Source: Malacoraja senta
Lineage: Eukaryota
DNA: 64,000 nt
Reading direction: 5' to 3'
Assembly: GCA_038087875.1 (NCBI GenBank)
Contig: CM075991.1
Span: forward strand, 682,001-746,000
In this document: in pieces, positions 1 through 64,000 of the stretch
Numbering within the stretch: position 1 is the stretch's first letter
How the letters are laid out: every line of letters starts with the position of its first letter
Position numbers and translations under genes: made by a program
Notes under the pieces: model-generated
Seen by the model: the letters and a program-made list of their open reading frames with translations, nothing else
Databases searched by the model: none
What the model was told of the DNA's origin: nothing

Positions 1-590
1 TGGATCGCATATATCCACATTAAACTGCATCTGCCATGCATCTGCCCACTCCCTCAACCTGTCCAAGTCACCCTGCATTCTCATAGCATCCTCCTCACAG
101 TTCACACTGCCACCCAGCTTTGTGTCTTCTGCAAATTTGCTAATGTTACTTTGAATCCCTTCATCCAAATCATTGATGTATATTGTAAATAGCTGCGGAC
201 CCAGCACTGAGCCTTGCGGTACCCCACTAGTCACTGCCTGCCATTCTGAAAGGGACCTGTTAATCCCTTCTCTTTGTTTCCTGCCTGCCAACCAATTTTC
301 TATCCATGTCAGCACTCTACCCCCAATACCATGTGCCCTCATTTTGCCCACTAATCTATGTGAGACCTTATCAAATGGTTTCTGAAAGTCCAGGTACACT
401 ACATCCACTGGCTCTCCCTTGTCCATTTTCCTAGTTACATCCTCAAAAAATTCCAGAAGATTAGTCAAGCATGATTTCCCCTTCGTAAATCCATGCTGAC
501 TCGGACCAATCCTGTTACTGCTGTCCAAATGTGCGGCTATTTTATCTTTTATAATTGACTCCAGCATCTTCCCCACCACCGATGTCAGGC
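1..590 (-). mobile_element. CR1 LINE ORF2 (RT) fragment, runs off window start
   Basis: Reverse strand encodes CR1 RT motifs (SQHGFTKGKSCLTNL, TSGVPQGSVLGP, ISKFA); nearly the same sequence as 20770-21350. Confidence 0.9.
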
Positions 591-865
591 TGGTGATGAT
601 GATTCTATTAGACAGTTAATCGTAGACCATACCAGAGGAGGCCACTGTCCGTTGTCTAAGAATGCTCCTTCAAAAACTGTCATCATGCAAGGTTTTCGAA
701 CTGTTGACAATTCTTCCACCCACACAGATGCTGACTTCCTCCACAAGTTTGTATTTTGGTCTAGATGCCACCTACTTTAGTCTCTAGAATGTCCAAAACT
801 ACCAGAAGATTGGCCTGTTAATTAAGACCTGTAAATAGGACAATTAAGACAGCTAATTGTTAATT

Positions 866-1140
866 GGGGCAGTTTCTTCCCAGCTGATATCAGGCAACTG
901 AACCACCCTGTCGCCAACCAGAGAGCAGTCATGAGGTACCATCAACCTCATTGGGGACCATCGAGATATCTTTAATCAGACGTAACCTTGCACTAAACGT
1001 TATTCCCATTATCGTGTATCTGTACACTGTGGACGGCTCGATTGTAGCCAGATTGTAACGGTCTTTCTGCTGACTGGATAGCACGCAACAAAAGCTTTTC
1101 ACTGTACCTCGGTACACGTGACAGTAAACTGAAGGAAACT
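866..1140 (+). mobile_element. Rex1/Babar LINE 3' end fragment
   Basis: Encodes a C-terminal ..SFFPADIRQLN motif, followed by a 3'UTR ending tttcactgtacctcggtacacgtgacagtaaac; matches the minus-strand copy at 16185-16920. Confidence 0.65.
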
Positions 1141-1334
1141 AAGCGTTTTAATGCAGCTTTACAATGAGCTGGTGAGAGCAGACCTGGGCTATGGAGTACA
1201 GTCTGGCTTCCAGCATCTGCAATCTCTCCAAACCCAACAGTCTCTTCCCATCCTGGATTGTTTTCATCAGGTTTACACTGAAGCTCTTCAAGATTTCATT
1301 TGTGCCCAATTCCATCCGCCCATCAGACAATTAC

Positions 1335-2045
1335 TTGTTTCTCTGCCACAGAAGGCAGTGGAGGCCAATTCACTGGGTATCTTCAAGAGAGAGTTAGATT
1401 TAACTCTTAGGGCTAACGGAATCAAGGGATATGAGGAAAAAGCAGGAACGGCGTACTGTTTTTGGATGATCAGGCATGATCATATTGATTGGCGGAGCTG
1501 GCTCGAAGGGCCGAATGGCCTACTCCTGCACCTATGTTTCTATGTATATATTGCCCACCCTGATGGCCCTGATAACCAAGGGCCAGTTAGTGATACAGTG
1601 TGAAACAGGCCCATCAGCCCAACTTGCCCACAATGGCCAACATGTTCCACTTACACTAGTCACACCTGCCCGCATTTGGCCCATATCCCTCCAAACCTGT
1701 GCTATCCATGTACCTGTCTGACTGTTTCTTCAATGTTGGGATAGTCCCAGCCTCAACTACCTCTTCTGGCAGCTCATTCCATACACCCACCACCCTTTGT
1801 GTGAAAAAGTTACCCCTCAGATTCCTATTAAACCTATTCCCTTTCATCTTAAACCCATGACCTCTGGCCCTCGATTCCCCTACTCTGGGCAACAGACTCT
1901 GTGCATCTACCCGATCTATTCCTCTCATGATTTTATACACCTCTATAAGATCACCCCTCATCCTCCTGTGATCCAAGGAATAGAGACCCAGCCTACTCAA
2001 CCTCTCCCTATAGCTCACACCTACTAGTCCCGACAACATCCTCGG
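1335..2045. mobile_element. Two tail-to-tail CR1 3' fragments (+ ~1335-1545; - ~1590-2045)
   Basis: ORF 1656-2039 (-) is a CR1 ORF2 C-terminus (YRERLSRLGLYSL..RGDLIEVYKI..FFTQRVV..WNELP). The plus part has LPQKAVEA..FKRELD and a CR1 3'UTR. Confidence 0.9.
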
Positions 2046-2567
2046 AAGATGGTAGCCCTGCCGGCAGTCTGTTCGTTTTTCTTTTTGTTATTTTTTAGTT
2101 TGTTAAAAGTTGGTTTTAATGTTCTTCGGTTTGTTTTATGTGGTTGGAGGGGACGAAACTTTTTTTCAAGTTCCTACCTTCCCGGAGATGTGATCAATTT
2201 TCGGATCACATTCTCCGGGCTCTGCGGCCTACCATCGCTGGAGCTGGAAGCCTCCTCGGACTGTTGTGAGCCCCACCGGGGGGCGTGGACTTAACATCGG
2301 AGCTGATCCCTTGCCTGGGACCGCGACCACCGTGCACTTACCATCAAGGGCTCGCAGTCTCAGGAGAGGTCAGTCGGGAGCTCCAACGCCGCGGAAGGCT
2401 CGACTGAAGGAAGACTGACCTGGCCAGTGAAATTCCTCGTATGTTGCAAAACATACTTGGCGATTCTGATTCTGATTCTGATTCTGAAATGTTATCTGTA
2501 CCCTTTCCAGCTTGACAAGATCTTTCCTGTAACATGGTGCCCAGAACTGAACACAATACTCCAACTG

Positions 2568-2761
2568 AAGGTAGACACAAAATGCTGGAGTAACACCGGG
2601 ATAGGCAGCTGTTTTGAAGAGAAGGAATGGACGACGTTTCGGGTCGAGACTTCTGAGGAATGGTCTCGACCTGAAACATCACCCATTCCTTCTCTCCAGA
2701 GTTACTCCAGCATTGTGTGTATATCTTCGATTTAAACCAGCATCTGCAGTTCTTTCCGACG
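2568..2761. mobile_element. Short palindromic non-autonomous Penelope-related element inserted in a CR1 fragment
   Basis: 14-bp TSD caatactccaactg at 2554-2567 and 2762-2775. Internal inverted arms are related to the PLE 3' terminus at 14985-15084. Confidence 0.75.
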
Positions 2762-2965
2762 CAATACTCCAACTGCAGCCTCACCAACGTCTTATACAAA
2801 GACCAGTTAACGAGTCGACCACATTGATGTCGATCAGGACCAATGGGAAAGGCTGGTGGATCTTTTAAAATTTCCCCTGTTGGACATGTTTGACACGGCT
2901 GAACTTCATCAGCAATCCTCGACTCCGGTGGCCTTGACCGGGACTGGCTTTCTAATTGCGGATTC

Positions 2966-4305
2966 CATATAACCATTACAGCACGGAAACAGGCCATCTC
3001 GGCCCTTCAAGTCCGTGCCGAACACTTTTTTTTCTTCTTTTTTTCCCCTCCCTTCTTTCTTCTTACTTCCCCCTAGTCCCATCTACCTGCACTCAGACCA
3101 TAACCCTCCATTCCTTTCCCGTCCATATACCCATCCAATCTATTTTTAAAGGATAAAATCGAACCTGCCTCCACCACTTCCACTGGAAGCTCATTCCACA
3201 CAGCTACCACTCTCTGAGTAAAGAAGTTCCCCCTAATGTTACCCCTAAACTTCTGTCCCTTAATTCTCAAGTCATGTCCCCTTGTTTGAATCTTCCGTAC
3301 TCTCAATGGGAAAAGCTTATCCACCGTCAGCTCATAATTTTAAAGACCTCTATCAAGTCCCCTCTTAACCTTCTGCGCTCCAAAGAATAAAGACCTAACT
3401 TGTTCAACCTTTCTCTGTAACTTAGTTGCTGAAACCCAGGCAACATTCTAGTAAATCTCCTGTGTACTCTCTCTATTTTGTTGACATCCTTCCTATAATT
3501 AGGCGACCAAAATTGTACTCCATACTCCAGAATTGGCCTCACCAATGCCTTGTACAATTTTAACATTACATCCCAACTTCTATATTCAATGCTCTGATTT
3601 ATAAAGGCCAGCACACCAAAAGCTTTCTTTACCACCCTATCTACATGAGATTCCACCTTCAGGGAACTATGCACAGTTATTCCTAGATCCCTCTGTTCAA
3701 CTGCATTCCTCAATTCGCTACCATTTACCATGTACGTCCTATTTTGATTTGTCCTGCCGAGATGTAGCACCTCACATTTATCAGCATTAAACTCCATCTG
3801 CCATCTTTCAGCCCACTCTTCCAAATGGACTAAATCTCTCTGTAGACTTTGAAAATCTACTTCATTATCCACAACACCACCTATCTTAGTATCATCTGCA
3901 TACTTACTAATCCAATTTTCCACACCATCATCCAGATCATTGATGTACATGACAAACAACAGTGGACCCAACACAGACCCCTGAGGCACCCCACTAGTCA
4001 CCGGCCTCCAACCTGACAAACAGCCATCCACCATTACTCTCTGGCATCTCCCATTCAGCCACTGTTGAATCCATCTTGCTACTCCACCATTAATACCCAA
4101 TAATTGAATCTTCTTAACCAACCTTCCATGAGGAACCTTGTCAAAGGCCTTACTGAAGTCCATATAGACAACATCCACTGCTTTACCCTCATCAATTTCC
4201 CTAGTAACCTCTTCGAAAAATTCAAGAAGATTAGTCAAACATGACCTTCCAGGCACAAATCCATGTTGACTGTTCCTAATCAGACCCTGCTTATCCAGAT
4301 GCTTT
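2966..4305 (-). mobile_element. Young 5'-truncated CR1 LINE (RT and C-terminus)
   Basis: Uninterrupted 309-aa RT ORF 3327-4256 (DFSKAFD, GVPQGSVLGP, YADD) plus C-terminal ORF 3073-3324. The 3'UTR is near-identical to 47742-48080 and 63630-63690. Confidence 0.95.
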
Positions 4306-6237
4306 GAATTCCCTTGAATGAGTTAACTGAGTTTGAATTCCTCTAGTCGTAGTGGGATTTCAGGACGTTGCTGCTGGTGCAGGCACCCCATAGTCACACT
4401 ATCCTGCCAGCACCAACTGCTGGCATCATGTCAAGTTCCTTCCCTTCAGCCCTCTTTAACATGCCCTCTCCCGTTACCAAGGCTCACCAATATCCCCGAG
4501 TGTTGCTGGGGCAAGACCAACTGTCTGGTGTGTATGATACACATTACCATTGCACTTAAACCTCTTCTAGGCTCTCCTGGGTTTCCTTCCTATCCCTGCC
4601 GTTTGACGTTTGATGGCGTGGCAGGTGTTGAGTTACACATTCACGCTGTCTCCTCTCCAGTTGCAGCCACATCAGAATCACACTCTCTCTCAGATGTCTG
4701 CAATCTATTTGCAGCTGGAAACCAAGGGCAATGATCACAATTTATCATGTTCACTTTGTTTGTATTTTCCAGTTGCCGATGTGATTGTAATGTAACAAAT
4801 CTCTTTTCAGAAGATGTTTGTTTTGACTTCTCTGTGTGTCGACACTACATCTGTAGAAGACGTATATGCTTGGTATAAATGTAAATTGTCCCTTGTGTGT
4901 GTAGGATAGCGTTAATGTGTAGGGATGGCTGGTCGGTGCGGACTCGGTGGGCTGAAGGGCCTGTGTCTGTGCTTTTTGTAAATTAAACTAAATTATAAGA
5001 TGGCTGCATCATTTAAAATGCCATTTCTTAACAGTGTTAATCTTGTTTCCTGTTCAAGGCCTCCCTCCGCAGTGCCCTCTGTCCATGGCCGTGTGGAGCA
5101 GCTGTCCTCACTCAAGGTCAGAGGGACGTGTGGTGGTTCAGATACTCATCTCACGTTACAGTACCACAATCTCCACCAGCGGACGGAGCAGCAAGGCGTC
5201 TGTGTTCTGGGAACCGAGTCAGTGCACAACTGGAAACTCCAGTCACTTCCCCAGCACTTGGCCGGCTGGTGAAATCACCTCAAAGAAGGTCGCAACCCCA
5301 ACCTTCCTCTGTCCATCCCCTCCACAGATGCTGCCTGAGTTACTCCACCATGAGTTACTCCACCATGTGCAAGAAGAATCTGCAGATGCTGCTTTACACC
5401 AAAGATAGACACAACATGCTGATCAGGCAGCATCTCTGGAGAAAAGAAATAGGTGACGTTTCAGGTTGAGACCCTTCTTCAGGGGAACCCGAAACGTCAC
5501 CTATTCCTTTTCTCCAGAGACAGTGCCTGACCCGCTGAGTTACTCCAGCATTTTGTGTCTACGAGTTACTCCAGGAATTTGTGTGTTGCTCCTAATTTTT
5601 ATAAACTTATTTCTATTAAATATTTAAAATTTTCATTGCAAAATATGTAAATAAATGGTTCACAAAGACAATAGTAGTTCTTTACTTATTTACCATCAAT
5701 ATATTTCCATGTTAGAGTTGTCCAGCACGAATACGGGCCCTTCGGCCCTACCTTCCCACACCAACCAATGTGCCCCTTCTGCAGTCCCACCTGCCTGCAT
5801 TTGGCCCATATCCCTCTAAACCTGTCCTATCCATGTTATGATTCTACTGTTTTAGTTTTCACAAGTTCTAAGAGGAAGATGTAGGCCATTTGGCTTATGG
5901 CTACTCTGCCATTCAATCATAGCTGGTCTATCTTTCCCTCTCAACCCCATTCTTCTGCCTTCTCCGCATAGCCCCTGACACCTTAACTAATCAAGCATCT
6001 GTCAATCTCTGCCTTAAAATCATCCACTGATGGCCTCCACAGCCATCTGTGGCAATGAATTCCACAGATTCATCACCCTCTGACTAAAGAAATTCTTTCT
6101 CATCTCTCACTTTAACCTTATTGTCTAAACCAGGGACCTCCAAATGTGTTCTCTAGTTTGTTTTATGTGAGGGGTCGGGGAAAACTTTGTTTCAATCTCT
6201 TATCTTGCCGAAGATGCGATTGTTTTCCGGGTCGTAT

Positions 6238-6792
6238 TGTTGATTCACGTTTTTCTCTCACATCGGTTGTTTCGACAATAATCGACCGGACACCGGGGTT
6301 GCTTTAAACGTACGTTTATTCAACACTGAGTCTTCACACAGGTTAACAACCTAGCAAAGAGTCAAGCTCAATGCCTTAATTTGTAATGCCTTATATACTT
6401 AAAGGCTACAGGTTATGCCTCCCATATTACTGATACAAAGCAACAGACACGAACGCCATGGTCAGGATCACAGGCAAGTACATATTGGGAGGTGTTATTT
6501 AGTGGAACAATACTAGAGATAAGACAGGTACATTCCTCAGACTTCTGAGAGCCACGGTTTGTATATTCCTTAGACTTCTGAGCCAGCTATCTCAGTCAGA
6601 CGGGTACAGTTAATACCATAGTGGCGAATATGGAGTAACAGCAGGACAATGTGAATTTTTCCTGACCCCTGCAGCTACATATTCAGCAACTTTGGTCAGC
6701 AGACATTTTATGTTTCAATCCAGTCCACCTGGCCAAACCATTTTACCTTCACAGAACAATCTTACAGCGTTTATTCAACATTTACATTCACA
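6238..6792 (-). repeat. ERV 3' LTR (555 bp)
   Basis: Direct repeat of 12365-12933. Minus-strand AATAAA at 6315-6320 and TATATAA at 6391-6397. Confidence 0.97.
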
Positions 6793-6804
6793 TTCCCCCC
6801 TTTT
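6793..6804 (-). other. ERV polypurine tract
   Basis: Minus strand reads AAAAGGGGGGAA immediately before the 3' LTR. Confidence 0.92.
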
Positions 6805-6980
6805 GCCATTCTTATGGCAACACTCATAGTCCATTAAAAAGTCCCATTCGCCGAATCTCGTAACTTTCTAGTTCCCTGGCCACGGCCTCTTGGACCGTCC
6901 GACCCTTGTCCCCCAATTCTCCTTCCTCACTCACTTCATCGTCTTCACTGTCGTTGGGGAACGGTAACAGTCTCTCCTGC

Positions 6981-8494
6981 TCACGCTGTAAGATCATCAT
7001 TCGTACAGACTGTATAGCTTCCTCGGGGGTTGGTCCCCAAACATGATAAAGCCGCCATTAATCGGGCTATGATACATTTCACAATGGCGATCCCCACAAA
7101 TAAGCAAGTAACTACTATAGCAGCATAGATGGCCATGCTGATAATCCAGTTGTATAATTCCCCCATCCCTGGTTTTCATTTATTCCATCCAAAAAGGTGG
7201 TAATCTCTTTCTGGTGTTGGGTGATGTTGCTAGTCCTGTCTTGAACCCCCATCATACATTTCCCTTTTATGACGGTACAGGTCCCCCCGTCTCTAGCCAA
7301 TAAGTAATCGAGCGCATATCTATTTTGTAGGGAAAACATCCTCATTTCGGCCATCTGGGTTTTTACTGCCTCCAAGGCTCCAGTTGTTGCATTGCCCAAA
7401 ATTGTCAGGCCTCAAACAAGGTAATTTCGGTTTTTGGCTGCTTCACCTCCACCCACTCCTCCCATTGTTAGCATGCTTAATAATCCCCATCCGATGGCAT
7501 GTCCGTGGGTAGCTCCCCTGACCCCTGGATGTCTCCATTGTGCGCAAAACTCGGCCGACACCGCCCTTCGATGAACCCGAGCCATGGGTTTAGTCCATCG
7601 CTCGGGACAAGGTACCGTGGTTGGCACCAATGCTCCAACTGCCATGTTCTCGGGGAAAGGGGGTTTTAGGACATTGGTTCCTTTCCCCTTAAAGAAGAAG
7701 TAATATCCTTCCTCCGTATATAATGATCCATTACAGCCCCTTCGGGTATTAATGACTTCTCCCCCTCCAGACCAGTCCCTCCACGCTTCACTGATCCGAT
7801 TGCTATAACTGGGGATTGGCAGGTGATGGGATCCTACCGTCAGATGGGTCCCGTTAGCCCATCCACACAACAGCTGAAATCCAGCATTTACAGGGATACA
7901 TTCCTTGGACACCTTACATTGGACTCCTTTATAGGTAAGGTTACATGCGGAGCCGTGAACGGGCCCTTGCAGAGCGCAAGTGAGGTTATTTTTAACATTT
8001 ATGACTATACACCCGTGTCCTTGGTTACTAAAACAATTTTCATATTGCCTGTTGTCATTATTGGTGGTGAAGTTACATGGCCTAGCCGGTGCTCTTGACG
8101 CTGTCCTAGATCCATTATAGCAAATGTCGTAGGAGTGGTTGTTGTTCTTAGGGAGCGGTAAGCAGTTGGCCGGTGGAGCGAGAAGCCCATCATAGCTGAT
8201 GATAACGGGCTTGACAGGGAACGTTTCTTTGTCCTGGCACTTCACCAGTCGTTCAGTTCTGCCCCATGCAGGGGATGGGGTAAACAGGGAGGTAACTGAT
8301 GTCATTCGTGGATAACAAACCACCTGCCCCTTCCCGAATAGCTCGTTGTGTGCCTGGATGAATAAATTGGAGTTTTCTCGTTCCCCTCTCTTTCCTCGTT
8401 TGTTCCGTCCGTATTCAGGCTTTGTCCATTTCCAACCGAAACTGATTAACCCTGCTGTGGTTGCCACACATATTAATGCCACGGAGACCCTCAT
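6981..8494 (-). pseudogene. env: ERV env (SU ORF 7412-8494 open; premature stop, then TM with frameshift)
   Basis: Signal peptide MRVSVALICVATTAGLISFG, Cys-rich SU, RVHRR cleavage-like site and hydrophobic fusion segment. In the same frame after the TGA: ISD LQNRYALDYLLARDGGTC and CX6C. Membrane anchor in shifted frame 6981-7166. Confidence 0.92.
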
Positions 8495-8567
8495 CTTAGC
8501 GATTTATTTCGTATCTGCGAACACAAGGGGAGGGAAAAAGAAAGGAACGTGCAATTTCAAAGCGAAA

Positions 8568-10972
8568 TTAATTCGTACCCTGCTTTTCGTGGACCGGATC
8601 CCCCTCTCTGACCTCGACCTCCCCCCTTTGCTTGGTGTCACCAAGCACTTTACAATGGTGCAAATGCACCCATGCCGATCGTCCTTCTACCTTTACTGCG
8701 GTGGAGGTGGTGAGGAGAACCTGGAAGGGGCCCAACCATCGAGGAGAAAGGGTGTATATACGAACCCAATTCTTAATCAACACATAAGAACCCGGGGTGA
8801 TCGTCCATCAACGGGAAAATCTATGTCACCCACATAAGCGGCCTTGACCTCCCCATGAATCTCACGCAGGGCCCTTGTAAGGGCAAGGACGTAAGAGACC
8901 ATCTCCTCTGTCATATGATGCAATGTCGCTGTGGCCGGGATAATGTCTGTCCAGGGGGTGCGCAGGGGTCGGCCATAGATGATCTCTGCAGGAGACAACC
9001 TTGTCTTCCCTGCTGGAAGGACTCTGATCTGAAACAAGGCAACAGGTAACATTTTAACCCAGGTGGAGCCCGATTGGTCCACCAGCTTGGCAAGCTTGGT
9101 CTTCAGGGTCAGGTTCAAGCGTTCCACCATTCCTGCAGCCTGTGGGCGATAAGCACAATGTAGCCGCTGGGTTACACCCAGCTGTCGGTACAATTCTTTA
9201 TTGATAGCGGCAATAAAGTGAGGGCCGTTATCCCAACTGATGGTGTTTGGAACCCCAAAGCGAGGAACAAACTGCTGTAATAAAATAGACACCACCGTAG
9301 AAGCAGTGCAATCAGTGGTTGGAAAGGCTTCAATCCACCTAGAAAACACATCAACAATAACAAGCACATGTTTATAACACTGACACTTAGGCAAATCAAT
9401 AAAATCCATCTGTAAGGTTTCAAACGGAGCAGTAGGTAATGGAGTACGACCCGTCTGGCAGACAACTCCTTTACCAGGGTTGTGTGCAGCACAGGTGAGG
9501 CACCGTGCACTAGTTTGGGCTGCCAAAACCTTAAGTCGAGGATGCCACCATGCCTGTAAGAGAGCGTCTACTAGCAAGGTGGCCCCACAGTGAGTGGCTA
9601 GATGTAGGCAATCAACAACCCAGGTCGCTAACTGGTCTGTCATACAGGTCTGTCCGGCCGGCGTGAGCCACAATCCAGAGTCAGCCTTCCGACAGCCCAG
9701 CTGCTCCCATTCCATTATTACATCAACAGAGGCATCCCCCTGTAAGTGCAATACATCATTCATGGTTGGCATAGGTTTCTCAGATTCAGACGAGCCCATA
9801 TAAAGGCTTTTCACCTGCCTCATCATACTACCCACCACTTTAAATCTACCGCGTGAAGCACACTTAGCCGCTTCGTCAGCCAACCTGTTACCGATTTGGA
9901 CCGGGGAATCTCCTGTCGTGTGGGCCACACATTTGATTACGGCTACCGCAGAGGGCAGAAGGATAGCATTCAACAGGTCAGTGACCAGGAACTGATTGGA
10001 AATCTTATGGCCCGTCGAGGTGAGGAATCCCCTATTTTTCCATAACTGTCCGAAATCCTGAACGACTCCGAATGCGTATCGGGAGTCGGTGTAAATATTG
10101 ACGGAGAGCCCCTCGGAGTGGACACAGGCTCGGGTGAGGGCAAACAACTCAGCCTGCTGAGCTGAAATCGGTGGGTCAAAACTGCCACAATCCAGCAAGG
10201 TTCCATCTTGCTTAACTACCGCAAAGCCTGACAGATGGCGTCCCTGCTCGTCGATGGACGAACTTCCATCGGTATAGAGGATCAAATCTGGAGAGGCTAG
10301 AGGTTTATCGCTAAGGTCAGGGCGCGGACTGGTATCCGCGAGAATAGCCTCCAAGCAATTATGGTCGCATGGAGCGAGGGGATCAGGAGGAGAGCAGAGA
10401 AACGCAGCAGGGTTGATAGTGGTGCAGTGCCGGAACTGTAGCTTGGGATTATTCAACAGGTAGATCTCATACCTATTTTGTCTGGCTGAAGTCAAATGCT
10501 GGGTCTGGAGCTGTCCCAGTAGGGCGGTCACGGAGTGGGAGGAATATCCAGTAATGTCCTGCTGGAGAGTCAGGTATCATTCCCAACCACTGTCGCATTC
10601 CCCTGGCTGATGTGGGGGGTATGTCCTGTAAATAGGGTCCGTGCGTCTCTCGTCCAACCGACGGCCATCTGCTGAGATTATGATTCCGAGGAATTTCACC
10701 TCCTTTTGTCCGACATGTACTTTGGAGGGGGACACAACGTACCCCAATGCCTTTACAAAGTTCAACAACAAAATTATAGCTTCCCTATTCTGCTCCTCCG
10801 TTTCACTGGCCACTAAAAGTTCATCGATGTACTGGATCAATGCAGACCACTCAGGTAACTGCAGGTTTTGTAATTGCTGTTGCAGACAATGCGAAAATAG
10901 GGTCGGCGAGTTTACAAAGCCCTGTGGCAATCTGGTCCATGTATACTGTAGGGGAGGGATTGAGTTCACCAC
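8568..10972 (-). pseudogene. pol: ERV pol remnant (partial RT, RNase H, integrase)
   Basis: RT LPQGFVNSP and YIDE. RNase H YTDGSS / SAQQAEL / YTDSRY. Integrase HHCC (HLATH..CLTC), QMDFI, WDNGPHF, GMVERLN. The C-terminal GPF module (PRWLGPFQV) is in a shifted frame. Confidence 0.95.
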
Positions 10973-10974
10973 TG

Positions 10975-11810
10975 TGCCATATTCTTTCTGGTTTTGGTCT
11001 GGGGGTTCAGCTTAGTTCTGCCTCCCACGGAGTCGGTAGATTGTAGGGCAGCAGGAGAATACGGAGGAGGTCGGTCTGCTGGAGGGGCACTAGTGGCAAC
11101 TGTCTTCCCTGTGGTCCCCTACTGAATGGGACCGTCTTCTGGGGTTCAGCGAGGTTACAGGAGATTTGGAAACTGGTATCTGTGAAGGGCGAGTTTTAAT
11201 CTTGGATCGGGTAGCGGGAATTGGAGGAGCGGACACGGGACTGGCAACGGGGGCAGAGGGACTGGCAACGGGGGCAGTGGTTCAGCGGGGGTGCTCCACG
11301 GATTCCCCAATGATAATCCTCTACCTCCTCCTCCTCGTCACCTCCCAAATCTATGCCAGCCACCGACTTACGTAAGTCTTTATCTACCTCGGCCTTATTT
11401 TGTCTCTCTCTCTCCTGACGACCCTTACTTTCCTCAGCATGCCTACAGTCCTGTTTTAATACGGTCACCGACTTCTCCTGATCCCCCTCGGTCAGGGGTA
11501 TTCCTAGTTTCAAGGCATTACTCTGCCAACTGGCCGTTAAAGACCGTGCCTTTTCTCCGTTACAATCATCGATCCACAACTGAATGGCCTTTTTATAATT
11601 TATTTTTTTATCCTTTTTCCATATTACACTCTGGGCACTTGATAACACACCCATATCCTTGGAACCCCCTTCAGGCCATTCATCCTTCCCCAGTTTATGA
11701 ATGAGTCCTCCCGACATACGCCTGAAGGTCTCCTCCATTTCTGGATGCAAGAAACATAGCTGATGTAATGGCTGGTCCGGGTGACAACTGGTGTCCATAC
11801 CATTACACAT
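10975..11810 (-). pseudogene. gag: ERV gag N-terminal remnant (MA / Pro-rich region)
   Basis: Positioned between leader and pol. 204-aa ORF 11196-11810, with PSAP (11249-11260) and PPPY (11059-11070) late-domain-like motifs in shifted frames. No CA/NC/PR seen. Confidence 0.7.
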
Positions 11811-12344
11811 TTTTAATACTTATTTTATTACACACCAATAGTTCAGGGTTAACCGTGAGTCCTTGGTTCAGCCGTATCTCACTCGGTCACTTCAATTCCT
11901 GACCTTCGCGTGGAGGATTTCCTCTCTTAACAACCAGACTTTCTGTGACTTAACAAGCAGACTTTCTGTGAGATACGGGGGTACCTTGGTCTCGGTTAAC
12001 GTCTCAATACTTGTCAAACTGACGATTCAATAACCATTACATTCCCATCCTAACCCCAGTGCACTCCTCTTATATACCGTCTACGGTCCCCCTCTACGGG
12101 GTATTTTATCCGCTCGATCAGACTAGGACAATCCTCGAGACGGCCCCATCCCCGTGCCCACAACCGGAACGTTCGGATGTCGTCCCACGGACTGACGCAA
12201 GCCAGCGAATTACCTTGCTACGCCGGGATACGAGGAAGGACCAAGTGGTGATTTAACTAAATCTACTCACTTGGCTGCGCAACCTTCACATCGATCCCGT
12301 CGCCCAGTGGATTCACTCGCCGGCTCGATCAGTCGCTGGTTGAC

Positions 12345-12362
12345 ATCCCACTTCTGACACCA
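12345..12362 (-). other. ERV primer-binding site, tRNA-Leu
   Basis: Minus strand TGGTGTCAGAAGTGGGAT, 2 nt from the 5' LTR; complementary to the 3' end ATCCCACTTCTGACACCA of vertebrate tRNA-Leu(CAA/CAG). Confidence 0.9.
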
Positions 12363-12364
12363 AA

Positions 12365-12933
12365 TGTTGATTCATGTTTTTCTCTCACATCGGTTGTTTC
12401 GACAATAATCGACCGGACACCGGGGTTGCTTTAAACGTACGTTTATTCAGCACTGAGTCTTCACACAGGTTAACAACCTGGCAAAGAGTCAAGCTCAATG
12501 CCTTAATTTGTAATGCCTTATATACTTAAAGGCTACAGGTTATGCCTCCCATATTACTGATACAAAGCAACAGACACGAACGCCATGGTCAGGATCACAG
12601 GCAAGTACATACTGGGAGGTGTTATTTAGTGGAACAATACTAGAGATAAGACAGGTACATTCCTCAGACTTCTGAGAGCCACGGTTTGTATATTCCTTAG
12701 ACTTCTGAGAGCCAGCTATCTCAGTCAGACGGGTACAGTTAATACCATAGTCGCGAATATGGAGTAACAGCAGGACAATGTGAATTTCTCCTGACCACAA
12801 CTTCCTGACCCCTGCAGCTACATATTCAGCAATTTTGGTCAGCAGACATTATGTTTTAATCCAGTCCACCTGGCCAAACCATTTTACCTTCACAGAACAA
12901 TCTTACAGCGTTTATTCAACATTTACATTCATA
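12365..12933 (-). repeat. ERV 5' LTR (569 bp) with TATA box
   Basis: Direct repeat of 6238-6792; TATATAA on the minus strand at 12518-12524. Confidence 0.97.
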
Positions 12934-14019
12934 GTATCTCCGGTCGCTCTGCGTCCTAACATCGTGGAGCTGGTGGCCTTGCTTGAGACTGACTTTGAAC
13001 GGAGGGGCCATGGACTTACCATCGGAGCCTGCGATCCCTTACCTGGGATCGACGCTCCAACCGTGGCCTGCGGATTTCAACATCGACGAGCTCGCAGTCT
13101 CAGGCAGAGTCTGATGTCGGGAAGCTCTAAGCTGGAGTCGAATCGCCTGGCGCAGGGGGAGCTGAGATCCCCCGATGCGGGAGCTTGATGGCCCTGATGC
13201 GGAGGGCTCGACCCCCGGTTGTGGGAGCCAAGATCGCCCCGACCGCCGTGGGAGAACAAAGAAGGGAAGAGATTGAACTTTTTTTGCCTTCCATCACAGT
13301 GATTCATGTGGTAGTCACTGTGGTGGATGTTCATGTTCAAAGGTATTTGGGTGTCTCGTTGCTCTTTATTGGTACGACTGAATTTCACTGTACCTTAATT
13401 GGTACATGTGACAATAAACAAACCTTGAAGTTTAATAAAAATAATTTGCCTTCTCAGTTCCCATAGCAAATCACATAAGTAGCTTCCCGCCGTGAATGGG
13501 CAGCCTGTGTTTTTAACACAATGGTGTCAGATTACAGTAAACTTTGTTTTGAAGACTTGTCGTATATTGAATTAACTAGCTGCAACCCCAGTTCCCTTTC
13601 TCTGACAAACTTTCCTATCTTGGAAATTCTTTAAAGAATTTGTGGGAGAATTTTCATAGTTAGATTTCCATAAATCAGGTGGTCCGTAACAAGCCCCTGG
13701 TAGGAGCCCCTACATCTCACGCCAGGGACGCTACGGCATTAGAATAGCACAGATGGACAGGGCACCCATGTCACACAACACCTTGTACACTAAACTCTTA
13801 GAAACATAGAAAATAGGTGCAGGAGGAGGCCATTCGGCCCTTCGAGCCAGCACCGCCATTCTGTGATCATGGCTGATCGTCCCCTATCAATAACCCGTGC
13901 CTGCCTTCTCCCCATATCCCTTGACTCCACTAGCCCCTAGAGCTCTATCTAACTATCTTAAATCCATCCAGTGACTTGGCCTCCACTGCCCTCTGTGGCA
14001 GGGAATTCCATAAATTCAC

Positions 14020-15084
14020 TATCTGGACTACAGTTCTTCCCACCCTGCTTCCTGTAAGGACTCCATCCCCCACTCCCAATTCCTCCGTCTATGCCGCATC
14101 TGCTCCCAGGATGAGGCGTTCCACACCAGGGCATCCGAAATGTCCTCATTCTTCAGGGAACGGGGGTTCCCCTCCTCCACCATAGATGAGGCTCGCACCA
14201 GGGTCTCTGCCATACCCCGCAACACTGCTCTCTCTCCCCATCCCCTCACTCACAACAAGGGCAGAGTTCCCCTAGTCCTCACCTTTCACCCCACCAGCCG
14301 TCACATACAACAAGTGATCCTCCGTCAGTTTCGCCACCTCCAACGTGACCCCACCACTCGCCACATCTTCCCATCTCCCCCCATGTCTGCCTTCCGCAAA
14401 GACCGCTCCCTCCGTAACTCCCTTGTCAATTCTTCCCTTCCCTCCCGTACCACCCCCTCCCCTGGTACTTTCCCTTGCAACCGCAAGAGATGCAACACTT
14501 GTCCCTTCACCTCCCCCCTCGACTCTATTCAAGGACCTAAGCAGTCGTTCCAGGTGCGACAAGAGGTTCACCTGCATCTCCTCCAACCTCATCTATTGCA
14601 TCTGCTGCTCTAGATGCCAGCTGATCTACATCGGTGAGACCAAGCGGCGGCTTGGCGATCGTTTCGCCGAACACCTCCGGTCGGTCCGCAATAACCAACC
14701 TGACCTCCCGGTGGCTCAGCACTTCAACTCCCCCTCCCATTCTGTATCTGACCTCTCTGTCCTGGGTCTCCATGGCCACAGCGAGCAACACCGGAAATTG
14801 GAGGAAATGCACCTCATATTCCGCTTGGGCAGTCTACATCATGGTGGCCTGAACATTGAATTCTCCCAATTCTGCTAGCCCTTGCTGTCCCCTCCCCTTC
14901 ATCAGCCATCTGGTTGTCTCCTCCCCTCCCCCAGCCTTCGGGCTCCTCCTCCGCCTTTTTTCCTTTCTTTTTCCCCACCCCCTATCAGTCTGAAGAAGGG
15001 TTTTGGCCCGAAACGTTGCCTATTTCCTTCGCTCCATAGATGCTGCTGCACCCGCTGAGTTTCTCCAGCATTTTATTGTGTGCC
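14020..15084 (+). mobile_element. 5'-truncated Penelope-like retroelement (RT thumb, linker, GIY-YIG endonuclease, 3' terminal region)
   Basis: ORFs 14140-14613 (FRERGFPS..RVPLVLTFHP..CNRKRCNTC) and 14345-14878 (FTCISSNLIYCICC..IYIGETKRRLGDRFAEH..GLN), joined by a frameshift. 14-bp TSD at 14006-14019 and 15085-15098. Confidence 0.92.
14986..15020 (+). ncRNA. Minimal hammerhead-ribozyme-like motif in the PLE 3' region
   Basis: CTGAAGA-A-GGG(ttttgg)CCC-GAAAC-GTT: both conserved HHR boxes, a stem II and an NUH triplet. Stem I is only ~2 bp. Confidence 0.55.
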
Positions 15085-15289
15085 TTCCATAAATTCACAA
15101 CTCTCTGGGTGAAAAAGTTTTTTTCTCACCTCAGTCTAAAATGACCTCCCCTTTATTCTAAGACTGTGGCCCCTGGTTCTGGACTCGCCCAACATTGGGA
15201 ACATTTTTCCTGCATCTAGCTTGTCCAGTCCTTTTATAATTTTATATGTTTCTATAAAATTATAAAAATCTTCAGTTCATAAGTAGTAG

Positions 15290-15635
15290 GAGCACAATTG
15301 GGCCATTCATCCCATCAAATCTACTCCGTCATTCAATCATGGCTGATCTATCTTTCCCTCTCAACCCCATTCTGCCTTCTCCCCAAAACCTTTGGCACCC
15401 TTATTTATCGTGAACCTATCAATCTACACCTTAAAAATATCCATTGGCCTCCACAACCTCCTGTGGCAATGAATTCCACAGATTCACCACCTACTGACAA
15501 AAGAAATTCCTTCTCATCTCCTTTGTAAAGGTATGTCCTTTAATTCTGAGGCTATGACCTCTGGTTCTTGACTCTCCCACTAGTGGAAACATCCTCTCCA
15601 CATCACTCTATCCAGGCCTTTCACTAATCGGTAAC
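15290..15635 (-). mobile_element. CR1 3' fragment
   Basis: Similar to the CR1 3' ends at 5865-6110 and 31160-31485. Confidence 0.75.
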
Positions 15636-15711
15636 ACATGCCCACAAGTATAACCGTGCCCTAGCCCCCGAGCTCTTTGCCTGACAACACTGTGTAATAC
15701 AACATGAATAC

Positions 15712-15885
15712 TGTTCGGGGGAAGGAATGGGTGACGTTTCCGGTCGAGCACCTTCAGTCTGGAGAAGGGTCTCGACCCAAAAGTCACCTTTTCCTTCTCT
15801 CCAGAGATGCTGCCTGTCCTGCTGAGTTACTCCAGCTTTTTGTGTCTATCTTCGGTTTAAACCAGCATCTGCAGTTCCTTCCTAC
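15712..15885. mobile_element. Short palindromic Penelope-related element
   Basis: 10-bp TSD acatgaatac at 15702-15711 and 15886-15895; contains a degenerate HHR-like core cagtctggagaagggtctcgaccc. Confidence 0.75.
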
Positions 15886-16184
15886 ACATGAATACAGTGT
15901 ATGTTGGGTTCAAAAAGTTAATGATGCTCCTTCTTTGCACTGATCTTTTCTCAAAAGGGGTTACTTCCTGTTTTGGGGAATCTTTCAGTGATGTCCAATT
16001 GTTATTCTGAAATTCTGACCCTGTGCGATTCTACGAATACCCAGCAAGTGAGACTGAGCAGTTGATGAGTGTAGTTCACGGTAAAACGATGATGAGCTGT
16101 TTTCCTGGAATCAATGGTCACATCTGCTCTGGGCAGGGGCAAGAGCACAATGGGCTGGGCTTCCTGTTTGACGAGTTTAGATCC

Positions 16185-16920
16185 GTTTAGTTCATTGTTA
16201 CATGTACCAAGGTACAGTGAAAAGCTTTTGTTTAGTTTAGAGATACAATGCGGAAACAGGCCCTTCGGCCCACCGAGTCCACTCTGACCAGCAACCCCCT
16301 GCATATTAACACTATCCTGCACTCACTAGGGAGAATTTACACATACACCAAGCCAATTAACCTACATACCAGTACGTCTTTGGAGTGTGAGAGGAAACCG
16401 AAGATATCGGAGAAAACTCACGCAGGTCACGGGAGAATGTACAAACTCTGTAGAGGCAGCACCCGTAGTCGGGATCGAACATGGGTCTCTGGCGCTGCAA
16501 GCGCTGTAAGGCAACAACCACCACCATGCCACCCCAAACCAGCTGCCCACACTGGTTGCGTGCTTACCAGTTAGCGGAAAGACAATACATGATTATAATC
16601 GAGTATTTACAGTGTACAGATACATGATCAAGGGAATATTGTTTAACGCAAGATAAAGCCAGTAAAGTCCGATCAAAGGGTCCAAGGGTCTCCCATGAGG
16701 TAGATAGTTGCTCAGCACTGTTCTCTAGTTGCAGTAGGATGGTTCAGTTGCCTGATGACAGCTGGGAAGAAAACTCCCTGCATCTGGAGGTGTGCGTTTT
16801 CACACTTCTATATCTTTTGCCCGATGGGGAGAGGGGAGAAGAGGGAGTGACCAGGGTGCGACGTCCTTGATTATGCTGCTGGCCTTGCCGAGGCAGCGTG
16901 AGGTGTAAATGGAGTTGGTG
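16185..16920 (-). mobile_element. Rex1/Babar LINE 3' fragment interrupted by a SINE
   Basis: Minus strand encodes PSGKRYRSVKTHTSR...FFPAVIRQLN (Rex1-type C-terminus); 3'UTR shared with 866-1140. Confidence 0.7.
16228..16535 (-). mobile_element. tRNA-derived SINE (HE1/V-SINE-like)
   Basis: tRNA-like head with B-box (GTTCGATCC), central conserved domain, and CR1-like tail gggccgaagggcctgtttcc..(ctaaa)n. Confidence 0.85.
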
Positions 16921-17635
16921 ATAGAATCAGCAAGGCTCCTTTTTGAACGGTCTGGCGTAAATAAATGAGTTGAGGGCTGACTGGTGGCTAGTGCCGTCAG
17001 TCAATGAATGCCTGGGCTTCCAGCAAGCTTGCTCTGGCCTCAGTGCCCCAGGTCTCTGTGTTATACAGTTTGGAAGCTGTTGGGCCAGGTTGTTGTCTGG
17101 TTGATTTGTGGGGCATTTGGTGCCACACTTGCTCAGTCTGCCAGCCGCAGACAAAATATGTAGGAAGGAACAGCAGATGCTGGTTTAAACCGAAGATAGG
17201 CACAAAGAAGGGTCACGACCTGAAACGTCACCCTCCAGAGATACTGCCTGTCCCGCTGAGTTACTCCAGCTTTGTGTCTATCTGATGGCCGCAGTCTGGC
17301 CTCGTTTGCTGATTCGGACACGGGCGCTGTACCACGTCCATCTGTTGCTCCTTAGCTCGGTACAGTAATCTCCATGAAGACCACGCAGTCACGGAGTGTC
17401 CAAGACCAGCATTGTCCTCCCGATGCACACTCTGCAGGGGGGCTGCCGGCCATCAAAACTGCAGCAGCGGTTAGCCCAGTGAGTAGGGACAGTGGGCGGA
17501 GAGGCTGGCTCCCATTACTAAAAGGAACAACTCTTGAACTGACCACTTCTCCCACCATAAACCTCCATCTACTTGGTGCCTTTAAACACCGGAAAATATT
17601 CCATGGGAATATAGATCGAGGCAAAAATGTGACGG

Positions 17636-17835
17636 NNNNNNNNNNNNNNNNNNNNNNNNNNNNNNNNNNNNNNNNNNNNNNNNNNNNNNNNNNNNNNNNN
17701 NNNNNNNNNNNNNNNNNNNNNNNNNNNNNNNNNNNNNNNNNNNNNNNNNNNNNNNNNNNNNNNNNNNNNNNNNNNNNNNNNNNNNNNNNNNNNNNNNNNN
17801 NNNNNNNNNNNNNNNNNNNNNNNNNNNNNNNNNNN
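17636..17835. other. Assembly gap (200 N)
   Basis: Run of N, followed by a C-rich minisatellite (ccccacacagtggtctcccc-like units) to ~17940. Confidence 1.
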
Positions 17836-18859
17836 CCCCCACACGGCGGTCTCCCCCTCCCCCCACACAGCAGTCACCTCCCTCCCCCGCCCCCACACAG
17901 TGGTCTCCCCCCCCCCCGCCCCCACACAGTGACTCCCCCCCCTCGCCGGGTCCTTCTTTGTTCCCGGCGGTGCAACCTTCGGTTCTGTTCGATGCCCGAA
18001 ACTTCAATTATGTCCCCCCCTATCTTCATCTATCCAACGAAATGAACCTTAACGTATTTAACCCTTCTAGACCTGACAACGTTCTCATAAATCTCTGCAC
18101 CCTCTCCAGCGTAACTACAGTCACAGAACGTGGAAACAGGCCCTACGCCCACACTAGTCCTACCTGCCTGCATTTAGCCCATACATTTCAAATTAAACCT
18201 TTAAATTAAATCCATTTCAACCTTCCATAGCCCTGCTCCAATGTGGTAGAATAAACTGTGACAAGTACTCCAGCTGTGGTCTAACTACTGTTGTAGCCAG
18301 TTGTCCCACCTGTTGCCTCGACAACACCTTTCCAACTGTCTCCTTGACCTTTCTTGCTACTTGAGGGACTACTTGCTCTACAGAATGCAATAACAACTAC
18401 ATCACCTCACACTTCTGCTCAAATTCCACTTGCTATTTTCTGTCTGACTGACCACATCATCTATATCTCTGAAACATTGCTTCCCGACTCTTACGTACGT
18501 GGCTATTTTGTTGCATCGTCTATTAACCTCTATCACACTACATACATTTAAACTTAATTCCTTACTATATGTTAGCTAAAGCAAAACAAGACGGTGAACC
18601 CTGATAACATTGTCCAACCCTGATCAACCATTGCCCTTTGCTTGCTGCTTTTAAAAAAATCAATCTGTTACTCTCGACATGCTTAATGCTGGCGGGGATG
18701 GGGAGTATAAGCAACAGGGAGAGGTTGGACAGACTTGGACTCTTGTCTCTGGTGCGTCAAAGGCCAAAGAGAGACCTGGTAGAAGTATATAAAATGATGA
18801 GAGGCATAGATAGGGTAAACAGTCAGAACCTTTTTCTCAGGATGGAAACTAGAGCGCCT

Positions 18860-19145
18860 AATTTTAGTTTTAGTGGCCCTTCGGCCCACCGAGTCCGTGC
18901 TGACCAGAGATCCCTGCACACTTACACTAAGTTACACACACTAGGGGACAATTTTACAATTATACCAAAACAATTAACCTATACACCCGCACATCTTTGG
19001 AGTGTGGGAGGAAACCGGAGCTCCCAGGGAAAATCCACGGAGATCATGTGGAGAACGTACAAGCTCCTTACAGGCAGCACCCGTAGTCAGGATCAAACCC
19101 TGGTCTCTGGTGCTGTAAGGCAGCAACTCTACCGCTGAGCCGCCA
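18860..19145 (-). mobile_element. tRNA-derived SINE (HE1/V-SINE-like) inserted in a CR1 fragment (~18685-19500, +)
   Basis: Same family as 16228-16535; flanked by the CR1 ORF2 C-terminus (RERLDRLGL..RDLVEVYKMMRG). Confidence 0.8.
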
Positions 19146-19341
19146 TCATCACTGAGGCTCCTCACAATCCCTGCTTTAAGCTGAAGAGGGGCAACGTTTA
19201 AAGGAGATGTGCAGTGAAAGTTTTGTCCCCCCAGAGGATGGTGGGTGCCTGGAACACACTGGTGGGGTGGTGGTTGAAGCTGATACTTTAGTGGTATTTG
19301 AAAGACTTTTAAATAAGCACATGGGAATGCAGGGAATGGAA

Positions 19342-19342
<1 letters not shown>

Positions 19343-19405
<63 letters not shown>
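19343..19405. repeat. (TA)n microsatellite
   Basis: About 31 perfect TA units. Confidence 0.98.
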
Positions 19406-19407
<2 letters not shown>

Positions 19408-19964
19408 ATAACTGTACACAGGTGCAGATAGATAAGTGATGTTCTCAGCATCACATACAGCACAAATATTTGTGGGCCAAAGGGCCCAATCTTGTTCATG
19501 AAATAATATACACGTTCAAGGGTTATAGGAGCACAATTAGGCCATTCAGCCCACCACGTCTACTCTGCATTCAATCATGGCTGATCTAACTTTCCCTCTG
19601 AACCCCATTTTCTTCTATGTGTATGACTAACCAGTCACCTGTGATCTTAGACCAAAACCCTCGCCAACATCTACGCAGACCACATGCATCGCGCCACTCT
19701 CCTCCTTACCATGCACGGATAGCAAATGTTTGTCAGGCACAACTTTCCATTATCAAGGAAAGGAACTGCAGATGGTGGTTTACAAAAAAAAAGACAAAAG
19801 GTGCTGGACTAACGTTGTGTATATTATTGCATGAACAAGTTTGTGCTAATGGTTTGTAATCATAATCAATCTGCGCTGTTCTAAAGAGAGAATTATTCTG
19901 TTAGAATAGATGCCAATAATCACCTGGATCAGCACATGGTCAGGCAGCAAGTGAAGCATTGTAT

Positions 19965-21610
19965 TATAGACAATAGACTATAGGTGCAGCAGTAGGCCAT
20001 TCAGCCCTTCGAGCTAGCACCACCATTCAATGTGATCTTGGCTGATCATCCCCAATCAGTACCCCATTCCTGCCTTCTCCCCATATCCCCTGACTCCGCT
20101 ATTTTTAAGAGCCCTATCTAGCTCTCTCTTGAAAGCATCCAGAGAACCTGCCTCCACCGCCCTCTGAGGCAGAGAATTCCACAGACTCACCACTCTCTGT
20201 GAGAAAAAGTGTTTTCTCGTCTCCGTTCTAAATGGCTTACTCCTTATTCTTAAACTGTGGCCCCTGGTTCTGGACTCCCCCAACATCAGGAACATGTTTC
20301 CTGCCTCTAGCGTGTCCAAACCCTTAACAATCTTATATGATTCAATGAGATTCCCTCGCATCCTTCTAAACTCCAGAGTGTACAAGCTCAGCTGCTCCAT
20401 TCTCTCAGCATATGACAGTCTCGCCATCCCGGGAATTAACCTTGTAAACCTACGCTGCACTCCTTCAATAGCAAGAATGTCCTTCCTCAAATTAGGGGAC
20501 CATATGCACACAATATTCCAGGTGTGGTCTCACCAGGGCTCTGTACAACTGCAGAAGGACCTCTTTGCTCCTATATTCAATTCCTCTTGTTATAAAGGCC
20601 AACATGCCATTCGCTTTCTTCACTGCCTGCTGTACCTGCATGCTTACTTTCATAGACTGATGAACAAGGACCCCCAGATCCCGTTGTACTTCCCCTTTCC
20701 CCAACTTGACGCCACTTAGATAGTAATCTGCCTTCCTGTTTTTGCTACCATAGTGGATAACCTCACATTTATCTGCATTAAACTTCATCTGCCATGCATC
20801 TGCCCACTCCCCCAACCTGTCCAAGTCACCCTGCATTCTCATAGCATCCTCCTCACAGTTCACACTGCCACCCAGCTTTGTGTCATCTGCAAATTTGCTA
20901 ATGTTACTTTGAATCCCTTCATCCAAATCATTGATGTATATTGTAAATAGCTGCCGTCCCAGCACCGAGCCTTCCGGTACCACACTAGTCACTGCCTGCC
21001 ATTCTGAACGGGACCCTTTAATCCCTACTCCTTGTTTCCTGTCCGCCAACCAATTTTCTATCCATGTCAGCACTCTACCCCCAATACCATGTGCCTTAAT
21101 TTTGCACAATAATCTATGTGGGACCTTATCAAATGCTTTCTGAAAGTCCAGGTACGTTATATCCACTGGCTCTCCCTTGTCCATTTTCCTAGTTACATCC
21201 TCAAAAAATTCCTGAAGATTAGTCAAGCATGATTTCCCCTTCGTAAATCCATGTTGAGACAGACCGATCCTGTTACTGCTGTCCAAATGTGCGGCTATTT
21301 AATCTTTTATAATTGACTCCAGCATCTTCCCCACCGATGTCAGGCTAACTGGTCTATAATTCCCTGTTTTGTCGCTCCCGCCTTTTTTAAAAAGTGGGAT
21401 AACATTAGCTACCCTCCAATCCACAGGAACTGATCCCGAGTCCTGAGAACATTGGAAAATTATCACCAATGCATCCACGATTTCTAGAGCCACTTCCTTA
21501 AGTACCCTGGGATGCAGACCATCAGGCCCTGGGGATTTATCAGCCTTCAGTCCCATCAGTCTATCCAACACCATTTCCTGCCTAATGTGGATTTCCTTCA
21601 GTTCCTCCCT
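19965..21610 (-). mobile_element. 5'-truncated CR1 LINE (~1.6 kb, frameshifted ORF2)
   Basis: ORFs 21299-21574 (KSPGPDG, NYRPVSLTS), 20492-21286 (DFQKAFD, FADD) and 20056-20511, plus 3'UTR with tattgtc-type tail. Confidence 0.95.
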
Positions 21611-21959
21611 ACTCCAACCACACTTTACCTTGTGATGCTAGAATGGTCTTGTTACTGGGTGGAGCGGTGGTTTATTTATTGCTGATCCATGGTTTCTGTG
21701 CAGACTATCAGTGATTGCTGGTAAAGATTAATCACGATTGCTCCATTAATTGTGGATTACTAATTGGTGATTGCTAACGTTCATTGATTGGTGATTGCTG
21801 TCATTCATTGGTGAATGTTATCTTGATTGATTGGTGATTGCTGGTTGGTGTATTGATTGATGCTATTTATCGATCAGTGATTCTTACATTGATTGGTGTA
21901 TTGATGAATGTGTGGTGATGGGGTAATGCTGGCATTGATTAATCCTGCTGGGACACATC

Positions 21960-22260
21960 TGTGTAAGGGCCCCCCCCCCACCCCCACTATTGACTGCCCC
22001 CGAGGAGGGGCGGGATGACCGGTGATGGTCGGGGCGGCGGCGGTCACCATTGGCCCGCTGCCCAGGGGCGGGTCAAGTCGGGTTGAGCCGCCGGACAGGC
22101 CTCGTCCCAGTGGGGCTGCAGTCGCGTCCCCGTCCCCGTCCCCGTCCCCGTCCCCGAGCCAGCGCTGCTTCACCCCAGCCCGCCGGCGGCCGCTGCGTGA
22201 GTAAAGTCACTCGGTCAGTGGCTGGCGGTGTGTGTGTCTGTGTGGGGGGAGGTGGGTTGG
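21960..22260 (+). promoter_or_regulatory. CpG island / promoter and putative non-coding exon 1 of the PPP1R3C-like gene
   Basis: CpG-dense with GC boxes (GGGGCGG at ~22006, ~22031, ~22065), ATTGG at ~22049 and donor ctgc|GTGAGT at 22197; ~1.1 kb upstream of the coding exon. Confidence 0.65.
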
Positions 22261-22379
22261 TTTGTCGGGGCTGTTGGTGAAGTGTGGGGCGGGGGGTGGG
22301 TGTGAGGGGGAACAGGGGAGGTGAAGGGGATACTGGGTGGGGGGTGGTAGTGGGGGTGAGGAGGTGGTTGGGGGGGGGG

Positions 22380-22950
22380 GTTGTGGGGAGGGCGGGGTTG
22401 GTGTGTTGGGGGTATGATTGTATGGGGAGGGCAGGTTGTGGGGGTGAGGATTGTCTGGGGAGGGCAGGTTGTGGGGGTGAGGATTGTCTGGGGAGGGCAG
22501 GTTGTGGGGGTGAGGATTGTCTGGGGAGGGCAGGTTGTGGGGGTGAGGAGGTGGTTGGGGGGAGGATTGTATGGGGAGGGCAGGTTGTGGGGGTATGATT
22601 GTATGGGGAGGGCAGGTTGTGGGGGTGAGGTGGTTGGGGGTATGATTATATGGGGAGGGCAGGTTGTGGGGGTGAGGATTGTCTGGGGGGGGCAGGTTGT
22701 GGGGGTGAGGATTGTCTGGGGAGGGCAGGTTGTGGGGGTGAGGATTGTCTGGGGAGGGCAGGTTGTGGGGGTGAGGAGGTGGTTGGGGGGAGGATTGTCT
22801 GGGGAGGGCAGGTTGTGGGGTGAGGATTGTCTGGGGAGGGCAGGTTGTGGGGGGAGGATTGTCTGGGGAGGGCAGGTTGTGGGGTGAGGATTGTCTGGGG
22901 AGGGCAGGTTGTGGGGGTATGATTGTATGGGGAGGGCAGGTTGTGGGGGG
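22380..22950 (+). repeat. G-rich 33-bp minisatellite in intron 1
   Basis: About 15 variant copies of ggggagggcaggttgtgggggtgaggattgtct. Confidence 0.95.
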
Positions 22951-23357
22951 TGAGGAGGGAGCGTTGGTGGATGAGGGTGGGGTGAACAGGTCCAGCTCTG
23001 ACTGCCTGCTCTGGTCAGTGCTGGCCACTATGAGGGAGGGGCAGGGGTATGCTGCACACCCATGAAGTTCTCTCCAATGACAATTTTATTCATTGCATTT
23101 GTCCCCCACCCCTTTGGCTTTCTACAGCCAGTCGCATCCCAGGTTTGCAGGGAGGTTGCATTTGTTTTCCGTGCTATATTGTGGGTAGGAAGCAATCCTT
23201 GCTCATTCACTTCCTCGCTCGCCCCCCCCTCCTTGCCCCAATAACCCTGTTGCTGTTTCTGCACTATAACATGACTGTCTACTCTTCTCTCCCACCCCCA
23301 GCTGCCCTTGCCCCTCTCCAGGGATTTGCCTGCCTGCTGCTTCCACCAAGTGCAGCC

Positions 23358-24236
23358 ATGCCTGTGGATTTTGCCCGACGTCTCTGCCTGAATCATTCCC
23401 CTCCGCTTCACAGCTTGCTGAGCTGCCAGGAGTTCCGAGGTGTGTGCAAACCCAGGCTGAAGCCCATGCGTTCCTGCTTGCATCTTCGAAACAAGGTGGG
23501 AGAGGGGTGGGCAGCCAACCCCCGGGGCTGTGTGGACAAAAAGAAAGTGGTTTTTGCAGATGCGAAGGGTTTCTCGCTCACTGCTGTCCGCATGTTCTCC
23601 GAGACGGAGGACGATCTGTCGGACCTCCAGTTCGAGCTCTCGGACCTGGCCGACTGCGACCCACAACCCGCCAAGAAGGAGGAGCTGCCCCTCAACTTCC
23701 ACCTGCCCGCAACGGATTATTTAAGCTTCCGTTCTCGTTTGCAAGAAAACTTTGTCTGCCTCGAAGACTGTGTGGTCCAAGAGAAGTTCATTTCTGGAAC
23801 GGTCAAAGTGAAGAATCTCAGCTATGAGAAGAAGGTTATGGTCAGGATCACCTTTGACTCGTGGAAAATCTTCCATGACGTTGAGTGTGCGTACTTGAAC
23901 AATGTGTACGGCAGCACGGACACGGACACATTCTGTTTTCAGATCCACCTGCCCGATCATCTCCAAACTCGGGAGAAGATAGAGTTCTGTGTCTCGTTCC
24001 AGTGTGGCCAAGATACCTTCTGGGACAACAACAATGAGGAGAACTATAGAATTCCCAGTGTGGCCTGGCCCCTGGCTGTGGGGACAGCTCGCTGCATGGA
24101 CGACTGCGCTCACTACAACAGCCGAGGGCTGGCACAGGAGGTGGATGTGGAGCGGTTCGGCAGTCCCCGCTCTGCTGACACCATGTTCTCCCAATGGCAG
24201 AGCTGGGGCTGGTTCAATGCTACTGCCCACTGGTGA
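23358..24236 (+). CDS. PPP1R3C: Protein phosphatase 1 regulatory subunit 3C-like (PTG family, CBM21 domain), 292 aa
   Basis: MPVDFARRLCLNHSPP, RVxF motif KKVVFAD, CBM21 (VKVKNLSYEKKVMVRITFDSW, WDNNNEENY) and C-terminal FGSPR..WQSWG, as in PPP1R3C. Kozak GCAGCCATG at 23358; acceptor ..cccctctccag at 23321. Ortholog versus paralog is unresolved. Confidence 0.9.
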   Translation: MPVDFARRLCLNHSPPLHSLLSCQEFRGVCKPRLKPMRSCLHLRNKVGEGWAANPRGCVDKKKVVFADAKGFSLTAVRMFSETEDDLSDLQFELSDLADCDPQPAKKEELPLNFHLPATDYLSFRSRLQENFVCLEDCVVQEKFISGTVKVKNLSYEKKVMVRITFDSWKIFHDVECAYLNNVYGSTDTDTFCFQIHLPDHLQTREKIEFCVSFQCGQDTFWDNNNEENYRIPSVAWPLAVGTARCMDDCAHYNSRGLAQEVDVERFGSPRSADTMFSQWQSWGWFNATAHW

Positions 24237-26630
24237 CAACCTACAACCCCTGCAACCGGATTGGGCGAGATGGTTTAAAACGACAACTCCTGTTTGGGCC
24301 CGGTGTGTCCACATGCATCACATGTGTTGACTGGGCTTGGCGGACATTTGCATGAATCCTCAATATGAAGTGTGGTGCTTTGTTAACAATACATCTCCAC
24401 TGCTGTTGACAAAAGGCATGATCAATCCCGACCTGTCCTATCTCATCTGTTTGCCACGTTTATGAGGAAATGGCAGCAAATGTCTGATATTCTGCCAACA
24501 GAATGACAAGAAAGTGCTTTGGAATAAGTGTGCTGATTGGATTAGACGGCATAATTCCTCGTGTTTTAAAGAATTGTGCTGTAGTAATCTTTTGCCTTCC
24601 AGTCAATGACTTGCATAAGCAGAGGTGACCATGCCTGAATGTCGAATTTCACAAACTAAACTTGCATATTTGGTATACCCTTGTTAAACTACTTGTCACT
24701 TATGAGCATTGCTTTGTCCATAAGATGCCACATGTTTGTGTATTTACCTGCACTATTAGTGGTATGGCTGCAATTGTGACAAGCTGGGCTGATGTTGTAA
24801 GAATCTATAAAGTGTCATAAATTGAAAATGGGCTCGGTTGGGAAATGGGATCACTTTGTCAATGCTGGTGTCGCTATAAGTAACAGAGTGGATGGCTATA
24901 AAATGGTGGAGTTTTCGGAGTGCCTGCTTTGTTAGATGTACAATCATATAACTTTTTATTACTATTAACACTATGCTTCTAGTTGCACTGTGATTTCCTT
25001 GTAGCCAAACTTGGATCTCCAAACAACACTGTGATGAGCCATACATGCCTTTGGGAATCTCCTGCATTGCCACAGCAAGGGTAGTGGCTTGGGTGTAATG
25101 CCAGAGAAAAGGGAAATAGTCTTCATAGTACCATGCAGGTCAGGGTGTTTGCTTGATGAAGCCTGAAGGGTGGCTAGTTCAGGTTGAGGAGAAAAGCTGC
25201 TAAACCTCCTGGTTTACCTGCACTCTCCCCATGACACTTGGGGTTTGAATCATGAAACAAGGCTTTCTTCACATTTTTAACACTTGAACAGTTTTTTTAA
25301 GTGCTTTGATTTTCATTGAGGCCACAGACTAAATGCTCAAACAAGATTACCTCTTGATCAACTATGCACAATGTATAAAACAAAATATTATTGATATTGT
25401 TAGGAACAATTATTTTATGAATTGAATGGGACTGGAAATGCAAACCTGCGTTGGGCATTTAGTCTGTGCCTCCTGTTACTGAGTGCCTTTGCAGAGGATT
25501 GAAGCTTGCAATTGAAATGGTGTTCTCCTTGGAATGAATCTCGTTCTGTCAGAATGGATTGGCCGGGCCACTGTTAACTTGGCCCCGGGTTGCTATTAAC
25601 CAAAGATGGTTCTGTACTTGATCGTGAAGTTCTTCATGTTGAAGATTTAATTCATGGGGAGAATACTTGAGGTTGAAAGCTAAAATCTTTGCCAGTGCCC
25701 CTTCCCAGCCCCAGGTTGGGGAATACAGAATGTGGCTGTCAGTGGGGTTACTGTGGGCTTGGCCACACTGCAGGTGGTCGCACTGAGGGGGAGAACCTGG
25801 GGGGAGACTGCTCACCTGCTGAATGTCACCCCACCATCAGTGGCTGACTCAGTAGCTGAGGAAGAGAGGTACAAGGGGCACGTTGAAAACTGCCATCATT
25901 TGGCGATTGGGATTGATATAATGTGCAACAACGGCCAATTTTCTTTGGTTTGAGATCACATTCCTGTCTTATTTCAAGATCTTTTGTTGGCCTCGGTCTT
26001 TCAACACCGGTTGTTGAGCCACCAGCACATTGGGAAACTGTTTAACAGATGAGTTGAACAATGTTTCTCTTGCTCATACTTCCTCGAGTGCTTCTGCTAA
26101 AGTCAGCACACTGCGGTGGAGTGTGGATGTGTGTGGGATTCGGAAGTTGAAGCGAGGTGTGGCAAAGCAGAAGGCCACAAGACCCAGCTGATCCTGTAGG
26201 GTTGTGTTGTGTTCACACTTGGGTCGTGGTTTGTGGGTGGCACAGAAGGAATGTTTTGGGGAAGTGACTCTTTTAAAGTAGGTGATAATTAGTAATAAGC
26301 TGTACCGACCCTGTAGGTGAAGCGTGATATCTCCAGTGTACTTGTGCACTGCAGGTCGTATCCAGTGGACACCTGCAGAAAGATTTGAATGTAGAGTTCA
26401 CTCGGGGATCGTGGTGAGATGCTCTTCTTGTTCCAAGATGCAGTCATTGATTTGTGAACTGCGGCCAGTTAGCGGTGTTTCAGTGTGAAGGGATGGTTCA
26501 TGTCCGTGGGCGGATGCCCGTCGATCGGTGAACCGGGGACAACTTTCAGTTTGTATCTCCGTTGCTGCTTGGCTGTTCTTAAGTGTTTGTTACTTTTGCA
26601 TTTATTGTAGATTAATGATACATTGTACAT

Positions 26631-26636
26631 AATAAA
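26631..26636 (+). terminator. Probable poly(A) signal of the PPP1R3C-like gene
   Basis: AATAAA preceded by TGTA and followed by a U/GU-rich tract; ends a ~2.4 kb stretch free of recognisable repeats after the stop codon. Confidence 0.6.
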
Positions 26637-27419
26637 GTTTATAGTTAAATAAATATTTTCTTTGTAGTTTCATTTCCTGAAGTTGACTATTTGTAGGGCT
26701 GTCAAATGTATTAAGTTCTAATTTCCCACAGATTATGGGTGATAATATATGACCACCAATCTTTGAGGACTAATTACTTTTAAACACAACAGGATTCACT
26801 AAGCTTTTTAGGACTGAAGTTTGGAGTTAAAAGGTTCCCAACCCGAAACATCAACTGTCCATTCCTTCCACCGATGTTGCTGCTTGGCTGTTCCTCCAGT
26901 GTCCTACTTGTATCCAGTGCATATCTTTAATCTTTTGTTCTATGTCTCTCGGTTCCCTTTCCCCTGACTCTCAATCTGAAGAAGAACCTTGACCCGAAAC
27001 ATCACCTATTCCTTTTCTCCAGAGATGCTGCCTGACCTGCTGAGTTACTTCAGCTTTTTGTGTCTATCCTCCAGTACTGTGTTTTACTAAAGCTGTACAT
27101 ACACGTAGCTTCACAGAGTAGCATTGCATAAGGAGGAACTTGTGTGCAACACTCATCCGATACAAGTCAATGTTTCAATGATTTCAACAGTTCTGATCTC
27201 ACAAGGCCACTGTCCCTGTAAGTGGCATCACGGACACGTTGTGGTGAAGGCGGCTTCCAGCACATTGGCCTTCATCTGTCCTATAAGCTGGCCATTATGT
27301 TACAGTAGTACAAGACATCGGTGACGCTGCACTTGGAGTATTGTTCAGTTTTGGTCACCCTGCCATTGGAGCATTGCCATTAAGCTGGAAAGAGTGCAGA
27401 GAAGATTAACAATTATGTT

Positions 27420-28340
27420 AGACAATAGGTGCAGGAGTAGGCCACTCAGCCCTTCGAGCCAGCACCGCCATTCTATGTGATCATGGCTGATCATCCCCAA
27501 TCAGTACACCGTTCCTGCCTTCTCCCCATATCCCCTGACTCTGCTATCTTTAAGAGCCCTATCTAGCTCTCTCTTGAAAGTATCCAGAGAACCGGCCTCC
27601 ACCACCCTCTGAGGTAGAGAATTTCACCACTCTCTGTGAGAAAAAGTGTTTCCTCGTCTCCGTTCTAAATGGCTTGCCCCTTATTCTTAAACTGGCCCCT
27701 GGTTCTGGACTGCCCCAACATCGGGAACACGTTTACTGCCTCTAGCGTGTCCAATCCCTTAATAATCTTATGTTTCAATAAGATCCCCTCTAATCCTTCC
27801 AAATTCCAGAGTATACAAGCCCAGCCGCTCCATTCTCTCAGCAGATGACAGTCCCGCCATCCAGGGAATTAACCTTGTAAACCTACGCTGCACTACGCTG
27901 TTGGTATGTCTTGAGGGCCTGAACTATAGGGAGAAGTTCGGCAGGCTTGGACTTGATTCCTTGGAGCGCTGGAGGCTGAGGGGTGATCTTGTAGAGGTGT
28001 GTGAAATCGTGAAGGGAATAGATAGGGTGAATGCAGAGTTTTACCCAGGGTAGGGGAATCGAGAACTAGAGGGTATACCTAAGATAAAAGGGGAAAGATT
28101 TAATCTGAACCTGAGGCAACTTTTTCACACAGGGTGTTGGGTGTATGGAGCAATCTGCCAGAGGAACTGGTTGAGGCAGGTACAATAACAACATTTTAAA
28201 AATATTTGGATAGATACACTGACAGCAAGAGGTATATGGACTAAACATGGACAAATGGGACTGGCTTAGATGGGGCATCTTAGTTGGCATGGACAAGTTT
28301 GGCCGAGGGGCCTGTTTTCTTGCTGTATGACTCTGACGCT
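27420..28340. mobile_element. Nested CR1 fragments (- 27420-27900 inside an older + copy ~27230-28340)
   Basis: CR1 3' end like 19965-20460 on the minus strand; the flanks are a plus-strand CR1 ORF2 C-terminus. Confidence 0.8.
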
Positions 28341-30579
28341 GTCCCAAAACATAGTGGTCTTGGCCAGTAGAGTGAAGACGAGCTGAGACCCTGCCATTGC
28401 CCAATATTCGCATTAACTCCTGACAATGGCAATGAGCAGTATCTGCTGAAGCTAGCATGTCACTGAGACGTTGCCTGTTACTAGTGACAAGGTAAGACAC
28501 AAAGTGCTGGTGTAACTCAGCATCTCTGGAGAGAAGGAATAGTGGCATTTTGTGCCGAGACCCTTCTTCAGACTAGTCAGAGAAATGGAAACGAGAGGCA
28601 TCGGCCATGATGTAGAAAGACATAGAACAAATGAATGAAAGATATGCAAAAAAGTAACAACGATAAAGGAAGGGTCTTGACCTGAAACGTCACCCATTCC
28701 TTCTCTCCAGAGATGCTGAGTTACGCCAGCTTTTTGTGTCTTTCTAAGGAAACAGTTGTTGCCTTCCACTTTTGGGTGGTATTTGAGCAGCAGTCTTTCA
28801 CTGGTTCCCTTTGGAACTCAGCGGTGAATCCCAGCACTCCCTGCTGTGCCACCTCAGCACATGCTCCGTGATCCAAGCACTGCAATAAATTCCGACCTGG
28901 ACCATCCTTTTCCCACTGAGTTACTCCAGCATTTTGCGTCTATCCTTCACCTGGTGCCGTGCTGCAACGGTGATTGGCAGAAGAGACATTCCTTGGATAA
29001 TTGCATGTTGCTTTTGTTTGCTGCAAGTGGCTCTGTCGCTAATAATTAGGCCTACAGTGGAATATGCAATGAATGGATCACATGCAGGCAGAGGAGTTGG
29101 TTTAACTTGGCATCATGTTCAGCATGGATTTTGAGGGCCAAAAGGCCTGTTCCTGTGCTGTACTGTTCTATACAAAGTACTGGAGTAATTCTGGGTCAGG
29201 CAGCATCACTGGAGGACAAAGGTCGATGATGTTTCATGTCATGCCCTTCCTCAGGTTGTCTGAATCGGGGTCCTGAGCTGAAACCTTATCTATCTATTCC
29301 CTCCACAGATGCTGCCTGACTGCTGAGCTACTCCAGTCCTTTGTTTTACCCTAAATTCCAGCAGCTACAGATCCTTGTGTCTATGTAATAATGCAAACTG
29401 AGGGGGAACCTCATTGACACTCGCTGAATAGTGAAAGGCCTGGATAATGTGGAGAGGATGATTCCATTAGTGGGAGAGTCTAGGACCAGAGGCTATAGCC
29501 TCAGAATTTGTGGAATTCCCTGCCACAGAGGGCAGTGGAGGCCAAATCACTGGATGGATTTAGGAGAGAGTTAGATAGAGCTCTAGGGGCGAGTGGAATC
29601 AAGGGATATGGGGAGAAGGCAGGCATGGGTTATTGATTGGGGACGATCAGCCATGATCACAATGAATGGTGGCTCAAAGGGCCGAATGGCCTCCTCCTGC
29701 ACCTATTTTCTATGTTTCTAATAAACAGATGTACCTTTTTAGAAAGAAGAGAAGGAATTTCTTTAGTCAGAGGGATAGGAATAGGAATATTTTATTGTCA
29801 CATGTGGTTAGGCACAGTGAAATTCTTTGCTTGCGTACCCAATGTATACAAATAGCCGGCTACCCCTTTTGTTCCCCCACGCCAGGTCCCCATTTTCCTT
29901 TTTTCTCACCTCCCTCAGGGCAGTCCCCCCACAGGCTGGGTCCTCCATTGTTCTTCCTTCCCCCACACGGTGGTTCCCCCACGCTGTCGTTGACTGCGGG
30001 TAGACCCGCGAGGCTTCACCGCTGCCGCTGCCCAACTTGACGCCTCCATGGTGTCGACCCGGGCCCCAGCCACAGCTCTGTCGGCCGCTCCGCTGACCCA
30101 GGCTTCTATGCAGCAATCTGGGAGGCATGGATGATGGAGGCCACGTTCCCAGTTCACAGCCTTGGCCCGATGGGAGGGTGGTGAATTTGTGGAATTCATT
30201 GCATCAGACAGTGAAGGAGGCCAAAGCAATGCATATTTATAAGGTGTAGATTGACAGGTTCTTGATTTGTACAGAGGTTATGGGAGCAGGGCAGGAGAAT
30301 GGGGTTAGGAGGGAGAGATAGATCAGCCATGATTGAATGGCGGAGTAGACTTGATGAGCCAAATGGACTAATTCTGCTCCTAGAGCTTATGAAAATGCTG
30401 CCAATCGCTCACCACAGATGCTGGTTTACACCAAAGATAGACATAAAAAGCTGGAGTAACTCAGCGGGACAGAGAGAAGGAATGGGTGACGTTTGTCCCA
30501 GTTTGTCTTGTATTTTAACTCGGGTTTGCAGCATCTGCGTGTCTTGCTGATTTTCTTCTCTCTCTCTCGCTTCTCGGTG

Positions 30580-31140
30580 CTGCGAGTGCGCGGCCAGACC
30601 GCAGGGGGGCGCCCGCTTGGGCATGCGCATTTCCCCGCGCCGGGAGCGCGCCTGGCCACCCGCACGTGCGCGCGCCGCCGGGTGACCGGTGGGTCTGTGA
30701 CGCGCGCGCGCGCTCGCGCTCTCTCGCTCGCTGGCTGGCGGTGGCGCGCAGGCGGGGACGCGGGCCGGGCCGGGCCGCGCCGGGGGGAGGGAGGGAGGGA
30801 GACACCGCGGGCCGGGCCGGACTGGACTGGACTGGGGGACGGGGCAGTGAGAGGAGGAGGAGGAGGAGGAGGAGGAGGAGGCCGCGGTAGCCGGGCCAGA
30901 GCGGGAGGCCAGGCCAGGCCAGGCCAGGCCAGGCCAGGCCGGACACCAGGGCCCGGGTGAGGGGCCCGCAAGCATGGGCTTCCTGCTGCCCTTCGACAAC
31001 CTGGTGTGCATCCTGCTGGGCATCTCGCTGACCGTCTGGATCACGCTGCTGCTCGTCTTCATCATCGTGCCTGCCATCTTCGGCGTGTCCTTCGGCATCC
31101 GCAAGCTCTACATGAAAACCCTGCTCAAAGTGTTTGAGGT
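30580..31140 (+). promoter_or_regulatory. CpG island promoter / 5'UTR of GPAT4
   Basis: Very GC/CpG-rich; NRF1-like GCATGCGCA (~30622), E-box CACGTG (~30663), and (GGA)n and (GGCCA)n repeats upstream of the ATG. Confidence 0.8.
30974..31138 (+). CDS. GPAT4: Glycerol-3-phosphate acyltransferase 4 (AGPAT6), first coding exon (55 codons)
   Basis: MGFLLPFDNLVCILLGISLTVWITLLLVFIIVPAIFGVSFGIRKLYMKTLLKVFE closely matches the recalled GPAT4 N-terminus (LLPFD..LLGISLTV..LLLVFIIVPAIFGVSFGIRKLYMK). Phase-0 donor GAG|GTAGGC at 31139. Confidence 0.92.
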
Positions 31141-32104
31141 AGGCCGGGCAGCCTTCATACCTTCATAAGTTCTAGGAGCAGAATTAGGCCATTCGGCCCT
31201 TTAAGTTTACTCCGCTATTGACGTATCTATCTCTCCCTCCTAACCCCCTTCTCCCCATAACCCCCTACACACGTACTAATCAAGCATCTGGCTATCTCTG
31301 CCTTAAAAATATCCACTGACGGCGTCCACAGCCAAATAATTCCCCAGATTCACTACCATCTGACTAAATAAATTCCTCCTCATCTTCCTAAAGGAACGTT
31401 CTTTAATTCGGAGGCTACCTCTGGTCCTGGACTCTCCCACTAGCGGAAACATCCTCTCCACACACACTCTATCCAAGACTTTCCAAGTGTGTGTATGAGG
31501 GACAGTCCCTCCGTGCGGCTCCCCCATCGTTACCCCACTATACTGGCCTATAATGGATGTCTTCACTTGGTTCAAGGGCTATCATAACCAAGTACTCCCA
31601 CATCTGCTGATGGAGATGGTGTGTAACTTCAAGGGACAAGGGATTCTTCTCCAGTGTGTCAGGATGTCAGATCCTAGATTACATAAACTGAGACTTTCGA
31701 GTACAGACACAAGGAAGTTATGTCCTGATTTAATAAGAATGGATAGGACCTGAAGGCGTATTTTGTTAGTCTATAGGAACCTAAAGGGCAATCCTTGTGG
31801 AACCAGGGATGAAGATGAGGTCTTTAGTAGATGTAGTTGACAAGTATTCATACAAGAGAAGGGCATTATAGTTTGAGAATTCCAGGAAGGGGCTGTGAAA
31901 TTGTAGAACATGTTATTGTTAAAAGGGGGGAGTTATTAGATGCCTCAGTTGACTCGAATATGGATGCCAGACAACGACAAGGGATGAGATTGCTCGGGCT
32001 ATGACAGATTTTTAAGCGGGTGACTGGAGGATGCCAGATGATTGAAGCTCAGCAAATGTGGGAGCTTTATTCAGAAAGGGCAGCAGGATGAGTGCAGAGC
32101 ACAG

Positions 32105-32612
32105 AGTGAGAAAGGACATTCTTGCTATTGAGGGAGTGCAGCGTAGGTTTATAAGGTTAATTCCCAAGATGGCGGAACTGTCATATGCTGAGAGAATGGA
32201 GCGGCTGGGCTTGTATACTCTGAGAGGGGATCTTATTGAAACATATAAGATTATTAAGGGTTTGGACACGATAGAGGCAGGAAACATGTTTCCGATGTTG
32301 GGGGAGTCCAGAACCAGGGGCCACAGTTTAAGAATAAGGGTAAGCTATTTAGAATGGAGACGAGGAAACACTTTTTCCTCACAGAGAGTTGTGAGTCTGT
32401 GGAATTCTCTGCCTCAGAGGGTGGTGGAGGCCGGTTCTCTGGATACTTTCAAGAGAGAGCTAGATAGGGCTCTTAAAGATAGCGGAGTCAGGGGATATGG
32501 TGAGAAGGCAGGAACGGGGTACTGATTGTGGATGATCAGCCATGATCACATTGAATGGCGGTGCTGGCTCGAAGGGCCGAATGGCCTACTCCTGCACCTA
32601 TTGTCTATTGTC
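32105..32612 (+). mobile_element. CR1 3' fragment
   Basis: RKDILAIEGVQRRFIRLIP..GYGEKAGTGY plus 3'UTR; same family as 19965-21610. Confidence 0.92.
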
Positions 32613-35600
32613 TAACTCGCTAAACTCCCATCAAAGAAGGAAACTGATGCAGGGTTTCGACCCAAAACTCTCTTTGCCTCCACAGATGTTGCTCGACCTG
32701 CTGAATTCCTCCGGCTGTTTGTTTAGCCTCAGACTTATATTCTTCAGGGTAATGGCAGGCCTGTGAATGTCGGTTATCAGTTGGGATGTTACTGGAGAGA
32801 AACTGTGAGGTTCTGATAGTCAGCATGGCTTTAATGGGGGATCCTGTTGGGCTAATTTGATTGAAATTTTCAAAGAGATAAAGTGTATTGATGAAGACTG
32901 CAATTAATATAGTCAGCATGGATAGGTCTTTATATTAATATGGTAAATAGAGAAAGGCCTTTAAGAAAGAAACTAGATACAAATTGGTTGATAATAGGAG
33001 GCAGAGTGATGATGGAGGATTGCTTTTGTGATTGGGAGCCTGTGCCCAGTGGTTTATCACAGATCAGTACCGTGACCTCTGTTGTTTGTAATATACGTTG
33101 GTAATCTGGAGGTAAATTTGGGAGTTATGATTAGTGAGTTTACAGTACACAGAAACCGGTGGAGCTGTTGATAGTGGGTGAAGTAGACCAGGCTACACAA
33201 TGATACTTCTGAGTTGGTGAGAGACACAAAATGCTGGAGTAACTCAGCAGGATAGGCAGGATCTCTGGAGAGAAGAAATAGGTGACGTTTTTGTGACTGG
33301 GATGGTTGGTGATACGGGCAGAGCAATACAAACATAATTTGAAGTGTGAGGTGATGCATTATCAAAGGCAGAAAGACCTTTGAGTACAGTGTCAGCTGTG
33401 CTTCAGTGAACAGCACTCTTGGAGACTACACTGCGCTCGGGTGCCGCTCCAGAGCTTTCTTTCAGCATATAATCCCGGTTGGCACTGAGGGAATGTTACG
33501 CTGAAGGTCAGAATATGAGAGGGGGCACTGCTCGAGACACTCGACACCACTGGGAACTGTTGGTCCCATCGGGGCCCCTTGCTGGTCGCCTCGGAACAAC
33601 ACTCCTGCCTTATTCTACCTTCCAGAATGGAAGTGGAGGTTATGTCTTCCATTGAGAATGGGTGAAATAATGAGTGGAGAAGAAATAAAATTATAATGGA
33701 AAAAAAAAGATTTGCTCATTTGGAAATTGTATCAGCATCAACTTGTTGCAGTGAACCAACCTGTTACTGCCTCATCTCTGCATTATCCAGTCATCTGCTG
33801 CACAACCATCTCTTCACTTATTCTTTCCTCCGAGAACAGTTTTAGTGTTTATCCATGTCCTTTTTAAAAGGCTATTCTGAATCACTGCTTTTGGCCAGGA
33901 CATTCATTGTTTAAATCTCCTTGGCAAGTAAATAGAAGCTAACCTTTCCTTAGTTCTTCCAGCAATCAGTTATTTATAACTTTCCATTATCAGTTCACCA
34001 TCCATTAACAGTGATTTTGACTGATTTTGGCCCATCTGGTTCCCTCAGTTTGGAACCCCCGTCACTAATACTGGTTTGAGGCAAGGTCACAGAACAGACC
34101 CAGCATCTCATTTCTATGAAGTGTCACCAACCTGATATATTAATACTGTTTATCTCCACTAGCCTGAAGTGTTGAGTGCTTCTGGCCATTTCATGTCATG
34201 TCAAGTCAAGTCAAGAGAGTTTATTTCTGTTTTTATGCAACTGTAACCTTGTTCCAGTGAAAGGGGCTGAGCTTCTTTATCTATGCATTATGGTTAATTT
34301 ATATAAGGGGTTTGTTCTACATCTTTTCAATAATGTTAACATCCATTCTAAAGTAAGCAAATTTGGCATAATAATCTATGCTTAAGTTTAAGCAGTTTTT
34401 TGCTGATTTAATCATGCATCCTTCATTTTGTATACTATTCTATTTATAAATTGTAGTCAAAACATAGTCACAGAGTGACACAGAATGCTGCCTGGTTTAG
34501 AGGGTATCACCAATGAGATGTTGAACATTACCAATAAAGAAAGGTATTACCGGTTGGAAGAGGTTCTCTAGAACATTGGATGTTGAGGGGAGAACTGATA
34601 GAAGTATATAAAATTATGAAAGATAATTCATAAACCAGGCAGCATTCTGTATCACTCTGTGACTATGTTTAGACTGTAGGGGAATAGTTTTAAGACGAGA
34701 GGGGCAAAGTTCAAAGGAAATGTGGGGGCAAGTTTATTTTGTACAGAGGGTGGTGTCCACCTGGAATGCGCTGCCAGGGGTGGTGGTCAAGACAGATACA
34801 ATAGTGACATTTAAGAGGCTTTTAGATAGGCACATGATATACAGGGAATGGATCATGTGTAGGCAGAGATTAGTTTAGAAACAAGGAACTGCAGATGCTG
34901 GTTTATACAAAAGACACAAGGTCCTGGAATAACTCAGCGGGTCAGGCAACATCTCTGGAGATCATGGATAGGTGACGTTTTAGGTTAGAATCCTGCTTCA
35001 GACTGATCTATCTGGTAAACCTCCTCTGCACCGTCTCCAAAGCCTCCACATCCTTCCTGTAATGAGGCGACCAGAACTTCACACAATGTTTCAAATGCGG
35101 CCTAGCAATGAAGGCAAGCATGCCATTCACCACCATATCTAATTTTGTTGCCACCTTTAGTAAGCTATGAACTTGAACTCCAAGATCCCTCTGCACATCA
35201 GATCTGTTAAGGTTCTTGCCTTAACTGTATACTCTCTCCTTACATTCAACTGTCCATAGTGCATCACTTCACACTTGCTTGGATTAAACTCCATCTACCA
35301 TTTCTCCGCCCATTTCTGCAGTTGATCTATAATCCCGCTGTATCTTCCGACAGCTTTCATTACTGAGTCTGCAACTCCCAATTTTGGTATCGTCAGCAAA
35401 TTTACTCTTCAACCCATCTATATTTATGTCTATAGATACATAGATACATAGAAAATAGGTGGAGGAGTAGGCCATTCGGCCCTTCGAGCCTGCACCGCCA
35501 TTCAATATGATCATGGCTGATCATCCAACTCAGTATCCCGTACCTGCCTTCTCTCCATACCCCCTGATCCCTTTAGCCACAAGGGCCACATCTAACTCCC

Positions 35601-36351
35601 TCTTATATATAAGAGGGAGTTATCTATGGCATTTATATATATATATATCTCACAAACAGCAGCGATCTCAGCACAGATCCCTGCGGAACTCCAGCCAGAA
35701 TATCTACCTTCTGCTTCTGTCTTATATGATTAAGCCATTTCCAAAACCATACGACCAAATCATTGTGAATCCCGTACATCTTAATCTTATGGATCAGCCT
35801 ATTATGAGGGACCTTATCAAAAGCTTAACTAAAATTGATGTATATACCTTCATCAATCTCCTTCGTCTCCACATCAAAAAACCCAATGAGGTAAGTCAGA
35901 CACATGACCTGCCACATACAAAGCCACTTTGGCTATCCCTAATTAGCCCATTCTCGTCCAAATTGGAGTAAATCTTATCTGTAAGAATTCTCTCCAGTAG
36001 TTTCCCTGCCACTGACTGGCCTAGTTCTCTGGATTCTCTCTTCTTTTCTTAAACAAAAGAACAACATTGGCCACTCTCCAGCCCTCCAGGATCTTGCCTT
36101 TGGCTAGAGAAGAAACAAAGATCCTCATCCATGTCCCCGCAAGCTTCTCTCTTGCCTCCCTCAATAACCTGGGATAGATTCCCTCAGGCCTAGGGGACAT
36201 CCACCTTAATGTTCTCCAAGAGCCTCAGCACCACCTCCTTCTTGATCTCAAAATGCCGTAGCATATTTGTATTCTCGACCCTGATCTTCAAGTTCTTCTT
36301 GGTGAACACAGATGCAAAGTACACGTTTAGTACCTCCCTACATCCTCCGAC

Positions 36352-39300
36352 TCATAGTCATAGAATGATACAGTGTGGAAACAGGCCCTTTGGCCCAACT
36401 CGCCCACACCGGCCAACAATGTCCCAGCTACCCTAGTCCCACTTGCCTGCGCTTGGTCCATATCCCTCCAAACTTTCTCCTATCCATGTACCTGTCTAAC
36501 TGTTTCTTAAACGATGGGATAGTCCCAGTCTCAAATATCTCCTCTGGCAGCTCGTTCCATACACCCACCACCCTTTGTGTGAAAATGTCACCCATTGGAT
36601 TCCTATTAAATCTTTTCTACTTCACCTTGAACCTATGTCCTCTGGTCCTTGATCCCCCTACTCTGGGAAAAAGACACTGCATCGACCCGATCTATTCGTC
36701 TCATGATTTTGTGTACCTCGAAAGATCTCTTCTAATCCTCCTACGCTCATGGAATAGAGTCCCAGCCTACTCAACCTCCCCCTGTAGCTCACACCCTCTA
36801 GTCCTGGAAACATCCTTGTAAATATTTTCTGAACCCTTTCAAGCTTGACAATATCTTTCCTATAACAGACCTGAACACAATATTCTAAATGCGATCCACC
36901 AACATCTTATACAACTGCAACATGACCTCCCAACTTCTATACTCAATACTCTGACAGATGAAGGCCAAAGTGCCAAAAACCTTTTTGACCACCTGCGTCT
37001 CCACCGTCAAGAAACTATGCACTTGTACTCCTAGATCCCTCTGCTCTATAACACTTCTCAGAGGCCTACCATTTACTGCGTAGGTCCTGCGCTTGTTCGA
37101 CGTCTCAAAATGCAACACTTCACATTTCTCTGTATTCAATTCCATCAACCATTTCTCTGCCCACCTGGCCAATCGATCAAAATCCTGCTGCAATCTTTCA
37201 CAACCATCTTCACTATCTGCAAAACCACTAACTTTTGTATCATCAGCAAACTTGCTAATCCTGCCATGTATGTTCTCATCCAAATCATTGATGTAGATGA
37301 CAAACAGTAACGGGCCCAGTACCAAAGCCTGAGGCACACCACTAGTCACAGGCCTCCAGTCCGGGAAGCAACCTTCCACCATCACCCTCTGCTTCATTCC
37401 ATGGAACCAATTTGCTTTCCATTCAGCTATCTCTCCTTGGATCCCATGCTATCCAACCGTCCAGAACAGCCCACCCTTGTCGAATGCCTTACTGAAGTCT
37501 ATTTACACAACATCTACAGCTCTGCCCTCATCAACCTTTTTGGTCAAGTCTTCAAAAAAATCAATCAGATTTGAGAGACACATACAAAACCTGTATAACC
37601 TATCCCTCAGAATACTCTCCAGTAACCTACCAACTACAGATGTTAAGCACACCAGCCTATAGTTCCCAGCATTTTCCCTGCAGCCCTTCTTGAATAGAGG
37701 CATATTTGCCACCCTCCAGTTTTCCGGCACCTCTCCTGTATTTAAGGACGACTCGTAATTTTCAACCAAGGCTCCCGCAATTTCCTCTCTAGTTTCCTGC
37801 CATGTCCTCGGATATATCTGATCAGGCCCTGGAGATGTATCTACCTTCAAACACGACAGTACCTTCAGTACTTCTTCGACAGTAACCCTGACTGCTCTCA
37901 AGACACTTCCAGTGACTGCTCCAATTTCCTCCGCCCTACTGTCTTTCTCCTCGGTAAATACAGAGGAGAAATACTCATTTAGTACCTTGCCCATCTCCTG
38001 TGGTTCCACACAGAGGTGACCGCTTTGACTCCTGAGAGGTCTCACTCTCTCTCTAGTTACCCTTTCCCCCCTAATGTATTTATAAAATCTTTTGGGATTG
38101 TCCTTAATGCTACCCGCCAGAGCTATCTCCTGGCCCCTTTTTGCCCTTCTGATTTCCTTTTTTAGTTTGCTCCTTAGTTCCCAAAACTCCTCCATGGATG
38201 CACTTGATCCCAGCTGTTATACCTGTCCCATGCATCCTTCTTGTCTTTGACGAATGTCTCAATTTCCCTCGTCAGCCAAACTTCCTTACATTTGCCTGCT
38301 TTGCCCTTCACTCTAACGGCATCCTGAGATTGCTTCAGTACACTTTTAAAAACATCCCACTTGGTCGATGTTCCTTTCACCTCAAATAACCTGCTCCAGT
38401 CAACTTGAGCGAGACCTTCTCTCATAGCTGCCAAGTAGTACAGATTTTCCATATTTCGTACGGAAATGCGATACGAATACGGAAATACTAATTTGCGTTG
38501 TTAAATATGGATTAAAAAAAAAAATGACCATGGATAATCGTTACAACGAGTCACCGCTGCACCGGCCATGAGACAAAAACGATTTGTTAACTACCACTGT
38601 TAGCACTTGCTAACAGCCAGTAGTTAACACGTAGTTATACAATGTGTCACCAATACATCGATCTACCTTCCTCAGTAAATATAATTGTGTTTTGACCAAG
38701 TATTAATGACGTCGCGTTCCTTTAAATAAAATGAATGGGAGAATTTCTTAAAACTCACTGTCATTAAGGACTCCGGACCGCGAGCACGGGCTTCTTCCTG
38801 GTGTGCAGGTACGGTCATTTACCCACGTTATTTTTAAGAAGGAACTGCAGTTGCTGGAACAATCGAAGATAGACAAAAATACTGGAGAAACTCAGCGGGT
38901 TAGGCAAAAATGCTGGAGAAACTCAGCGGCTGAGACAAAAATGCTGGATGCTGCCTCACCTGCTGCGTTTCTCCAGCATTTTGTCTCACCCGCTGAGTTT
39001 CTCCAACATTTTTGTCTCACTCGCTGAGTTCCTCCAGCATTTTTGTCTCACCCGCTGAGTTTCTCCAGCATTTTTGTCCATCTACGTTATTTAGTAATTT
39101 GTACCCGTCATTTAGGGATGTTATATGAATTTAAAAAAATTAAGTTTATGTGTGTTTTCTGTCTCTCCTTCAACGTTAGTTCTTCTGTTTGCCTTTATTT
39201 GCTTCAGTTTTATTTAGTGTTATCACGTTGTGGTTGCAGCTTTAGAACGATTTAAAACTATCGGATTTTTAAACTTCATATAAGTTCATAGCGTCGCCCG

Positions 39301-39709
39301 GCTATCTTTCACTACTTGACTCGTGGTCATGAGATATTATTTCAGGATGCTCAGATGATCTTCTAATGCGGTAATTGTACCGAGCGCTAAATCCCTCCAG
39401 CTGTACCTGCAACTGAATTCCGATTTTTGTTTGTTTTCCTATTTGTCAGTTTTTGTTTCCCGATTATTTGGCGGCCAATCAACCGCTGTCTCTAAGGGGG
39501 TTGCGTCCAATCACCGACCAGCTTCCCTTAAAATTCTCGTCCCATCAACAAATCCTCCCGTCCAATCAGCCGCTGTCTAAAGGGCATTGTGTCCAATCAC
39601 ATAATGCGCTGGTCACTCGGCGGCCAATCAGACGCAGTTTCCGAGGGGCATTGCGACCAATCACCGACCAGCTTCCCTTACTGAAGCAGACGATGGCTGC
39701 AGCCAACAC

Positions 39710-39740
<31 letters not shown>

Positions 39741-40790
39741 TGCAAGAAAGCAGCTATGACATATAATACACAATAAACTGTATTACAAATATACAATAAA
39801 CAAGTTAAGGACCTGTCCCACTTTCACGACCTAATTCACGACCTCTGCCGAGTTTGCCCTTGACTCATACTCACAGCATGGTCATCACGAAGTCGTAGGA
39901 GGTCGTAGGTAGGTCGTAGCAGGTCGTGATGCTAGTCGTAGGTACTCGTGGCATCAAGTACGTCGGGGCGTTTTTTCTAGCATGATGAAAAATGTCCACG
40001 AGTAAAAAAGGTCGTGACTTAGGTCGTGAAAGTGGGACAGGCCCTTTATGCATTCTTGTACTCTTACATGGTATGACCGCACATTAAAAAAAAAAAAAAA
40101 ATTCAGCCAAATGGCACCGCGTAAAAATACTGATTTCCTCAGCAAAATACTGATTTTCAGGTACTAGAGTACAGAAATGCTCTGAAAAAACTCTGCTCAT
40201 ACCCTCAAAGTTGGCCTTATCCCAGTTGAGCATTTTAACGCGTGGACCCTCTCCGTCCCTATCCATTACTATCTTAAACCTAATCAAACTGTGGTCACTG
40301 GCTCCAAAAGGCTTCTCCACACACACTTCATTAACTTGCCCTTCCCATTTTCCCAATACTTGATCCAGTGTTGCCCTCTCATGTGTGGGTGCCTCCACAT
40401 ACTGCTGAAGAAAACTCTCCTAAACACTTTTGAGGAATTGCACCCCATCTAAACCCTTCACGCCATGATTTTCCCGGTCTATTTTGGGAAAGTTAAAATC
40501 CCCTACCTCAACAACCTTATTTGACCTGCAACTGTCTGCAATATTCCCGGCACATTTGTTCTTCTAATTCCCGTTGACTATTCGGGGGTTTGTAGTACGC
40601 CCCCAACAAGGTGATCATCCCTTTCATGTTCCACAGCACCCATATAGCCTCACAAACCGCCGATAATGTCACCTCTGATCACCTGATCACTGCCGTGACA
40701 TCCTCCTTAACCAACAATACAACCCCCCCCCTCCTCTTTTTCCCTCACCCCTGTCTCTCCTGAAGCTCCTGTACCCCGGAACATCAAGAG
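36352..40790 (-). mobile_element. Long degraded CR1 ORF2 (EN to C-terminus) split by a ~1.8 kb insertion
   Basis: ORFs 36885-37397 (RT), 37503-38195 and 38174-38452 (..MREGLAQVDW) continue at 40196-40790 (..NWDKANFEGM, LDQVLG, SDH endonuclease motifs). Confidence 0.85.
39808..40045. mobile_element. PIF/Harbinger-type MITE (238 bp)
   Basis: TIRs aggacctgtcccactttcacgacctaa / ttaggtcgtgaaagtgggacaggccct; TTA on both sides. Confidence 0.85.
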
Positions 40791-41779
40791 GTACTTTACA
40801 GTGGCTGACTAACTTACCAGCCCTTGTGTCTTTAAAATGTAGTAGAAAACTGGAGCAACCAGAGGAAATCCAAGTAGTTGGAGGGATAAATTGCAAATGA
40901 TACACAGACAGCACCAGAGGTCAGAACTAAACCTGGGTCGGTGGCACTGTGAGGCAGTGACTCTACCAGCTGTGCCACTGTACCATCCTAAGTCAGTAGT
41001 GCATCCCCAACAGCCCCATCTTTTTTCTTAAGAATAGCGTATATATTTTTTGCGTATAGTTTCCTCTGTCTCAACATTTTGAGATCGCGATCCAAGCTTT
41101 GGGAAATGGGTGTGTGCCTGCGACTCCCCCCCCCCCCCCCCCCCCCCCCAGTGTTTTCAGTTGCACTGTGGAGGAAACCCCATGCAGGTGAGGAGGATCC
41201 TTGCTTTCTCCACAATAGCAGAAGTGTCCCCTGCTCATGTTCCCACTGGAGTATGCGGATAAATCACATGAACTAGCTCCAATGGCCAGCAGCCCCATGA
41301 ATGGTGTCACAGACAGCAAATTTGCTGACGATGAGACTGGTCTGAAGCCAACTCCTTTCAAGTTGTATAATGAGTATTGATAATGTCTCATACACTTAAT
41401 GTTCCAGTGGCATAAAAGCAGCTGTAATCTAATCTTGGATCTAGTTTTATACGAACAAAGCTGTAATCATATAACTGTTATATATCTGATTCTGATTTGG
41501 GAGATTAGATTGCAATTCAGAGCAGGCATTTAAAAAAAAAAACCAGCACAGTACATATCATGTCAGATGTATTGAAGTTCTGGACACTTGTTCGCCTTTT
41601 TGAGTGATTAAAACATATGTTTTTGAACTTGGGGCCCTTGTGTTTTATAGATATTGAAGTGCTATAAAAGATTCTGTAACTTGTTAATCTTATTTCAAAA
41701 AAGCTTTCATTGTATTTTCAAGATCACAGAGACAATGTGAGTTAAGACAAGGCCAGGATTATTAGCAGTTTACTATCTA

Positions 41780-42463
41780 CAGGTATGGCTGCTGAAGGTA
41801 CTGGCTCGCTTATCTTCGTTGATGATACAACTGCTGATGGCAGTAGCATACTGAATTCTGATGTTTATAGACACATCCTATCTGCTCAAGTACAAACAAA
41901 TGCCTCAAAACTCTTTGGTCGGTGGTTCATTCTACAGCAAAACAATGATCCCAAACATACTGCTAAAGCAGCAAAGGAGTTTTTCAAAGCTAAATAAGGT
42001 CAATTCTTGAGTGGCCAAGTCAATCACCCGATCTGAACCCAATTGAGCATTCATTTTATATGCTGAAGAGAAAACTGAAGGGGACTAGCCCCCAAAACAA
42101 GCATAAGCTAAAGATGACTGCAATACAGGCCTGCCAGAGCATCACCAGAGAAGACACCCAGCAACTGTTGATGTCCATGAATCGCAGACTTCAAGCAGTC
42201 ATTGCATGCAAAGGATATGCAACAAAATACTAAACACGACTACTTTCATTTACATGACACTGCTGTGTCCCAAACATTATGGTACCCAGAAATAAACACT
42301 GCTGTAATTTCTACATGGTGAAACCAAAATGTATAAAAATGGCCTTTATTAAAATCTGACAATGTGCACTTTAACCACAAATCTATTACAAATTTCAAAT
42401 TGTGGAGTACAGAGGCAAATAAATAAATGATGAGTCTCTCTCCCAAACATTATGGAGGCACTG
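41780..42463 (+). mobile_element. Tc1-family transposon remnant (C-terminal transposase and right IR/DR)
   Basis: FILQQNNDPKHTAK..(stop)..WPSQSPDLNPIEH; right end ..ggaggcactg|TA; cccaaacattatgg repeated at ~42269 and ~42442. Confidence 0.9.
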
Positions 42464-42898
42464 TATCAACTCGCAAGCGAATGAGCCCAGAAGGAAAAAT
42501 CTCTCTGCTTTTAATAAAGTTACAACTGAATATTATTCTTCCAAACTTGCAGGCGCTAGCTGCCTCTTTCTTTAAAAAAGTCGTTGAGTAGCTGGTCACA
42601 TTTCCTCAGTGAAACCCTCCATCACCACGCACCTGACCATCCTGTCTCCCCTCACCACGAGCTTTCTGCCATTTCAGCACCCTGACAGTATCGTGTATGT
42701 ATCATTCCCACGGTATTGCCCCTCCAGTGGTGGGAAGCTGCCTGCCTGTTCACTGTGAATTCTGGCAGCCATTTTGCTTCACTCTCTCAGTGTCAGGCTG
42801 GATCATGTCCTGAAATGTCTGGTGAAACGCTGAGTCTCACAGGGTGCTATTCATTGAGGTACAGCTGACTTCAGGAAAGAGAGCAGTTATGTCCCAAA

Positions 42899-43314
42899 TA
42901 ACCAACGGTCCGCAATAACCAACCTGAACTCCCGGTGGCTCAGCACTTCAACTCCCCCTCCCATTCCGTATCTGACCTCTCTGTCCTGGGTCTCCTCCAT
43001 GGCCACAGCGAGCAACACCGTAAATTGGAGGAAATGCACCTCATATTCCGCTTGGGCAGTCTACACCCTGGTGGCCTGAACGTTGAATTCTCCCAATTCT
43101 GCTAGCCCTGGCTGTCCCCTCCCCTTCATCAGCCATCTGGTTGTCTCCTCCCCTCCCCCAACCCTCGGGCTCCTCCTCCTCCTTTTCCTTTTTTCCTTTC
43201 TTCTCCCCACCCCCTATCAGTCTGAAGAAGGGTTTCGGCCCGAAACGTTACCTATTTCCTTCGCTCCATAGATGCTGCTGCACCCGCTGAGTTTCTCCAG
43301 CATTTTTGTGTACC
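42899..43314 (+). mobile_element. Penelope-like element 3' fragment
   Basis: Near-identical to 14680-15084; 11-bp TSD tatgtcccaaa at 42888-42898 and 43315-43325; HHR-like core at 43222-43249. Confidence 0.92.
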
Positions 43315-44027
43315 TATGTCCCAAACATGTCAATATTACAAAAGAAGAGGTGTTGGCAGTCGTGATGTATAAAGCTGGATACATCTACGAGCATGATCAA
43401 ATGTACACTGGGGCGTTGTTGGAAGCAAGGGAAGACATTTCTGAGAGAAGACACAGAGTGCTGGAGTAACTCAGTGGGTCAGGCAGCATCTCTGGAGAAT
43501 GTGGATAGGTGACGTTTCAGATCAGGACCCTTCTTCAGACTGATAGTGATGGGAGGCGGAGAAAGGTAGAAGAGAGGAGGGGGCAGAGCAAACCCTGGCA
43601 ATTGATGGGTGAGGGGGTTGGGTTGGTTTGATAGGCAGACAGTTGGACAAGAGCCAGAGATGAAAAGCCAGAAGGTGTGAGACAAAAGGATTGAAGTGAT
43701 GTGAATTGTGCAGTTAGAGGAAGGAATGTAGGTGTAGAAATAAGTAGCTAGAGGTAGGAGTGTAGAAATAGCTGCAAGTCTTGGTGGGGCATTGCGGATT
43801 GGGTGCGGGGGGAGAAAGAAGAGGGCGGGGTTATATGGGGGAAGAAGGGAGAGAGTTCTGAGACCTAGGCAGAGATGGCTAGATCATCCTTGGCTATGGA
43901 TGAGGTGCCAGAGGACTGGAAGGTAGCTGATGTGACTTAATTTAAGAAAAGCTGCAGAAACAGGGGAACTGGGCTGGTGGCGCCTAACATTAGTGGTGGG
44001 AAGATTACTGGAGAGGATTCTGAGACG

Positions 44028-45000
44028 GGATATACATCAATGATTTGGATGAAGGGATTCAACGTAACATTAGCAAATTTGCAGATGACACAAAGCTGGG
44101 TGGCAGTGTGAACTGTGAGGAGGATGCTATGAGAATGCAGGGTGACTTGGACAGGTTGGGGGAGTGGGCAGATGCATGGCAGATGAAGTTTAATGTGGAT
44201 AAATGTGAGGTTATCCACTTTGGTATAAAAAACAGGAAGGCAGCTTACTATCTAAATGCGTCAAGTTGGGAAAAGGGGAAGTACAACGGGATCTGGGGGT
44301 CCTTGTTCATCAGTCTATGAAAGTAAGCATGCAGGTACAGCAGGCAGTGAAAGAAACGAATGGCATGTTGGCCTTTATAACAAGAGGAATCGAATATAGG
44401 AGCAAAGAGGTCCTTCTGCAGTTGTACAGAGCCCTAGTGAGACTACACCTGGAGTATTGTGTGCAGTTTTGGTCCCCTAATATGAGGAAGGACATTCTTG
44501 CTATTGAGGGAGTGCAGCGTAGGTTTACAAGGTTAATTCCCTGGATGGCGGGACTGTCATATGCTGAGAGAATGGAGCGGCTGGGCTTGTACACTGGAGT
44601 TTAGAAGGATGAGAGGGAATCTTATTGAAACATATAAGATTGTTAAGGGTTTGCACACGCTAGAGGCAGGAAACATGTTCCCAATGTTGGGGGAGTCCAG
44701 AACCAGGGGCCACAGTTTAAGAATAAGGAGTAAGCCATTTAGAACGGAGACGAGGAAACACTTTTTCTCATAGAGAGTTGTGTCTGTGGAATTCTCTGCC
44801 TCAGAGGGCGGTGGAGGCCGGTTCTCTGGATACTTTCAAGAGAGAGCTAGATAGGGCTCTTAAAGATACGGAGTCAGGGGATATGGGGAGAAGGCAGGAA
44901 TGGGGTACTGATTGGGGATGATCAGCCATGATCCCATTGAATGGTGGTGTTGGCTCGAAGGGCCGAATATCCTACTGCACCTATTGTCTATTGTCTATTG
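44028..45000 (+). mobile_element. CR1 3' portion (RT C-terminal half to tail)
   Basis: ISKFADDTKLGG..FNVDKC..LVRLHLEYCVQFWSP..GYG; tail (ctattgt)n. Confidence 0.95.
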
Positions 45001-45403
45001 ATCCAGATGCATTTGGAAACGAAGGGCCGATTAAGGTTAATCAGCATGGTTTTATGTGTGAGAAATCGTGTCTCACAAATCTAATTGAGTTTGAAGAGGC
45101 AAATAAGAGGATTAATGAGTGTAGGGTGGTTGGTGTATTCATATGGACTTCAGCAAGGCTTTTGACAAGGTCCTGCTTGGCAGACCATGTGAGGACCAGG
45201 TGAACTAGCCAGTTGGATACAAAATTGTGGCAAGAAACAAACTGTGGGGGGAATTCAGCAGCTGAAGCAGCTTCTGTGGGCTGAAGGGATTGCTGATGTT
45301 TTGGGCCGAGGCTGTGTGTCAGGATTCCTGATGTAGATGATTCCTGACCTGTGATGATTGTGATTCCTGAATTGGCTTGGTGAAAGGAGTCAGAGTAGTG
45401 GAG

Positions 45404-45497
45404 GGTACACAAAAATGCTGGAGAAACTCAGCGGGTGCAGCAGCATCTATGGAGCGAAGGAAATAGGTAACGTTTCGGGCCGAAACCCTTCTTCAGA
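45404..45497 (-). mobile_element. ~94-bp Penelope 3'-terminal fragment inserted in a CR1 remnant
   Basis: Reverse complement of 43221-43314; TSD cagagtagtggag(ggt) at 45391 and 45498. Confidence 0.9.
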
Positions 45498-46073
45498 CAG
45501 AGTAGTGGAGGGTTGTTTTTCAGTTGGAGGTCTGTGACCAGGGAATGGCATGGGTCCCTTGCTATTTAACATCGATCACAGAACAGTACAGTACATCACA
45601 GGAGCAGGTCTTTCAGCCCACAATGTCTGTGCTGAACATGATGCCATGATAAACTGATCTCATCTGCCTGCACATGATCCATATCCTTCCATTCCCTACA
45701 TATCCATGTGCCTATCCAAAAGTTTCTTAACTGCCACCATCTACCAGCACCACCATCCCTGGCAGCACATTGCTGACACTCGCTGTCCTCTGCAAAATTA
45801 AATTGCCCCATTCATTTCCTTTAAAGTTAGCCCCTGTTACCTTAAAGCTATGTCATGAAAATTAGCAATTTGGGTGTGAATCTAGGGCGCACGATGCGTA
45901 AGTTTGAGGATATCAACAAAGCTGGTGGTGTGGTGGTTAGAAAGCAAAGTCGTCTAAAGTTACAACAAGGTCTGGAGCAACTGGGAAAGTGGGCAAAGGA
46001 ATGGCAGATAGAATTTAACTTGCAGAAAGTTGGAAACGATGCCGTTTGGGAAATTAAAACAAGGCATGACTTA

Positions 46074-46781
46074 AGGGCTTGTCCCACTAATGCGACTTAT
46101 CAGCGACTGTCTTCGACCTTCAAGCTCGAGGGCACTCGCCTGAAAAACCTCGATCTGGATCGACTGTCAGCGATGAAACTGCGAGCTGGATCGACTGACC
46201 ACACACACACACAAACACATCGCAAAGGCGGGGGCCAGGGAAAGCGGGGGAGCGCTGTCTGAAATTCACACCCGCAATGAACAGGAAGGTAAAAGATGGC
46301 TGGCACATAATGGTAAGTCCTTTAGAGAGCGTGGAGAGGGGGGGATGAGGGAGAGAGAGGGAGAGAAAGGGAGGGAGAAGGAGTGGAGACACTTTTAAGA
46401 AGCCAGACAACTTTTAATAAAGTTTAGCGGGCATTTAACATTACCGGTCGGTATACTTACCTTTTTGTTCTGAACGAGCTTTACCTTCGACTACCCTCGA
46501 TTATCTACGAATAATATGCTGACCTACTACGACCTACCTCAACTAAATCTACGAGTAAAAAAATATCGATTTTTTCCATGCGGACCTTTTTTTACTCGCG
46601 GGCATTTTTCAGCATATTGAAAAATACGCCGCGACCTAACTGAGGCTTCAGGGACTACTCTTGAGCATGAAGGGGAGTTACAAAGACCTCCTAGGACCTC
46701 ATGTCAACCATTCTGCGAGTATGAGTCGAGGGCAAACTTTTCTGAAGTCGCGGATTAGGTCGCCACAGTGGGACAGCCCCT
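46074..46781. mobile_element. PIF/Harbinger-type non-autonomous element inserted in CR1
   Basis: TIRs agggcttgtcccact / agtgggacagcccct; TTA left and TTG right. Its subterminal region is related to 39808-40045. Confidence 0.8.
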
Positions 46782-47741
46782 TTGCACAGTGAATGACAGG
46801 CTCTGGGAGTGTTGTTGAACAGAAAAACTAAGGGGTAAAAGTAGATAATTCCCTGAAAATGGCAGTATAGGTAGAAAAAGTGGTGAAGAAGGTGTATGGC
46901 ATGCTTGCCTCCTTTGGATGGGGCATTGAGTACAAGAATTAAGGGCCTGTCCCACTTACGCAATTTTTTTCGGCAAGTCGCCGAAAAAAATAGTGTATTT
47001 ATATTTGAATAGACTTTAGTGATAGAGCACCAAATATTGCATTGCCTGCAAGAAAATACGAATATTGTATGCATTTCTGATTGCCGTGCTATATGAAGGA
47101 TATTATTAAGCTAGAGTGGATCTAGAAAAGATTCACAAAGATGTTGCTGGGTCTGAAAGAGTTGAGTTTGTTTGGAGAGACTGGATAGGTTCGGTACTTT
47201 TTCCCTGGAGAGCAGGAGGCTGACAGCTGGCCTAACAGAAGTTTATAAACTCATGAGGGCTCTACAACGTGAGGAGTTTTCCGTGCTATGCAACTCTAAC
47301 TCTATGACTCCATCACATTGTTTCTGCCTTGGTATAATGTTTCCAAAGGCCATGTTGATACAGAAGTGGTTGTGTGGAGGTTGTGGGAAAATGGTGGTGG
47401 GTAGTTGGTCAGGCAAGGTTTGTGGATCTGGGCCAAAACCTGGTCAATATGAAACGTAGCAAACAGAAATGTTTCCATTTTGTTACATCAGTATTTCTGA
47501 AAAAGCACGAGAGGCATAGGGATGGATTATTGGAGTCATTGAGCCGTGCAGCACAGAAACAGGCCCTTCTACCTAGCCCATCCTTGCCAACTTACATGCC
47601 CCGTCTCAGCTAGTCCAATTTTCCTTAATTTGGCCCATATCCCTTTAAACTTTTCCTATTCATCTACCTGTCAAAATGTCTCTTAAATGTTGTTATTGTA
47701 CCTGTCTCAACTAGTTCCGTTGGCAGCTCGTTCCGTATACC

Positions 47742-48080
47742 CATATAACCATTACAGCACGGAAACAGGCCATCTCGGCCCTTCAAGTCCGTGCCGAACA
47801 CTATTTTTTTCTTCTTTTTTTTCCCCCCTTCTTTCTTCTTACTTCCCCCTAGTCCCATCTACCTGCACTCAGACCATAACCCTCCATTCCTTTCCCGTCC
47901 ATATACCCATCCAATCTATTTTTAAAGGATAAAATCGAACCTGCCTCCACCACTTCCACTGGAAGCTCATTCCACACAGCTACCACTCTCTGAGTAAAGA
48001 AGTTCCCCCTAATGTTACCCCTAAACTTCTGTCCCTTAATTCTCAAGTCATGTCCCCTTGTTTGAATCTTCCCTACTCTC
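47742..48080 (-). mobile_element. Young CR1 3' end nested in an older CR1
   Basis: Near-identical to 2966-3305; interrupts ggcagctcgttccgtatacc|acccgctctgtgagaaag. Confidence 0.9.
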
Positions 48081-49179
48081 ACCCGCTCTGTGAGAAAGAT
48101 TCCCCTCAGTCTCCTAAATCTTTCCCCTCTCACCTTAAACCTATGGTTCTTGATTCCCCTACCCTGGGCAAAAGACTGTGCATTTTCCCTATCCCCCTCC
48201 GATGCTCCTCAATGCCCTATACTCCTGGGATGCACTTGATACCTTATCCATGCCTCTATCTTTTTCCTGACCAGAGCCTGAATTTCCCTCATTATCCAGG
48301 GTTCTGTGCCCCACCTGCATTGCCCTGCACCAACTGGAACATGGAAAACCTTGACCTCTCACTATTAAAAGCATCTCACTTTCCAGACATCCCTTTGCTC
48401 GCCAAGTAAGCTTCCGTCTAATAACATCAAAGTTGGCGTGGCCCCAATTTAGAACTTTAATTGTAATTGTAATTAATTTATTAGCCAAGTGTGTAAACAT
48501 ATATGGAATTTGATTTGTCAACAGTCATACAAAAAAGCAACAAGATACATAACCACATAAAAATTAAACATAGACTTAAACAGCCACCATAACGGCGTGT
48601 GAGAATCCCTAGGGCACATAGCATAAGCGGAGACCCACAGCCATCAGTTCAATGTCCGGGCCACACACACGCTCCTTCACCGAGTTGTACCGACCGCTGT
48701 CACTCTCTGCAGTCCCTGTCCGCCCGAAAAGTCAGAAAACCGTTCACACTCGCACTAGACTCCGGGATGTCCTCATGGCGCTATGTCCCCACAGACACTG
48801 AGATCACTGCACTCACGGCACTCCCTCCGAGTCCTCACCAGTGCAGGCAGCACGTCCATCTTATTTTTTCGGCGACCTCACATTCCCCACCGTGATGGAA
48901 GGTGAATAACTTATGCCTTCTTTCCTCCTTTTCTCCCGCAGTCAGGGCAATCGAACCTTCCGCAGTCAGGGCAATCGAAGCTCCCGCGATCGGGGCGGCT
49001 GATGCTCCTGCAGTTGGAGCTCCCGCAGTCGATCCCTAACAAAGGGACTGCCAGCTCCCCCCCACCCCACAGAATACAAAAACTAAAGGTACACTATAAA
49101 CATACAAGTAAACACAGTAAGCAAAAGAAGAAAAAGACGAGGCAGGCTGTTGGCGCGGCTGCCATGTATGGCGCCAGCA

Positions 49180-50150
49180 CTAGAACTTTAACTTGCAGAC
49201 CAGGCCTTTCCTTATCCATAACTATTTTAGTTCTGTGGTTGCTGGTCCCAAAAGGTTCACCAACTGATACTTCAGTCACTTGCCCTGCTCAATTACCTAA
49301 AATTAATTCAAACTTTGCCCTTTCTCTTGTAGGACCCTAGACGTATTGTCTGAGGAAACTTTCCTGAACACATTTGACAAATTCCATCCTATCTAACCGT
49401 TGGCAGTGTGGCAGGCCAAGTCTATATTGGGAAAGTTAAAAATCCCTTCTGTGACAACCTCATTAGTCTTGCAGCTGCCGCTGGTCTCTCAGCATATTTG
49501 TTCCTCGAATTCCTGTTGACTACTTGAGGGCCTATAGTATAAAACCAACAAGGTCATCATTCCCTTTTATTTCTCAACTCCCATACAGCCGCTCTGGATG
49601 AACCATCATCATCTCACACTATTACCGTGATGTTTTCCTTAATTAAAGCAATTTTACCTCCAACCCTCTCTCGCCTGCACCATTAACCTGCACCTTGGAA
49701 GATTAAGCTGCCACTCCTGTTCCCCCTTAGCCAGGTTTCTGCAATAGCCAATACGTTCCAGTTACATGTACCTATCCGCACCCTGAATTCATCTACCATG
49801 TCAGGCCTCTTCCCTGTCAAGCCTCTTGCATTTAAACAAATGCAATTTAAGCCATCAGTCTTTCCTTGTTCTCCTATACAGTTGCCTGTCTTGTCAACTG
49901 AAGTTGCAGTCATTATCTTTTGTACTGACATATAGCCCCCCCCCTCGCATCCCTACTACTTGGAACCTATTTCTCTGCCAATTTAGTTTAAGCCCTCTCG
50001 AGTAGTTCTGGGAAACTAGCCAATAGATTGGTTCCCCTCCAGTTCAGGTGCAACCCCTCCCTCATGTGACAGGTACCTCTGCCCCAGAAGAGATGTAATG
50101 GTACAAAAACTTGAATTCCTGTCCCCTGCATCAATTCTTATGCCGCCCAA
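49180..50150 (-). mobile_element. Degraded CR1 endonuclease-region fragment
   Basis: LNCICLNARGL..VLAIAETWL and EPFGTSNH (APE motifs). Confidence 0.7.
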
Positions 50151-50354
50151 CTTCTTAATCAAATATGATTTATGGGCAGCACAGTGATGCAGCAGGTAGA
50201 CCTGCTGCCTTACAGCGCCAGAGACCTGAGTTTGATCTTGTGGAGCAAATCCATAACTCCCCAGAAAGTGAATAGAGTAAAGAAGGTATTTGTCTTTGTC
50301 GGGCAGGGCACTAATATACAGTATAAGTTAGGAAATCATGTTGCAGGTTTGTGG

Positions 50355-50682
50355 ATGGCATAGTGGCGCAGAGGATAGAGCGGCTGTCTTGCAGTGCCGG
50401 AGACCTGGGTTTGATCTTAACTTTGGGTGCTGTCTGTGTGGAGTTTGCACTACCTCCCTGTGACCATATAGGTTTCCTCCGGATGCTCCAGTTTTCTCCA
50501 ACATTCCAAAGATGTGCGGGTTTGTAAGTTAATTGGCCTCTGAAAATTGCACTGAGTAGGGTGTGTAGGTTGTGAATGTGAATGTGGGATAACATGGAGC
50601 TAGTGTGAACAGGTGATCGATGATCAGTGTGGACTTGGAGGGCCAAAGGGTCTGTTTCCATGCTGTATTTATAAACTAAATT
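50355..50682 (+). mobile_element. tRNA-derived SINE (HE1/V-SINE-like)
   Basis: A-box tggcgcagaggatag, B-box ggtttgatc and CR1-like tail. Confidence 0.8.
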
Positions 50683-51373
50683 GTTAAGATAATTATGGAA
50701 TAATATGGCATGGCTCGAGTCTATTCAGTCCATTATGTTTTTGTTAGCTCTTCCATAAGCTATCCATTTCAATTCACAAAAGCAATCTCTATAATACTTC
50801 CCCATCCTAGGGAAATTGTAAACCTCTGTGTGTTCTGTAAAGCAGCCATTCACTCCTCTTTCCCTTTTCTGATTTTGTAGCCAAACTGCCACTGTCTATT
50901 TTGTGGTTCCTTGTCAAACATTTGTTTTCAGTCCATGTACAACAGCGCACAAACCGTATCAGTATTTCAATATGTTCATGAGATGTGGGCATTGCAGCTC
51001 TGATTGTTTATTCCTAACTGCTCCTGAGAACAATTAGTGCAGTGAACTTACTCCGACTGAAGGAAAGTCCATAAGCTTGAACTACAGTGATGAAGAACAT
51101 AAATGTAATCAGCGTGGTGATGGTGAGGATTCTTGAGTTTGGGAAGAGGTTGGTGCGTTTCTATCAAGCATCGTATTGATGGTATACTTTACACTCCTGG
51201 TGAAGGGACTGGATGTTTAAGGTGGTGAATGAATTATGATGCTTTGTCCTGGGTGATAGTGAACTTGATTGTTGTTGGAGCTACATTGTTCTAAATAGTG
51301 GAGTGTATCTGCACATTGTGTGCTCTGTCATGCTGGCACAACGTCTTGGAAAGTGAGTCACTCATCATAGTGT

Positions 51374-51572
51374 AGAAAAAAGGAACTGCAGATGCTGCTT
51401 TACACACAAGGACACAAAGTGCTGGTGTGACTCTGCGTGTCAGGCAGCATCTCTGGAGAACATGGATGCGTGACGTTTCAGGTCGGGACCCTTCCACAGA
51501 CCTGAAACATCACATCCATTTTCTCCAGAGATGCTGCCTAATCTGCTGAGTTACTCCAGCACTGTGTGTCCC
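51374..51572. mobile_element. Short palindromic Penelope-related element
   Basis: 13-bp TSD ctcatcatagtgt at 51361-51373 and 51573-51585; inverted arms. Confidence 0.8.
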
Positions 51573-51989
51573 CTCATCATAGTGTTCTCTGTTCCCCTGC
51601 TGGTGAAGCCTCAGTGCTGTATGTGTGGCTGGTTCCGTTCAGTTTCTGGTCAATTATAATTGAAAGGAAGTGAATGGATACCAGCCAGGCCTTGCTGTAA
51701 ATACCCATGCACTACCTCATTATCTGAGCAGTTTGAAGTTGAACTGTGTCCTGTGGGATTATGAGTGAATCCCCCCAACCACTCACCCAATGATGAACAG
51801 GGCATTCCAGATGGTCAGGCTGAGGATACTTATCTGAGGAACTCCTGGAGCAATGCTCCCTGAACCGCAATCATCTGCCTTTACACAAGGTATGACTTCA
51901 GCCGAAAGAGGACACCCCCTCCCCCCTCCCCCTCCACCCTCCACCGGCCTCCAAATCCCCCACACATGATTCTTAGTGGTTTAAATGTT

Positions 51990-52985
51990 ACCAGTGACCT
52001 TTAATGGTCCTTTAATAGTTATTTACAATATATGTTAACGATTTAGACGAGGGAATCTCCAAGTTTGCAGATGGCACAAAGCTGGGTGACAGTGTGAGCT
52101 GCAATGAGAAGGCTATGAGGCTGCAGGGTGACTTGGATAGGTTGGGTGAGTGGGCAGATGCAGTATAATGTGGATAAATGTGAGGTTATCCACTTTGGTG
52201 GCAAGAACAGGAAGGCAGATTATTATCTGAACGGTGTCAGATTAGGAAAAGGGGAGGTGCAATGAGACCTGGGTGTGCTTGTACATCAGTCACTGAAAGT
52301 AAGCATGCAGGTACAGCAGGCAGTGAAGAAAGCTAATGGCATGTTGGCCTTCATTGCGAGAGAATTTGAGTTTAGGAGCAAGGAGGTCCTACTGCAGTTG
52401 TACAGGGCCCTGGTGAGACCGCACCTGGAGTATAGTGTGCAGTTTTGGTCTCCTAATTTGAGGAAGGACATTATTGTTATTGAGGGAGTACAGCGTAGGT
52501 CCACCAGGTTAATTCCGGGGGTGGCGGGACTGATATATGATGAAAGAATGGGTCGACTGGGGCTTGTATTCACTGGAATTTAGAAGGATGAGGCGATCTT
52601 ATAGAAAAATATAAAATTCTTAAGGGATTGGATCGGCTAGATGCAGGAAAAATGTTCCCGATGTTTGGGGAGTCTAGAACCAGGGGTCACAGTTTAAGAA
52701 TAAGGGGTAGGCCATTTTGGACTGAGATGAGGACAAACTTCTTCACCCAGAGAGTTGTGAATCTGGAATTCTCTTCCACAGAAAGCAGTGGAGGCCAATT
52801 CACTGGATGTTTTCAAGAGAGTTAGATTTAGCTCTTAGGGCAAAAGGAATCATGGGATATGGGGGGAAAAAGCAGGAACGGGGTACTGATTTTAGATGAT
52901 CAGCCATGATCATATAGAATGGCTGTGCTGGCTCGAAGGGCCGAATGGCCTACTCCTGCACCTATTTTTCCTCTATGTTTCTATG
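51990..52985 (+). mobile_element. CR1 3' portion
   Basis: ORFs 52275-52583 and 52628-52825 are CR1 ORF2 C-terminus; tail (tttctatg)n. Confidence 0.92.
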
Positions 52986-54605
52986 TACATTCTGTCATAT
53001 CCTGTCTTAATTGTAAGTTATTCTCATCTTATCTCTCAAATGTAGCTCTTTGATCTATGGACTATGAGTGGTCCTGATAGAAAATCTTAGCCAATGTTAT
53101 TAGCCATGAATAGTTTGATGAATGATCTGTGTAACGCTGCATGCTTTACAGTCTCTTTCTGTATCTGGTGTTGTTTATTATTGTCACATGTACTGAGACA
53201 CAGTGAAAAACATTGTTTTGCGTGCTAGCCAGGCAAATCATGCCATCAGATAGTACAGAAGAGAAACTTAACCAAATGCAAAATATTAATGTTACAGCTG
53301 CAGACAAAATGCAAAACAAAGTGTAACATATGTGGAGGCACAGCCAAACTCCACGTTCATTCTTTGCGATGAACCTTTTGGTCGGGTGTGGTGTTGGAGT
53401 AGGTGAGAGGAAAGGCAGGGCTCCAGTAATTTAAGGCACTGCTCGATTTTATTAACTTTCATGCATTGTCATTTGCTGGATTCCACTGGCATTGTAGTTA
53501 AGCAGTAGGTTAAAAAGGTTAAACTTATGGAGGTACAAGGAACTGCAGATACTGGAATCTTGAGCAAAGGTTAAACTTATGCTTGATACCAACTTGAATA
53601 TTCTTAGTTGATATCCAGTTACATACAATCCATTTTGCAAAGAGTATTAGGTTAGTCTGAAGTATTTGCAAAGATCACGTGTATACCATGCAACGGTGGC
53701 AGAATATATAAGCGTTTAACCTACACTTGCATGAGCAATTTCCCCACCTGCCTCTCCTAATGGTGCCAGTCACCTACAAGTTCCATATTCAAACTGAGAA
53801 TGAGTCTGAGATGATTTAGTGTTATGATGCTGCGATGTCTTAGTTTTTACTTAGGTGTGGAATAGAGTAGTTGTTTTTCAGTTATAACTGTTATAGCAAT
53901 GTTACAACATTTTGAGATTTTAAAAATCAAGTCTGCAATTTATCCCATCATATAAAGCATAAAAAGAAATTTAATTTGACACCTAATTCACTTTCATATC
54001 TTCAGTATTAAAAAAGTTATGGCCATTTTCATACTCGGAAATTCGCATCTTGTTCCCTTTTGCTTTTCCATTGACAACACAAAAGCTGTGATCAAGGACA
54101 GTCAAAAGCCCATAACTTTCTTAAAAATTAAGAGAACTTAATGAAATTTTAAGTTATTATAGGTTGAAGCATTCTGAAACAAATATGAAACAATCTTACT
54201 TGGATGACCTGAAATTAAAGCATATAATTAGTTAGTTACCCAATTGTAGCTAATTACAAAATTCAATTACTAGATCTAAATATCTATCCATTTCTTAAGA
54301 AAAAGTTAACATTTTTAAAAAGCCTAAGTGTCCAAATAACATTCACACAAGAATTCACAATATAACATTATTTTAATATCTCATTGTCATTAATTTATAG
54401 GCCAAATGGAAGGAATTTAGTGTTTAATTCCTGTAAATTAATGGGCATTTAAATCATCTTGCGAGTGGGTTTTTGTGGAACACGCTGGTTTGGAACGTTG
54501 CGGTTGCAGTGAATGAAACCCCAATATTGGCAGGAAAAATACTGCCGGTTCGTATATTTACAGTCACATTTTCGCAACTTGAAATTTTTATTAAAGGCAT
54601 CCTAA

Positions 54606-55103
54606 AAGGCCTGTCTCACGAGTCTGCGGTCATTGGCGGTGATACAGGAAGTATCTACCGCTCGTGGACCGCCAGAGACCGCTGGTTCGGTCAAACGCAC
54701 ACCGCCGGGGCCGTGCGGCGTTGGTCCCAACACCGCATGGTGCTCACAAAAAGTCAGCAATGTCTAAAAATAATTTCTTACCGCACAGCCGCCGCCAGTG
54801 AGGCACGAGTGCGGCACGGTCACCGCCACAGCTGCCGCCAGTGCGGCACGAGCGCCGCGAGTCGAACCTTCACCGCCACAGCCGCCGCCAGTGAGGCACG
54901 TGTGCGGCACGGCCGCCGCCACAGCCCCGCGATCCGAAAGACGTCTATCGCGTAGCGCGTCGCGTTGCGCGATGACGTCATCGCGTAGCGTGTCGTGTTG
55001 CGCGATGACGTCATCACCCGACGCCGCAAGCTCGTGGAACCGGCCGTACGGAGATCACTCGGCGCTTCACCGCCAATGACCGCAACACCGTGAGACAGAG
55101 CCT
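54606..55103. mobile_element. CpG-rich PIF/Harbinger-type MITE
   Basis: ~37-bp imperfect TIRs (aaggcctgtctcacg..gcggtcattggcggtga); TAA at 54603-54605 and 55104-55106. Confidence 0.8.
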
Positions 55104-55654
55104 TAAGAAGCAAGTTTATATGAAAAAATAAACGGCGTACCTTGCCTTGTCCCGTGCGTGAAATCCGTCCCGTTGTCGGCGTTGACGGCATTTGAAGATG
55201 ATTTTAATTTTACTCCAACAATTTAATTATCCAGCGCTAATTTTAATAAACTTAATAAAACGGCAGTCAAAGCGATTTTTCTTTAGCAACTAAACAGCCT
55301 AACAGACATCGATTTGAATAGGCTGCCGAAATATCGCATTTTAAACCCTCTCAAAGGCGCCAAAGTCACGCACACGGGCAGTGACAGAACTGCAGCGTCG
55401 CTGAAGGTAAGTTTTGTAACATACCTAGCTGTTATCCATAGATTTTAAAAATAGGTAATTTTGCTTGTTTCAAAGAAACTTCAAATATATCCAGATACAT
55501 GGCGAGTCTTTGCGTACTTTGGGTATTGTATGCAAAAACAAAGAATTTCACTGTAGCTCGGTACATGTGACAATAAAGTATAATTGAAACAGGATTTAGC
55601 CCCACCCATCTAGTGGACGTTTCCAGCCCTAGAGTATTTAATAATGAGTAGACT

Positions 55655-55972
55655 TTTAGTTTAGTTTAGAGATACAGTGTGGAAACAGGCCTTTCGGCCC
55701 ACTGAGAACGTGCCAACCAGCGATCCCCATATACTAGCACTATCTACACACACTAGGAACAATTTACAATTTTACCAAAGCCAATTAACCTACAAACCTT
55801 GAGAGTGTGAGAGGAATTTTTTGGAGTGTGAGAGGAAATCAGAGCACCCAGAGGAAACCCACGCGGGCACGGGAGAACGTACACAGTCCGTACAGACAGA
55901 ACCTGTAGTTAGGATCGAACCAGGGTCTCTCCGCTGTAAGGCAGCAACTCTACCGCTGCGCCACCTTGCCGC
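55655..55972 (-). mobile_element. tRNA-derived SINE (HE1/V-SINE-like)
   Basis: Same family as 16228-16535. Confidence 0.85.
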
Positions 55973-58214
55973 TCTGTAGGCTGAGTTTACTTTCATTGAA
56001 GTGACGGAGGCTGAGCGGAGACCTGGTAAAGGTGTACAATTATGACGGGTGTAGTACGTTAATCTGTAAGCAATATTTTCGCACAGCGGTGCAGCCTGTA
56101 GAGATGCTGTCTCACAGTGCTTGAGTCCCAGGTTTGATCCTGATGTCTGTGTGGAGTTTGCAAATTCTTTCTGTGACCGTGTGGGATTCCTCTGGGGTCT
56201 ACCAATCTGCACATCTTTGGGATGTGAGAGGAAACCCATGTGGTGAAAGAGAGCTCCATGCAGACAGCACTGAGCTCTGGATTGAACACAGGTAGCTGGA
56301 GCTGTGAGGCCAGCAGCTGCACCTCTGTGCCGTCCCTCACAGTTCACATACAGTTAAACAAACAGGTGACAGCTGTTCAGTAACCACACCACAGTTTAAA
56401 TGTCCAATTTGCTGCAGTCGTTACAGTTTTTCCATCTTAGACATAGACATCAAATATTTCTGCCAGTTTGATGTATTGCAAGGAGACTAATTTAACATTA
56501 ACTGCAAAATCTAGTAGCTAAAACAAATATATTCAAATTCTGTAAAAGATCAGTTTTAACCTTTCAATTAAGATGAACCAAATATATTTCAATAACAGTT
56601 TTGAAAGTAGATTCATAGCCCCAATTGCACCTAGGCTGTGGAATGAGAGAGTCATACAGCACTGGAATAAGTGTTGTGGTCCACCATTGTTGACTAATGC
56701 CATTTACTAGCAAACCTCCCCGCAGCTGGAAGTGTGTAAGAGAATGTGTGAATCAGAGCATGTGTAGGCCATTTAATCCAGAGACCTGTTCCCCCATTCA
56801 GAAGGGTCTTGACCTGAAACATCACCCATTCCTTCTCTCCAGAGATGCTGCCTGTCCCCGCTGAGTTACTCCAGCTTTTTGTGTCAACCCCCCCCCCCCC
56901 CCATTCAGCAAGATTGAGGCTGACCTACCACAATGCCATGTTCCTGCTCCACTCTATCCTTTGATTCTATTGTATCTGGAAATCTATCCAAGACAAGACC
57001 TTGGAAAATGTGAAACACATTCCAGGGAACCTGACTTTCAGTGAAGGTAGACATCAGTGATAGAGTTCAGTTAGAGTCAGAATGTCAGACCCTTTGGCCT
57101 AATTCATCTGTGCTAACCAAGATGCCCCATCTAAGCAAGTCCCATTTGTCTGTGTTTGGGCCATAAATATCTCTAAATCTTTGCTGTCCATTTATCTGTC
57201 CAAATGTCTTTTAAATGTTTTTATTGTAGCTGCCTCAACTAGTTCCTCTGGCAGTTCGTTCTGTATACCTGTCTGCGTGAAGAAGTTGCCTCTCAGATGT
57301 TATTAAATCTTTGCCCTCTCATCTTAAAGCTGTGGCCTCTTGTTCTTGATTTCCCTTCCCTAAGAAAGATACTGTGCATTCGCTCTATCTATTCCCTTTG
57401 TGGTTTTATAAGTTTACCTCTCAGCCTCCTGTGCTCCAAGAAATAATGTCTTTGGCTGCCCAACCTCATCCTGTAGTCCTGGTTGCATCTTGGTGAATCT
57501 CTGCATTCTTTCCAACTAATGAGGTCTTTCCTAAAACTGGGTGACCAAATTTGACCCCAATGAGGGTGCATGGTTCTGCCTTGTGCATTAGCATTGCCAT
57601 CAGCTGCCTCTGGCAGAGAGTTTGAAGATAGAGAACTCAAAACAAGCAATTTGACACAAATCCCCACCTTTCTCTATGCATCAGACACAGGCAAGGAAGC
57701 ATTGCTGCTTCTGAAAAGTGCTCCAGATTACAGGGAGGACAGGGTAACTAGTGTCGGAGATCCCTCTTGGACCCAGATTCCCAGGATCACTTGTTTCAGA
57801 AACCCACTATAAGTCTGTGGGGAAAGCTATAGTATCTACCTGCACGGTAGTAGGTTTCTGAAACAAGCGCTCCATTCTCAATTCACCCGTGTCGAGCCAT
57901 CTACAGGAAGATGGAAAATACCATGTAGATATTTTCAAAGCTGTAACATTTAAGCTAACTATGCCACCAAGGTTGGTGGGAAGCATGGAGTTTGTCTTAA
58001 AACACGTGGAAACCAAGCGCAAACAGTAGAAAGAGTGTGCAGAGCTTGTTTTGTCAAACGCCACCTGGTCCACTTGACGCTGCCTCTACGTCTCCCAGAG
58101 GATTCATTCACTATATTGGGACCTATTTAACTCGGAGGAGCCATTAAAGAAGAGTTCCTCAGATCTTGTTTATAGTGGCAGTAGTTTATTGCAGTCATTA
58201 ACAAACTCAGTATT

Positions 58215-58455
58215 AAAAAAGACACATCGTGCTGAAGTAACTCAGTGGGTCGGGCAGCATCTCTGGAGAACACGGATAGGTGATATTTCGGGTCGGGACC
58301 CTTCCACGGAAGTCTCTCCTTCAGTCTGAAGAAGGATCCCGACCTGAACGTCACCCATTCCTTCTCTCCAGAGATGCTGCCTGACCCACTGAGTTACTCC
58401 AGCATTTTGTGTCCACTTTTGATTTAACCCAGCATCTGCGGTTCTTTCCTACACA
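58215..58455. mobile_element. Palindromic Penelope-related element
   Basis: Inverted arms around cagtctgaagaaggatcccgacctgaacgtcaccc. Confidence 0.7.
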
Positions 58456-59406
58456 TGTTGCCTGAATTGCTGAGTTACTCCAGCACGTCGTCTTTATTTG
58501 TAAACCAGCATCTGCAGATCCTTGTGTCTACAAAAAGCTTGAGTTGCGACTGTTTTCCAGAATGGAACCCAGTGGTGACCCAGGGACTGCCTGGAGTGAT
58601 CACCAGTGGGACAGCAACAAATCTTCAGCACACTGTTTCCACCTTTTATTGCAAACCAGCTTCTTGTTTCTTGTTCCTCCAGCGCAGGTCAGATATAGGA
58701 GTCTAGTAGCAGACTCCTTTATTGTGTACCACCATCATGAAATGTTAATGAATGGACCATTCTTCATTCACCCAGTATAGTCCCGGAACTCTCCTCACAT
58801 TTTAAACATGATGGCCCATAAATATGTGGTAGCGTCTTAGTATTCTAGCTCTATCAGACATAAAAACAAAATATATGCAAAATGACAACGATGAAATCAG
58901 CTCATTATGGTGAGGTAAATGGAAATGGTAGTGAGGATATGCAGGCTCCATGTAGCCTGGCAGTTTTATCACTGCTTTTATTTATGGAGCATCCTATCAT
59001 AGTGGGCAGCATCTTGCTTTGATATTGTTTCCGTGATATAGGGATAGGTTTGCAGCAGCAGCCTCTTGTAATTTGTTAGTAGAACATGGACATAAATAGT
59101 CCAGTCATCTACAGTGGCACATTTGATTAGTTGTCACTCAGAATAGATTTAAGCCTTGGATTGAATTTCCAAATCATTTCATGGCCCGTTAGAAGGGGGA
59201 TTTAAAACCGCTTATTTTTATCTACAAATGTTGTCTCCTTTGGCTCAGTGATAAGTGCAGTCCTAATCAAGGTTACTCACCATATTTTCTGTTTAAATAT
59301 AGTCCGTTTTGATTCTGACATGAGTTGGTCCTAAATGCTTTAAGTGTTCAGTGTTGCCTGATAAAAGTGGTGCCAATCTGGTGCAGCTGCAACACAGGGC
59401 TATATA

Positions 59407-59557
59407 CAGTGTCCTCCATCATGTTTGGAACAAAGACCCATCATTTATTTATTTGCCTCTGTACTCCACAATTTGGGATTTGTAATAGAAAAAAAATCAC
59501 ATATGGTTAAAGTGCACATTGTCATATTTTAATAAAGGCCATTTTTATACATTTTGA
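59407..59557 (+). mobile_element. Solo Tc1 terminal inverted repeat fragment
   Basis: TA|cagtgtcctccatcatgtttgg.. approximates the reverse complement of 42325-42463. Confidence 0.8.
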
Positions 59558-59619
59558 TAGGGTAGACAGTCAGAACCTTTTTTACAGGGTGGAAATGTTA
59601 AAGACTAGAGCCAAATAGT

Positions 59620-59920
59620 TTAGATTTGGTTTAGTTTAGAGATAAGGTGCGGAAGTAGGCCCTTTGGCCCACCGAGTCCGCACTGACCACTGATCCCCAC
59701 ATATTAACACTCCCACACACAAGTAGGGACAATTTGCACTTATACCAAGCCAATTAACTTACAAACCTGCACGCCTTTGGAGTGTGGGAGGAAACCCATG
59801 CGGTCACAAGGAGAATGTACAAACTCTGTAGAGACAGCACCTGTAGTCGGGATCGAACCCCGGTCTCCGGTGCTGCAAGCGTTGTAAGGCAGCAACTCTA
59901 CCGCTGCGCCACCGTGCTGC
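59620..59920 (-). mobile_element. tRNA-derived SINE (HE1/V-SINE-like)
   Basis: Same family as 16228-16535. Confidence 0.85.
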
Positions 59921-61514
59921 ACTGCGTGCTGTACTTTTCTGTGTTCCGTGTAGTCATTAGATCATTGAAATATTTGAATCTGGCTGGAGGATCTGAATGA
60001 GGGTTTTGGCTCCAGAGCCCTGAGACTACAGTTTAGATATTGTCAAAGCTGTTTTCAATATAAAGCTCTGTACATTTCTACGAGGTCTAAAGAAATTGTT
60101 GGAAAATTATGTTTTAAATCTAGAAGTTGATTAATCCCATCTATTATTGGACCCTTGGGTGTTGTATACATTTCCTTGGTGGTTGAATTAGCAATACACC
60201 ATTTAGTGTGCTATTGAATTACTGTTTGACGTTTATTGTGGGAACACTTCCAACTTGTATAGCACACGCAAGCAGAAGGTGTGACTGAAATTTCCCTCCT
60301 TTGCCCTTGTTTAAGAACTTAACGTTCAAACTCCTTGAGCTTTCCATGAGCTGAGCTGCCCAGTGGTGCAGGTGGTGGAGCTGCTTCCTCACCGCTACAG
60401 CAGCCCACGTTTTATACTGACCGTCGGTGCTGTCTGTGAGGAGTTTGCATGTTCTCCCTGTGACCCTGTAGGCTTCCATGTGCTGCAGTGTCTGCCCACG
60501 TTCCAAAGGCCTGTGGGCTGGTGGGTAACTGGCCACAGTAAATGCCCCTGGGATGCATGTGAGTGGTAGAATCTGGGGAAATTGATATTGGAGGCACGGA
60601 CAATGGGTTACTGGAGAAATTAGTGGGATGTCAGCTGGCATGGACTTGATGGGCAGAAATGATCCTCTTCTGTGTCATGAGGATCTATGGGACTGGTTTA
60701 TTGATATGAACTATAAGGCTGTTGTTGCATCGAATCCTTTATTTTTTACTGGTTCAAAAACACATTTGTCTATCCTAGGCTACATAGAAATGTCTTTGAA
60801 AGTCTATTTCACACCAACTAGCGTGACCAACATCAATTCTTTCCAATATTTTATTAAACAATTCACTTGGGTTGACTTTTAACAAATTGGTGCCATTTAT
60901 ATTTATCCTTTATTTTCTCCTAGATTAACATTCTGAAAGAGTTGATGAAAAAGATTGGCGTGTAGTTGTTAATCTTCCTTCCCGATATTGGACTGAGCTC
61001 TGGCATTTAGTGTCTTCAATTCCTCTCATTTCTCAACAGCCATGCAGTTTCCACCTTCCCACTAATCCAGAATATATCCCATCTGGACTGGATGAATTAT
61101 CCACTTGGAGTAATGCCAATATCTTAATTCTTCTCTTCATCCATCCAAATTGTATTCTATCTCTTCTCATGTGGCTACATTGACAACAACCATTTGTTGT
61201 ATGAATACAAATGTATTACCATCTGAACATTCAGTTGCCTATTGTTGTAACTACCTATCACATGTTGGTTGGCATAGGTGAGTTGGGCTGAGGGCCAACG
61301 TTGTATCCAATTATCTCATTTGTCTCCAATTATCAGACAGTCTGGTGGTTTAGATAGAATGTAAGGGTTGAGAGAACTGGTCTCTAATCATTTTGTTTTC
61401 TATTTTGCCATTTAGGGATGACTAACTTTTATTGTGTAGGGATCATATCTAGACTACACCAAAAACACCACCTCTGGAAATCTTTGCCATTGCTCTTTGA
61501 ATGTTTTACCTTTC

Positions 61515-62180
61515 AGTCCATGAAGGTGGAGTCGCAGGTAGATGAGGCGGTCAAAAAGGCTTTTGGCACATTGGCCTTCATCAGTCAGAGTATTGGGTAT
61601 AGAAGTTGGGAGGTCATGTGCCAGTTGTATAAGATGTTGGTGAGACCGCATTTAGAATATTATGCTCAGTTCTGGGCACCATGTTATAGGAAAGATATTG
61701 TCAAGCTTGGAAGGGTTCAGAAAAGATTTATGAGGATGTTGCCAGGACTAGAGGGTGTGAGCTATAGGGAGAGGTTGAGTAGGTTGGGTCTCTATTCCTT
61801 GGAGCGCAGGAGGATGAGGGGTGATCTTATAGAGGTGTACAAAATCATGAGAGGAATAGATCGGGTAGGTGCAGAGTCTCTTGCCCAGAGTAGGGGAATC
61901 AAGGACCAGAGGACATAGGTTCAAGGTGAAGGGGAAAAGATTTAGTAGGAATCCGAGTAGTAACTGGACGTATGGAACAAGCTGCCAGAGGAGGTTGTTG
62001 AGGATGGGACTATCCCATTGTTTAAGAAACAGTTAGACAGGTACATAGATGGGACAGGTTTGGAGGGATATGGACAAGGCGCAGGCAGGTAGGACTAGTG
62101 TAGCTGGGACATGTTGGCCGGTATGGGCAAGTTGGGCCGAAGGGCCTGTTTCCACACTGTATCACTCTATGACTATGACT
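61515..62180 (+). mobile_element. CR1 3' portion
   Basis: KVESQVDEAVKKAFGTLAFI..RGDLIEVYKIMRG; tail ctatgactatgact. Confidence 0.92.
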
Positions 62181-62194
62181 CTTTAATTCCATTA

Positions 62195-62462
62195 GGGGCA
62201 GCACAGTGGCGCAGCAGTAGAGTTGCTGCCTTACAGTGCCAGAGACACGGGTTCAATTCAGACTACGGGTGCTGTCTGTTCAGAGTTTGTATGTTCTCCC
62301 TGTGACCACTTGGGTTTTCTCTGGGTGCGCCAGTTTCCTCCCACACTCTAAAGATGTTCACGTTTGTAGGTTAATTGGCTTCAGTAAAATTGCAAATTGG
62401 CCCTAGTGTTAGTATACAGGGTGATCACTGGAAGGCCTGTTTCTGTGCTGTATCTCCAAAGT
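62195..62462 (+). mobile_element. tRNA-derived SINE (HE1/V-SINE-like)
   Basis: ggcagcacagtggcgcagcagtagag head, ggttcaattc B-box and CR1-like tail. Confidence 0.85.
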
Positions 62463-64000
62463 GTCAAGTTTAAGGTAAAACTTTTCATTTCATTAAATTG
62501 GCTCTCTTCTAATTAAGAACCTTCATATTTGACAGTTCTTTGTTACTTTCTGTAACTTTGCAAACTCCAGTGACACTGATATCTAGAATGCGCTGCCACA
62601 GGAGGTGGTGGGATCAGATATAATCACTATGTTTGATGTAAATGGGATTAGTGTAGGTGGGAAAACGGCCGGCATTGCCATGGTGGGCTGTTTCTGTGAT
62701 GCTCGACTTTGACTGTGGACACAGGGCCTTTTCACAGCAATTGGCGCGATGTTTACTATCACTCTGAAATTCAACCTCGGGTTTACTGTAGTTCATTGAA
62801 CCCTGTCGCAGTCTGTGTAACTGATATAGGACCCAAGGCAGTGAGTGTTCAATCAACATTCTGTGTCAGCTGAGATCATTACTACTGCTTTGGCTTCTAA
62901 TTCTCTCCATGGTTGGCTAATAGGGCACACTTGTTTTGCTTGCAAAAATTGTGAGTGCAGCCTCTGAGTTTAAGTTTCATTTGCATGGCAGACAATCTGT
63001 TCTTGGTTCCAAAATTATTTTCTGCAATGCTATGTTTAAATCAAGTATCAATTGGCCAGCATTCAGAAGAGTCAGAGTTTAGCAGCAGCTGTGTGGGTTG
63101 CTGGAAGCTGCACTCCTCGCCCCACAATTGACAGATTGTTTCATCTGAGGTGCTGGCTATTTATTCTGCTGAGATTTTCTTCTGCTTTTAATGTTTAATG
63201 TGGAAATTCTTCCAGGAGTTGGTAGGTAAATTACTCAGCAAAGTGAAACTGAGCTACACAGGCCAAGATGGTTCAATGTACAGTCGATGCTGATATCCCT
63301 GACCCAAGTGGATTGTAGGTATGCCAGCATTAAACTCGGTGATTGTTGGTTGGGGATGAATCGCCCAAGGTTCCCATCACCCACTGAGCACTTCCTACTA
63401 CTCTCCCGTGGGAAAATGTTTGTTGTTTATCCATAGGACAAGGGCAGATTAAGATTTCACTCTAATTATGCATACTACCCAGGAAATAGCCTAATAAATT
63501 GACATAATGTATGTTACTGATGCAAATTCTCATTGTATGACATTGAGGATTAAATTATTTTTAAGAGTGATGTTGATTTGTTGTGTGCATTGATACCCAG
63601 GCCTGGAGCACAGCTGCTCACCATTTTAACCATATAACCATTACAGCACGGAAACAGGCTATCTCGGCCCTTCAAGTCCGTGCCGAACAATTTTTTTTTT
63701 TAATTAAATTTTTTTTTTTTAATTTAAATTTTTTTTTTAGCTGTGCTTGGTCCAGTTGGTCACAAGAGAGGGGAGCACAACTCAAATCTTCTGGCGTATC
63801 ACGGAGTCAAACAGTTCAAAAACACTTCAGCCCACCAAGGCCACACTGGCCATGGCAAACATTAATAATAATCTCATTTACCTGCAATAGGTCCCAAGCC
63901 TTCCCGGCCTTACTGATTGAGATGTTTGTCTGGACGCTGCTTACATGTGAGATACCTGCCTCCACAACCTCCGCAGCAGTGTACTCCACAATCCAACCAT

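Follow-up and report, generated by a model that had tools for sequence, protein, structure and literature searches.

A 64,000-nucleotide stretch of Malacoraja senta DNA (the window) carries, at 6238–12933 on the minus strand, a decayed provirus with the gene order gag–pol–env, and we think it quite probable that this copy stems from an epsilon-like retrovirus of skates with an Env related to filovirus GP2, that it was deleted before integration and copied in trans, and that it decayed thereafter. In this account a member of an epsilon-like (class I) family widespread among skates would have been reverse-transcribed from a tRNA-Leu(CAA) primer and then integrated in the germ line into a dispersed host repeat, duplicating 4 bp of its target. 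The integrating RNA had probably already lost capsid, protease and half of RT; complete family members would have copied and packaged it in trans through its intact cis-signals, and private stops, frame breaks and probably a second deletion would have been gained after integration. The features concerned are as follows (window coordinates).

6147–6233, plus strand: dispersed host repeat on the left flank, collinear with window 2120–2207
6234–6237, strandless: target-site duplication, left copy, GTAT
6238–6792, minus strand: 3' LTR, 555 bp, TG...CA, with poly(A) signal at 6315–6320 and TATA at 6390–6397
6793–6804, minus strand: polypurine tract next to the 3' LTR
6824–8494, minus strand: env, broken, with a stop at 7412–7414 and frame breaks near 7150 and 7030
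8515–8547, minus strand: pyrimidine tract with AG, resembling a splice acceptor and lying upstream of env, a consensus match only
8568–8807, minus strand: GPF-type C-terminal domain of integrase, not in the reading frame of the core owing to a break near 8800
8777–10573, minus strand: open stretch of RT connection, RNase H, and integrase zinc finger and core
10574–10576, minus strand: deletion junction 2, where RT thumb/connection is short of Leucoraja erinacea by about 118 residues
10575–10949, minus strand: RT fragment, C-terminal half of the palm, with an altered catalytic motif and a frame break near 10620
10949–10957, minus strand: deletion junction 1, about 768 residues absent
10957–11807, minus strand: remains of gag, comprising its N-terminal part and a Pro-rich region, interrupted by stops and frame breaks
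12265–12273, minus strand: splice-donor-like site in the leader, a consensus match only
12345–12362, minus strand: primer-binding site (PBS) for tRNA-Leu(CAA), 18/18, with a 2-nt spacer to the 5' LTR
12365–12933, minus strand: 5' LTR, 569 bp, with TATA at 12517–12524, AATAAA at 12442–12447 and the outer terminal dinucleotide mutated at 12932
12934–12937, strandless: target-site duplication, right copy, GTAT
12938–13051, plus strand: the same dispersed host repeat on the right flank, collinear with window 2212–2323

These are the marks of an integrated orthoretroviral provirus: a TG...CA LTR pair, target-site duplication, PBS, polypurine tract and gag–pol–env order. A sequence-only reading had listed the GTAT duplication, 18-nt tRNA-Leu PBS, polypurine tract, TATA and AATAAA, all of which we located, and its estimate of LTRs about 1.5% apart was accurate: over 553 aligned columns the pair differs by eight substitutions (seven transitions and one transversion; p = 1.45%, K2P = 1.47%, identity 98.5%) and by three indels of 2, 14 and 2 bp, scattered along the entire LTR, with one of the eight substitutions in the mutated dinucleotide at 12932. 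The duplication extends no further than its 4 bp. On either side the flank is collinear with a copy of the target repeat that runs without interruption at window 2120–2323, the pattern expected for a true integration. The PBS agrees at 18/18 positions with the beginning of an antisense probe published for tRNA-Leu(CAA) (PMC7997516). Of the 32 ARAGORN genes, from a set of 123 loci, that end in the first 15 nt of this PBS, 25 were assigned to tRNA-Leu. Within the window itself we found no tRNA genes, and each of three Rfam matches fell below the gathering score. The tRNA-Leu primer had been put forward as a classifier; for this element, Env and Pol are the better guides.

The cis-signals, apart from the dinucleotide at 12932, are thus as intact as had been claimed, whereas the coding region is deleted and broken, a point absent from the sequence-only reading. 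Mapped by comparison with proteins P0003 and P0001, the two deletions together remove about 2.7 kb, junction 1 taking out the capsid, the nucleocapsid region, the protease, the insert between protease and RT (PR–RT) and the N-terminal half of RT. Stops or frame breaks affect gag, RT, IN and env, so that no open gag, pol and env set for replication is left and the copy is predicted to encode nothing functional now, although some of the 1-bp frame breaks fall within homopolymers and may reflect errors of assembly. The gag remnant gave no Pfam match and no significant match to one lizard Gag–Pol. No accessory ORFs were seen in the copy, though the deletions might conceal internal genes. AlphaFold models of Env (pLDDT 32.8) and of the PR–RT insert (pLDDT 37.6) were unusable, and Atlas matches, all below 0.9, serve as leads only.

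By its Pol the element is classed as a class I, epsilon-like retrovirus. Its Pol is 94–95% identical to four L. erinacea proteins (best match 95%), in line with the class I endogenous retrovirus of a cartilaginous fish that had been proposed and with a host that is probably a skate, and its Env is 94% identical to an open L. erinacea Env (94–95% across models). RefSeq models of L. erinacea (LOC129703191, LOC129694503, LOC129716080 and others) and Amblyraja radiata (LOC116970007, LOC116978018) match at 91–95% in Pol and 94–95% in Env, and an A. radiata model fuses the same Pol type to the same Env tail. In these skate models Pol or Env is open, and three L. erinacea loci have an open Env frame, whereas the present copy is deleted and broken. 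A quick, midpoint-rooted tree of the RNase H–IN region, built from 47 chosen matches or cluster members plus the copy, with WEHV1 long-branched and WDSV, SSSV, ZFERV and CmiERV sequences not included, joins the copy to Scyliorhinus (support 100) within a 24-row set (SH-aLRT 98) that holds WEHV1 and teleost and amphibian elements and leaves MLV outside. The epsilonretroviruses (WDSV, WEHV1/2) and CmiERV lineages II/III (Han 2015, PMC4422223) are close known systems of this Pol clade, represented in the tree by WEHV1, which is 36% identical to the copy over RNase H–IN. Exogenous epsilonretroviruses carry a non-gamma Env and accessory genes, in contrast to the ISD and gamma-type TM found here, so the copy lacks the traits of the genus Epsilonretrovirus. 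The motifs on which the sequence-only reading relied are present, the GPF-type integrase tail as a GPY/F-type C-terminal domain (PF18697, E 1e-13) and the TM as matches to PF00429 and PF22307. Of its gamma/epsilon-like assignment, the epsilon half stands, Pol being placed with WEHV1 and apart from MLV; the TM, in its own tree, stands apart from the classic gamma-type Env.

That TM, read earlier as class I (gamma/epsilon-like), does contain the predicted ISD, yet none of the marks of a classic gamma-type Env, namely a CXXC in SU, a CX6CC in TM and a fusion peptide at the N-terminus, occurs in the copy or its relatives. The copy's TM is interrupted by a stop; in open relatives the fusion loop is bounded by cysteines and CXXC is absent. 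The Env clade to which it belongs combines an internal fusion loop like that of ASLV and filoviruses, a glycan site in HR1, the ISD, and a CX6C motif without the third cysteine. A fusion-loop cysteine together with a motif lacking the third cysteine was found in 21 of 159 Env rows; five filovirus rows have both cysteines, and 106 rows show an ordinary CX6CC without the loop cysteine. The third cysteine is missing from every printed elasmobranch-clade row that covers the motif, and its loss with the ISD kept extends to skates, several sharks and a manta ray. The internal fusion loop of ASLV Env and filovirus GP2 is likewise bounded by cysteines, and both have no CXXC, an HR1 glycan site and the ISD, but they retain CX6CC and an SU–TM disulfide, whereas the elasmobranch clade and the Tapajos virus GP lack the third cysteine. 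The L. erinacea Env has 14 cysteines in SU and four in the TM ectodomain, both even numbers, and no CXXC. Since CX6C lacks its third cysteine and CXXC is absent, SU and TM are probably held together non-covalently; a bond through other cysteines is possible.

Filovirus GP2 is the best solved-structure match of this Env clade (PDB profile search: filovirus GP, E 5.5e-18; syncytin-2, 5e-7; ASLV TM, 2e-3; MLV, 0.012). In a TM tree of 34 of 36 chosen rows, Mabuya and Varanus sequences not among them (a wider tree, whose 'C-' tags are unreliable for outgroup rows and did not enter the counts, kept 99 of 129 rows), the elasmobranch clade groups with Tapajos virus, filoviruses and the Anolis group apart from classic gamma-type Envs (support 93/89), in keeping with the published clade (PMC11521997). 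From these motifs and this placement we class the family's Env as an alpha-like variant of the gamma type, related to filovirus GP2. Several branching orders of the elasmobranch, filovirus, Tapajos and lizard groups are compatible with the data: a special Tapajos–elasmobranch link is not established, its support being 88/79, and neither the published elasmobranch-plus-filovirus clade (p-AU 0.255) nor a Tapajos-plus-Anolis grouping (p-AU 0.377) is rejected. Anolis-group rows also match at the SU C-terminus. No relative of the Env was found in IMG/VR.

Evidence on the history of the deletions comes from related contigs in four of 22 listed sequencing runs, representing three organisms, in a comparison that ended short of the right LTR and right flank; all 30 bins were covered by all four runs. 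No RNA run was among those listed, which has no bearing on expression. In run X2, from a closely related organism A, one contig reaches from the gag side 30 letters beyond junction 1 at a depth of 98.6. The next X2 contig begins at 10949 (depth 89) and the three other listed X2 pol pieces, between 9107 and 10514, have depths of 96–134, whereas at some flank places X2 depth is in single digits. The junction-1 contig comes from a single run, its 30 letters on the short side are one short of the bridging threshold, and contig depth is not copy number. The X2 contig starting at 10949 departs from the window at 10576, and junction 2 is therefore not shared by this contig of organism A. None of five candidate proteins spans junction 1. 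The occurrence, in one run, of the gag–pol deletion at family-level depth in a related organism is suggestive of a deleted subfamily that would have been copied in trans.

The unlikely alternative is that a complete provirus integrated and that both deletions arose later at this locus, the organism-A junction then representing the orthologous locus or a segmental duplication. Full-length Pol models at several L. erinacea loci, the seemingly private junction 2 and a flank shared with organism A (no differences in 136 letters) fit such a history. Against it, the depth of the junction-1 contig resembles that of the other pol pieces and far exceeds the flank depths, and three published skate loci that carry this type of Env, and for which LTR coordinates are given, are similarly short (5.8, 5.9 and 6.4 kb; PMC11521997), compared with a full length that we put at 9.3 kb or more. 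A quite different origin, as a Gypsy-type LTR retrotransposon or a class III endogenous retrovirus using tRNA-Leu, has a negligible probability. Priming by tRNA-Leu is known in ERV-L, and an identical 18-mer occurs outside tRNA genes in three IMG/VR contigs, but the Env with ISD and TM, the MLV-type IN tail and the Pol tree rule it out, as do the Pol matches: all 120 of those listed carry retroviral RNase H and/or RT domains, and the named hosts among them are all vertebrates or vertebrate retroviruses.

Returning to the preferred history of a copy deleted before it integrated, its age in years would be 3 to 33 Myr depending on the rate: the LTR divergence gives 3.3 Myr at 2.2e-9 per year and 33 Myr at 2.2e-10 per year, the rate assumed for sharks by Han (2015; PMC4422223). 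The earlier description of the insertion as young finds no support, as worded, in this range, nor in the comparison with L. erinacea, whose copies are 98.6–99.8% identical to one another and 94–95% to this one. The reading of the copy as a very recent and perhaps still polymorphic insertion, from a lineage without a name, is very doubtful. The similarity of the LTRs, the clean duplication and the exact PBS favour it, and the many places where all organism-A contigs differ from the copy would fit its absence there; the eight substitutions, three indels and many coding lesions, a terminal Pol branch of 0.047 compared with 0–0.011 in L. erinacea copies, the slow elasmobranch clocks, and the presence of the family in RefSeq and probably in a published table all speak against it. 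It is also rather unlikely that the insertion is clearly older than its LTR pair implies, the LTRs having been homogenized by gene conversion. Across all eight listed X2 pieces the copy differs at 50 of 2,918 letters (1.7%), which exceeds one half of the LTR divergence (0.7%, upper bound 1.4%). Either the age given by the LTR clock may therefore be too low, or organism A may be another species; at 6633, moreover, both LTRs share a letter that is absent from the covering contigs of X1, X2 and X6. Yet 1.7% barely exceeds the upper bound, a species or sublineage difference fits equally well, and the LTR differences are distributed over the whole LTR.

While the copy is new, its family is already present in other skate genomes, and the earlier idea of a possibly unnamed lineage is not supported: besides its presence in the Leucoraja and Amblyraja RefSeq models, the family is probably represented in the set of loci reported by Nino Barreat and Katzourakis (2024; PMC11521997), as matched by geometry rather than sequence. 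That study reports retroelements with a filovirus-like ectodomain from Leucoraja, Amblyraja, Scyliorhinus, Chiloscyllium and Rhincodon, places filovirus GP ectodomains as sister to cartilaginous-fish retroviral Env (posterior 0.83), and shares with our family its hosts, its best viral matches (Marburg, Mengla, Ebola, Tapajos) and the shortness of its skate elements. Its Leucoraja locus NC_073388.1 (a 231-bp match, 937 bp from the element end) projects in frame onto the copy's ectodomain at 7175–7405; a second (885-bp offset) is displaced by 52 bp, so the fit is one of geometry only and exact at one of two loci. Its accessible text contains no account of the PBS, of the absence of the third cysteine, of the fusion loop or of any shared deletion. 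Chen et al. (bioRxiv 10.1101/2021.11.23.469661) report anamniote endogenous retroviruses with epsilon-like Pol and gamma-type Env, no accessory genes (as here), a CXnC subtype and novel fusion peptides. By description our family may be their ERV-GA.a-Ara, if 'Ara' denotes Amblyraja radiata, although 'GA' may indicate a gamma-related Pol, in contrast to the epsilon-like Pol here. Literature other than subscription papers and preprint supplements yielded no description of the PBS or the deletions of this family, nor any survey of which PBSs fish endogenous retroviruses use.

The locus alone is another decayed copy; the family carries more weight. We tentatively propose, as a possibility that may well fail, that this skate family was recently active, with an Env that has a filovirus/ASLV-like loop and ISD but no SU–TM disulfide, that its clade is the nearest retroviral kin of the Tapajos virus GP, and that it spread partly as an env-bearing, gag–pol-deleted subfamily in trans. 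If so, the Env would be an uncharacterized type of entry protein and a natural exception to the coupling of ISD and CX6CC, a pairing called invariant in review (PMC9967133); as Chen et al. already report a CXnC subtype, the exception would not be wholly new. An ISD kept while the third cysteine is lost bears on the role of the ISD and on the origin of the GP1–GP2 link, and the published, moderately supported filovirus connection gains a concrete proviral anatomy, with epsilon-like Pol and tRNA-Leu(CAA) priming. The probably non-covalent Env and the shared deletion are the most noteworthy features. An LTR divergence of 1.5% in an elasmobranch is not necessarily recent, and the same family has near-identical open Env frames in little skate.

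The minus-strand provirus at 12933 to 6238 most likely adds one more copy to a skate endogenous retrovirus (ERV) family that had been sampled before, and it behaves as a defective class I provirus in which the cis-signals have been kept. The sequence-only reading had proposed a recent ERV, possibly of an unnamed lineage, with all cis-signals intact; the class I assignment and retained signals stood, whereas the element proved defective and its family most likely already sampled.

Features of the window
12933 to 6238, minus strand: provirus
1-615, 3330-4322, 20059-21298 and 36888-38216: decayed LINE-like RT fragments, which we take to be CR1-like
14014-14610: frame, presumably resembling Penelope-like elements
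17636-17835: 200-N assembly gap
22000-23100: GC-skewed tandem repeat
30400-31200: GC-rich stretch with long open frames, a possible host exon

The LTRs measure 569 and 555 bp and, over 553 aligned columns, differ by seven transitions and one transversion (p 1.45%, K2P 1.47%), with indels of 2, 14 and 2 bp. GTAT borders both element ends, and the flanks, each searched alone, align collinearly with one host repeat, of which an unbroken copy lies at 2120-2323. The earlier observation of the LTR pair, the GTAT duplication and the PBS was confirmed, and the PPT, TATA and AATAAA were borne out at the same places. Consensus matches alone point to donor-like and acceptor-like candidate sites that could yield a spliced env RNA. 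In the 5' LTR, one substitution has altered the outer terminal dinucleotide; because the U3 end of retroviral progeny derives from the 3' LTR, progeny would be unaffected. The PBS, two bases beyond the 5' LTR, is identical to the opening 18 nt of a published tRNA-Leu(CAA) antisense probe (PMC7997516, accessible text), and 25 of the 32 ARAGORN genes ending in its first 15 nt (among 123 loci) were called tRNA-Leu. In an IMG/VR contig (L001:121-260) the identical 18-mer comes after a boundary ending in CA, probably marking another tRNA-Leu-primed LTR element. U3 holds a further AATAAA at its position 18 (12911-12916), with a counterpart at the corresponding site of the 3' LTR, and also contains a 33-bp direct repeat (6528-6587 and 12655-12714). 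Short direct repeats on either side of the 14-bp indel (near 12789-12802) suggest slippage.

Family membership is indicated by protein identity. Among the best 120 of 149 Pol matches, Leucoraja erinacea came first (95%), then Scyliorhinus (61%), followed by fish, amphibian and reptile elements at ~37-41%. Cluster look-ups added an Amblyraja radiata Pol and an open 561-residue Env at three L. erinacea loci, and one A. radiata model fuses family Pol with the family Env tail. Identity within L. erinacea runs at 98.6-99.8% for Pol and 98.6-99.5% for Env; A. radiata Pol matches that of L. erinacea at 96-97%, and the window copy matches the L. erinacea proteins at 94-95%. From these identities the host is probably a skate, and the provirus is a decayed family copy. 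Part of the stretch occurs in sequencing runs of seven coded organisms (20 of 22 rows), and the four runs examined, from three organisms, covered all 30 bins.

In a quick Pol tree of 48 rows the provirus grouped with Leucoraja and Scyliorhinus (support 100), nested in a set with WEHV1, teleost and amphibian elements (98) that was separate from MLV and mammalian gamma-like rows. Since the WEHV1 branch is long and WDSV, SSSV, ZFERV and CmiERV were left out of this tree, we call the Pol epsilon-like by sequence and claim no genus membership. The accessible text of Chen et al. (bioRxiv 10.1101/2021.11.23.469661), who screened 974 fish genomes, names ERV-GA.a-Ara and describes both epsilon Pol with gamma-type Env and a CXnC subtype; its supplements may already contain the skate family. 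The portions available of PMC11089739 and PMC8672886 hold nothing on it, and in the openly readable literature we found no published account of its PBS or deletions, nor any source against which tRNA-Leu priming could be weighed as a classifier.

Compared with L. erinacea models, the provirus lacks counterparts to P0003 residues 177-944 and 1070-1187. Deletion 1 (~10950) removes capsid, the nucleocapsid region, protease and the N-terminal half of RT, and deletion 2 (~10575) the RT thumb. Some 2.7 kb of coding sequence is gone, so by arithmetic from these gaps a complete family element would span at least 9.3 kb. Each coding piece outside the connection-RNase H-IN core (gag remnant, RT fragment, IN tail, env) is interrupted by stops or frame breaks, and the catalytic motif of RT is changed; that core alone is open, and the provirus is unable to replicate by itself. 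The full-length family, as in relatives P0001 and P0129, carries a ~110-residue insert with two HxT motifs between protease and RT, at a place inside deletion 1. It weakly resembles a 2H phosphoesterase (Pfam LigT_PEase E 0.074; Atlas tRNA_lig_CPD 0.81); CNPase-bearing fish epsilon-like ERVs have been reported (PMC4977317, accessible text, citing Basta 2009).

Organism A, whose flank sequence is in common with the window, bears on the age of these deletions. In its run X2, one contig (record 15) spans 11252 to 10920 and another (record 14) begins at 10949, the pattern that would be expected where two 31-mer graph paths merge at junction 1. Depth, which is not copy number, was 98.6 and 89, respectively, and 96-134 for three other pol pieces. 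Record 14 exits the window at 10576 and carries 433 further letters, meaning that deletion 2 of this copy corresponds to existing sequence in organism A. We read deletion 1, from one run with 30 letters on the short side, as a subfamily trait older than this insertion, and deletion 2 as private to the window copy. No protein spanning junction 1 was found, nor were independent flanks observed; three skate loci in the accessible text of PMC11521997 are likewise short (5.8-6.4 kb). In both organism-A runs depth, a rough guide, is mostly greater across the LTR and env bins than across the pol bins, a hint of solo LTRs and of forms lacking pol.

The LTR distance corresponds to 3.3 Myr (1.4-6.5) at 2.2e-9 per year or 33 Myr (14-65) at 2.2e-10 per year (Han 2015, PMC4422223, text available in part), and, taking 7e-10 per generation from the epaulette shark (PMC10587355, likewise in part), to ~10 million generations; our literature search found no skate-specific rate. 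The provirus interior differs from the X2 contigs at 50 of 2,918 letters, slightly above the LTR-clock expectation.

What is of value is the Env type and a possible trans-mobilised subfamily, more than the locus itself. Named relatives over SU and TM are all elasmobranch (Leucoraja, Scyliorhinus, Heterodontus, Pristiophorus, Mobula, Hemiscyllium). In the open Env relatives we find a furin site, an internal hydrophobic loop bounded by cysteines, a glycan site in HR1, an ISD, and a CX6C motif with a hydrophobic residue after it; CXXC is absent. Env types are defined here after the accessible text of PMC9967133 and bioRxiv 10.1101/2024.03.17.585361. In 21 of 159 Env rows the loop cysteine is present and the third cysteine missing, including Tapajos virus GP and two unnamed Anolis-group rows; five filovirus rows have both, and 106 have ordinary CX6CC without the loop cysteine. 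L. erinacea Env carries 14 cysteines in SU and four in the TM ectodomain, numbers that fit pairing entirely within subunits and a putatively non-covalent SU-TM association. Some relatives (the P0136 cluster, P0125 and P0126 of Scyliorhinus torazame, and P0124) have an extra N-terminal Cys-rich segment of ~150 residues, absent from the skate Env and possibly a separate receptor-binding module.

Among 56 solved-structure matches filovirus GP ranked top (E 5.5e-18), well ahead of syncytins, ASLV TM and MLV, and Tapajos GP aligned to the family Env along the C-terminus of SU and along TM (probability 98.7%). A careful TM tree separated classic gamma-type Env from a grouping of the elasmobranch clade, Tapajos, mammalian filoviruses and the Anolis group (93/89); in it Tapajos adjoined the elasmobranch clade (88/79), with other groupings not rejected. 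Retroelements of Leucoraja, Amblyraja, Scyliorhinus and Chiloscyllium are reported in the accessible text of Nino Barreat and Katzourakis 2024 (PMC11521997); there, the ectodomains of these elements form the sister group of the ebola-, marburg-, cueva- and dianlovirus ectodomains (posterior 0.83), and Tapajos is placed among lizard elements. One of the two Leucoraja loci in that study has an offset that falls in frame on the provirus ectodomain, a match of geometry only. One row titled Zaire ebolavirus GP (P0300) clusters with the Marburg rows, has a TM of Marburg type and is probably a chimera or mislabel.

What the first reader, a model, noticed from the sequence alone, without database searches (positions are those of the whole stretch)
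14020..15084. Penelope-like retroelement family carrying a hammerhead-ribozyme-like core at its 3' end
Seen: three closely related copies (14020-15084 +, 42899-43314 +, 45404-45497 -) end at the same point (..ttgtgt[a/g]cc). They have clean TSDs of 14, 11 and 13(-16) bp. All contain CTGAAGA-A-GGG-N6-CCC-GAAAC-GTT (14990-15017, 43222-43249, 45469-45496 on -). Established: these are the two hammerhead catalytic boxes (CUGANGA, GAAA) with stem II and an NUH site, and PLEs are known to carry minimal type I hammerheads with palindromic helix III (ACGU here) that can cleave as dimers. Inference: a recently active PLE family that uses ribozyme processing. Caveat: helix I is only ~2 bp.
Basis: partly seen in the sequence, partly recalled or inferred. 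Interest (0 to 1): 0.75.

Follow-up and report, generated by a model that had tools for sequence, protein, structure and literature searches.

The report
Penelope retroelement with minimal hammerhead ribozyme
These three repeats are shortened copies of a Penelope-type jumping gene in what is likely a ray or skate; they carry the known tiny hammerhead ribozyme motif of such elements, but every copy spans the predicted cut site, so the ribozyme likely does not make their shared end, and the find is mostly ordinary.

Summary
Observation confirmed: three close copies (94-100% alike) share a 3' end, have exact 14, 11 and 13-16 bp target-site duplications, and carry CUGAAGA-A-GGGU-UUCG-GCCC-GAA-ACGU-U. 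Copy 1 holds a frameshifted C-terminal piece (CX4CxxC linker, GIY-YIG) of a Neptune-type Penelope-like element; it has no RT core. The motif fits the published minimal PLE hammerhead (PMC4209133): extra base at 9/10.1, G10.1-C11.1, palindromic ACGU, 2-bp helix I. Across thousands of copies in public runs, common non-CpG changes fall only in loop 2, at H17 or keep a pair; the core changes only by CpG decay. 'Uses ribozyme processing' is not supported for these insertions. The predicted cut (15017/15018) lies 67 nt inside the shared end, all three copies span it, none of 35 related hits starts there, and no RNA ends pile up there. This matches the anole PLE, which inserts from uncut RNA. Folding models favour an inactive hairpin; cleavage is untested. 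Side result: copy 5' ends pile up 2-3 nt before CUGA, likely the RNA's start or a splice-acceptor block; other notes of this scan report the same. New member of a known kind.

The parts
14006..14019 (+). left target-site duplication of copy 1 (14 bp)
   Evidence: exact repeat of 15085-15098
14020..15084 (+). copy 1: 5'-truncated Penelope-like element (1065 bp)
14020..14878 (+). C-terminal ORF remnant (post-RT region, Zn-finger-like linker, GIY-YIG) with a frameshift between about 14556 and 14567; stop at 14876-14878
   Evidence: matches residues 615-887 of the 889-aa RT+EN protein P0025 in two frames; 68% identical to Mobula P0001
14476..14502 (+). CX4CxxC linker (Neptune/Nematis-type Zn-finger-like motif)
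   Evidence: translation; motif named as the clade mark in PMC8557442
14588..14689 (+). GIY-YIG endonuclease motif
   Evidence: Pfam PF01541, 23.1 bits, cut-off 22.6
14945..14988 (+). polypyrimidine tract ending in CAG (splice-acceptor-like; 93% pyrimidine)
   Evidence: sequence; role inferred from D. virilis Penelope, whose intron ends at helix I (PMC4209133)
14985..14991 (+). TCAGTCT, initiator-like; 5' ends of genomic copies peak at 14987-14988
   Evidence: loose ends at 43219/43220 in copy-2 coordinates and 14987/14988; Inr consensus recalled
14988..15019 (+). minimal type I hammerhead of copy 1: 2-bp helix I, CUGAAGA 14990-14996, extra A, helix II 14998-15009, GAA, ACGU, H17 = U15017; predicted cut 15017/15018
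   Evidence: fits the consensus of PMC4209133 Fig. S3
15040..15071 (+). predicted hairpin (AUGCUG...CAGCAU) just before the common 3' end, shared by young and old copies; candidate RT-start signal (inferred)
15085..15098 (+). right target-site duplication of copy 1
42888..42898 (+). left TSD of copy 2 (11 bp)
42899..43314 (+). copy 2 (416 bp; ORF end, 3' UTR, hammerhead 43220-43251)
43315..43325 (+). right TSD of copy 2
45391..45406 (-). 3' TSD of copy 3 (16 bp, 3 bp shared with the element end)
45404..45497 (-). copy 3 (94 bp); begins at U2.1, one base before CUGA; hammerhead 45467-45498
45498..45513 (-). 5' TSD of copy 3
2571..2761 (.). older head-to-head pair of short copies, junction inside the hammerhead, tail at one end, 17-bp TSD (1 mismatch)
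51374..51572 (.). older head-to-head pair, junction in the hammerhead, tail at one end, exact 13-bp TSD
15715..15885 (.). older inverted pair with tail, 13-bp TSD (1 mismatch)
5363..5562 (.). older head-to-head pair, tail at one end
58228..58450 (.). older head-to-head pair, tail at one end (outer ends approximate)
29196..29380 (.). older, diverged head-to-head pair (outer ends approximate)
43456..43550 (-). older copy that still meets the hammerhead descriptor (core at 43538)

Best explanation
The three repeats are 5'-truncated, target-site-duplicated insertions of an endonuclease-bearing (Neptune-type) Penelope-like retroelement whose end repeat holds the known minimal type I hammerhead motif, and they were likely copied from RNA that was not cut at that motif. 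Shown: element type, TSDs, motif, copies spanning the cut site, structure-compatible variation. Inferred from the anole element PAc: the element's protein nicks the target and starts reverse transcription inside the RNA, about 67 nt past the predicted cut (or about 35-40 nt further, giving the optional 'tail'), which is why all copies end at one point. Copying stops at varying distances upstream, most often just before the CUGA box. Inferred from PMC4209133: the motif has no helix III of its own and can only form an active core when two copies pair through ACGU, as in tandem transcripts, probably with help from the element's protein. Its likely job is to trim long tandem or read-through RNAs of the master element. 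Single dispersed copies such as these are likely inert and decay by CpG mutation.
For: Protein: GIY-YIG above the Pfam cut-off. 16 relatives of the 181-aa piece, 15 named from rays and sharks, best 68%. Collinear with 800-950-aa RT+EN proteins, 48 of 49 of which have the CX2-5CxxC linker. Architecture: TSDs; a tail in 7 of 24 window copies, at one end of inverted pairs, as drawn in PMC8557442. Motif: matches the min-HHR consensus, and 2-bp helix I is listed for Culex, Drosophila and Oikopleura. Variation (4 runs, all 23 rows at 6% or more shown): no row at 43219-43233 (helix I 5' strand, CUGAAGA, extra A, GGGU), 43239-40, 43243-45, 43248 or 43251-52. The five non-CpG changes inside the 32-nt motif are two loop-2 bases, U.G to U-A at 10.4-11.4 (29-50%), H17 U to C (9-53%) and U-A to U.G at 2.1-1.1 (53-83%). 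Locus L001 from another animal has C-G at 10.4-11.4. Uncut template: all three copies span 15017/15018; 0 of 35 hits start within +26..+32 of C3; no pile-up of RNA ends. PAc precedent: RT starts at 111-118 of the ORF, HHR cut at 26, HHR mutants insert normally, cleavage needs protein.
Against: No cleavage was measured. No Rfam hammerhead family is hit (0 of 13 matches in the window; 0 of 4 in the 181-nt region). ViennaRNA gives helix II a probability of 0.002 or less in the 72-nt context of all three copies. In copy 2 an alternative GUUUCG/CGAAAC hairpin hides the GAAA box (-5.9 vs -3.2 kcal/mol), and the best dimer is a non-catalytic duplex (-24.6 vs -8.9 for the nested part of the active dimer). 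No two-sided compensatory change was seen among the ray-type copies. The downstream hairpin block is also shared by young and old copies, so conservation is not unique to the ribozyme, and read laying favours reads with few changes. The RNA libraries (polyA, oligo-dT, single-cell; 1-6% of each run read) come from other organisms or samples and are poor at showing 5'-OH or cyclic-phosphate ends. No full-length or tandem master copy was available, and no RT tree was built.
Confidence: 0.8

Rival explanations
1. The motif is hammerhead-derived but no longer catalytic in this young subfamily; it is kept as a pairing or protein-binding signal, or as part of the promoter/5' UTR.
For: Folding favours inactive hairpins and duplexes. 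Helix I is 2 bp, in most copies with a U.G pair next to the cut. H17 is U, a slower site than GUC (recalled). No RNA ends at the cut. PMC4209133 itself allows 'functions other than self-cleavage'.
Against: All catalytic positions, including two CpGs that decay in 5-16% of inserted copies, stay the majority base in all 4 runs. H17 moves only between U and C. PAc, with a similar minimal motif, cleaves once protein is added.
Confidence: 0.2
2. One reading: ribozyme cleavage processes the transposition template and explains the shared end of the copies.
For: The motif lies near the common 3' end; the circular-RNA model of PMC4209133 gives cleavage a role in replication.
Against: The shared end is 67 nt past the cut, and copies hold both sides. 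0 of 35 hits start at the cut. No head-to-tail units bounded by the motif appear among the 27 tandem-repeat rows. PAc inserts from uncut RNA. Cleavage followed by re-ligation into a circle is not excluded.
Confidence: 0.07
3. The many 90-135 nt copies are a separate non-autonomous hammerhead SINE or retrozyme family, not truncations of the PLE.
For: The hammerhead-plus-end block is about 25-35 times deeper than the bases just upstream (run X24: 289 at 43213-15, 7,155 at 43219-21, 10,558 at 43243-45). Retrozymes are reported in one chondrichthyan and derive from PLE repeats (bioRxiv 10.64898/2026.07.22.740005).
Against: Copy 3 (94 nt) is identical to the end of ORF-bearing copy 2. Short copies show the PLE tail and inverted pairs, and their 5' ends vary from -11 to +22. 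No tandem arrays of whole units were seen.
Confidence: 0.08
4. The resemblance to a hammerhead is chance.
For: The motif is short, helix I is 2 bp, and Rfam gives no hit.
Against: 5 hits vs 0.05 expected; it sits where PLE hammerheads sit and has the three features that were not in the original descriptor; variation respects the structure.
Confidence: 0.02

Closest known systems
Minimal type I hammerheads (min-HHR) of metazoan Penelope-like elements (Cervera & de la Pena 2014, PMC4209133; main text parts 1-2 of 4 and supplement parts 1-2 of 3 read)
   Same: CUGANGA + one extra base, G10.1-C11.1, GAAA, palindromic 15.2-16.2, NUH, pyrimidine/U-rich 5' flank; in the end repeat of PLEs; most copies single and truncated; pairs on opposite strands; 2-bp helix I in Culex, Drosophila and Oikopleura
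   Different: No cartilaginous fish in Table S1 or the Fig. S3 rows read; here helix II is short (4 bp), and the young subfamily has a competing hairpin that hides GAAA
Neptune clade of endonuclease-bearing PLEs (PMC8557442; passages read)
   Same: C-terminal GIY-YIG, CX2-5CxxC linker, 5' truncation, inverted truncated partner, optional 30-40 bp tail, HHR near the 3' end
   Different: RT core, full ORF and tandem pLTR structure are not present in this window; clade rests on the linker and on relatives, not on a tree
PAc (Poseidon) of Anolis carolinensis (Frangieh et al. 2024, PMC11167929; parts 1-2 of 4 read)
   Same: Hammerhead upstream of the insertion end; two end points a tail apart; no RNA reads ending at the cut
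   Different: Poseidon clade; the PAc ORF starts inside the HHR, whereas no reading frame shared by young and old copies was evident here (by eye)
Non-LTR retrozymes (bioRxiv 10.64898/2026.07.22.740005; parts 1-2 of 5 and passages read)
   Same: PLE-derived, type I HHR, reported in one chondrichthyan genome
   Different: Defined as tandem repeats with an HHR in each unit; the copies here are dispersed monomers or head-to-head pairs

Membership tests
EN+ Penelope-like element | C-terminal GIY-YIG endonuclease | tested here: met
   Pfam PF01541 above cut-off; aligns to the C-terminus of RT+EN proteins
EN+ Penelope-like element | PLE-type RT in the same ORF | tested here: inconclusive
   RT core is cut off in all copies; relatives 61-62% identical over the shared part (P0002, P0009) carry RVT_1
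EN+ Penelope-like element | 5' truncation, TSDs, inverted partner, optional 30-40 bp tail | tested here: met
   TSDs; tail in 7 of 24 copies, 6 inverted pairs; reads continue into a tail past 15074
EN+ Penelope-like element | tandem or partial-tandem arrangement forming pLTRs | not testable with these tools
   no genome held; no such copy in the window
Neptune clade | CX2-5CxxC linker between RT and EN | tested here: met
   CX4CxxC at 14476-14502; 48 of 49 long relatives have it; shared with Nematis
Neptune clade | placement in the RT phylogeny | not tested
   no clade-labelled reference proteins came from the tools; RT core absent from the window
minimal type I hammerhead of PLEs | core CUGANGA and GAAA, NUH | tested here: met
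   no change at 6% or more apart from CpG decay at G12 and U/C at H17
minimal type I hammerhead of PLEs | extra base at 9/10.1, G10.1-C11.1, palindromic 15.2-16.2 | tested here: met
   A14997, G14998-C15009, ACGU against the consensus
minimal type I hammerhead of PLEs | helices I and II supported by covariation | tested here: inconclusive
   one-sided pair-keeping changes at 10.4-11.4 and 2.1-1.1; C-G at 10.4-11.4 in one outside locus; energy models do not favour the fold
minimal type I hammerhead of PLEs | self-cleavage as a dimer | not testable with these tools
   needs a bench assay; no RNA end pile-up in 3 runs
Rfam hammerhead families | covariance-model score | tested here: not met
   no hammerhead match at E up to 5 in the window or E up to 10 in 43150-43330
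non-LTR retrozyme | tandem units each with an HHR | tested here: not met
   none among 27 tandem-repeat rows in the window; rest of genome not testable

The most novel reading that the evidence does not exclude
The element replicates by an LTR-like 'run off and jump' route. Transcription starts at the A of TCAGTCT (14987), three bases before CUGA. RT starts about 100-135 nt into the RNA and runs off its 5' end, and that short cDNA, inserted alone or as a head-to-head pair joined through the hammerhead's palindromes, makes the huge class of hammerhead stubs. In a unit transcript the two hammerheads pair through ACGU and the downstream one is cut, leaving a 31-nt terminal redundancy (14987-15017) that lets the cDNA jump to the RNA's 3' end and copy the ORF. 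The ribozyme would then build an R region rather than liberate the template.
Probability: 0.15. Interest if true: 0.6.

Novelty: new member of a known kind. Interest (0 to 1): 0.22.

Why it matters
Its use is as a test bed for an open question, what PLE hammerheads do. Here thousands of copies give family-level variation that fits the structure, and copy boundaries that avoid the cut site but pile up at the motif's 5' edge. If that edge is the RNA's start, the replication route of PLEs becomes directly testable with 5'-end sequencing.

Tried and rejected
Whole-genome consensus and tandem/master search: no genome is held. Rfam: no hammerhead hit. Pattern scans outside animals: 1 match in metagenome contigs (L001), 0 in viral contigs, too few for a covariation model, so none was built. 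A longer helix I: upstream CUAU could pair with downstream AUAG (CUCU/AGAG in one older copy), but the copy at 43538 breaks it and other subfamilies differ upstream; not claimed. Cleavage after the upstream AUC (which would give a 5' end at 14987): rejected, since helices I and III would have one pair each. An ATG frame over the 3' end as ORF start: by eye not open in the same frame in young and old copies. Pfam found nothing in 14020-14502. The Lunse et al. paper on PLE hammerhead dimers is not held; I saw only its citation and a review's summary (PMC6765202 passages). Literature searches for a report on sharks or rays: 'Penelope+hammerhead+shark' (4 papers; the one relevant paper uses 'shark' only for the shape), 'Penelope+skate+transposable element+SINE' (2), 'Penelope+elasmobranch+repeat' (8), listings only. 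For the 5'-edge pile-up or a strong-stop model: searches (7 papers; 1), listings only, none on point by title. The library lacks most subscription journals and Repbase, so this is not proof of absence; the retrozyme preprint's supplements could not be seen and may list this family. Eleven of the 35 nhmmer hits (E above 0.02 or starting after model position 50) were left out of the 24-copy alignment but kept in the cut-site count.

Full report
Observation. Their flanking repeats are exact: 14, 11 and 16 bp, the last sharing 3 bases with the element end. Copy 1 is 93.7% identical to copy 2 over 412 nt, and copies 2 and 3 are identical over 94 nt. All carry the motif. A minimal type I descriptor finds 5 sites in the window against 0.05 in matched random sequence (40 runs). 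The window also holds about 20 older short relatives; together they cover about 3.4% of it.

The element. Copy 1 encodes, in two frames broken near 14556-14567, the last 270 or so residues of an RT+endonuclease protein. It has a CX4CxxC linker and a GIY-YIG motif (Pfam 23.1 bits, cut-off 22.6). Of 16 relatives found for the first frame, 15 are named from rays and sharks (best 68%), so the host is likely a ray or skate (inferred). Searching with one relative's RT region gave 1,626 proteins, 120 listed; 48 of the 49 fetched proteins of 780 aa or more have the same linker. PMC8557442 names this linker as the mark of Neptune and Nematis (passages). The RT catalytic motif of P0025 is at residue 539 and the match to copy 1 begins at 615, so no RT core is in the window and no tree was built. 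PLE architecture is visible in the older copies. Six are head-to-head pairs, three of them inside 13-17 bp TSDs, and 7 of 24 copies have a tail of about 35-40 nt.

The motif. In copy 1: G14988-U14989 (helix I), CUGAAGA 14990-14996, an extra A, helix II 14998-15009, G12-A14, ACGU, H17 = U15017, then G-C closing helix I. This matches the consensus of Cervera and de la Pena, including the three features they list as not imposed by their descriptor, and 2-bp helices I are in their alignment. They report such motifs in Neptune, Poseidon and Xena elements of fishes, with no cleavage as monomers and low cleavage as dimers. No cartilaginous fish is in their Table S1 or the Fig. S3 rows I read; a 2026 preprint finds HHR tandem repeats and PLEs in one chondrichthyan. 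Rfam has no matching model.

Conservation test. I laid two contig sets and two raw RNA runs on 43204-43275 at 80% likeness; all 23 differences at 6% or more were listed. None falls in 43219-43233, 43239-40, 43243-45, 43248 or 43251-52. Inside the 32-nt motif the five non-CpG changes are two loop-2 bases, U.G to U-A at the top of helix II (29-50%), H17 U to C (9-53%) and U-A to U.G in helix I (53-83%). The other six are CpG transitions (3-16%), including G12, as expected for neutral decay after insertion. Subfamilies part ways just outside the motif (loose ends at 43216/7 and 43255/6). One locus from another animal has C-G at the top of helix II (L001). Limits: there is no two-sided change among ray-type copies; laying favours well-matching reads; the hairpin block downstream is shared too; the runs are from related organisms whose identity is coded.

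Against a processing role in these insertions. The predicted cut is 67 nt inside the shared end, and all copies keep both sides. None of 35 related hits begins within 3 nt of it. Three RNA runs show no place where many molecules begin or end, though these libraries are weak for such ends. Energy models put helix II at a probability of 0.002 or less in the 72-nt context, and favour a hairpin or duplex that hides GAAA; they ignore Mg2+, tertiary contacts and protein. The anole element PAc behaves the same way: RT starts inside the RNA at two sites a tail apart, 85-92 nt past the cut; HHR mutants insert normally; cleavage needs the protein; and no RNA-seq reads end at the cut. I therefore read the shared end as the RT start (inferred by analogy), and the ribozyme as a latent, dimer- and protein-dependent cutter of the master element's long RNAs (inferred, untested).

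Side result: where copies begin. Depth in run X24 rises from 289 (43213-15) to 7,155 (43219-21) and 10,558 (43243-45). Loose ends with near-random flanks (agreement 0.31-0.39) fall at 43219 and 43220 in 3,135 of 10,592 laid reads in X24 and 1,251 of 5,185 in X21, and in both contig sets (533 and 702 contigs). Loose ends at 43216/7 mostly continue in pyrimidine tracts and are older subfamilies. Only a few loose-end rows per run are shown, so the full profile is not known. Copy 3 is a clean case: its TSD abuts U2.1. In the window, 21 of 24 copies align from between -11 and +22 relative to C3, two of which look by eye to continue in a different pyrimidine tract. This spot is at once the 5' edge of helix I, an initiator-like TCAGTCT (consensus recalled; Inr-like motifs in pLTRs are noted in PMC3846280, passages) and a pyrimidine tract plus CAG (93-95% pyrimidine). 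In D. virilis the intron ends at helix I and transcription starts 46 bp before that intron (PMC2377424, passages), which argues for the acceptor reading by homology. I put the pile-up as real at about 0.8, an RNA start at about 0.45 and an acceptor-linked stop at about 0.3. I reached this reading (note) before seeing that eight unreviewed or AI-written notes of this scan report the same pile-up in other genomes; they are leads, not support for the mechanism. Single truncated motifs, opposite-strand pairs and palindromes at inverted junctions are already in print; my searches found no paper on the base-level boundary (listings only).

Verdict. It is a new member of a known kind. The processing claim is not supported for these copies, and catalysis is untested. 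Interest 0.22.

Noticed in passing
window 6238-12931: Provirus-like LTR element: two LTRs about 550-570 bp, 95.6% alike with gaps (first 300 bp 99%); on the minus strand gag-like, RT pieces, RNase H + integrase (8777-10576, Pfam hits) and an env-like frame (7412-8503, no Pfam hit). The pol region is in several frames..
   Followed up: partly
window 23034-24236 +: Single 400-codon frame with a CBM21 domain, like a glycogen-targeting PP1 regulatory subunit (PPP1R3 family; name recalled)..
   Followed up: partly
window about 30970-31140 +: Likely first coding exon of a membrane protein that resembles GPAT3/GPAT4 (name recalled, not tested), after a GC-rich stretch; copies 2 and 3 may lie in its introns..
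   Followed up: no
window 38870-39078: Head-to-head arrays of a 31-bp unit taken from the last part of the PLE end (2.5 and 4 copies), inside a 9-bp direct repeat with a tail at the left; may reflect repeated re-priming at the RT start..
   Followed up: partly
window 42899-42905: Seven extra bases at the 5' junction of copy 2 that repeat a 7-mer 10 nt downstream, suggesting slippage during joining..
   Followed up: no
window 43216-43221 (14984-14989 in copy 1): Pile-up of 5' ends of genomic copies just before the CUGA box, peaking 2-3 nt upstream..
   Followed up: partly
window 22328-22956: G-rich 33-bp tandem array nested in a 228-bp period, just upstream of the CBM21 frame..
   Followed up: no
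L001 1501-1531 (-) and about 1745-1772 (-): A near-identical hammerhead (C-G at the top of helix II, GUC site) with unrelated flanks in an animal-like metagenome contig, and a second degraded core about 240 nt upstream..
   Followed up: partly
window 3327-4322, 20492-21298, 36885-38216 and others: Many CR1/L2-type LINE fragments (RVT_1 hit for 3330-4322; family name recalled); copy 1 is inserted in the 3' part of one..
   Followed up: no
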